A stretch of DNA of 64,000 bases. Source: the human T2T-CHM13v2.0 reference genome, Homo sapiens. Made by a program: the position numbers and the translations under genes. Where the stretch lies: the NCBI RefSeq assembly GCF_009914755.1, contig NC_060936.1, one strand, 5' to 3'. Below, in pieces: positions 1-64,000 of this stretch. Under the pieces are notes generated by a model. It did not search any database. It saw only the letters and a list, made by a program, of their open reading frames with translations, and was not told the DNA's origin. Each line of letters starts with the position of its first letter. Within the stretch, counting starts at the first letter, position 1.

Positions 1-239
1 ATATTCATACATTCATATTCATATTCGTTCATATATGTGTGCATACATCTACATACATACCTATATATGTGTATATATGGCAAAGTCATAAAAGCAAACA
101 GCAAATTGAGACAAATACATGCAGTAAATATGAAAATATATAATATCCTTATTGTATGTTGGGGAATATCAGCTATGTAAAATGGAAAGAGAAAGAAAAT
201 TTGCCATTTCAAAGTTAGTAGTAGCCTCTTTGTATATAA

Positions 240-790
240 TATGGCTGCACGTTGGGATTATCTTGGAAGATTTAAAACATTCTGATGCCTGGATCTGACT
301 GGAAGGTTCTGATTTAATTGTCATGGGGCATGGCCTGGACACTGAGTTTTCAAGATCTCTCCAGGTGTATTAGTCTGCTCAGGCTGCCATAACAAAATGC
401 CACTGTGTGGATTAAACAACAGAAACTTATTTTCTCACAGTTCTGGAGGATAAAAGTCTAAGACCAAGGTGCTGGCAGGGTTGCTTTCTGGTGAGGCCTC
501 TTTTTCTTAGCTTGCAGGTGGCTGTCTCTGTGTTGTGTCCTCACATGGTCTTTCTTCTGTGTGTATGGAGAGAGAGTTCTGGTGTCTCTTCCACTTCTCA
601 TAAGGACTCTAGTTCTCTTGGATCAGGGCTCCTCCCTTATGACCTCATTTAACCTTAATTACCTCTTTAAAGACATTGTTTCCAAATGCAGTCACACTGG
701 GTGTTAGGGCTTCAACATATGAATTTTGGGAGGACACAGTTCAGTCCATAACACCAATGTAGAGCTAAGGCAGCAAAGCATTGGTCTAGG
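240..790. mobile_element. MER5A-like hAT DNA transposon interrupted by MLT1A
   Basis: GGTTCTGATTTAATTG...TCTCCAGG matches the recalled MER5A body; resumes after 753. Confidence 0.6.
366..753 (-). mobile_element. MLT1A MaLR solo LTR
   Basis: TG...CA termini; reverse complement begins TGTTATGGACTGAACTGTGTCC...AAATTCATATGTTGAAGCCCTAA. Confidence 0.85.
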
Positions 791-1178
791 GGCAGACAGC
801 AAATCATTTTGAGGAGATTCTGTTACTTCTGTGAGAAACCACTCTGAATCTATGGCAACTTGTTATCTCTTGCCCTAGAAGTGCCCCAAGGAAGGAGGAC
901 CTTTCCTTGTGATTTGACAGAAGATCACTGTGGAGAGGGAATGAGGGTCCTTTCATGAGGAATGGGATCAAGATTTCGACCCCTACTTTTTTGATAGACA
1001 ACCTTCTAGTGGATTGAGATGATCTCAATGAAGGTCACCAGAAAGAAAAGATCCTAAAGGATCCCAAGAAGAATTTTTTGTGAGAGAAGAGGGAGTCTGG
1101 TAATCTGGGCCCAATGTGAGGCCATGTTTATAGCAGCAATCATAAAAACAGTGGCTTATTGCCCCAGGACTCTTTTAC

Positions 1179-1566
1179 CTGAAGTAATTTTGTTGGTCTC
1201 GCTCAAAGTGTTTGGCTTCAAAGTAGGTGACATTCAGTGATGGATAGTCCCACCAGGGTGTCATGGGTGGGAGAACATTGGTTCTCTAACGGAAAGATGA
1301 ATAGTAGTTTGGCAACAAACGGTAGATGTGCATCCTTCTTCCAGCTCAGGTATGAACTCGTTGAGGGCAATGACTGTGCTTGGCTGCACAGTTTCAACAT
1401 TCTTTGAAGATATGGAGGTAATTAATGATCAGTTCACTGCACTCTTCTCAGCTGAGGCTTGGCCTTAGACACTTAGTTTCCCTGCCTCCAGATTATTTTC
1501 TTGGACTTGTGAGCGATAAGTCATTGGAATGGAAGAAAGTCTTTATACACAAGTACCTTCTATGTT
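1179..1566 (-). pseudogene. Fossil exon candidate, 388 nt
   Basis: Strong acceptor CCTTTCTCTTTCAG, donor CAG|GTAAAA; RLSSIPMTYRSQVQENNLEAGKLSV*...TVIALNEFIPELEEGCTST with several stops. Confidence 0.5.
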
Positions 1567-3869
1567 CTGAAAGAGAAAGGTAAGAGGTGCCTCAGCCTTG
1601 GTGTTAAGCCTGTGAGACCCTTTGAGCCATGGGGGCAGAGGCTGCTGGCACTCGCCCTGGAAGACAATTTAATCCAGGTCTCAGCCATCCTTGAAGTTTT
1701 TTGCATGGTCTTAGTGAGTCTGTGTGAGCATCACTTCAGATGTGGTGAGAAGCTTACATGGAAACTATTACATCAAAACATTTCATTTAGTTGGGGGACT
1801 GTTTGGAAAAATCCTATTTTTTTTTTGAAGGAACAAAGAGAAGTTGATGAAAAGATTTGAGGTTATAATGACCAAAGTCTCCACTGCCTTCCTTCCCTCC
1901 CCTCCCCTTCTTCCAAAATGAGAGAAAAGAAATAAAGCTGGAGAAATATCTTGAATGTAATAAGTCTGGCAGGCCAGGCTTTTAGTGAGGATATCGTGTC
2001 ATTGTAATACCTTTTAATTATAGCTGTATAATTATAAATAGGAAAGAAATTAAAAGATGAAAATGTGGTTTGTAATGAAATTACCATAAATACCATGGCA
2101 GACTTTAAAGTTGTCATGCAAATTCATAATACAAAAACATGAATGTGGAAGTTAATTTCTCCTAAAACTAGAAATTAAAATTTTGTGGACTCGTGGTCTT
2201 CCTTGTTAGCTTGGCATTTCCTCCTGAGTACACATAAGCACTGTTAGTTATGCAGACATAAACAGACCTTTAAAGAGTTAGTGTCCTGGCTGGCAACCCT
2301 TATGTTCTCCAGGCCACCTGGGCAAGCTGACATAGAAATGACTCAGGTTCCAAAGACAAATGGTGGAGACATGAAAAGAAAGCTAGTCCAATTGCCTGGA
2401 CATTTTCAGTTACTTCTCCATTTGGAAGCAGGCATGTATTTTGTTTGTGATGCACGAGTTTATCTAGCCCTCTTTATTTAAAAGCCCATTTTACTTCCCA
2501 TTGAACTGACACATTTTCATGATTGAGGATAGGGGATCATAATTGCAAATTGCTACATTGGTCCTGAGGCCAAAACTCAAGGCAGTAGATTGGAGACTTA
2601 GACAGCTTACATCATCCTTTAGTGCCTTCATGCTTCCCACAGGCTAGCTCCTGTTTGTTGAAATACTGCTCATGGGGTCAATATCATGAGGTCAACTTCC
2701 TAAGCCTGTTCCTTAGCTGCACACTACTAAGACATCTTAAAAATGTGAAACCTTGATTCAAAGAGAGATCAAATAAGTGAGTCTGGCTCACTCACTATTG
2801 CAGACCTTTCTCTGACATTGTGAAAATGCTTAACACATGTACAAGTGATGGTAACTTGTGCCCTCTTTTTGCATATGAAAGAGACTTTTTTCTTTTTCTG
2901 AACCAAGAACAATTATTTTGCCATTTTAAAAAATACCATTGGCCTATGGGCTAGCACAATCAATTAAGAGGTATAATTTTATGCCTCTGCTATGAATAAG
3001 AGGTTATGCTGTGATGGCTACCTAAAGATAGGACAGCAAAGTAAATTTGAGGATGCCAAATAGAAAAAGATATTCAGGAAAAAAAGGGGTAAATTGGAGA
3101 AGGCCTTGTATACTGGACATTTTTTTTTTTTAAATATAGATAAGGAGACCCATGGAAGGTGTTTAGGCAAGGAAGTGACATGACAAAAGTGGTATTTTGG
3201 GATAAACTGAAAGAGAATAAGTAGGAAGGTGTTCACTGCCTGCCCTGTAGATTCTGTGGGAGCAGGAACACAGTGGCAACTGCCTGGCCTTAGTGTGATT
3301 CTGTGGGAGCCCAGCTCTTGGGAAGTGACTACTAAGGCTGTGTAGAAGGTCTGGCTCCTGAGAATTCTCTCCTCCCTCATCTCACTGTCTCCACCCAGTG
3401 GGCCAGGAGATTTCAAGTGAGGGATGTCGCCCTCTAAGCAGAGCAGTATCCCAGGTGGAAGAAAAGGGGGTTCTTGGAGGGCAGAAGCACCTGGCTGGGG
3501 ATGTTTGCAGCTGTGTGTCATAGTGGAGGTGAAGTTTGAAATGGCCTCGAGGGATTGGTCACATTTCTCTATACCCCTTTTTAAACTCTGAGGAAAGGAT
3601 CAATCTAAGACCTAGGTGACTTTGATTGGTCCCTCCGTCCAGAGCCACTGTGCTAGCCAAGCCAGCAGATGTGCTGAATACATCATGGGGGAAAAATATG
3701 GATAAATAGAGGAATTTGATTGCTATAAAATGAAGATAAGCTGAACAACCTATAGCAAAGGAAGTTAGAATTAGTGGACCAGAGACATAAGAATATAAAA
3801 CAAACATAAATAGCCACAAACGGGGGAAAAGATAAAAATATCAGAAATAGCAAAAAGAAATGAGCATCA

Positions 3870-4860
3870 CAAAGAATATTCAACTAGAGAATTGGGTAAT
3901 AAGAAAGCAATAGATGAAATGAAGAACTCAATAAAGGGATTGAAGAGCAGAATGTAAACTTTGGATTAACTAATCAATGACCTGGAAGTCTCAAACCCCT
4001 AGGCAGCAGTAAGAAAGAGAAGGACTGCAGTGTTTTTGAAAGGACAAAAGGTTAGCACTACCCTTGACAAGGATGGAAGAGGCCCTCAGGCCTAAAAATT
4101 AAAAAAAAAAGATGAGGACTTCATAAAAAAGAGAATTAAATGATATGGCATATAAAAATAGAAATGTCAACATGATAACAATTTCAGAATGAGCCTGGGC
4201 AAACATGGCGAAACCCCGTCTCTATAAAAAAATGAAAAATTAGCTGGATGTGGTGGTGCATGCCTGTGGTCGCAGCTACTCAGGAGGCTGAGATGGGAGG
4301 ATCGCTTGAGCTGGGAAGGTCGAGGCTGCGGTGAGCGGTGATTGCACCATTGCACTCCGGCCTCCAGCCTAGGTCACAGAGTGAAACCCTGTCTCAATTA
4401 AAAAAAAAAAAAAAAAAAAAAAGTAAAGTCTCAGAATGAGAGAGAAACAATAAACAGTAGTGGAGAACTATTTTGAATTAATGATAATCTACATAGAAAT
4501 ACAGATAAAAGCTTTAGATTGAAGGGGTTTCGCCGGTGTTGTACAGTAGAGATAAGAAAAAAAAATCAACACCTAGATACATTACATTATCAGGAAATTT
4601 AAGAACTTAAAAGAAGATTCCTGAGAGCAAGAGCAAATGACCTTGAAAGGAACAAGAATAAGCTGTCATCACACTTCTCAATAGCAACACCGGATGCAAG
4701 GAGACAGTGCAGCCATACTTCCAAAGCACGAGAATTTTGCTCCTGGGTTTTATACCCAGATACATTATCACTGAAATGCAAGGGGCAAAATGAAGATATT
4801 CTTAGGGATGCAAGGTCTAAGAATATTTATCTTGCAAGGACATGCTTTGAAATGCTGCTG
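3870..4860 (+). mobile_element. Old L1M ORF1-region fragments
   Basis: A-rich, decayed L1 ORF1-like sequence. Confidence 0.5.
4192..4422 (+). mobile_element. 5'-truncated AluJ
   Basis: GGAGGATCGCTTGAG (J-type), poly(A), flanking TCAGAATGA repeat. Confidence 0.9.
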
Positions 4861-4904
4861 TAGGACAAAAGGTCATTCTAGGAGGATGATAAGAATACTG
4901 GAAA

Positions 4905-5385
4905 TGTGTTAGTCAGTGCCCAGTCGGGAAGACAGAAATAATTTTAGATCATTCAAACTGAAAGGGATTTAATGTGGGGCGTTGATTCTAAAGATGTTTG
5001 GAGGAGCAAAAGGGAAAGGGTGTTCTACCCAGAGCTCAGGGATCTGCTAGCATACCTGGGAGAGAGTGTATGAGCCACCCTCACTGGGGTCACTGCTGGA
5101 ACCATGGAGCCATTGTCCACCAGTGCCACTGAAACCACAGGGCTGACATTGAGCAGGAGCCACCTACCTCTGCTGCTGCAGCTGAGGCACTGTCAGAAAC
5201 AATGGCCCCACCCTTATTTCTACTTGCCAGTCAGGTGCAGTTCCCCCAGATTGGCAGAACCAAATTTAACTTTAGCTGTCAAGGAAGTCTGGGGAATGTG
5301 GCTTTCTGCTTACCTGTCTTCCAGAGGAGAATATAAGAGAGTGAGTATGGGGCTAAAGGCCAACAGACAAATATCTGACCTTGGA
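4905..5385 (-). mobile_element. Old MLT1-class LTR
   Basis: TGTGTTAGTCAG terminus and AAGGAAGTCTGGGGAATGTGGCTTT motif. Confidence 0.5.
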
Positions 5386-5941
5386 GCTAAGGGTCTGTAA
5401 ACAAACTAGAAAAGTTAATTCCTGTCCAAATGAAGGGAACAAAGAGAGAAGACAAGAAAGGCACACCCATTACAATCTAGAACAAAACCCGACAATACCA
5501 ATATGACCAATACCAACGTGACCAACTAAAGCAACTGTAAGATACCACTTTATGGACATCAGAGTAGCAAATATTATAAAATTGAATGATTCCAAGTGTT
5601 GGCAAGAATTTAGGGGAAAAAAGGCATGTGAGAGTTAACTGGTACAGACACAATCTAGCAATACTTAGAGAAACCAAGGGTGTATTTATATTCTGTATGA
5701 TCCATCCAACTGACGCCTGGGAATATACACCAGAGAAACGCCTGCAACATATCCATAAAGGGCCATAATCAATTATGTCCCCTGCTACCTTTTATGTGGT
5801 AGCAGACAGGTAGATGAGAAATTAGGTGTCTATCACTAGGAAGTTGAATAAACAAAATTTGATGGGGTACATACTATGGAATATACACCAGGTATATAGG
5901 AACACTATGGATAGACAAAAACATAGTGATAGGTAAAAATA

Positions 5942-6285
5942 CAGATGATCCCCAACATAGGATGTTTCGACTTAGATGTTTTGACTTTGTGATGGTTGGA
6001 CATTTATAGACATTTAGTAGAAACCATACTTCCAGCACTCATACAATCATTGTGTTTTCTGCTTTCAGTACAGTATTCAGCAAAGTATATGACCTGTTCA
6101 ACACTTTGTTATATAATGGGCTTTGTGATAGATAATTTTGCCTAATTGTGGGCTAATGTAAGTGTTCTAGGTTAAGCTGTGATGTTCAGTAGGTTAGGTA
6201 TATTAAAGGCATTTTCAATTCACAATATTTTCAACAGTAACAGGTTTATCAGGATGTAACCCCACCATAAGTCAAGGAGCATCTG
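5942..6285 (-). mobile_element. MER47A (Tigger-type DNA transposon)
   Basis: CAGATG...CATCTG terminal inverted repeats, TA on the left flank; reverse-complement match to the 10681 copy. Confidence 0.85.
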
Positions 6286-6373
6286 TGATAAAAAGTAGAA
6301 TAAGACTTTTAGCACAATTTACTATGAAAAATAACACACATACACAAAAATCACTACATGGCTTTTAAGAATA

Positions 6374-6923
6374 GTGCAGTGGGTTGAATGGTATGTCCAC
6401 ATTCCCAAAAGATATGTCCACATTCCCAAATTGTGAATGTGATTTTTTGGGTAAAAGGAGTCTTTGCAGATGTAATTCAGTAAGAATCTCAAGAAGATAT
6501 CATCCTGGATTATCTAGGGGGACTTTAAAATCCAATGACAAATGTTCTTATAAGAGACACACAATAGAGGCAGGGGACTGTGTGAAGACAGACAGAGATT
6601 GGAGTGGTTTACAGGTTGAATGTACACAGCAAGTATACAAATGTATATAGAAAGCAGACCTTTGGCTAATATTAGCTTTATGGCACAGATAAACTTATAA
6701 ACTGTATTATTATAAGCCACAAGCCAAGGAACACATGGAGACACAAGAAGCTGAAAGAGGCAAGGAATGGAATCTCCCCTGCAGCCTCCGGAGGTTGTGT
6801 GACCCTGCCAACACCTTGATTTTGAGACCTCTGCCTTCCAGAGCTATGAGAATATAAATTTCTGTGGCTTTAAATCACCAAGTTTGAGAAAATTTGTTAC
6901 AGCAGCTACAGGAAGCTAATGCA
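6374..6923 (+). mobile_element. MLT1C-like LTR with an insertion of about 100 bp
   Basis: TGCAGTGGGTTGAATGG...GGAAGCTAATGCA; consensus broken at 6607-6711. Confidence 0.85.
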
Positions 6924-7316
6924 GACAGCTATCCAAGAACATACGTTGGCACACATTACAGTGTCTATGGTGAGGAAGGTTAGGGGAGTGGAGTGGATGA
7001 AAATGGGTAAAAATAAAATGAAAAAATGAGTCTTGGACAAATTAATGAGACAGCCTGCCACAACTGAGGCATATGACCAACTCCATGTACCTGAGGTTTT
7101 AAAAATGTAATTTCCCATTTCAATTTACCATTTCCTTTGAATTCTAGAAGGATTATATATTTTCTATCTTTGCTAATTGGGGTTTTTTACTTTCAAAGAA
7201 TAATCTGGTCATGGACTGTGTATTTGTCCATAAAGTTTCCTGATTTTCATGATAATTGTTTTTAATAATAATTTCATAATTGGATGAGCTTTTCACATAT
7301 AAGATTATTAGCTATA

Positions 7317-7629
<313 letters not shown>

Positions 7630-8284
7630 AAGATTATTAGCTATAAATACATTAGCATATATAAGCTACAAATATATATGTCATATTAGCTACAAATGTA
7701 CAGTATTAAGTCTGTTGCTTAGCTTTTTCCTTTGACCTACACAAGTCTGGAATTGTTATGTAGTTAAACACGTAACAGAGCGTTCTTTACAAGTTTACCT
7801 GTGCCATAAAGCAAACCTTAGGCAAAAGCCTGCCTTCTGTATACATTTATATACTTGTCTGTGTACATTTAATCTATAAATCACAGTAAAAGCAACTTAG
7901 CAGAGAAGGAAGTGATTGGTCTTGATTTGAAATCCCCCCAAATAAAATCTCTGCAATAAATAATGGCCCTAAGAAGCTGTTGGCTGGCATTTATGGTGAA
8001 ATTTCATTTGTATGTTTTATTCTTCATTCATTCATATCCTTTAATAAAATGTGAATTTGAGAGCTTCTTTGGGCAAATACTATTGATATAGACAAGATAA
8101 TAAATAAGGACATAGGCAATGATGGCCCATGGCCTTCAACTTCAACAATGAAGATAATTCAAATGTGGGTTCTCTAGAACACGAATTTTTGTTGGTTTGC
8201 AATCCTTATTTCCTACAATTCTGCTTGGCCTCAAGAATTGAGACTCCACCTCCACGCTCTTTTCTGACTAGTCCCTGATGGTTC

Positions 8285-8770
8285 CGAATTGGTTTCCTGT
8301 GACTGCTGCAACAGGTTACCACAAACTTCGTGGCTTAAAACAACACAAATTTATTCTATTAGAGTTCTGGAGGTCAGGACCATGAAATCAGTTTCACTGG
8401 GCTAAAGTTACAGTGTGAGCAGACCTGGTTCCTTCTGGAGACTCTTGGGAGAAACCGCTTTCTTGCCTTTTTCAGCATCTGGCAGCTGCTTATATTCCTT
8501 GGCTTGCGACCCTTTCCTCCATCCTCCGAGTGTAACACTCCCATCTCTGCTTCCATCATCACCTCCTCTGACTCGAAGTCCTCCTGTTCCACTCTCAAGA
8601 GGACCTTGTGATTAGATCAGGCCCACCTAGATGATCCAGGATACTCTCCGTATCTCAGCATCCTTAACTTAATCACATCTTCATGTCCTTTTTGCTAGAT
8701 ATGATAACATTTACAAGTCCAGGGATCAGGATAGGGACACATTTGGGGGCTGTTATTCATCCAGCCATAG
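8285..8770 (-). mobile_element. MLT1C/D-like LTR
   Basis: GGCTTAAAACAACACAAATTTATT...GTTCTGGAGG body. Confidence 0.8.
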
Positions 8771-9417
8771 TTCCTGACCACAGTGAGGCAAACATTCTGA
8801 ATTTCATTCCCACAACACTGAAGGGCCTAGATTTGCCGTGTTGCAATAAGCAATCCTGTGGTATGTGTGGGGTGAGTACTAGGGCTGCTGTGAGCCCACC
8901 AAACCACAGGCTTCCTCAACACCTGTCGTGTTGGGTCACATTATAGAATTAATGTTCCTCCTGGGGTTCTTTTCCTGTTTATGACCTCAGGTCCACTGCT
9001 GGCCTAACCTTGGCAGCCTCCTACTCTGGTGGGCTGCATGGTGTCACCCCATTATCAGCCAAAACGGCCAGGGGACTGGCTATGAGTCACAATGATGCCT
9101 CTACTGACCACAGTGGATGAGACCTCTGGATTTGGGCATCAGCTGTTTTGCAGTCCACATTTTTCTCCTCTGCGCTTGGTCACATTACAGTCACAGTATT
9201 ATTACTGTTGCCCATTCTTGAGGACCAGGGTCACAGCCTGCCCTATCCTGCTTTGTCCTGGCTCTCCTGTCATGAGTGATGACAGCTTGCAGCCAAACTG
9301 TGAATGCTGTCCTGGGAAATCTCTCTGAAGGTTTCTAGATCTCTAAAGCTATAACGTGAGGTTACAGTCAGCCTGCCTGGGGTCTACAGAGGTTGGATAG
9401 CAGTGACAGGAGATTAC

Positions 9418-10078
9418 CTTGGCGAACTGCACACTGGGGTCTTCTTCCACACTGTTCCCTCTTTCCCTTTAGGACCTGTCCTCGCTCCGAGTATTAGGTA
9501 GCTATTGCTGTGTTACAAATTACCCCCAAACATAGCAGTTTAAAACAAACATTATCTCACAGCTTCAGTGGGTTAGGAATCTATATGTTCTGGCTATAAC
9601 TTCCTGTTCTTCACAAACCTACAGTTAAGGTATTGGCCAGGGCTGGAGTCATCTCAATGTTCAACCGGGATTGGATCTACTCCCAAGCTCACTCACATGG
9701 CTGTTGGTAGGCTCAGGTCCTCACTGGCTGGGAACATTGGTCCCTTGATTTATGGGCCTCTCTATAGAGTATTACAATATGGCAGCTTATCTTCTGCAGA
9801 ATGAGGGGTGGTGGCGGGGGTGGAGGGAGAGAGAGAGAGACAGAGAGAGAGAGAGACTAAGACAGAAGCCATGATCTTTTTTTAATTATCTAATCTTGGA
9901 AGTGATTTTGCTTCTGCCTATTTCTATTTGCTAGAAGCTAGTCACTAAATCCAGCCCACACTCAACGGGGATGGGATCACACAGGCAGTAAGTACCAGAA
10001 GGCAGGGATCCCTGGAGGCCACCTTAGTGGTTGCCTGAAACATCCCGAGAGGAAGTCAGGGAGAGAGAATACCATCTG
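9418..10078 (-). pseudogene. Fossil exon (103 nt when reconstituted) split by an MLT1 LTR
   Basis: Acceptor CTCTGCTCACTCCTAG, donor AAG|GTAATC; removing the LTR and one TSD copy gives open QMVFSLPDFLSERGQVLKGKREQCGRRPQCAVRQ. Confidence 0.55.
9490..10042 (-). mobile_element. MLT1E/F-like LTR with internal (GA)n
   Basis: GTATTAGGTAGCTATTGCTGTGTTACAAATTACCCC...GCCTGAAACA; degenerate 5-bp TSD CTCCG/TCCCG. Confidence 0.8.
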
Positions 10079-10240
10079 CTAGGAGTGAGCAGAGTTCACA
10101 TGAGTTGAGAGGGGCCATAGGGACCCTGAAGATAAGGTGTGTCATGAGCACAGTTTCCTGGGACCTCGATTGTTGTGAGCATTGACTCATACTTCCATGT
10201 ACATTGCTCCCTTTTGGCCTGGGCTGCTCTCTGAGCTCTA

Positions 10241-10423
<183 letters not shown>

Positions 10424-10519
10424 TTACAACAGATGGGAAAGGGATGAAAACACCTGGGAATCACTGAGTCAAAACAACTCATCTGGGCATGCATAAAATG
10501 TTATCTCATTTTTTTTTTC

Positions 10520-11100
10520 TGGAGTAGAAAGAACATAGACTACAGAGCTTGATAGATCTAGCTTAAATTCCAGTTCTACCACTTACCAGCAGAGTGACCT
10601 TATGTTTTTTTCCTCATTTGAAAAATCTGGTAACAATACATAACTCTCTGGGTTGTACTGGGATTGATCAAAACAATATACAAATGCTCCTCAATTTATG
10701 ATGGGGTTACATGCTGATAAACTGATCATAAATGGAAAATATCATAAGTTAAAAATGTATTTAATATACTTAACCTTTTGAATGTAGCACCTTAACCTGG
10801 ACTTACCTTAATCTTGCTCAGAACACTTACATTAGCCTACAGTTGGGCAAAATCATCTAACACAAAGACTACTATAATAAGGTGTTGAATAGCTTATATA
10901 ATTTATTGAATACTGTACTGAAAGTGAAAACAGAATGCTTGTATGGGTACTTGAAGTATGGTTTCTACTAAATGTGCATCACTTTTGCAACATCATAAAG
11001 TAAAAAAAAAAAAATTGTAAGTTGAACCATCATAAGCCAGGGACTACCTGCATGTGAAATGCTCATGGTACACTGCATGGTACCCAGGAGGCATTCTAAC
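10520..11100 (+). mobile_element. MIR interrupted by MER47A
   Basis: MIR core TTTCCTCATTTGAAAA; resumes after 11050. Confidence 0.6.
10681..11050 (+). mobile_element. MER47A
   Basis: CAAATGCTCCTCAATTTATGATGGGGTTAC...GGGACTACCTG, preceded by TA. Confidence 0.85.
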
Positions 11101-11434
11101 TACAGAGCTCTGTACCCTTCCTTTCCCTTCATTATCCAGTTATCCGGTACGTGCATAGTGCTGACGTATCTTGGCATTGGCTAGCCAATTATCCAGAGCA
11201 TCCCAGCATGCATGCAAAGAAAACTGCTCAGTGAGAATGGCTGTCTTTGTAAGGAGAATGTAGGGCTGGCTCTCTGCCTAGGATGCAGGGGTCAGTGGGG
11301 CTGCCGCCAGCCGTCTGCAGTGTTAGCCAGGGAAATCAACTCACAGTCCTCCTGGCATCTACTGCTGGACTTGGGTAAACATAATTACAGCCTTTAAAAA
11401 GAGAAGAGGGAAAGCAACCAAGATCCCCACTCAC

Positions 11435-11747
11435 CATGTAAACAGGATGTCCACTGAATGGCAGCATGGAGATGTTTATGTTCTGTTCAGGGGACAATTG
11501 ACAAAAGGCCTCTGGGAGCCTTTATTGCTGCCTGGGGCAGTGGCCTGCCAGCAGTGGTGGGGCTTGGGTTCTTCTGGGCATTGTGTGATTGTGAATGCTG
11601 AGCTTCAGCTGAGAGCTCTGGGGCTCTGTTGTCTGTAGCTGGGATGCAGTCCTTTGAGACTCTGGGTTGGTTGCCTGCCAAAGGCCCTTCATACAGATAA
11701 GGTCATTCTGGTGTCCAGTGCACAGTTTCCAGCAGGCCTCCAGTGAC
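11435..11747 (-). pseudogene. Fossil exon candidate, 313 nt
   Basis: Acceptor ATTATTTCATAG, consensus donor ATG|GTGAGT; one frame has one stop in 104 codons and ends ...FSGHPVYM in phase 0. Confidence 0.55.
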
Positions 11748-12060
11748 CTATGAAATAATGATCTTAACAACAGCCACCACTTAGAGCAAGGCAGTGGGCT
11801 AAATACTTCACATGGATTATCTGATTTACCTTTCACGATAACCCTTTGCATAATTTTATCATCCTCATTTTATAGCTGAGGAGGCTCTGCAAATGTAGGC
11901 CACTGGATTTGAAGTCAGATCAGCTGGATCCTCAAACCTGAGCTTAATAGTAAGCTAGGTGAAGGCAGGGACTATCTGTCAAGTTCAGCATGCTATCTCT
12001 AGGGCCCAGCATGTGTCTGAGAAAACATTTATTGACGAAATGACTAAAAAAAAAATCTAC

Positions 12061-12346
12061 CAAAATGCTGTCCTCCACTGACTTTCTGCAGCACGTATTT
12101 TTTTTCCCCAGAGTGAGATTGTGTTGCACTATTTGTTCCACATGTCCCTGCTTCCACCGCAGTGACCCAGGGCACACATTGGTCAATGATGGCTGCCGTC
12201 GAGTTTTGGGTACCTACTGAGGCATAAATGTTGTGGAGTAATTGGACATGTGTCAAACCACGAAGCCAAATCTTGCTTCAGTCCAGTTTTCTGTGGAATT
12301 TTAGGCAAGGAAAGCATCTTTTGGGACCATCAAATGCATCCTGTTC
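12061..12346 (-). pseudogene. Fossil exon candidate, 286 nt
   Basis: Acceptor CTGTTTCTGCTCCTTCAG, donor TTG|GTAGAT; the phase-0 frame has one stop in 95 codons (EQDAFDGPKRCFPCLKFHRKLD*SKIWLRG...GGQHF). Confidence 0.55.
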
Positions 12347-12778
12347 CTGAAGGAGCAGAAACAGTGAAAGCGGACACTTGTCTCAGCTGGCCTCTGTCTC
12401 TAGCATGAAATCCCTGGAGAGTGATTTTGCAGCCCCTCTTCCAGAACACAGGTGGGTTTGAGTGGAGTTGTGAAGATAGCCTGAGCATGTTTCTCAGAAA
12501 TGTCAGGAGGTGGTCCTTCTACCTTTAGAATTCTAAATAGAATTGGCCAATACTTGAGTGAAGGGAGGAGGCAAGCTTGCTTGTAGAAAGAACTAGGGCA
12601 CTGACATGCCTACTCCAGAATACAGCATGGCCCTTCTCTAAAGTCTGAACTTTTAGATCAGAGGGAGACACAGCCTTCAGCCTTTCCCTTCTCCATTCAG
12701 GTCTCCTTGTGGAGAGACAATGAGTGGTGGCAGGAACTCCCCTGAAATGGATCTGCCTGGAGCTGAGGCCATAATTAC

Positions 12779-12850
12779 CTCAATGTTGCTAGCATGTCAC
12801 AATCAAGAGCAGGTCGTTGTTTTTAAATGGTCAAAGTTGTAGGAGTATCG
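12779..12850 (-). pseudogene. Fossil exon candidate, 72 nt
   Basis: Strong acceptor CTTTTTATTTTTCAG and donor GAG|GTAATT; all three frames contain stops. Confidence 0.55.
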
Positions 12851-12939
12851 CTGAAAAATAAAAAGCATTTCAAAGACTGCCCAGATTGGTGGTGTTTGTG
12901 TTGTTTGGGTGATGGTAAGATACTGGAAATGAAGAGGTC

Positions 12940-12940
<1 letters not shown>

Positions 12941-12977
<37 letters not shown>
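12941..12977. repeat. (TG)18 microsatellite
   Basis: Direct reading. Confidence 0.98.
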
Positions 12978-12978
<1 letters not shown>

Positions 12979-13563
12979 TTTGTTGTTGATGGTGAATTTT
13001 TTGTCATGGTAACCATTACCTTCTGAGCTATGGACCTCTGTCCCAAGATCCTGGAGCCGTAAATTGTTGAGGTGTCCTGTTGAGACACACGAGACCTGCA
13101 GATAGGCCTGGGATTTCAGGAAGCAGTCTGCGACCAAAGGTATCCTTCAGCATCCTTCTCAATGGCCTCTTTTCCTATGTTCATTCATTCCTGCACCCAG
13201 CTTGGCCTTCTATCATCTTGCTGTCCTGAAGCCCCTGGCTGTGTAGTCTAAGCTCCCACTCCAGGAGGTTTTCTCACAGGGCCCAACCCCACACAGCACA
13301 GCGGCCTTGTCCTGCCCCCCGGCATGCTAGTGTGTGACGTTCTCTTTATCTTTCTATATGAAGAGAAGTCCTATACTTGTTCATACCACTGTACATTTGG
13401 AATAGGCTGGAAGGACATTTCCTGGGCCTCTAATCACTTCTTCTGCCCACATTTCCTATACAACCTGGCTTGGCGTTTCTACTTCCAATCTGCTTGAGTC
13501 AGTGCCAGATTTGGGGCTTGATGCTGTGCATATGTCACCTGCTTCCTAGTCTCAGCTGCTTAT

Positions 13564-13564
<1 letters not shown>

Positions 13565-13614
<50 letters not shown>
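13565..13614. repeat. (AC)25 microsatellite
   Basis: Direct reading. Confidence 0.98.
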
Positions 13615-13616
<2 letters not shown>

Positions 13617-14268
13617 CCCTACATCCAAACTCTGGCTGTACTTAGAGCATCCTTCATTTAAGGGTATAAAAGTCGAGTATCGTGAGAGAAGGATGGGATG
13701 GGTTATTTTCTTTGGGTCAGTTACCTTTTGGTTTAATAAGCAATATCCAAGAGGCATGAAGATAATAGTCCCTGGTTGGAGAATCTCCTTTTTGTCACTC
13801 TTAATATTTCCCCTTTGAGTTGCCATTGGATACGTATACTCCATCAAGTCTGGAGTCCAACCTCACAGGCATGGGTTTGGAGCTAAGCTTCTGCTGACTG
13901 TCACATTGGGCAGGCAGTGGGGACCACAGAAGTTCCAGGTGAGCTGATGGGATTTAAAGAATAGTCTTGGAATTAGGGATGTGGAAAGTATCAGTATTTA
14001 TCTTTGGTACAGGTGGCCTTCCTGTTCTGGAACCAAACATTTTCCCTCAAGAAACTCTTTTTCATTCTCAAGTCACATCAGCCATAGTCACACATGGGAT
14101 CAATCCCCTACTGGTTTTTATTATTGTGACTGGGAATTGTGATCCAATCCACTCCACCAGCCCACTACCCGCTAGCCTTATTGGCCTATTGCAACCTACC
14201 CATGTGTGTGGCCAGGGAGGGCTACGCTCCTTCCCTCTGGTTTCTGTTTTCCCCATGGTTTCCATGTG

Positions 14269-14289
14269 GCTGCTGCTGCTGCTGCTGCT
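14269..14289. repeat. (GCT)7 triplet repeat
   Basis: Direct reading. Confidence 0.95.
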
Positions 14290-15640
14290 TCCTCTTGGCT
14301 CTGCCCCGGCTCCAGCCATCTTCCCTATCACTGGTGGTTGCTGCTTCTGCAGGGCTCTGATTCTAGGAGTTTCTCTTACAAGGCACAGCTCCACAAAGCA
14401 GAGTAGCCTTGTCCAGCCTCCCTGGCATGCTAATGTGTGACACTCTCTTTATCTTTCTATATGAAGGGAGGTCCTATACTTGTTCCTGCCACTGTACATT
14501 TGGAATAGGCTGGAAAGAAATTTCCTGGGCCTCTAACCACTTCTGCCCACATTTCCTATACAACCTTGGTTGGCGTTTCTATTTCCAGTCTGCTTGAGCC
14601 AGTGCTTGAGCTTGCTGCTCTGCATATATGTGACCTGCTTCCTAGTCTCATGCCTGCCTATATAGCACAAACACTGGAGGTATACAAACCTTCGAACCCC
14701 ATCTATGCTGCCATGGCTCCAGAAAGCACCATGATCCTTCCAAGCTTGGCTAAGGGTTCTTTACAGATCAAAATGGAAGGACATTTTTTGCCTCCTTAAG
14801 TGACAGGGCTTTCCACCAACCTTCCAGTGGAAATATTCCTATGATAATTCAGTTTCATAACTAGCTTGCTAGAGTTCTAGAGAAGCACCCCAACTTATGA
14901 ATAAGTTCAGGTTCAGGAAATGAGGCAAGATTGTTCAAGTGTTTGAGGCGTGAAGCTCTGATCATCAACCCCAAAGGTTTCCTTTTCCCCTCTCTCAGGG
15001 AGTCTGGAGCCCTCAGCAGTTGAAAACTTTCCTTCATGGTCTTCTTGAAAACTCTGAGTGCCCACACATAACACAAAACTCCCGTTAGCAGCATTTTCAT
15101 TCTCAAGGAGACCTTTGGGGTCCATACAGATTTTTTTTTTTCAGGCTAGCCTAAAAATTGTATTTTTTGAAAAAGAAAAAAGACATTATCTGTAGCTTGA
15201 GAGGCAGAAATTGTTTCTTTTTAAAATGCTTTGTTGTACTTTCTAAGTTTTCTGCACTTTAAAAAAAATAAGATTCAAAGAACCCAGCACATATTTACTG
15301 TTAAACCTGAAAATATTTCTCAACCCCACTCACTTAAGAATCTATATAGTGGGAATCATGTTTTCTAATGCCCTTAATTGTCTTAAAAATTTATCTGTTG
15401 GTTGTCAGTTAAATAAACACCCAGATGTGCTATTTTATAGATCATACAACATATCAAATGTACCCCTTTTTATCCTCTGTATTCTGCATGGCTCCTTGGT
15501 CCCTGGCTTTCAGAGCTAAGCTTAAGTTCTTTGTCAAGGCAGGTTAACTATAGCAGACAGAGCTCTCATCTCCTCTCAGCTCAAAGGAGTAAGTGACTGT
15601 TGTGGTTCATCTATGGGAAACTGTGCTAGCAGAGCTTTAC

Positions 15641-15792
15641 TTTCCTGGACCTGCCGCAGAATGAGATAGAAAGGGAAGGAGCTATAGCCACAGCATCTGG
15701 GAAGGCTGTAGTTCCTGCTGATGCTCTTGGCTCAGTCAATAGAAGAACAAACATGAGGATCAAAAGGATGCTCATAAGAGTCTTTGTGGAAG
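15641..15792 (-). pseudogene. Fossil exon candidate, 152 nt
   Basis: Strong acceptor CCCCTTCTTTTTTTGCCCTCCACAG, donor AAA|GTAAAG; the in-phase frame is open for 50 codons. Confidence 0.55.
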
Positions 15793-16279
15793 CTGTGGAG
15801 GGCAAAAAAAGAAGGGGATAAGATCTGAGTAGAAAGAGACTAAAAATGAATTCAAATTCATTAGCGTTGCTGGTGGAGACTGTTAATGATTCAAAGTATT
15901 TATTTGGATCAGAGAGTCACGGGACTGTTCAATTGAGTGTTTATTTAGAAAAATAGAGCTAGCAGACTCTCCAGAAAGTATAAATTGGGCTTTGGCAGGA
16001 AACCAGCTTCTTTTTGCCATCAGAATGTCATGCGAGCCTCAGGAATGGCAAACATCTGTTTGAAGGATATCCTGACCTTGAATCAGCAGAAAACTCAGAA
16101 GAAACTGCATCAGGATTTGATGTGTAGTTGTCATTTAAGACAGCAAGTGCAGTGGGCATCATTGTGGCCAAGTATTAACAATGGACCAACTATTCAATAA
16201 ATATTTGCTGAATGTCTACTATGTGCCAGTTACTGCTATGTGCTGGGGATACAATAGCTACTAGGACATACCTATGGCC

Positions 16280-16905
16280 CAAATAATTTATTGCTTCACA
16301 TAGACACTGGGATAAAAGTTCACAGTGTGTTGTCATGAATACACTGTACATTTACCGTGTTCTTTTCTTGTGCAAGTTAGAATTTGGTGGACAATTACAA
16401 TGGATATAATATACATCAGTAAGAGAAGCTAAGCCTAGCTCACTATCTTGTACTGCCTAGTTAGCCATTTTTTTTTTATCTCTTGACCATTTACTCATTA
16501 AAATATTGGCAGGCCCACTGAGGGTGGTTGTGTTAAGATTAAAATTATGAAAATATCCTGAAATTCATGAGCATAAGTTTGCTTTTGCACATTATGCAAT
16601 GTGAAAAATACTTAGTTTTCAAATTTTTAAAAACATTTCAGAATTGTAGCTTGTAGTCCTAACAACTTGGAAGGCTGAGATGGGAGGATCACTTGAGCCC
16701 TAGGAGTTCAAGACCAACCTGGGCAACATAGTGAGATCTTGTCTCAAAATAAATTTTTTTTTCCAGAATTGTAGATAAGAAATGATGGACTTAGAGTACT
16801 AGTGAAGAGTGTACAGTGTAATTCAAATAATTTATTGCTTCACATAGATACTGGAATAATAGTTCATAAAATGTGTTGCCATGAATATACTATACTTTTG
16901 CTGTG
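16280..16905 (+). repeat. Direct repeat of about 80 bp (16280-16359 and 16824-16905)
   Basis: Both copies begin CAAATAATTTATTGCTTCACATAGA. Confidence 0.95.
16650..16755 (+). mobile_element. FLAM / Alu monomer fragment
   Basis: GGAGGATCACTTGAGCCCTAGGAGTTCAAGACC; flanking CAGAATTGTAG repeat. Confidence 0.85.
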
Positions 16906-16991
16906 ACTATATCATCAGATTTACCTAGAAAACAATAGATTTTTTCCTTACAAACAAATTTAATTGGAGGAAAATCACCACCACCTCTTAC

Positions 16992-17080
16992 TGATCTTTT
17001 GCCATTCATGTTTGGGTTGTTTCCCATGTTTCAAGGCTGGTATTCCCTTGGGATTGCTCTGCTAGTCGACTTCTTGTGAA
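16992..17080 (-). pseudogene. Fossil exon candidate, 89 nt
   Basis: Acceptor TCTGTTTCCTATTTCACACTACAG, donor TCA|GTAAGA; SQEVD*QSNPKGIPALKHGKQPKHEWQKI, in phase with the previous exon. Confidence 0.55.
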
Positions 17081-17450
17081 CTGTAGTGTGAAATAGGAAA
17101 CAGAATACCACCAGAGCCACACTAAAGCTTCTGAATTGGAGCCAGGAAGTATTTAATTTGATGCACTAAACAGCATAAAGCCAACATCCTGGCTCATGAC
17201 CCCAGTGGTATCAGCATCAACAGCTGGATGAAAGCAGGGGTGGGGGGGATACAAAGATGGGTTGGTGAATACAACCCACTTGCCTTGAGTCTGCATTTGT
17301 GCATCCCAAACTTCTTCCTGGCTTTGTACTTTCTGTTCCCTCTATCTGGAACACACTTCCTTACGACTTTTGAAGAACCAGTTTCTTCTCATCATTTAAG
17401 CATCAGCTGTGATGACACCTCTGAGGGAGGCATTCCTTGACCACCCTATT

Positions 17451-17834
<384 letters not shown>

Positions 17835-18267
17835 TGATCTTGTCATTTGTTTGCTTATTTACTTGTTTATTATTTTTCTGCTTCACAGAGTAAAGACCTA
17901 TCTGACTTGTCCATTGGATCCTTAGTCCCTAGAGCAGTACCTGGCACATTAAGGGGCCAAATAAATATTTGTTGGATACATGAATGACCCTTGTGATATC
18001 ACTAGTTTCCCTATTTTATAATGGCTGAACCACTCTCATCCCAACATCTCAGTGATCCCTTTGTGACAAGTGTCCCAGAAGAAAAATATTGCAAATGTGA
18101 GAAACATGATGGGTCACAAAGTGTGGTAGAATATTACATCAGCTTCATAAACTGTGAATCATAAATCATGGTTCCATCTGTTCTGTGACAGAGTGAAAAC
18201 AGCAAAATTTTCCACAAGATAGAAACTAAAAACAAAGACAAGTCACAAGTTTCAACTCATGGAGTAC

Positions 18268-18390
18268 CTGTTACTATTATTTTGGATCGTTTCCCCTGTC
18301 CTCTATTCTTCAGCAACCATTTCAGTCATGCTGTGCCTTTCTGGAACAGGCTCAAGAATCTACTCGTAGTAGATATTGGTTTCCTCCAAT
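18268..18390 (-). pseudogene. Fossil exon candidate, 123 nt
   Basis: TTTAG acceptor, CAG|GTACTC donor; LEETNIYYE*ILEPVPERHSMTEMVAEE*RTGETIQNNSN; phase does not match the 19813 end. Confidence 0.45.
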
Positions 18391-19184
18391 CTAAACGTTT
18401 TTTGCCCTATAACTTCATGCTTGGCACAGAGAAGCCACTCAACAAATATTTGTTGACTACCAACTGTAATTTCCACTATTATAGTATTCTTCTTTGATTT
18501 TTTAAAATAAAATAAAAATATCCTTTAGAAAAGGTAATCTGCTTATAAAGAAAGCCCATTTATTCACACTCTAGTATTAATCTCATTGAAAGATTTGATG
18601 GAGTATAGAGTACAGAACAGTTTTTTGAACATGGATTATTACAGGAAAAGTCTGGGTGTGGCAAAAGGTGTCCTGAGGAGTGATGGGATGTTAGGGCATG
18701 AAGAAGAATGAAGAAGAGTGTCCAAGACAACTGGTTCATGTTGCAATTTTACTGAAGGTCAGCAAAGTGGAGAATGCTGTTCTGGGAGAACTGGATGCCT
18801 TCAGATTGTGCCAGGTAAAGGCAAGGGGTCACCAGGACCTCCTTGGGTCAACCAAACCACTGTCTCAGTATCTAGGAGAAATTAGATTAAAATGAAGAGC
18901 AGTACACAGATGACAGTTCTGAGAAGCTTCTCAAGAAACTCATAGCAGTGATTGCTCCTGGAGAACAAAAATGAAGGATGATAGGGTGGTGGGTGGTCAG
19001 TAGAATTTTATTTTCCTCCTTATAATTTTTTCTAGAGTTTTAATTTTTTTCCCATGAGAAAGTATTGATTTCACAATTATAAAATTCAAAAATTAGTAAA
19101 AATCATTCTTTTTTAGATTTAGCCATATTAAAATTCTAGCTTAATAAAAATAAATATCAAAACAAATGTAATAAAATAGCACAG

Positions 19185-19543
19185 TGCTGTGGTTTGAATA
19201 TTCTCAAACACATATTGAAATTGAATTACCATTAGGATGGTATTGAGAGATGGGATCTTTGAGAGTGGCTGGGTCATGAGGGCTCTGCTTTCATAAATGG
19301 ATTAATACTGTTATTGTGAAAATGGGTTCCTGATACAAGATTAATTTCAGCTCTCATTTTTCTCTCGGTCTTGTATGCTCACCTTTTGATGCTTTCCCCC
19401 ATGTTATGACACAGTAAGAAGGCCCTCACAAGATGCAGACTCTTAATCTTGGGCTTCCCAACCTCCAGAACATGTCTCTTTTCTTTTTAAATTACTTAGT
19501 TTCTGTGGTATTCTGTTATAGCAGCAAAAAATAGAACAAGATA
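19185..19543 (+). mobile_element. MST-type MaLR LTR
   Basis: TGCTGTGGTTTGAAT...GGTATTCTGTTATAGCAGCA. Confidence 0.8.
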
Positions 19544-19812
19544 TAGGAGGATGTCACAGCAAGGTTGAAATTAATATATCATGATAGAAGAAAAAACCTT
19601 GCATTTGTAAGACACAATTATTCATGCAATTTTTAAAATCTCTGTAGAATGTTGTTCAACCTTCTCAAGACATAATAGCAGCACTGAAAGCAGACCCAGT
19701 AATGGTTCTAGAACACAGATCCTTCAGGCTTAAGCTTCTCTGACATATGGGCCCTACTCTACTCATTCCATTTTTCTTGTGACCTTCTTTCCTTTTTTCT
19801 CTCTCTCATTAC

Positions 19813-19934
19813 CAGTTTAGACTGTTGCCTCTCTGAGTGATTTGAATTCAAATCCCTCAAGAGAAGAACTGATTTGTCACTACATGGTATTCAGGGTAGG
19901 AATAATTTCCTGGCTTTCTTTATTCCCCTTGTAT
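19813..19934 (-). pseudogene. Fossil exon candidate, 122 nt
   Basis: Donor CTG|GTAATG; in phase with the previous exon: (D)TRGIKKARKLFLP*IPCSDKSVLLLRDLNSNHSERQQSKL. Confidence 0.4.
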
Positions 19935-21629
19935 CTTTGCCATAAAATGCAGTCAGCTAAGGGCATGTGTAAATGCATCTGATTTTTTCATCCTGAAAGT
20001 TTCTAACACACACCTCCTGCACTTAAAAAATCCAAATACTGATTCCTTACATTTAGAGCACACTAAATAGATTTTCAAGCCCTCATATGCACTGCCTTAG
20101 TTCATCTCTGGCAGAGAGGGGCTCTCCTATTGTGATCTCCTTCTAAAATGAAAGGGCTGTTTAAATCATAACTGCATGTAGGGAAAGAAGGTTTGCACAC
20201 AGGTATGAAGGTATTATGATCTACAGCTGTTGGGGAGTAAAAGGTTTTTCCAACTACTGTCTGCTTCTGGAACAGTGGACCTTGTTTAGTCTAGAAGTCA
20301 CTGAGCAAGCAGGGCACCATGGTTGTACCCAAGCGTTAGTCAAATGCTTTCAATAATTGTGGTTTGTGTAAGAGAAGAATTGTGCAGAGTTGGAGTGATA
20401 TTAGGGTTACATCAAAACTTTTTTGAGGGTTTTCTTCATTTTCTTCTCCCACAGTTTAGAAAGGGCAGGAGACTCTCATGTGGGAGAACTATATTAGGTG
20501 TGCCTTTATTTGGAACAGAGTGAAAGACCACAGAGACTGAGCCATCTTCTGCTCCTGTGATTTTGTTCAGCGTTTTCACACGTTAATGTTTGTCTGACTT
20601 CTCCTTAATTGCAATAAGTTACAGCCCCCTCCCCAGCCTTTCAGTAGTTTGTTTCTAAAAAATTCCTTGCAGGCAAACTTCTTGTAGGTTAAAAAAACAC
20701 AAGGAATTTACATTGAAATTAACAACACATACTTACTTTAAAAATTAAGTGTATATACATACATGTAATTGAACCTTGGCAGAGAGACCTATCTGTCCAC
20801 CCAAAATACATTCTTCCCCCTCTATAGGGGAGGTCTGAGCTCTGACATACAATAAAGAAGGGAAAGTGTCCTTGAGGGTCATTGTCCAGACAAAAGGCTA
20901 CATTTTCCAGCCTTTTTGCTGCAAATGTGAGCATGTGACTGCTTCTTGCCACAGAAGTGAGATAATATGTATCACTTCTGGGCTGGGAACATCTGCATTG
21001 AACTGAATAACAAGAAAAAAACTTTATTTTGCAAAGCTACTGAAATTTGAGGTTTATTTATTTCTTAAGCTGAGGGTCAGGAAACTTTTCTGTAAATAGC
21101 CAGATAGTAGATATTTTGGGCTTTGTAGGACACATACAGTCTCTGTCTCATATTCTTCTTTTTGTAAAAACTACTCTTGACTCACAAGTTACACAAAAAC
21201 AGCTGCAGGTTTAACTAATTCAAGTTTTTAATACAATAAAAAACAACAAAAAACTAACACAATGAAAACAATGTAAATGGTGCATGAGATGTCACTACTA
21301 TTAACTAGCAACCTATGAGGACTCAGGGAGAAGACCCTTAGGTCACCTTAGCCCACCGTTCCACCGTGAAAATAACTGCACTGTGGCTCTCCCATTGTGG
21401 TGCTTAAGTGCTCCCAAGTCAGTACTATTTAATTGGTTCTCATAAATACAGGAATGCCTCCAAAGTTAAAGTTGAAGCAGTACATGAAACTAATAGAAAA
21501 GTAAATTCCTACAGCCTTAATTGGAGTACCTCAGAGTGTGGCTGCTTTACTGCTTTCTCTCCCACTTTCTCAGCTTTGTCATCATACAGCATTTCTTATA
21601 CTATTGCTATACCTAGTTCAGTGCTAGAT

Positions 21630-21780
21630 CTGACCGGAGTCTTCCAACAATGCATCGACATCCACCAGCAGATCTTGAAGCTCTGCGTGGTAGGACTCCA
21701 AGATGGCGTCTACATTTCCTCGGCCCCCACCCTCACACTACTTGTCATGGTTGCCAGACTTCCTGTTGGTATGCAGGTAT
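21630..21780 (+). promoter_or_regulatory. Putative YY1/ETS promoter and first exon of a plus-strand transcript
   Basis: CAAGATGGCG (21699-21708), ACTTCCTGT (21758-21766), five CpGs in about 95 bp, donor CAG|GTATTG after 21776. Confidence 0.4.
21635..21762 (-). pseudogene. Fossil exon candidate, 128 nt
   Basis: CCAACAG acceptor, GTCAGA donor; KSGNHDK*CEGGGRGNVDAILESYHAELQDLLVDVDALLEDS (amphipathic-helix-like). Confidence 0.55.
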
Positions 21781-22100
21781 TGTCAGGCTTGGCACCTTCC
21801 ATTCCACCCAGGCCCTTGTCTCAGTTGGCACAGAATCCAAGACCACACAAAACTTTTAGGAAAGTTATTGTCCAACAATAGAATGAATAGATAAATGGTA
21901 GATTATTCTGCAGCAACAACAATGGAAATTTGGAAGAATTGAAAATAGTATGAGAAAAAGCTTATAACAGCATATTACATAAAAACAGCAGAATTGCAGA
22001 TTATATATTCAAAATGAATTTAATTGTGTAAAAACAAAGACTTGAAGGAAGTACACTAAAATATTAACAGTGGTATTCCTGGGTGGTAGATTATGAGTGA

Positions 22101-22415
<315 letters not shown>

Positions 22416-23479
22416 TGACTTTTAAAAAATATTATTTTCTATGTTTTTTGAAAATATGTACAAATGACTGGAGTTTTTTTTTAATGACTGAGAAAATAAA
22501 AAGTAGTTCTTCCTATAAAATCTTTGGAGAGCTCTGCTGTCCAGAGTGAGTTCCCAGCCCAACTCCTGTCCTCTGAGAGCTTAGCTGGGAGAGGAACATA
22601 AGTCACCCTCAAGCCTATGTTCAGAACAGGAACAGGACAGGGAAGAGGAGGATGAATGGGAATCCGACTTAACAATGAGGTTTGAACCAGAGGGAATGTG
22701 GAGACCCAGAGCAACCTTGGTTTGGTGCGATCCATTTCTTCCTACCTGCAAGTATTCAACTTGTTTCAGATCCAGTTTCTTATCTCAGCATATGCCCTGC
22801 ATACTCTGCTTGTTCTCTATGCCCTCTCTTCACTCCTTAAGTCATGGCACTGGAAACAAAGGAAGCAAGAGAGACTTTCAGACTAAAGCTGTGTGCTCAT
22901 CTCTTGTTCTCACCCTTCCACATTGAGGGCCAGGGCAGAAGCCTGTCTGCACTCTGTTCCTGCACCCCCACACCCACAGAACAGCCCCTTCATGATGCAT
23001 CTCATCTTTCTTGAGGGACCACTGTGGGGGCTATTCTGTGTCTATCCCCACATAGCTCATCGTTTCACTTGTTTGTGCACATGTATGCACATATATGCAA
23101 GTGCTCCTGAAAACATTTATTGGAACACATGCTTAGGCATAGCCTTCATTTATTCTGCCAGTTAACAAATTTCCCCCCTGCTTTGTGTAATTGCTGCACT
23201 TGGGGACAAGTGTGCTGGCTAAGGGAACAGTAAGTGCAAAGGCCTGGAGTCAAGAACAGGTTTGATTCTTGCCCTCCAGTTGTTCCCATTGTAGTGAAAG
23301 AGACAGATCAGTAAATAGGTAAATGCAATGCTGTATGATGGACATTTATCACTTAGCATTTATAATTAACATTGACATTTAAAAATGTATGTTATTTATC
23401 GTCTTGGTCCCCGATAGAAAATAAGCTCCACGAGGGCAAAGGTTTTTGCATTTTTTTTTGTTCATTCAGTGTCTCTAGA

Positions 23480-24622
23480 ACCTCAAAGAGCTACAGGCAC
23501 ATAGTAGATACCCAATGTTGTTTGAATGGAAGAAAAAACCCCACATTTATCCCTCTGCTCCCATTTTCCCTCCCCAGAGGCAACTGGTGTTATTAGGCCC
23601 TGGGAGGAGTGTACTATTTCAACAGACCACCATGCTCTCCACCAAACTTTGACTTTGGTACTGCAGGTGAGTCTCTGAGTATCCCACAATTTGGGGGATT
23701 CTACTTGCCAGGAGGTGTAGGGTGCTGTCCACCAGCTGTAATGTTGGCTGCAATTGGCTCTGGTCCTCTGAGTCTCATAAGGACCTGGGTACCCTTTTTG
23801 ACTGTGGTGCAAAGGAGGAATCAGGGATTGGCTAAACTCTGGAGACTGCATTCAGGCTTTGGTGGGGACTTGGCATTTAGGAAAATACAAGCCTGCTGCC
23901 ACGTATCGTGAGGCCCTCTCCTTCAGCTCATCGCCTAAGCTTGATAGGCAGGGAACCTGGCAGGAGATAGTCTCTGTATGTGAATGTGTAAAACCTGAGC
24001 TGCATGGAGCCCTCAGTGCCACAAATGTCAGGAGCCTTTGCTTTTGGAGTGGACTTGATGTATGGCCCTTGAGCAGGACCCTGACGAAAGACCAAATTGC
24101 AGGGTCAGGGACCTGGTTTCCATCTCAGAAGAAATATCTTTTTCAGAAGTACTCAAGTATCCACAGATTATCTGAGGAGTCTAATTGAATTTTCCTTTAT
24201 TCCCTTTATAGATAAATAAGGCCTGAATTTTATACTTGGAGCAATTTACAATTTAAAATTTACAAGTATTAAGGAAATAAATTAATAATTACTAAACACC
24301 CATTATCCTTAATGGATTAATTATAAACTATGGTCCAAAAAGTTTAAAAGTGCCCAAGACCACACAGTTATTAAGACCTCAAAGAGCTACAGACACATAG
24401 TAGTTGCTCAATGTTGTTTGAATGGATGAAAAAACCCCCACATTTATTTATCCCTCTGCTCCCATTTTCCCTCCCCAGAGGCAACCAGTGTTGTTAGGCC
24501 CTGGGAGGAGTGTGTTATTTAAACAGACCACCATGCTTTCCACCAAACTTTGACTTTGGGACTGCAGATGAGTCTCTGAGTATCCCACAATTTGAGAGAT
24601 TCTACTTGCCAGGAGGTATAGG
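23480..24622 (+). repeat. Direct repeat of about 245 bp (23480-23721 and 24376-24622)
   Basis: About 90% identical by eye, from ACCTCAAAGAGCTACAG to GCCAGGAGGT(G/A)TAGG. Confidence 0.97.
23578..23666 (+). ncRNA. Putative lncRNA internal exon, 89 nt
   Basis: Acceptor CCCATTTTCCCTCCCCAG, consensus donor CAG|GTGAGT. Confidence 0.45.
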
Positions 24623-24788
24623 CCACTTAATTAGTTTTAGAAACTTGGATGCCTCCAAGTTTCCATTTATGTTTCATTTTGTTTCTGTAAATCCACTTGG
24701 TCAAATTACTACATTTTTGGATTCTGAGTATCTTCCATAAAGCCTAACACATCATAGACTCAACAAATCTTTGTTAATAAACAGAAGA

Positions 24789-25116
<328 letters not shown>

Positions 25117-25738
25117 TCACAAAGACTTTTTTTCTTAAATTTCCAACTTTTAAGTTCAGGAGTACATGTATAGGATGTGCAGGTTTGTTACATAGGTAAA
25201 CGTGTGTCACGGTGGTTTGCTGCACAGATCATCTCATCACGTAGGTATTTAAACCCAACATCCACCAGCTATTCTTCCTGATCCTCTCCCTCCTCCAACC
25301 CCATGTCCTCCGACAGACCCCAGTGTGTGTTGTTCTCCCCATGTGTCCGTGTGTTCTCATCATTTAGCTCCCACTTATAAGTGAGAACATGTGGTATTTG
25401 GTTTTCTGTTCCTGTGTTAGTTTGCTAAGGATAATGGCTTCTAGCTCCATCCATGTCCCTGCAAAGGACATGATCTCGTTCCTTTTTATGGCTAGATAGT
25501 ATTCCATGGTGTATATGTACCACATATTCTTTATCCAGTCTATCATTGATGGGCATTTAGGTTGAGACCATGTCTTTGCTATTGTGAATAGTGCTGCAAT
25601 GAACATATATGTGCATGTGACTTTATAATAGAACGATTTCTATTCCTTTGGGTATATACCCAGTAATGAGATTGCTGGGTTGAATGTTTTTGTTTCTAGG
25701 TCTTTTAGGAATAGCCACACTGTCTTCCACAATTGTTA

Positions 25739-26282
<544 letters not shown>

Positions 26283-26746
26283 TCAGTTTTTAATGGTTTT
26301 TTTTCTTGTAAATTTGTTTAAGTCCTTTATAGATGCTGGATATTAGACCTCTGTCAGATGCATAGATTACAAAAATTTTCTTCCATTCTATAGGATGTCT
26401 ATGTAAGCTCTTTAGTTTAATAGATCCCATTTATCAATTTTTGCTTTTGTTGCAATTGCTTTTGGCATCCTTGTCATGAAATCTTTGCCTGTGCCTATGT
26501 CCTGAATGGTATTGCCTAGATTTTCTTCTAGGGTTTTTATAGTTTTGGGTTTTACATTTAAGTCTTTAATCCATCTTGAGTTAATTTTTGTGTATGGTAT
26601 AAGGAAGGTCTCTAGTTTCAGTTTTCTGCATATGGCTAGCCAGCTCTCCCAGCACCATTTACTAAATAGGAGGTCCTTTCCCCTTTGCTTGTTTTTGTCA
26701 GATTTGTTGAAGATCTGATGGTTGAAGTGTGCAATCTTATTTCTGA

Positions 26747-27047
<301 letters not shown>

Positions 27048-30000
27048 CTCTTTCTGTGTTTTTCACTCTGTTCTATTGGTCTATATGTCTGTTCTTGTAT
27101 GAGTACCATGCTGTTTCGTATCCTTGTAGTATAGTTTGAAGTTTGGTCGCATGATGCCTCCAGCTTTATTATTTTTGCTTAGGATTGTCTTCGTTACTCA
27201 GGCTCCTTGTTGGTTCCATATGAATTTTAAAATAGTTTTTCCTAATTCTGTGAAGAATGTCAATGGTAGTTTAATGGGAATAGCACTGAATCTATACATT
27301 ACTTTGGGGAGTATGGACATTTTCACAACATTGATTCTTCCTATCCATGAGGATGGAATGTTTCTCCATTTGTGTGTGTCCTCTCTGATTTCTTTGAGTA
27401 GTGGTTTGTAGTGCTTGAAGAGGTCCTTCACTTCCCTTGTTAGCTGTATTCCTAGGTATTTTATTCTTTTTGTAGCAATTGTGAATGAGAGTTCATTCAT
27501 GATTTGGCTTTCTGCTTGCTTATTGTTGGTGTATAGGAATGCTAGTGATTTTTGCACACTGATTTTGTATCCTGAGATTTCGCTGAAGTTACTCATCAGA
27601 TTAAGAAACTTTTGGGCTGAGACAATGGAGTTTTCTAGATATAGGATCATGTCATCAACAAACAGGTTTAGTTTGAGTTCCTCTATTCCTATTTGGATGC
27701 CCTTTATTTCTTTATCTTGCCGGATTGCTCTGGCCAGAGCTTCCAATACTATGTTGAATAGCAGTGTTGAGGGTATCCTTGTCTTATGCCAGATTTCAAG
27801 GGGAATGTTTCCAGCTTTTTCCCATTCAGTATGATATTAGCTGTGGGTTTGTCATGTATGGCTCTTAATATTTTGAGGTACAGGTATGTTCCTTCAATAC
27901 TTTGTTTATTGAGAATTTTTAACATGAATGGATGTTGAATTTTATTGAAAGCTTTTTCTGCATCTATTGAGATAATCATGTGGTTTTTGTCTTTAGTTCT
28001 GTTTATGTGATGAATCACATTTATTGATTTGCATATGTTGAACCAACCTTGTATCCTGGGGATGAAGCCAACTTGATTGTGGTGGGTAAGCTTTTTGATG
28101 TGCTGCTGGAATTGTTTTGCCAGTATTTTATTGATGATTTTTGCATTGATGTTCATCAAGGATATTGGCCTGAAGTTTTGGTTTTTTGTTGTATCTCTGC
28201 CAGATTTTGGTATCAGGATGATGCTGGTCTCATAGAATGAGTTAAGGAAGAGTCTCTCCTTTTCAATTTTTGGCAATAGTTTCAGCAGAAATCGTACCAG
28301 CTCTTCCTTGTACCTCTGGTAGAATCAGCTGTGAATCTGTGTGGTCCTGGGCTTTTTTTTTGGTTGGTAGGCTATTTATTACTGCCAAAATTTCAGAACT
28401 AATTATTGGTCTATTCAGTGATTCAATTTCTTCCCAGTTCAGTCTTGGGAGAGTGTATGTGTCCAAGAATGTGTCCATTTCTTCTAGATTTTCTAGTTTA
28501 TCTGCATAGAGGTGTTTCTAGTATTCTCTGATAGTTGTTTGTATTTCTGTGGGGTCAGTAATGATATCCCCCTTATCATTTCTGATTGTGTTTATTTGAT
28601 TCTTCTCTCTTTTCTTCTTTATTAATCTAGCTAGCAGTCTATCTATTTTATTATTTTTTTCAAAAAACGAGCTCCTGGATTTGTTGATTTCTTTGAATGG
28701 TTTTTCGTGTCTCTATCTCCTTCAGTTTAGCTCTGATCTTGGTTATTTCTTGTCTTCTGCTAGCTTTGGGGTTTGTTTGCTCTTTGTTCTCTAGTTCTTT
28801 TAATTTTGATGTTAGTGTGTTGATTTTAGATCTTTCTAGGTTTTGGATGTGAGCATTTAGTGCTATAAATTTCCCTCTTAACACTGCTCTAGCTGCATCC
28901 CACAGATTCTGGTATGCTGTCTGTTTGTTCTCATTCGTTTCAAAGAACTTCTTGACTTCTGCCTTAATTTCATTATTTACCCAGGAGTCATTCAGGAGCA
29001 GGTTGCTCAATTTCCATGTAGTTGTGTGGTTTTGAGTGAATTTCTTAATCTTGAGTTCTAATTTGATTGTGCTGTCTGGGACTGTTATGATTTCAGTTCT
29101 TTTGCATTTGCTGAGGAGTGTTTTACTTCCGACTATGTGATCAATTATAGAGTAAGTGCCATGTGGCGATGAGAAGAATGTATATTCTGTTGTTTTGAGG
29201 TGCAGAGTTCTGTAGATATGTATCAGGTCCACTTGATCCAGAGCTGAGTTTAGGTCCCAAATATCTTTGTTAATTTTCTGTCTTAATGATCTGTCTAATA
29301 TTGGCAGTGGGGTGTTAAAGTCTTCCACTATTATTGTGTGGGAGTCTAAGTAAGTCTCTTTGCAGGTCTCCAAGAACTTGCTTTATGAATCTGGGTGCTC
29401 CTGTATTGGGTGCATATATATTTAGGATAGTTAGCTCTTCTTGTTGAATTGAACCCTTTACCATTATGTGACGCCTTTCTTTGTCTTTTTTCATCTTTGT
29501 TGGTTTAAAGCCTGTTTTGTCAGACACCAAGATTACAACCCTTGCTTTTTTCTGTTTTCCATTTGCTTGGTAAATTTTCCTCCATCCCTTTATTTTGAGC
29601 CTATGTATGTCTTTGCACATGTGATGGGTCTCTTAAAGACAGCGTATCCATGGGTCTTGACTATCCAGCTTGCTATTCCTTGCTTTTTAACTGGGGCATT
29701 TAGCCCATTTACATTTAAGTTTAGTCTTGTTATGTGAATTTGATCCTGTCATCATGATGCTAGCTGTTATTTTTCAGAGTTATTTATGTAGTTGCTTCAT
29801 AGCATCACTGGTCTGTGCACTTCAGTGTGTTTTCTGTTAATTCAACCATCTCAGCCTCAGCCCAGTTTAGTGTCTTTGCTGGTGAGGTGTTGCAGTCGTT
29901 TGGAAGAGAAGAGGCACTCTGGCTTTTTGAGTTTTCAGTGTTTTTGTATTGATTCTTTCTCATCTTTGTTGGCTTATCTACCTTCGATCTTTGAGGTTGC

Positions 30001-31569
30001 TGACCTTTGAATGAGGGTTTTGTGGGGTCTTTTTTGTTGATGTTGTTGTTGTTTTCTGTTTGTTTTTCTCTTTTAACAGGCCACTCTACTGCAGGGCTGC
30101 TACAGTTTGCTGGGGGTCTGTTCCAGACCCTAGTTGCCTTGGATTTCCCCATACCTGGAGGTTTCACCAGTGAAGGCTGCAGAACAGCAAAGATGGCAGC
30201 CAGCTCCTTCCTCTGGAAGCTCTGTCCCAGGGGGGTACTGACCTGTTGCTGGCCTGAATGCACCTGTAGGAGGTGTTCTGGAGACCCCTGTTGGGAGGTC
30301 TCACCCAGTTAGGAGGATATAGGATCAGGGACCCACTTAAAGAATCAGTATTGCTGCTTTTTGGTAGAGCAGGTGTTCTGTGTTGGAGGTGGATCCTTCC
30401 TTATCCAGACCATTTGTATTCTCCAAAGCCAGCAGGCTGGAATGGCTGAGGTGACCAAACTGCAGAGATGGTGGCTGCCCCTCCCCCTGGAGCTCCATCC
30501 CAGGGAGAGATCAGAATTCTTCCCATAGACCCTGGCTGGAGTGGCTGAAGCCCCTGCAGAGAGGTCCCACCCAGTGAGGAGGACTGGATTGAGGCTGCAC
30601 TTAAAGAAGCAGTCTGGCCATGATCTGGCAAAGTGGCTGTGGTATGTTGTAGGGGACCCATCTTTCTCTGGACCATTTGTATTCTCCAGAGCCAGCAGGC
30701 TGGAATGGCTAAGTCTACTGAACTGCAGAGATGGTTGCCACCTATCCCCCTGGTTACTTGGACCTATCTCAGGCAGATTCCAGCCTGTTGCTGTTGGCTG
30801 GCTGGAATTCCAAGCCAGTGGGTCTTAACTTGTGAGGTGCTGTGGAAGTGGTGCCTGCAGAATGATGCTGCTTGGCTCCCTGGATTCAGCCCCCCTTCCT
30901 AGGGATATGTATGGATGGATTTCCCACCTTGCTGGGTATCCTGGGACCAGAGTATGTAAAACTCATGGGTCTCTGTATGTGCCTGAGCAGATGCTCTGCC
31001 GAGACTCCACACAGTTCTGTGTGTGCCTGAGCAGATGCTCTGCCAAGACTCCACACTGCTCTGTGTATTGGACCCAAGGCCCTGGTGGTGTGGGCTCATG
31101 TGAGGATCTCCTTATCTGTGGGTTACAAAGACCCATGAGAGAGTGTGGTTTCCCAGGTGGGGTTGCACAATCACTCACTGCTTCCCTTGCTGGAGGTGAG
31201 GGTTTCTTTGGCTCCATGCCACTCTCAGGTGGGCCATTGCCTGCCCTCCCTACTTTTCTTCATTCTCCATGGGTCAAGTTGTTTGCCGAGTAAGTCCCAA
31301 TATGAGAACCTGGATATTGGAGTTGAAGGTGCTGGATTTACTCACTCACTTTCATTCCTTTCCGTGAGTAAAGATTTATATTAGTTTCAGTTTTATTTTC
31401 CTGTTGGATGCTGTTGCTTTGAATTTGCCTAGATCTCATGAAACCATGAGTCTATAAAGGTTATACTTCCAATCTGTCATAGTTTTATTTAATTTAGTGG
31501 TTCTCAACTTTGACCATACATTAGAATCCCCTGGGGAGCTTTAAAAAGAGCAGTATCTAGATCTCATCT

Positions 31570-32517
31570 CTAAAAATTCTGAATTTCATATGGAACCAAA
31601 AAAGAGCCTGAATAGCCAAAGCAGTCCTAGGCAAAAAGAACAAATCTGGAGGTATCACATTATCAGACTTCAAGCATACTATCAAGCAATAGTTACCAAA
31701 ACAGCATGGTACTGGTATAAAAGTAGACACATAGACTGGTGGAACAGAATAGAGAACCCAGAAATAAGGCCAAATACTTAACAACCAACTGATCTTCAAC
31801 AAAACATACAGAAACATAAATTTGGGAGAGGACACCCAATTTAATAAATGGTGCTGGGAAAACTCAATAGTCATATGCATAAGAATACAACTTTGGGTTC
31901 CTATCTCTCACCTTATACAAAAAATCAACTCAGGATGGATCAAAGACTTAGATGTAAGACCTAAAACCATAAAAATTCTAGAAGATAACCTAGGAAGAAC
32001 TCTCCTGGACATTGGCCTAAGCAAAGAATTCATGACTAAACTCCTATAAGCAAATGCAACTAAAACCAAAATAAATAAATGAGACCTAATTAAACTAAAA
32101 AGCTTCTGCACAGTAAAAGAAACAATCCTCAGAGTAAACAGACAATCAACAGAATGGGAGAAAATATTTGCAAACTATTCATCCAACAAAGGACTAATAT
32201 CCAGAATCTACAAGGAACTCAAACAAATCAGCAAGAAAAAAAAAATAATCCCAGCAAAAAGTGGGCAAATGACATGAATAGACATTTCTTAGACGAATAC
32301 ATACAAAAGGACCAACAAACATATGAAAAAGTGCTTAACATCACTAATCATCAGAGAAATGCAAATTGAAACTACAATGAGATACTACCTTACCCCTGCA
32401 AGAATGGCCATTATTAAAAGGTCAAAAAACAATAGATGTTGGCATGGGGGTGATGAAAAAGGAACATTTATACACTGCTGGTGGGAATGTAAATTAGTAC
32501 AGCATTTATGGAAAACA
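31570..32517 (+). mobile_element. L1PB/L1MA ORF2 3' fragment
   Basis: [20 protein letters not shown] and [10 protein letters not shown] peptides. Confidence 0.9.
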
Positions 32518-32520
32518 TTT

Positions 32521-33190
<670 letters not shown>

Positions 33191-33240
33191 CCTTTGGAAG
33201 AAGATAGGTGGCTATAAAGATATAAGAATGGTGATTTTCA

Positions 33241-33533
33241 GCTGGGCACAGTGGCTCACACCTATAATCTCAGCACTTTGGGAGGCTGAGGCAGATGGAC
33301 TGCTTGAGCTTAGGAGTTTGAGACCAGCCTGGGGAACATGGTGAAATCCTGTCTCTACAAAAAAGAGAAAAACTAGCCAGCCATGATGGCATGCACCTGT
33401 AGTCCCAGCTACTCGGTGGGCTGAAGTGGGAGGATCGCTGGAGCCCAGGAGGTTGAGGCTGAGTGATCTGTGATTGCACCATTGCACTCTAACTTGGGCA
33501 TCAAAGTGAGAGCTCATCTCTTTAAAAAAAAAA
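33241..33533 (+). mobile_element. AluJ
   Basis: J diagnostics; TSD GTGATTTTCA. Confidence 0.93.
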
Positions 33534-35305
33534 GTGATTTTCATGTAAAAATTGCCAGTCTCTAATACTATGCCAAAGGCTTTTATTGAAGTTCATTATC
33601 AGAATCTTAATTGGATAAAAATTTAAACCAGTATGAAATTTATATAAAAACATTTTTCTATATAAAAAGCAAGTTAGTATCATGTACAAGTTAACCTATT
33701 TAAATGTGGTTAGAATATTGCAGAAAGATAATGACTCTGCAGAGCCGTGGAAGGCTGTGGATGGAATTGCTCTGCATGGTAGAATAGATACATGTTAGGT
33801 AGGCAAAAGGACATTTAGAATTATTAAATTAAAATAAAATAGTTTTTGTTCATGCTTGAAGTAATATTACCTATAAAAATATATTATATTCCTTTTACTG
33901 TCTAGCACGCATTTGATTTTCCGTTTCTAATTTTTTTTTAATGTTTGGGAAACACTTCAAAATAATGGTTAAGAACTCAGGCTTTGTGGGGGTGTCTGCT
34001 TTGGGGGAGGATGGAGAAGAACACAAAAGACCTTCTTTCTCATAGAAACAGAAAAAAAACCCCAAAAACAAAAAACTAAAAATAAAAGTATTTTCTATGG
34101 GGCTAGCCAGGGGTGGTATTCACACAAGGAAGCCTTGATTAACTGAATTCCAGAGAGAAAGAGCCCTTTATAAGTGAGCAGAGAGCCAAGGCAGCTTTAA
34201 GCCTGGGGCAGCTTCCTGGTCTGGTTATGGGTAGGTAGGTCTGATAGAGAAACTTGACAGGGTGAGGGGGAAATAAGGTGGGCTTTGGACCAAGTAGGAC
34301 TGTCAAGATAAATTAAGAGTCTGGAAAAAGCCCCCAAAGCCAGAGCAGATTATTGGGTTCAGCATTTCTTCCCTAAACCCTCCCCAACCATGAATTTTGC
34401 TGAGAAAGTTACAGTGGAGGAAGGGCTGGTAAGAAGAGAGAAATTGCTTAGTCATATGCATTCCTGTGGTATTTGAATTTCAGGTCTTTTCCTGGAGATG
34501 AATCCAAAGATGAACCAAAAATATATGAGACTGTAACCAAGCTTCTCCCAGTTCAGCTACTGAAAACATAAAAGGGCTATGACCTAGGAAGTTGAGAGCT
34601 GGGCTAATCACATGTAGTTTCAATTTAATTAAAACTGAAACCCAGACCCAGATCTACTGGACTCTAAAAGAAATATGAATGATCATTTCTCACCCCAATT
34701 ACCAGATAGAGAAAAAGATTTCACTCTCTGGGGGGAAATAATTAAAACAAATCTAAATGTTATACTTCAGCCACCACTGTTCTTTTATACACAATATCTG
34801 GAATATAATAAAAAATTATGAAGCATGCTAAGAAACAAGAAAATAGGATCTATAATCAAAAGAAAAGTTAGTCAATAGAAACAGACCCATAGAATCCACA
34901 GTTATTGAAATTAATAGGACCTTAAAACAGCTATTGCATATATATTTTTAAAAGTTGTGGGGAAATGGATGTAATGGGTGCAAAGATTGGGTATTTCAGA
35001 AGAGAAATGACAAATTCCTAAAAAGAACAAAATAGAAATTCTAGAACTGAAAAATGAATGTCTGAATGAAACAATTATTAGATGGGCTTAACATAGGTTG
35101 AATACTGCAGAAGTAAAGATTTTGAAGTGAACTTAAAGACAGAAAACTGATGTGTCTGTATTAATCAGATAAAATATACTTTCAAGCAAGAGGTATTACC
35201 AAGTAAAGGACATTTTATAAAGATAGAAGGGAAAGTCATCAAGAAGAAAATAGTTCTAAATGTGTATGAAGTTCAAAATATATCAAGCAAAAATGGATAG
35301 AAATA

Positions 35306-35669
<364 letters not shown>

Positions 35670-36356
35670 TCAGTAATTGATAGTGTAAATAGACAACAAT
35701 TTAGAAAGAAAATAGAAAATCTGAATCACCCTATCAATCATCTTAATTTAATTGACATTTATAGAACACTACCCCAAACAACTGCAGAATACTTATTCTT
35801 TTCAAATGCACTTAGAATATTTACCAAGATAGGACACGTGCAGAACTATGAAAAGAAGTCTCAATAGAGTTCAAAATACAGAATTTACACAGAGTATGTT
35901 CTTGGAACACAATAGAAAACAATAACATAAAGATATCTAGAAAAATCCCCAAATAGTTGTACATTTAACAACACATTTCAAAGAAGGAATCACAAGGAAA
36001 AAGAGAAAATATTTTGAACTCAATTATAGTTAAAATACAACATGTCAGAATTTGCCAGATGTAGTAAGGCAGTGCTTAAAGGGAGATTTATAGCTTTAAA
36101 TGCTTGTATTAGGATAAAAAATGGCTTAAAATCAATGCTCTCATCTTCTACCTTAAGGAGCTACTAAAAGAAAAGGCAAATTAAACACAAAATAGGTAGA
36201 AGGAAATAAATAATAAAGAGCAGAAGTCAATGAAATAGAAAAATGAAGAGAGCCAACAAAGCCAAAAGTTGGTTAATTAGAAAAATAAATTTGTTTAAAA
36301 ATTATGGTTGTGAAAAAAGAGAGAAAACATAAAATCTCAACATCAAAAGTGAAAAA

Positions 36357-36888
<532 letters not shown>

Positions 36889-37484
36889 TCAATGACTTTG
36901 AACAAACTCCTTGAGAAACACAAATGAACAAATCTGACAAGAAATAGAAAGTTTGAATAGCCTTGTATCTGTTGAGGAAATTATATTAGAAATTGTAAAA
37001 CCCTCCCACAAACTATTACAGGGTCAAATGGTTTCCCTGGTGAATTCTCACAAACATTTAAGGAAGAAATAATGCCAACATTACACAAATTTATAAGCAT
37101 TAGAAATTGTTATTATTATCAATATTGTTTTCATAAGTCTCCTCCCTCAGTTATCAGTTTCCATCTTAAAGCAGCAGAACTTTTCATAGTCTTCTAGAAA
37201 AACTCTGAATTCAATGGAAGATGACCTTGTAAATCCTATCCTACCTTTCCTATCTGTGTTCCTTTGAATTAGAATGATACGTGGTGTTTACAAAACACCC
37301 TATATTGCTGTTGCCTCTGACTAATCTTTTCTAATCTTTTTACACAAAATCACTTTGTTCCTCTGGGACTTGAGAAGAAGGGCTGCCAAGCCATGTCAAG
37401 GTGTCATCAAAAGCTTTTCAGGGTCTTATTACACCTGGTTTTCTGGTAATTTTTAAATAACAACTAACACTCTGTTTACTTCTT

Positions 37485-37558
37485 TCTTTTTTTTTTCTTT
37501 TTTTTTTTTATTATACTCTAAGTTTTAGGGTACATGTGCACATTGTGCAGGTTAGTTA
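37485..37558 (-). mobile_element. L1HS 3' stub (49 nt plus poly(A))
   Basis: Reverse complement TAACTAACCTGCACAATGTGCACATGTACCCTAAAACTTAGAGTATAAT with the L1HS-type G in CTTAGAGTAT. Confidence 0.85.
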
Positions 37559-37913
37559 GTATTCTTGTATAAGCCCTTTCTGGAGCTGACAAAGAATTGT
37601 TCAGATTATGTGTTTCCTGCTTTAATTTGATTTTATATAATAGGCTCACATTAAAATTTGTATAGTAAATGGAAAATCTGTGAGCAATCACAATAATGGC
37701 TGGAATAACCTTTCCTTTTTTCCTGTCCTTCCTCAGAAATACTAAGAGCTGGTTAGACTATATCCTTCTGAAACATTCTTTATCACTGTTGTTTGATGTA
37801 GTTCCAGCCACATCTAACACAGGAGGCATCCAAACTTCTTTGAGTTGAAATGACTGAGGATGCACTTTTCAGAGACCCCAGGAAACTGGCAGTGTTGACT
37901 GAAGAATACTCAC

Positions 37914-38010
37914 AGCAAGAATGAGTGGCTAAGCCATGTCAGTGATGAGGCACCTACTGCTCTGGATACCTCTACCATGGTTTCTTTACTCTCTCCCCAG
38001 CAGCATAAAT
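37914..38010 (-). pseudogene. Fossil exon candidate, 97 nt
   Basis: Weak acceptor, donor GCT|GTGAGT; open frame LCCWGESKETMVEVSRAVGASSLTWLSHSFL, phase-compatible with 21762. Confidence 0.3.
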
Positions 38011-38135
38011 CTGAATGTTTTAGACCTCAAGATGTCTGGCCTCAGTAAAAAATAGTTTTCTGATGGACTGTGATATTCTACTCTTAGTAAAGACTAAGCT
38101 GCTATAACTGAGAAACTCTAAAATAGAATAGCTTT

Positions 38136-38481
38136 TTATTAGTCTGTTCTCATGCTGCTACTAAAGACATACCTGAGACTGTATAATTTATAAATGAAAG
38201 AGGTTTAATGGACTCACAATTCAGCATAGTTAGGAGGCCTCACAATCACGACAAAAGGCAAAAGAAGAGCAAAGTCATGTCTTACACGGCAGCAGGCAGG
38301 AGAGGGCTTGTGCAGGGGAACTCCCATTTATAAAACCATCATGTCTTGTGAGACATATTCACTACTACAAGAACAGTATGGGGGTAATCACCCCCATGAT
38401 TCAATTATCTCCACCCTTGACAGGTGGGAATTATTACAATTCAAGGTGAGATTTGGGTGGGGACACAGCAAAACCACATCA
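38136..38481 (-). mobile_element. THE1-type solo LTR
   Basis: TATTAGTCTGTTCTCATGCTGCTA...GGGGACACAGCAAAACCACATCA; TSD GCTTT. Confidence 0.9.
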
Positions 38482-38789
38482 GCTTTAATAAGATAAAAGT
38501 TTATTTTTCTCTATCTGGTTGTGGAAGTCCTTTGTATAAAGTTATTTAAGTTCTGGTTTTTTTTTTTATATTTTTGAGTAAACATACATTGAGTATCTAT
38601 TCTGTTCTAGGTGAAATGCTGGGGACTGGGAACAATCAAATTAATAAGTGTTCTTGTCCTCAAGAAGCTCAGGATCACATTTTGTGTGGGTGTGCATGCA
38701 TGCATGTTTTTGGGGGACAGGTGTTACAAATAAATAGCCTTTAAGTGTGATAATATTATATTGTTTACTGAGTGCAGATTTTAATGTCA

Positions 38790-38790
<1 letters not shown>

Positions 38791-38822
<32 letters not shown>
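38791..38822. repeat. (CA)16 within an old L1 3' end
   Basis: Direct reading. Confidence 0.95.
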
Positions 38823-38824
<2 letters not shown>

Positions 38825-39183
38825 TGGTAACTAATGGATGTGTCAGTTAATGTAACTGGTAATCAGAACACTATGTATATCAAACCATGATGTACAACTT
38901 GAATAATATATAATTTGTATTCATCAATGAAATATTTAAAAATAAAAAAGAGAATAAAGGTGCAGTGGAGGTAGAAGGAAATGAAAGCCAAGTAAGGAAT
39001 TAAAGACAGATCTTCAAAGAGATCTCAAGGAGATTAAAGTATTATTTTTATTATAATACATGTAATAATAAGTCATCTGTTCCTGAGAAGTATCTCTGTT
39101 TTCACCCTGTTTTGGCTTGAAAGCAGGTATCAACAATTCTTTGCAGTCATCTTAAAGAATATTTCTTACTATCCAGACAATAA

Positions 39184-39465
39184 GACCGGGTCCAGTGGCT
39201 CACACCTATGAGCACTTTGGGAGGCTGAGGTGGGTGGATCACGAGGTCAGGAGTTTGAGACCAGCCTGACCAACATGGTGAAGCCCTGTTTCTACTAAAA
39301 ATACAAAAATTAGCCAGGCGTGGTGGTGTGTGCCTGTAATCCCAGCTACTCAGGAGGCTGAGGCAGGAGAATTGCTTGAACTCCGAAGGCAGAGGTTGCA
39401 GTGAGCCGAGATTGTGCCGTGAACTCCAGCCTGGGCGACAGAGTGAGACTCTGTCTCAAAAAAAA
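39184..39465 (+). mobile_element. AluSg-like
   Basis: GGATCACGAGGTCAGGAGTTTGAGACCAGCC. Confidence 0.92.
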
Positions 39466-41174
39466 CTACTATAGCCAGCAATATTCATTTTACTGAATAT
39501 TTTGTAAGGGATAAGGGCAATTAGCATTGCATGGCTCATTCCACTATTATTCCTCTTTTTCAGCTCTCCAATCCTGAAGTCAAAATGGAATGCATCTCTG
39601 CTCTTCCTCTGGGCATCATCTAATTTTTTTGTTCTTGTTTTCCTTGTGCTGGAATCTACAACACCCTCTCCTAGCCCCTCAACCAGCCTTTCTTCTGCAG
39701 AGCAACTTAGTTCTAATTAGCAACTACAAACCTATTCACCTACATCCAAGAGTTCAGTAGTGTCTTTTAAGTATGTAACAGGCAATTCTTTTACATTTTA
39801 TTGAGATGACTACTTTAAAAAAATTGGTTGCTACCCAGAACTGTTTAGAACATTGCTTGCTTTAGGTAAGTGAGTGAAGCAAGATGTGATAACATAGGGC
39901 TGGGGGACTAGAGTTGGGTAATATGGTAGCACATGATTTTGTTACTTGAGATTGCCTGTAATTGTAGACATCAGTGAGCAGGGTGATATGAACCTCACAG
40001 GGGCTCTTGAAGTTCTGCTTCTTCCCTATTCCTTAATGCAATACAATATTTAGGTTCATCTTTTCAATTTTCCTGGAGAAATTAAATACTGTGCCATAAT
40101 AAAAAAATAAGTAATTTGAAAGTAAAGGAAGGGCATGAATGGAGAGAAGGCAGGAAAACATTCTAGGTTGGAAAAAATGGCAGAAGTAATGTTGGGACAT
40201 TGGAGTGATGGTGGAGGTGGGAATAGAGTCTAGGATCTCTTCATCCCATACTATGCATCTATCTTCACAAAATTAGTATGGCCAAATATTAAATCAGCTC
40301 ATTTCTGGTTGGGAAAAGTAGGGTGAATGTGCCTTTCTAGCTGTCCTTGAGATGTAAATCTCCTGTAACATAGCTTCCCTAGTGGTCACCTCAAAGGCTT
40401 TGTTCTCTCCAGGATAGATGCTACAGAGTGGGACAGTACTTGGTGTGTGTGTATCTCAATTTTTTTTTAACATGACAAATTGAACTAGGGGCAAGAGAAG
40501 GATAGACAGAGGAGCCTATGATGGGGTGGTGGATACTAAATATTTTCCAGGTGTAAGGAGCAGAGGAGGAAAAGGGAGACTGGGTAACCCTTTTTCAGAC
40601 CATCATTTAGTCCATTTTATGTTGCAAATATTAGCAAACCTACTCCAGCTTTCTTAAACAGTAGGGTTTTCATTACAACATAGTTAAGAGAGTAGGCTTA
40701 GGAGTAAGATTGCTTGATCCTGAGTAAGTTACTTAATCTTGGTGTCTCAGTTTCTTCATTCCAGTTAAGTAAATATATTTAAATTAAATTATATTAGTTA
40801 GTAAATGTAAAGCACACAGAAAAGTGTTTGGCTTCTGGTGAGCTTTCAATAAGTGTTAACTATTATTTGTTATTATTATTTTAACAAAACCAACCTCCAA
40901 AACCTATGAAGTCAGTTTACAGAAAGCCACCAGGAAAAGGGAAATAAGAAGATTCTTTACTTTGCTGTCATTTGATACACTTAGCATTTTAAATGACTAT
41001 ATGTACAATATTAACCATGCCTTTCCACAAAACTATGTGTGTGCATATGAATTACAGGGCTTTCATTTGAAACTGAACTATCTGTGTTTGTAGTCACTTT
41101 AATCATACAACAAACCTACAAAATATTTAAGCATAAATTATCATGATGACTAAATATGGAAAAGCTTCTGTTAC

Positions 41175-41432
41175 CAAAACCTGCACCCAAATTGACTGCA
41201 CAGGATGGGTAATTGGATGGTGGTGTAAAGAATGCTCATGAGGACTAGGCTGCTGCTAATTAGATCTTCTATGCTATTTAAATGTTCTCCAAGCTTCAGG
41301 GAGTGCCCTGAAGGCAGTTGGACATTAGCCTTGTGGTTTTTGAGGGTAACCTACAGTTTGTCAGCACAGGGGTGGAGGTGAGCACCATGGGACTTTTCCC
41401 AGGCTGCTGGTTAACATACTGTGGTTTCAATC
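41175..41432 (-). pseudogene. Fossil exon candidate, 258 nt
   Basis: Long pyrimidine tract plus TAAAG acceptor, donor TTG|GTAACA; GLKPQYVNQQPGKSPMVLTSTPVLTNCRLPSK... then stops/frameshift. Confidence 0.35.
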
Positions 41433-41625
41433 CTTTAAGCCAATAAATGGAGGAGAGAGAAAGAAGGCAGACTGAAATTAGAGGAAAAGAGACAAAGAAA
41501 GGAAAAGTGGAAGTAAGAATAATATTCATGAAATGTCTTCTTTGGGCCAGATATTTTTTTAGGAACTTTCACATATTGTGCTTACATCAACTCTGTGGGA
41601 AATGTATGATTATACTATCCTCATT

Positions 41626-42141
41626 TGTAACAGACATTGTTGGGTGCCTATATAACATATAACAGCTATTTTTCTTCATTTTTTTCTTGCTGATGGCGCT
41701 TTTTTTTTTTTAGTGTTTACTTCCCATACAAAACTTATGTCTCCATGTCTCCATCCTTCAGCAATAGGGGTAATTCTGAAAGGTCATTGTTTTGCAATTG
41801 CCCTTGAAAGGAAATTCTTGGACATAACAACAGATAAGATTCTAGCCAATGAAAGGTGATGAGAAGGTTGCTGAGAAGTTTCTGAGAAAGGTTTCTTTAT
41901 TCTTTAACAAATACCCTGGAAAGAGACAGGCCTTCTGCTGCTGTTCATGGTTGTACCTGCACAGGATGCCTGAAAAGGAGTAACCGTGGGGTCAGAAGAG
42001 GAGCCAGCGTGAGGACAAAGCAGATACACTGAAGTACCACCTGTCACTGAATTTTTGTGCAAGAGTATAAACATTCTCATTGTTTAATCTTTCTGTGGGA
42101 GACGCTTTACTATGTGTAGCAAAGTCATTCTAACTGACATA
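41626..42141 (+). mobile_element. LTR33/LTR16-like ERVL LTR inserted in MIR
   Basis: TGTAACAGAC start, TTCTAGCCAATGA motif, CATTCTAACTGACATAC end; MIR halves on both sides. Confidence 0.6.
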
Positions 42142-42384
42142 CCATTTTCCATTGTATGAGAAAACTGATGTACAGAAAGGTTAAGAAACTTGCCTGCATT
42201 TGCATGCATAATGAGGAGTGGAGAGAACAGGTTGTGCCTTCTAATATACAGGCAAGATATGTCTCTTTTAAACAGCACATACAGACACACTCCAAAATGA
42301 CAATTTCCATCATTTTTTAAAAATTAAATGAGACAAAGACTCTAAAACTATTTAAATAACATGTACATTACTGTCTTGGGATTT

Positions 42385-42757
42385 ATTTTTGTTTCAGCTC
42401 TATTGAGATATAGTTGACAAATAAAATGGTATGAATTTAAGGTGTACAATGTGATGATTTGATGTATGTATATATTGTGAAAAGACCAAAATAAAGTCAG
42501 TTAACATATCTATTACTTCACCTTGTTATCATTTTTTTTGCGGTGAGAACATTTAATATCTGCTCTCTTAGGAAATATCAAATATACAACACAGTATTGT
42601 TAATTATAGTCTGTGTTCCCTTTGACCAATGTCTCCCCATTTCCCTGACTTCCTAGCCCCTGCTAATCAACATTATATTTTGTTTCTATAAGTTTGACTT
42701 TTTCTGGTTCCACATATATGTGAGATTATACAGCATTTGTCTTTCTCTATTTGACTT
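42385..42757 (-). mobile_element. L1MA 3' end
   Basis: TATTGAGATATAGTTGACAAATAAAA...AAGGTGTACAATGTGATG. Confidence 0.8.
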
Positions 42758-42766
42758 TTTAAAAAA

Positions 42767-47495
<4,729 letters not shown>

Positions 47496-48050
47496 TGACG
47501 ATTTCCATCTTTGAACTGGAAATTTAATCCATGTATACTTATTGTAATTACTGATATATCTGTTTTTATTGCTTTGGTTATTATTTCACTTTGTTCCAAT
47601 TTTTGTGTTTTTTAAAATATGCTTTTTACTTAAGAAAATAGACATCTATATCTTCCCCTAATCAAGGTAAGAATTCTACATACTCTTAGAATCATAAAAC
47701 TCTCTTCCTGCTTTCCTCCATCCCAATTCTACCATGTCAATATTATCTAGAAATTTAATTATAACTTATTTGGATAAAAGACATAGTGACAGATTCTTAA
47801 TGCTCAGGTTTTTGGTTTTGCTTTTGTTTTTGTTTTTAATCTGGATAGCAATAGTCACAATAATACCGTATTTTGTTTAATGCTGAATTCATTTAACTTT
47901 TGTATCTAACAAACATTTAAAAACATATACAATAATTTAAAGAATATTTTGTAACATACTTAAACCTACTAACGTATCAGCAACAGGGATTTAATTAGTT
48001 TTTGTTGTTGTTGCTGTTATCCTGTTATTTCTTCCTTCTTGGTTTTATAG

Positions 48051-48146
48051 CTTCTGCAAACAAGCTTCTCTTACTCTATGTCTCCACCAAATGAGGTACT
48101 TCTGCATCTACTTCTGCTCACAGAACTGCCTAGGTGGTCCACCAAG
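48051..48146 (+). ncRNA. Putative lncRNA internal exon, 96 nt
   Basis: Acceptor TTTCTTCCTTCTTGGTTTTATAG, donor AAG|GTGAGA. Confidence 0.4.
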
Positions 48147-48457
48147 GTGAGAAGATTCCTACTATGTCACCAGAGTATCTCTGGTTTTTGTGTTTAGACA
48201 ATGGATAATTTAATTTTTTGATGTCTTCTTTATGGAAGACACAGTGGATAAATGGGACAACATTTTAGAAGAGTTAGTCCAGAGCCTGAGCAGTTAAGCA
48301 GTGGCTGAACTGTCTCTTCTTTAGAAGGGTTTACGAACTTGAGAGGGAAAACACTGCAGTAGATTGCAAAGGATCTAACTGAAATTTAGTATTTCCTTAA
48401 GTTATAAATATAGTGTATTAGCTGTTCCTGCATAGAAAATAATCACAAACATCTTAG

Positions 48458-48742
<285 letters not shown>

Positions 48743-49179
48743 TGAGTAGCTGGGATTACAGGTACCACCATGCCCGTCCTTCTTTCTTATGCATCTATGT
48801 ATAGGTTGGCTGGAATAGGTCTTCAGATCTCAGGTAGGCTTCCTCATGCATTGAGGAACTGTTTAATCTAGAGTGGCCTCAGCTGGTTGATTCTGTCTTT
48901 TACTGCAGTTTTGTAGGTTGGCTAGGCAGTTCTGTGCCAAGTATCTTTCATCCTCCTTAGACCAGTGGGCTAGTCTGGGCATGCTTTTCCCATGGTAAAG
49001 GAAAATACATTAAGAGCCGTGAAAAAACATGAGGCCTCTTAAGTCCTAGGCTCAGAACTGGCATGTGATCACTTCTGACCATATTTATTTGGCCAAAGCA
49101 AGTTACATGGCTGAGTCCAAAGCCTGGGGTTGGAGGAATACATTCTACATTTGCAGAAGGAATTACCAAGTCACTAAGT

Positions 49180-49565
49180 AAAAAGTATGAATACAAAGGC
49201 AAAACTATGGAGACAGTAAACGAATCAGTGGTTGCCAGTGGAGTGAAGGTTGTGGGGGAAAGATAAACAGGCAGAGCCCAAGGGTTGTTAGGGCAGTGAA
49301 AATACTCTGTGTGATGCTATAATGCTATATATATTGTTATACGTTAGTTCAAACCCAGAGAACATACAACAGCAAGGGTGAACCCTAATGTAAACAATGA
49401 ACTTGGGTGATTACGATGTGTCAGTGTAGGTGCTTTGATTGTAACAAATGTACCTCTCTGGTGGGGGATGTTGATAATGGGGGAAACTAAACACATGTAG
49501 GGGCATGGAGTATATGGAATATCTTCCTTTTGAGTTTCTGTGAACCCAAAACTGCTCTAAAAAAA
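49180..49565 (+). mobile_element. L1MC 3' end
   Basis: AAAGGCAAAACTATGGAGACAGTAAA...CCCAAAACTGCTCTAAAAAA. Confidence 0.8.
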
Positions 49566-49576
49566 TAAGGTTTCCT

Positions 49577-49885
49577 GGCCCAGCATGGTGGCTCACACCT
49601 ATAATCCCAGTATTTTGGGAGGCCAAGGAGGGTGAATTGCTTGAGCCCAGGAGTTCAAGACCAGTCTGGGAAACATGGCTAAACCCTGTCTATACAAAAA
49701 AAGAAAAAAAAAATTAGCTGAGCGTAGTGGCACACACCTGTAATCCTAGCTACTCAGGAGGCTGAGGTGGGAGGATTGCTTGAGCACAGGAGGCTGAGGC
49801 TGCAGTGAACTGTCATCATGCCACTGTACTCTAGCCTGGGCAATAGTGAGACCCTGTCTCAAAAAATATAAATATATAAAATAAG
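49577..49885 (+). mobile_element. AluJ
   Basis: TTGAGCCCAGGAG, GGAGGATTGCTTGAG. Confidence 0.93.
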
Positions 49886-50142
49886 ATAAAGTCTTTACAA
49901 AATCTAAAAAGTGTGAATCAAGAAGCAGTGAAAAACTGGGGATACTAATTGAGTTTTCCACAAGAACATACTATGGAAGTTTAGGCAGTATCAATGGCTT
50001 TTCTGCCAATAGAAATCAAAGATATAGTGATATCACATTATAGTTGTTTCAGATGTCTCAAAATATTATTTTTGCTAATCACAACATTGATATTGGGATT
50101 GTTATTAAACCTGCAGTTAGACTGCCACCGATCAAGGTCTAC

Positions 50143-50231
50143 CTGTCTGCAGATACTCAATGATATAGTTGGTCAACAGTTGGGCAGCTCTCTGCCTAGC
50201 GGTTATTTGAGCACCAAACACTGAGGTCAAC
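50143..50231 (-). pseudogene. Fossil exon candidate, 89 nt
   Basis: Weak acceptor, donor CAG|GTAGAC; open frame LTSVFGAQITARQRAAQLLTNYIIEYLQT, in phase with the preceding exon. Confidence 0.45.
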
Positions 50232-50547
50232 CTAGACATCTATGTTGCTCTCTAGTATTCTTTTATCGGTATGTGAAGGTTTGTTTATTGCTATATGGAA
50301 AGAGGTAAGATAAGGACCATCCCAAAGTTTTAAGTTCATATTCAAATGAAGACCAACAGTCTTCATTTACACTGCTGTCTTTAAAAAATAAAATTTAACT
50401 TTAACTTGCCTATGCCTTTGGAATCTTTTATTTTACACATTTAAAAACATTATTCTGACAAGGCATTTCATAAGCTTCACCCAAGCACCAAAGGGTCCCA
50501 TGACACAAAGGGTTGAAAAAGCCTCTACTCTATACACTTATTATCAC

Positions 50548-50679
50548 CTAGCTCTTCTTAGAGACATGTTCTTTATACAAAGCAGCCTGCTACAGCTGTG
50601 TTATGGGCTGTGGAGCCAGAGTATTCAGTGGGCAGGAACGTGGCCTGACTCCTTACTGGACACACAGTGTGAGACATAC
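50548..50679 (-). pseudogene. Fossil exon candidate, 132 nt
   Basis: Acceptor TTTATTTTCCCTTAG, donor TAG|GTGATA; the phase 2-2 frame has two stops and ends ...LLCIKNMSLRRAR. Confidence 0.4.
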
Positions 50680-53045
50680 CTAAGGGAAAATAAATCTGGC
50701 AGAAGAGTGAATAGTAGTAGAGGCTGTGTGGTCTTCTTCCCCACCCTCACAGACAGATTCTCTTGCAGAGATAATCTTGTAAGTTTTGGGCTTTTTTTTT
50801 TTTTTGCCTGAAGTTTTTCTTTTAACAGACTGGTGTCAGAAATGGGATCTGAGGTAGAACCTTAGTGACTCCCAGGAGGACCAAGTGACCAAATGAAGGT
50901 ACCCACCAGGCCCAACTATGCCCATTGATCTCTTGTAGCAACTGAGATTGTGATTGAATTCTCTTTCAGATTTCAAGTTCCACAAACTTGTATTTTGAAC
51001 TTTCTGAGTTTATTTGGACATTTTAAAATTTGGACTGGGCTTGGAAGTCATGACAGAAATAGGACTGGTTTCTGTAGGGAGGCCTCAGGTGTCTGACTGG
51101 GTCAGAAAGAAACTGAACTGGGTTCAGTAGGTAGGTGAGGTTACCATAAGACAGAGAATCATAGGTTCCTCTGGATCCAAGGAGTCTAGAACTCCTGCAT
51201 CTGGAACTCCAGCCAATTTAATATATAAGAACTCTGGACCCAGAACTGTACTTTTCTTAAAAAAAAAAAAAAAGGATAAACCTTACCAAAGGTAACCTAG
51301 AGTTACAGTGGCCACAGTGGGAAAGTTTTAATCTAGACAAAATTGTTCACTTGTGAGCTGCATTAGAAAAGAGGATCCAAAATGCTTCAGAAACAAAGGA
51401 ATCCTTTTTTTTCTAAACTGGTACTCAGAGCCTTCCAAAAGATTAAATGAATACAAAATTGCCACTCTAAAAGACTCTTTACAAAAGGTGAACAGGCACA
51501 TGTCTTTATAGTAGCTATAACAGCTGTAGGGACCAAGAAGATCTCCTTGTATATGTTTTAAACCAAAACCAAGGAGTCCCAGATGAAAGAACCCTGTGCC
51601 CTAAGACATTTGCCTTTATTATAAACTGCTAGACCATTGGAAAAGAAAGTATCAATTTTTACACCAGGCATCTGACGGACCCATTCCTTTTGGCTTGGAC
51701 TGATTCCCGACTAGAGGAAGCCTCTAAAGGCTTCACTCCTGAGACAATAATCAACTAATCTCTCAGAAATTAAAAAAATAGAATATTTCTTTGGTAGGGA
51801 TTTAAAATCAAGTCTTAAAGATCCTCATATTTAATTGACTATTTCCAGAAAAATACTTGTAAGAATTATTGGTCTCTGTTTTTTTCTATTTGATCTCATG
51901 GAAACCTCTCTCTCCGTTGGGAACTTCTCCGTTGATTAAAACCCCTCTTCTCAAACCCCTGCTGACTATATGATCTGCCAACTCTGTCTACCTCTTTCTT
52001 GTTGTCATGATCTTTGGTATGCCCCAAAACTCTTTCTTGGAAAACAACAACAACAACAACAACAACAAGACAACTGATTGCTTTGTCATTCAATCTTGAA
52101 AACAAACAAACAAACAAGAAAATAACAAAGCAGTCTCTAACAATAAGGCAAGATTAGAAGTATCCATTTGAGTCCAGGCATACAAAATGCTTGTCCCTAG
52201 ACTTCCATGGGCTCCACCCACTCAATATTCTAGCAAAAAGACACAAACTTTGTTTTTGGGAAAGAATGGATAGGCCCTTGGAAGAATAGATGGTGGTTTG
52301 TGACAAAGTCAGTCTATGATGGACTTCTGGCCTCCTCTCCTGTGATTTTGGGAATTTCTACATGGACCCTTTGGAAGTTTCCATCTGAAAACTTCTCCTT
52401 GTAGAGAGAGAGATATTAAACTAATTGGGCTTATTTTATGTATTAAATTATATGGGAAGCATTGTCAAATAATGCTAAACCTCCATTGAGTTATATTTGT
52501 ATGATTATTTTATTAATATGTGCTTCAGAAATTCTATGAAATTCATAGAAATCTAATAGTCCTGGTGTAACACTATCAGTCTTAATTCTAGTTGTTATCT
52601 TAAAATGTTGTATGCAGCAATAACCAAATTTCCTTGTCAATTGCATAATCATTGTAATTAACTCTCATTAGTTCTTTAAAAATGGCCACTTAAATTATGT
52701 GTTTTTGTCATTCACAGAAGGAAAATTGTTTACTCTGGTATCTTCCTAAGAAACTGTACACTTAAATTGTTTTGTCTTCAAGGAGATTCATAGAAAGGAC
52801 TCTAACAAGTTTCTGATAACTTTAAGATTATACCATTAAACTAGGTAAGAATTTCCAGAACTCTAATGAAGAATCTGGTTCATAAAACTGCTAATCCAAC
52901 ATCAAGCAGAACAATAATTAATTAAATGCCAAGGAAATTCTTTGGCAGATTTTCATGCTAAATCAGCCAGTACTGAAATTGTTATGATATGCAATTTAAA
53001 TGAACAACGTAAGACTGATCCAAGTCAAATTACATCTCTGATAAT

Positions 53046-53344
53046 ATTTATTTATTTATTTGAGATGGAGTCTCGCTCTGTTGCCCAAGGCTAGAGTACA
53101 GTGGCGCCGATCTTTGCTCACTGCAACCTCCACCTCCTGGGTTCAAGTGATGCTCCTGCCTCAGCCTCCTGAGTAGCTGGGGTTATAGGCGCATGCCACT
53201 ATGCCTGGCTAATTTTGTATTCTTAGTAGAGATGGGGTTTCATCATGTTGGCCAGGCTGGTCTTGAACTCCTGGCCTCAAGTGATCTGCCTGCCTCGGCC
53301 TCCCAAAGTGCTGGGATTACAGGCCTGAGCCACCGCATCCAGCC
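53046..53344 (-). mobile_element. AluS inserted in the ERV
   Basis: Dimer; TSD TGATAA. Confidence 0.95.
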
Positions 53345-55215
53345 TGATAACCTATTTAATAAACAGTGCTGTATACCTGAATTGGAGAAACAGAATTGGT
53401 ATTTAAGAGGATGTAAATCCAATATTAAGCATAATCTACTGGAGAGCTTGGATGGCCATCTGGTCCTTCCTGAGTCCTTAAAGCTTTCATTATTAAAAGT
53501 TCTGCACTCTATAACTCATCATGGAGTAGACAAAATGATCCAAATTATGGAAAATTATTGGTGTGGCGACTGTTCAAAAATTGCTAAAATGGTTTATAAC
53601 CAATGTTTGGTCTGTCAAATCCATAATCCCAAGAAGACAAAAAAACATTCAGATGGTAAATTTCTGCTACCTGATGGGCCATTTGAACATTTATAAAGGA
53701 ATTTTATCCATTTGTCACCTTCCATGGGATATGAATATATTCTTGCAATGGTCTATGTTCTCTGGTCACATAGAAGCTTTCTATACAGGAAGGCCAATAT
53801 TATAACAGTAGCTAAAAGATGATCAGAAACATGTTTCCTTTATATTCCTGGAGAAATCTCCAGCAATAGAGGTACCCATTTTGCTAGAAAAGTTATAAAG
53901 CAAATAAGGTGTTATGAACACAATGGCATTATCATTGTCCCTATTACCCTTGGTCTTCTGGAAAGGTTAAAAGGAAAAATGGCATCTTAAAACTGAAATT
54001 GGGAAAGTTAACTAAATAGATTGGATTGCCTTAGCTAAAGGTATTACTATTGGCCTTGATGGCAATCAGATCCACCCCCAGTGGAAAACATACATTGATC
54101 CCTTATGAAATAGTCAATGGAAGGTCTAGGCCCCTAATAATAGGACCTCTCCATCTCCTAAACTCTGATATGACTAAATGCTTCAAGGTTTTAATTTTTA
54201 AAGCAAAGTGTATTTTCAGCAGGTAAAGGAAGATTTTCATGATTCACTGACTGAGGACAATCAAATTCTTCACCACGTAGAACCTAGACATTGGGTCTTT
54301 GGAAAGGACATCAGAGAAAGACTGCCATTAAGCTCCATTGGAAGAGACCATATCAAGTTCTTTTCTGCAGCAAACCATCAGGCTCTCAAGTCTTGGATCT
54401 ATGTCTCTCAACTCAAAAGAGCTCCTCCAGACTCCTGGAACTGTATACCTATTGGAGACTCTAAGGTAAAGCTCACCAGGGAAGATTTCCCCCAGGAGCA
54501 GTTGGCATCCTAGACTTCAACAGCTTTCGTAAGATTGTGGATCAAGACTTCTCTGCCATCATGAAAGTCTTATCTTTTCCCTTTCTTCCCAATTTCCTGC
54601 TGTCCCAGTCCCTTTCTTTTACTTATAGGAAAATCCATGGGGCCATAATCTGTGGATGGCTTTAGCTAAGTCTTATGCTGTAGTGAAAAAACAGAGCAAT
54701 TGTTGGGTTTATGAAGATAAGCTAGTTTCTACTGAGGAAAGATTCCAGTGGCATTCCTGGGGGCTCAGTCTTGGTACTAGCAGGGTACTGGTAGTATGGA
54801 ATTTGAAAGTAATCCATAAAATGAGAAAAATCTTGGGTTTGACCAACCAGTCCCCACAGAGGTTCAGGTGAGTAGAAGTCATCTTTTGAAAACACTTAAT
54901 AAAACATCATGCAGTTTTGGATCCTGTTTCCTTAGACACTGCCACCAAATACATAAAGGAAATTTCTCAGAGGAAAGAAACATATGACATGTTCATAGGA
55001 GCAGCAAACCATTGGTTTGCAGGTAGGCTTGGCTTTTCCAAGGTGTTCTAACCTTTATGCTCTTCTAATGGTTCTCCAGATTACTATGACTTGTGTTAAC
55101 AAGATAATGACAACATTGGATACCTCTTTAAATCAGCAAACTGCAGTTCTTAATCATTATCACCTCCTGAACAAAAACCATGACCAACGGTACTCAAATG
55201 CTTTTGAGCTGCCTG

Positions 55216-55677
55216 TAAGGGAGGAGACCACCCCTCATATTGTCTTATGCCCAATTTCTGCCTCCAAATAAAGAAGAAGTAAAAACTAAAAGGCAGAAAC
55301 GAAATCCACAAGCAGACAGCCCGGTGCCACACCCTGGGCCTGGTAGTTAAAGATCGATGCCTGACCTAATCAGTTATGTTATCTATAGATTACAGATATC
55401 GTATAGGAAAGCACTGTGAAAATCCCTGTCCTGTTTTGTTCCGATCTAATTACCAGTGCATGCAACCCCCAGTCATGTACCCCTGGCTTGCTCAATCGAT
55501 CACAACCCTCTCAAGTGGACCCCCTTAGAGTTGTGAGCCCTTAAAAGGGGCAGGAATTGCTCACTCAGGGAGCTCAGCTCTTGAGACAGGAGTCTTGCCA
55601 ATGCTCCCGGCCGAATAAACTGCTTCCTTCTTTAACTCGGTGTCTGAGGGGTTTTGTCTGCATCTTGTCCTGCTACA
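55216..55677 (+). mobile_element. Solo LTR2 (HERV-E/Harlequin) nested in the ERV env region
   Basis: TAAGGGAGGAGACCACCCCTCATATTG...TCCTGCTACA; TSD CCTG/CCTA. Confidence 0.92.
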
Positions 55678-56443
55678 CCTATATTGCCTGAACTTTGATT
55701 TGGGTCAAATTGATTTGGTTGGCAGAGGCTCCTGTTAGAGAGTACACCTCAGGCTTTTGGAATTTTTGGTGTTGTCCTTCTGATAGTCATCATAGTAGCT
55801 CCCCTGGTGTACCATATCCTCTCAAGTCTTAAATATTTGTATGCAGCCATCCACTGAGTGTTGAGTGGTCTCACTTTGACTTGATCATCAAGAACATAAA
55901 GAATTATTCAACTGGTGTGATGTCATGACTTGTGAATTTCATGCTGAGACCAAATAAGTTTGTTTATGATGGTGACAGAGAGTGGTATCAATGCCCCAGG
56001 TTTTGAGAGGTGGCATTGTTAAACTAAATTTGGGGGGATTGTTAAACTAAATTTGACCTGAGAATGCCTCCATACCTGAGTCCTTACTAATGAAATGCAA
56101 TGTAACTTAGTACTCACACTAACTGAAAACCTGGCTTAGGCATATACTTTTGTCACAAATGAGTCACAGCCAATCACAGCAGCTGAGCTTCAGTCAGTCA
56201 CAGGCAGCCAACTCAAAACACCATGTTCACATAAAGCAAATGCTGAATAAGGCAAACACCAGCTGTAATCAATGGAGCTCTGTACCTCACTTCCATCTTC
56301 TGTTCATAAATGCTATCTGACCACATTGCAGGCCAAAGTTTTTCTGAACTTGTTCTAGTTTTGAGGGCTGCCCAATTCGTGAATTGTTCTTTGTTCAATT
56401 AGACCCTGTTAAATTTAATTTGTCTGAAGTTTTCCTTTTAGCA

Positions 56444-56579
56444 ACTGAAGCATGCAGCAGCTCTGACATCATTAGGCAATTGCAATTCTCTTTCCTGCAG
56501 AGCTAAGACTCTGCCTCCTGCCTGATTCTCAAAGCAGAGCTCCAGGGAGCAGCAACACTAATTGTACAGGGCTGGCACA
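56444..56579 (-). pseudogene. Fossil exon candidate truncated by the MER57 LTR
   Basis: Acceptor GGTTTTCTCTAG; no convincing donor before the sequence runs into the LTR end at 56443. Confidence 0.35.
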
Positions 56580-57453
56580 CTAGAGAAAACCGATTTGCTA
56601 CCCCAGCTTTAGGGCTTTTTCTAACTTCCCTCCAAAAGGAAATATACTAGTGCCCTGCTCACTCCCTGAGGTACTGTCTTCGCTAAGGTATGATGCTTGT
56701 TCATGGATTAATGTGTTTTCCCTCCAGGTATATGTTTCTATTTAAAATGCAGAGAGTGTTTTAATGTGGAGGAATGACCCTAATGATAGAAGTTTTAATA
56801 AGTCAAATGAGCGGAAAGGCAAGACAATATAACAAAAAGAGCACCAGTTTTGGCATAGCAGGCACTCAATAAATGTAAGTTCCACTTCTTTCCTTGTGCT
56901 GAGTGTCTCCTAATTACCTAGCACTATGGTAAATGCCCAAGAAACTCTAAGATATAAACTTTTGGTTTAAGAAGGCTTTATTTGTACTGATGAGATGATA
57001 TGAGAAAATACTTTCTTTTTCTCTAAATACTATTACATTGTAGGCAGCAGACTGGCCAATACAATTAATTAAACTTTAGAAAGAAAAGATAAAGCCAGTC
57101 ATCTGCTATGTAGTCTATGCAGTCCCAAAACAGCAGCTGAGTTTTTTTCACGGAACTCTTCTGGGTATTGGAAGGCAGACTAAATACTTTACTTGCTGCC
57201 CAGCAACACGAAGATGGAAAACACATCTTTTGATTAATTAAAAGCAAAAGGTTGGAACTACTTACCTTTCCATTCTTTAATTAACAAAGCCCACAGGCCA
57301 CATGAGGAAGTAATAACACTCATTATGTTGTGATGAAGGACTGTGATGATGAGTTAAGTCAGATGGGACTCCAGGCACGATTCCCTTCAAGGCTTCCCCA
57401 AGACGTGCCCCGAATGTAGACAGATCCTTACTTGTTGAAGAACTGTATCTCAC

Positions 57454-57489
57454 CAGTGCTGGCATATGCTTCTTCAGAGAGTGCATTCC
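57454..57489 (-). pseudogene. Fossil mini-exon candidate, 36 nt
   Basis: Acceptor CTTTTCTTTCCCTTGCAAAAG, donor CTG|GTGAGA; continues the previous exon in phase 1 as (G)NALSEEAYAST. Confidence 0.5.
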
Positions 57490-57842
57490 CTTTTGCAAGG
57501 GAAAGAAAAGTCCTTAAAACAAAAGGTTATATTTTAATTAAGCCTAGGCATCCCTTCTGCAATTTCCTTTGTTGAAAGAATACCTCCTTTGATTTGTATC
57601 TGTTGGTGTTAGTCTTTGGAATAAAAAAAGATTGATCCCTTCCAGGCAGAACTGTCCCAACTGAATGATCAAAAGCCTTGCTAGCTGACATACAAACCAA
57701 CAAATTATTTTCTTTTTCTCCCTTAAATCTCCCAGGAAGCACCTTTTGAAAGATAGTCTTCATTCCCCAGGCTTTGCTCACCATCCTTCATGCCAGTGGG
57801 TGGTCTCAAGGAATTTGAGGAAATGGCAAACACTCATTCTAC

Positions 57843-57927
57843 CTGCAGGTGGAAGCCTGACCTCCTGCCTTTCAACTTCCTCCAGAATCCTTGGAGGGTT
57901 TTTTCTTTTCTTGTCACCAAGGCACCG
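57843..57927 (-). pseudogene. Fossil exon candidate, 85 nt
   Basis: CTAAC branch-like motif plus TTTCAG acceptor, donor CAG|GTAGAA; open frame RCLGDKKRKNPPRILEEVERQEVRLPPA, phase 0 to 1. Confidence 0.5.
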
Positions 57928-58745
57928 CTGAAATCTGTTAGTCAAATAGCTTTCTACCCATGAGGAAAGTGAGCTTTGATATGTATTTGCTTCTCATTCA
58001 ACTATAGCAGCACCAGTTAAGATGCTGCCACCACATGAATGTAAACGAAAAATAAAACAGCAGGCTCAGTTTTCATTCTAAAGTCCACTCTCTGATGGGA
58101 ATAAGAAATAACTCAATAGCATTAGTATGGAACATTGGGTGTCAGGATTTTTGCCTTCATTTCCCATCTTTTTTTTGGAAATTAAACTCAGTACCTCTAT
58201 TATCTTTAAGAATCAGGGATAGTGATGATATTTTTCCCCCAAGAAAGAAAATAAGGGCCTATAAAAATGCTCTTTTTAATGCTCTCAAGGGGAAATGCTG
58301 AATTGAGAAGCAATTGGGTTTTCTAGAAGTCCAACAAACGTACTTTTTAAAGTGGTTCTCTGATGGAATACCTATAGAAAAACCTTGCTTCTTCATGTGA
58401 AGGTTTGCATTCACCAAGTCTGATTGTGTAATAGAGGTTACCCTTTTTAAATTAAATGAATTCTAAACAAAGTTTTACTTACATTTCCATTTTTGCTTTT
58501 TAAGAATGGAGTGATTGAGTCTTTTTAGGAAATGTATACACTTTGTGGCTAACTTTGCATGCCACATTGCAGCATGCTGTAAGTTTTATAGCTCTTGAAA
58601 TACCATGTTAGCAGTAGGAATGCTGATGCTTCTATGATTACAGTGGTCCAACTGCAATGCTATAATCTCTGTCACTGAAAAATCTCATGCTGCTAAAACC
58701 TTGAAGACGATCTGAATTGTAGATGGTTTTAAAACTAGCTGTAGG

Positions 58746-59755
58746 CAATCCCATTACTGGGCATATACCCAAAGGAATATAAATCATTCTATTATAGAGA
58801 TACATGCACACATATGTTCATTGCAGCATTATTCACAATAGCAAAGACATGGAATCAACCCAAATGCCCATCAATGATAGACTGGATAAAGAAAATGGGG
58901 TACATATACACCATGGAATACTAAGCAGGCATAAAAGGAATGAGATCATGTTGTTTGCAGGGACATGGATGGAGCTGGAAGCCACTATCCTCAGCAAACT
59001 CACAAAGGAACAGAAAACCAAATACTATGTGTTGTCATTTATAAGTGGGAGCTGAACAATGAGAACACATGGACACATGGGGGAAACAACATACACTGGG
59101 GCCTGTCAGGGGAGGGGTGTGTGGGGAGGGAAAGCCTTGAGAAGAATAGCTAATACATATTGGGCTTAATACCTGGGTGATGGTAAGGGAGAAAACCACC
59201 CCTCATATTGTCTTATGCCCAGTTTCTGCCTCCAAAGAAATAAGAAGTAAAAACTAAAAGGCAGAAATGGAATCCACAGGCAGACAGCCCAGCACTGCGC
59301 CCTGGGCCTGGTAGTCAAAAATCAACCCCTGACCTAACTGCTTGTGTTATCTATAGATTTCAGACATTGTATGGAAAAGCATCATGAAAATCCCTGTCCT
59401 GTTCTGTTCCTTTCTGATTACTGGTGCATACAGCCCCCAGTCACGTACTCCCTGCTTGCTCAATCGATCACGACCCTCTCATGCAGACCCTCTTAGAGTT
59501 GTAAGCCCTTAAAAGGGACAGGAATTGCTCACTCAGGGAGCTCGGTTTTTGAGACGTGAGTCCACCGATTCTCCCAGCTGAATAAAGCCCTTCCTTCTTT
59601 AACTCGGTGTCTGAGGGGTTTTGTCTGCGGCTCATCCTGCTACAATGGGATGATCTGTGCAGTGAATTGCTGTGGCACACATTTACCTATGTAACAAACC
59701 TGCATATCCTGCCTATGTGCCCTGGAACTGAAAATAAAAGTCGATTAAAAAAAAA
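58746..59755 (+). mobile_element. 5'-truncated older L1PA 3' end
   Basis: TSD AAAACTAGCT(G/A)TAGG; poly(A). Confidence 0.92.
59184..59644 (+). mobile_element. Solo LTR2 nested in the L1 3'UTR
   Basis: Same LTR2 body; perfect TSD ATGG. Confidence 0.93.
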
Positions 59756-60457
59756 AAAACTAGCTATAGGAAACCATCCCAAATTCAATGGTGTCAATGC
59801 CTGTTTTCCTCAACTTGGTTTAGCTGCAGGTATGGAAACCTTCCAGATATACTTTCTGCTTCTTTTAGATCTTGAGACACTCTGGTAGGATGTGAGGAGC
59901 ACTATCTCAGGCAAGAGGCAGGTGGGATCTGAAACTTGAAATCCCTCTTTAAATCTAGTATCTTTCGTGCGTAATGTGAGCCTGGGCTGACGCGCCCCAA
60001 TACAAGTCACCACTAAGTCTTTCCTGGTTTATTGGTATTACCTTCTATTAAATCTTCCCAAATTTACTCCGACACTCCTCCAGTTCATTTTCACACAACA
60101 TGCAGAGTGATCTTTCCAAAATGGCAACCTGATTATGTCTTCTTGTGAGAAGCATATGCCAAGACAGGATTAGATATGCAAGGAATTTGGTGGGGAGGGA
60201 GGAGAGGGAGCTGAAGGAGATGAGGGAAGACTTTACTCAGAGATGCTGGTCGGACCCCTGTGAGGGAGAGAGGGAAGGAAGGAAGGAAGATTGGATAGGA
60301 AGAGTCTCAAGCTGCAGTGTAGTTCTAAAAATGTTTCATGTTCCTAATTCTAGTTTCATCTGAAATCTCTCCATCAGCTTCCGAGCTCCAGCTTTGTTGG
60401 TGATCTTTCAATTCTTGGAACTCTCCACACTCCATCTGACCCTAGGGTCTTTTCACG

Positions 60458-60752
60458 TCTTTTTTTTTTTTTTTTTTTCTGAGATGGAGCCTTGCTCTGT
60501 CACCTAGGCTGGAGTGCAGTGGCACAATCTTGGCTCACTGCTACCTCCACCTCCTGGGTTTGAGCGATTCTCCTGCCTCTCAGTCTCTGAGTAGCTGGGA
60601 TTACAGGCATGTGCCACCACACCTGGCTAATTTTTGTATTTTTAGTAGAGATGGGGTTTCACCATGTTGGCCAGGCTGGTCTTGAACTCCTGACCTCAGA
60701 TGATCTGTGCTCCTCAGCCTCCCAAAGTGCTGGGATTACAGGCATGAGCCAT
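60458..60752 (-). mobile_element. AluS
   Basis: Dimer with poly(T) head. Confidence 0.93.
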
Positions 60753-60841
60753 CTTATTTTATTTGACTGGAATACTTTCCTCTTCAACTCTCAAAGACAA
60801 ATAACAACTAGTCCCTGCCTTCAGTGAGTTTTCAGTTTATA

Positions 60842-60990
60842 CTGTTGGTTCTCAACCTTGGTTGCCTATTAGAATCACATGGGGAGCTTTAGAAAATTCT
60901 GATGTCTAGGCCACTGTCCAAATAAATTAAATCAGATACGCTGGAGATAGCAGGCTTCAGTAGGTTTTAAAGCTCAACAGGAATGTTGCA
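60842..60990. mobile_element. MER5A-like
   Basis: GGTTCTCAACCTTGG...TTAGAATCACATGGGGAGCTTT. Confidence 0.7.
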
Positions 60991-62236
60991 AGAAGAAATA
61001 TGATTATCAGCCAAATGAATCATACCCCTATCATGTGGCTACAGGAATTTGGAGAACAGAGAGATTGGTTGAGGCAGATTGTTATTGGAAAGCTTTTCCC
61101 AAGGTCTTGAAATTTGAGCTGAGGTAAAAGAGTTGACAGGTTTGGAATAATCTGAGAAAACATGAAAGGTATATGTGGAAAGCATAAAGCATGTTACCAG
61201 GCACTAGGTAAACTGGATAGGTGAGAGGTCCAGACTCTTAAGGTTCTTGGAAGGAATGGCCTGGGTTTGTGTAGGAGAGCATTTGGGAGAAAAGGATGGG
61301 AAATTGGATTGTAGCTCATTATGGGAAACCTTAAATTCAAAGTGTGGCTTTGGGACTCCTGTAAGCTATGGAGAGATCTGAACAAGTTTTGAATTGATGA
61401 AGGTTTATCAGCCAAGATTTTTTGGTCATAAGTAACAGAAACCAATTCTTTTTAACCTAAAAGAAAAAAAAAAAGATCAAAAGGTTACAGGAGTGGTGAG
61501 CACTAGCTATTGGAAAGTAGAAGAACCAGGTCTCAAAGGACTAATATGAGGGCCATACCAGAGAGAGCTACAGGACAGAAGCCAATGGACAGTCTTGTTA
61601 GGGCACCACTGAGAAGGTGACCTTTCAGATACTGCAGTACAGCCAAGGCTCTTTGTAGACCAGGAGCTATAACAGAAAGCTATAACTGAAGAAGTAATCT
61701 ACTAGCTGTGTGTCCTTGGTCAAGTTATTTAACCACTCTGTGCCTTAGCCTTCTCATCTGCAAAATGGGAATAATGTGCCTGCCTCAGAAGAATGCTGTG
61801 AAGTTTGGAGGCATTAATATACATAAAGCATTTAGAAAACTGTCTGGAAATCAGTGAGTGTTATAGAAGTATTAAATATTACCCCATGTGAAATATATCA
61901 TACCTTAATGTAGTTAAGGTTTTGCCAGCATTGTCCAATAGAAAACTATTGAACACTTAAAAAGTGGCCACTGCCAACACAGGAAATAAATATAAATTTT
62001 ATTTCATTTAAATTTAAATAGCCAGACATGGCTAGTCATTATTATACTGGACAGTACAGATCTAGATAAATCATTTTTATGCTACTGTTTCTTAAAATTA
62101 CCTTTAGTATATAGTATTTTGTTAGCAAATTCCTTGAAGATTCCAAGTCTCTCTTGTTTGTTGCTGTATCTTTGATGCTTAGAGTTTGAGTTCAGTAAAT
62201 AATTGTTTAAGAAACAGCTGAATACTTCAATCTTAC

Positions 62237-62334
62237 GTTGACTCTGAAACGTAGATCTGCAGCCTCCTTGTCTTTCACAGAAACCTGTCTTATTTCAAAG
62301 GAATATGTAAGCATTTCTCTTCTGAGGAGCCAGC
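62237..62334 (-). pseudogene. Fossil exon candidate, 98 nt
   Basis: Acceptor TTCTTTCTACCGCTCTGTAAG, donor AAC|GTAAGA; open frame WLLRREMLTYSFEIRQVSVKDKEAADLRFRVN ending in phase 0. Confidence 0.5.
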
Positions 62335-62549
62335 CTTACAGAGCGGTAGAAAGAAGTCTTCTTATAAACAGGGACTTGGTTGTTTTGTTCACTGCTATAT
62401 CTCTAGAAGTTAGACAAGGACCTATCTTATAGAAAGTTTCCAATAAATATTTATTGAATAAGAATGAATGAGCAGCCAATGTCCTATATAGGAAAACCTC
62501 TCTCCTTGATTCCGTGGTGAATTATTTCTTTAAAGGTGATAATCAGTAG

Positions 62550-62760
62550 TTATAGCCAGCATATATTGATTGTTGCTCTACCAGTTGGTTCCTCTGTGCT
62601 CTTTCCCAGTCTTATCCCATTTAAACCTCTCATCAACCCTTCAAGGTGAGGAAACTGAGGCACAAAGAGGCTAAGTAACTTGCTCAAGTCATCACAGCTG
62701 GTAAGAGCAGAGCCAAGGTTTGATTCAGGAAGCCTAAATTTCAAGCCCAGACCGAACTGT
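62550..62760 (-). mobile_element. MIR
   Basis: GAGGAAACTGAGGCACAAAGAGGCTAAGTAACTTGCTCAAG core. Confidence 0.85.
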
Positions 62761-63091
62761 CTCATGACGATGAATGCCAATGCATTACATTGTCTGGCCA
62801 TGGTAAGCACTAAAAGTGCTTTCTTCCTTTTTTCTTTTTTTGCTCCTCTCTCTCATCTTTTCTCCGCTTTATCTTCCCAGTCTCATCCTAGGGCTCCACT
62901 CTGCACATTTCAGAATTCAGTGTCCCAGTGGTGTAGCCCATTTCCTGTACTTCAGCTGGGAAAGGTGTATGATTTTATCCCCTTCCTCCTGTTCTCTCTG
63001 GCTGTATTATGAACACATGTTGCAAGGTCTCATGAAAGAGGGTGCATTCCAGAGTCCCCACTTTAGATTAGACAGAGCAAATATTTACTAC

Positions 63092-63223
63092 CCCCATTCT
63101 AAGTTGAAATGAAGCGTATTGATCTTTCAATGATTCTTCTATCTCCTTCCATTTTCAAGTGTTTCCTGTGAATGTTAGAGGATGTCCTGCCACTCAGGAG
63201 CTATCATCTTTACCTTGACAGAT
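63092..63223 (-). pseudogene. Fossil exon candidate, 132 nt
   Basis: Acceptor CCCTCCAAATTTAG, weak donor GTAGTA; reads ICQGKDDSS*VAGHPLTFTGNT*KWKEIEESLKDQYASFQLRMG. Confidence 0.35.
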
Positions 63224-64000
63224 CTAAATTTGGAGGGTGAGGAGTGAAATTGAGGGGTGGAGATAGCATAGAAAAAAAAATAAAAAGCTTAAATAGGTCA
63301 CAAAATTTTGGCCCAGGAAATTTACAAATCTCAAACAAGTTACGTAAATCAAAAGAAAGGAAACATTGTTTCAGCACATAATGGACTGATTGAGATAAAA
63401 GCCAAACAAATTGAGTGTCAAAGCATTTTATAAAACTTCTCTTCACTAAGGCCCCTTTAAAGGGAAAGTGTGTAGCTCCCTCGTTCTCTAGGTAGTGAAA
63501 CTCTGCCAACAAGCAGTCGCTCTGTCCAAATCTCTGAGCCCAGTTCAGCTTCCTGCCACCTAACAACTGGATTTCACACTCTGTTGGAATGAAATCTAGA
63601 AAAGAGAGACCATAAAATTCTGTATTATCCAGTGAAATGGCAGTGTTTTGAGTCCACAGCAGTGAAATCATTGCTTTGGGTTATCTGTTAATTCCTTTGG
63701 CTAAACATTAAGCCTGGAAAGTCATCAATTACAGAAGAGAAGGGGCTTTAGTGAGACATAAAAATAAATAGTAACAGAGAAGTTGAACAGGCATGAAGCA
63801 AAGCTCTCCAGAGCCTAGGATGCTGCTTCTATGTAGTAGCCAACTCTGGCCTGTAAAATCCAGTAATCAATTGTATGAGATGTGGAGGAAATACCAGGCC
63901 AAGGATTCATCAATGCCATGTGTATATTGCCACGTAAGAGTCAACAGTTTGGGAAGTGGATGAAACTATTTTCTGGCTGGACTGGCTTGTGGACAAAAAC

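What the first reader, a model, noticed from the sequence alone, without database searches (positions are those of the whole stretch)
9418..10078. An ancient MLT1 LTR sits inside a fossil exon, giving a timestamp for the gene's loss
Seen: the acceptor (10079-80) and donor (9416-17) lie on opposite sides of the LTR. Excising the LTR and one 5-bp TSD copy yields a 103-nt exon with an open frame, QMVFSLPDFLSERGQVLKGKREQCGRRPQCAVRQ, in phase with the upstream exon ending ...PVYM. Established: MLT1E/F-class MaLR elements spread before or around the placental radiation. Inference: this exon, and probably the gene, was lost very early in eutherian evolution, so intact orthologues are best sought in marsupials, monotremes and reptiles.
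Basis: partly seen in the sequence, partly recalled or inferred. Interest (0 to 1): 0.75.

Follow-up and report, generated by a model that had tools for sequence, protein, structure and literature searches.

The report
LTR-split exon, likely opposite strand
An old retroviral-type repeat does sit here, but the exon it most likely split reads on the opposite strand from the one proposed, is probably part of a decayed unannotated gene, and does not by itself show that the gene was lost before placental mammals diversified.

Summary
The LTR is real: a 553-nt MaLR-type solo LTR at 10042-9490 (minus strand). Such a splice pair covers about 4% of random positions, and no protein homologue was found. 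Removing the LTR gives a much stronger exon on the PLUS strand: 9473..[LTR]..10136, 106 nt, one open frame, matched by 0.08% of positions. It is in phase with the next plus-strand acceptor (11489-90), where a block conserved in two database ORFs (probably from other mammals) begins; one of those ORFs is inferred open for 83 codons in that frame. The best reading is a decayed plus-strand gene of unknown family (about 0.45). The early-eutherian date is unsupported: the LTR clock spans the boreoeutherian split, near-intact minus frames contradict long decay, and pig has an annotated mRNA gene (LOC106510322) between TBC1D30 and WIF1, whose link to this locus is positional only.

The parts
9490..10042 (-). 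Solo MaLR (MLT1-type) LTR, 553 nt, TG at 10042, terminal base 9490; contains a CT/C-rich microsatellite at about 9800-9880
   Evidence: 48 listed genomic matches; ends from 27 copies; median pairwise K2P 0.344. The MLT1E/F label is recalled, not tested.
10043..10047 (.). Target-site duplication, copy next to the LTR 5' end
   Evidence: Strict boundaries, 3 of 5 matches to the other copy; in 13 full-length copies the matches ranged 0-5, mode 3
9485..9489 (.). Target-site duplication, copy next to the LTR 3' end (may have lost one G)
9440..9472 (+). Polypyrimidine tract and AG acceptor (9471-72) of the candidate plus-strand exon
   Evidence: Score 12.8; 5 of 4503 plus-strand AGs score this high
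9473..9489 (+). 5' piece of the candidate plus-strand exon (12 nt plus one TSD copy)
10043..10136 (+). 3' piece of the candidate plus-strand exon; the empty-site exon is 106 nt, stops 4/3/0 by frame, enters in phase 1 and leaves in phase 2
   Evidence: single-copy DNA; no Pfam, PDB or paralogue match
10137..10142 (+). GT donor of the candidate plus-strand exon
   Evidence: Score 9.0; 25 of 3527 plus-strand GTs score this high
11491..11743 (+). Next candidate plus-strand exon: acceptor AG 11489-90 (score 9.7), phase-compatible; human has a stop at 11636-38 and inferred 1-nt and 2-nt deletions near 11668 and 11695; its donor is not defined
   Evidence: homologous ORFs P0003 and P0005
11490..11549 (.). 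Block conserved between human, P0003 and P0005, starting at the plus-strand acceptor
   Evidence: 16 of 20 columns invariant versus 9 of 26 outside the frameshifted part; permutation p 0.002 at that position, 0.028 for any window
9418..10078 (-).
11435..11747 (-).
   Evidence: One stop in human; forced stop in P0003 in this frame; no homologue

Best explanation
A 553-nt MaLR-type solo LTR lies at 10042-9490, and it likely landed inside a 106-nt PLUS-strand exon (9473-10136) of a probably protein-coding, now decayed and unannotated gene, whose next exon would start at 11491. Shown: the LTR, its ends, the strong plus-strand acceptor and donor on either side, the single open frame and the phase match. 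Inferred: a full MaLR provirus inserted antisense to the gene and recombined to a solo LTR (established for this class). The insertion either broke a constitutive exon (106 nt is not a multiple of 3, so skipping shifts the frame) or hit an already dead gene. The exons have since decayed at about the LTR's rate. The loss probably happened on the lineage to human near the boreoeutherian split rather than in stem eutherians, so pig LOC106510322 is the first candidate for an intact orthologue.
For: One open frame of three. The exit phase fits the next strong plus acceptor. The stop at which P0003, P0005 and the human minus frame all end is the reverse complement of that acceptor's TCAG, and conservation peaks there. 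The first 4 inferred changes after the acceptor are all synonymous in the plus frame. Human-guided back-translation leaves P0003 open for 83 codons in that frame, with the first stop near 11743; its own indels are multiples of 3, and P0005 has a sense codon where human has the stop. Only 6 of 163 strong AGs are followed by 83 open codons in a preset frame. Human lesions in this exon (1 stop, 2 frameshifts) fit neutral decay since the LTR, 2.6-3.5 frameshifts expected. Pig has an mRNA-class gene between TBC1D30 and WIF1 (passages and table rows).
Against: No protein family, structure or paralogue for the plus frames. The back-translation copies human bases at unseen positions, which are the second codon positions of the plus frame, so it inflates openness and identity. 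The second exon has no good donor (best 4.6-5.1). No convincing upstream exon in the right phase: 2 candidates, one starting inside another repeat. Identity at fixed positions for P0003/P0005 (0.81-0.82) is no higher than for P0002, which runs through intron-like DNA (0.80). All three were found with one minus frame, which biases them to in-frame matches. Splice matrices are recalled approximations, and the plus exon was noticed after the fact. Cattle, sheep and dog gene lists name nothing between the two genes, and a chicken paper calls a variant there intergenic. The pig link is positional only.
Confidence: 0.45

Rival explanations
1. No exon on either strand: an ordinary old LTR in single-copy non-coding DNA; splice-like signals and open frames are chance, and the block at 11490-11549 is a small non-coding conserved element or noise.
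For: No homologue anywhere. Dozens of stop-free stretches of 70 codons or more in the window. The minus-strand chain score is matched by 2-13 of 114 control segments. 11435-11747 has no CpG at 53% GC. The locus is absent from two fossil-gene surveys.
Against: The plus-strand pair is a 1-in-1200 event per point. It coincides with a phase-compatible, conserved downstream acceptor.
Confidence: 0.27
2. The plus-strand exon is real but non-coding: an old or still-used exon of the plus-strand lncRNA LINC02389, now 664 nt long with the LTR inside, with no bearing on any protein gene's loss.
For: LINC02389 spans the region on the plus strand (annotation given with the finding). Both splice sites are still strong despite about 0.17 substitutions per site in the LTR. 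No protein match.
Against: The RefSeq transcript lists no exon here. One open frame, the phase match and the in-frame indels of P0003 point to coding.
Confidence: 0.18
3. One reading: a minus-strand 103-nt coding exon, in phase with the PVYM exon, of a gene lost in stem eutherians.
For: AG, GT, the open frame and the phase are present. The upstream donor is strong (9.8). LINC02231 is transcribed on this strand. 3 independent CpGs in the flanks, reached by 3.4% of windows.
Against: Common by chance. 5 of 20,000 simulations keep both exons near-intact after LTR-level decay. Forced stop in P0003, and a human stop inside the conserved block. No homologue. The TSD is shifted.
Confidence: 0.08

Closest known systems
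MaLR (ERVL-MaLR) MLT1 solo LTRs, MLT1E/F group
   Same: About 550 nt (13 full copies, 491-596 nt), TG...CA ends in copies, 5-bp TSD, many dispersed copies at 65-79% identity. The Repbase review lists MLT1E-F2 under MaLR (PMC5753468, one table passage).
   Different: Terminal A reads T, and it carries an internal microsatellite. The subfamily was not assigned, as no Dfam/RepeatMasker library is on hand.
Unitary pseudogenes and lncRNAs from genes with lost coding potential (Hezroni 2017, PMC5577775; Wen 2023, PMC10195156)
   Same: Single-copy decayed exons inside lncRNA loci, with transposon insertion as a proposed route of loss (passages).
   Different: Neither paper's supplements mention TBC1D30, WIF1 or the lncRNA names searched. 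No parent protein was identified here.
Retroposon presence/absence dating (Kriegs 2006, PMC1395351)
   Same: Uses filled versus empty sites and TSDs to time events at the placental root (passages).
   Different: It needs orthologous sites in several orders, which were not available here. That paper shows MLT1A/A0 copies restricted to Laurasiatheria or Supraprimates, so the family name alone does not date a locus.

Membership tests
MaLR MLT1 solo LTR | Dispersed multi-copy homology over the whole element | tested here: met
MaLR MLT1 solo LTR | TG...CA termini | tested here: met
   TG at 10042; the 3' end reads CT here but CA in 13 of 23 copies
MaLR MLT1 solo LTR | 5-bp target-site duplication | tested here: inconclusive
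   3 of 5 at strict ends, 4 of 5 with one gap; within the range of 13 other copies
MLT1E/F subfamily | Best match to a library subfamily model | not testable with these tools
   No Dfam/Repbase models; the length agrees with recall only
Unitary pseudogene (plus strand) | No intact paralogue in the same genome | tested here: met
   (search sensitivity limited)
Unitary pseudogene (plus strand) | Exon-intron structure with compatible phases | tested here: inconclusive
   One strong exon plus one strong acceptor; second donor and upstream exon undefined
Unitary pseudogene (plus strand) | Disabling lesions | tested here: met
   LTR insertion, stop at 11636-38, two inferred deletions
Unitary pseudogene (plus strand) | Intact syntenic orthologue under coding constraint | tested here: inconclusive
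   P0003 inferred open, codon test not significant; the pig gene is linked by position only
Gene lost in stem eutherians (reader) | Minus-strand frames homologous to a known protein | tested here: not met
   the databases may lack vertebrate spliced proteins
Gene lost in stem eutherians (reader) | LTR shared by Laurasiatheria and Afrotheria; exon whole in marsupials or monotremes | not testable with these tools
   No other vertebrate genomes are held; scans gave no mammalian DNA

The most novel reading that the evidence does not exclude
An unannotated plus-strand unitary pseudogene between TBC1D30 and WIF1, orthologous to the expressed pig gene LOC106510322 and of no known protein family, was killed on the lineage to primates by an MLT1 insertion into a constitutive exon; its remains lie inside the lncRNA LINC02389.
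Probability: 0.25. Interest if true: 0.55.

Novelty: new member of a known kind. Interest (0 to 1): 0.38.

Why it matters
If the plus-strand reading holds, it adds an uncatalogued gene loss in the human lineage with a datable transposon lesion. It would point to a living copy in pig, next to the WIF1/LEMD3/HMGA2 region studied for ear and body size, and could explain the origin of LINC02389. It is one more unitary pseudogene rather than a new mechanism. It also shows that a strong splice acceptor on one strand can look like a purine-rich exon on the other.

Tried and rejected
Pfam on minus 9001-24800 and plus 9001-14700 and 20001-24800, in three frames each: no family, apart from one hit at E 0.18. 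Positions 1-9000, plus 14701-20000 and everything above 24800 were not scanned. PDB: only E of 0.1 or more. Word-index protein searches: 0 of 28 candidates, 0 of 4, and no candidates. The profile-free scan of one minus frame gave 15 hits; I examined 5 (P0001-P0005). P0001 and P0004 are near-human, and the other 10 all cover the CA-repeat part of the query and were set aside. Own-genome protein searches gave only microsatellite noise or chance hits. No mammalian DNA came from the viral or prokaryote collections (the single match is in an archaeal record, taken as chance and not aligned). A minus-strand HWRP frame was considered and dropped as not significant. The exon-chain model was too permissive to decide and was run on the minus strand only. 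The tandem duplications show no clear codon bias. No description of the pig gene was found in 4 papers or in the supplements searched; the supplements held for PMC12391826 and PMC9496231 were very short, so unseen tables may name it. PMC3758187 had no MLT1 passage. Structure prediction was not attempted on such short, decayed pieces.

Full report
Observation. The insert is a dispersed repeat with 48 listed matches, from 40 of 734 candidates scored. Against 27 fetched copies its ends are 10042 and 9490, giving 553 nt. The excised length is still 558 nt, so 103 nt stands, but a 104-nt reading is also possible and is open in two frames. Both flanks are single-copy. The MLT1E/F label is recalled. 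The Repbase review places these names under MaLR (PMC5753468, one passage), but no library was available to assign the subfamily.

Chance. All splice scores use matrices recalled from general knowledge. An open exon as good spans 0.4-1.3% of 12,680 points when each site must match, and 2-7% with looser cut-offs. By summed score it spans 4.1% of 199,752 points, and 2 of 26 strand-trials on 13 other copies' empty sites reach it. The best minus-strand exon chain is equalled by 2, 6 or 13 of 114 overlapping control segments, depending on the stop penalty.

Homology. No Pfam family was found in the frames scanned (one hit at E 0.18). Nothing credible came from PDB, the three word-index searches or the human paralogue searches. 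These databases appear to hold genomic ORF calls rather than spliced vertebrate proteins, so the blanks are weak evidence. One minus frame gave 15 hits. Three of the five examined (P0002, P0003, P0005; 37-57% identical) look like orthologous DNA of other mammals, which is an inference from divergence.

Clock. Median pairwise K2P to 27 copies is 0.344 (range 0.256-0.487), or about 0.13-0.17 per lineage, with about 0.014 frameshifting indels per base. The copies are top hits and mix subfamilies, so this is rough. At recalled rates of 1.5-2.2e-9 per year it gives about 60-115 million years, which spans the boreoeutherian split. Under this decay a 103-nt exon survives intact in 1537 of 20,000 runs, with the 313-nt upstream exon in 5 of 20,000, and a four-exon chain in 0 of 20,000. 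Kriegs 2006 (PMC1395351, passages) shows the youngest MLT1 types still inserting after the superorders split, so only orthologous sites can date a locus.

The opposite strand. The control showed that the same empty site makes a better exon on the plus strand. The acceptor at 9471-72 scores 12.8 (5 of 4503 AGs reach this) and the donor at 10137-38 scores 9.0 (25 of 3527 GTs). The exon is 106 nt with stops 4/3/0 by frame, and its summed score is reached at 0.083% of points. The exon leaves in phase 2, which fits the next strong acceptor at 11489-90 (score 9.7). The stop at which P0003, P0005 and the human minus frame all end is the reverse complement of that acceptor. Conservation peaks there: 16 of 20 columns invariant versus 9 of 26, p 0.002 at that position and 0.028 for any window, after dropping the frameshifted columns (with them p 0.00075). 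The first four inferred changes are synonymous in the plus frame. With human-guided back-translation P0003 is open for 83 codons, P0005 has a frameshift, and human has one stop and two deletions not seen in the other two. That matches the 2.6-3.5 frameshifts expected from decay since the LTR.

Results against this reading. Exon versus intron identity is not significant (p 0.07-0.17). Guided back-translation hides second codon positions. The second exon lacks a good donor, and no convincing upstream exon was found. P0002 shows no coding pattern on the plus strand. The hits were found with one minus frame. The plus frames were never run against the large protein sets.

Other species in print. 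Pig Sscrofa11.1 has LOC106510322 in SSC5 29.3-29.4 Mb, with TBC1D30 before and WIF1 after (PMC7318759, Table 2 passages and 2 of 16 supplement rows). The older build has LOC100512657 in the same interval (PMC4090188, table). LOC106510322 is listed among mRNAs in muscle (PMC9496231, table) and as differentially expressed in piglets and conceptus (PMC12391826, PMC9305853, passages). Its strand and product were not found. Cattle (PMC12075139, PMC8519023), sheep (PMC6568386) and dog (PMC13332154) lists name no gene there (passages). A chicken paper calls a variant there intergenic (PMC10047989, passage). The supplements of Hezroni 2017 (4 files) and Wen 2023 (1 file) do not mention the flanking genes or lncRNA names. 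The locus may not be in Hezroni's lncRNA set (using recalled hg19 coordinates), and Wen's survey is rodent-referenced. Ten literature searches (listings) showed no paper on a lost gene at this locus.

Mechanism and verdict. Shown: a solo LTR with a degraded TSD between strong plus-strand splice sites. Inferred: antisense insertion into a frame-shifting constitutive exon, reduction to a solo LTR, then neutral decay. An insertion in a constitutive exon would show only that this lineage's copy was dead no later than the insertion; it says nothing about other orders until the orthologous site is seen. At best this is a new member of a known kind; interest 0.38.

Noticed in passing
window 13252-13576 and 14354-14674: Local tandem duplication, 82% identical overall, with a more conserved core of about 186 nt; no other copy found in the genome; no clear codon bias.
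   Followed up: partly
window 23480-23721 and 24376-24622: Tandem duplication, 91% identical including flanks. The first copy holds the strongest plus-strand exon-like unit in the window (23578-23666, scores 11.2 and 12.1); the second copy has lost the donor GT. It may belong to the same plus-strand gene or lncRNA.
   Followed up: partly
window 16280-16359 and 16824-16905: Short duplication, 84% identical.
   Followed up: no
window 21600-21760: Single-copy CpG-rich patch (5 CpG) with a CAAGATGGCG motif (YY1 or start-codon-like, recalled) opening a 65-codon plus-strand frame; possibly a promoter or retrocopy remnant.
   Followed up: partly
window 9488 and 10046: Both TSD copies keep a CpG despite the LTR's age; unexplained.
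   Followed up: partly
window 11522-11527 (-): AATAAA followed by a T-rich tract inside the conserved block; a minus-strand polyadenylation site is an untested alternative.
   Followed up: no
window 12110-12113, 12699, 14997, 20826 (+): Further very strong plus-strand acceptors (12.2-14.4) that may mark more exons.
   Followed up: no
window 4030-4124 (+): U6atac pseudogene confirmed by Rfam, 60.6 bits.
   Followed up: yes
window 8290-8760, 6400-6930, 360-760, and 5939-6286 versus 10680-11053: Other old repeats that match each other within the window; MaLR-like LTRs and a DNA-transposon-like pair by recall.
   Followed up: no
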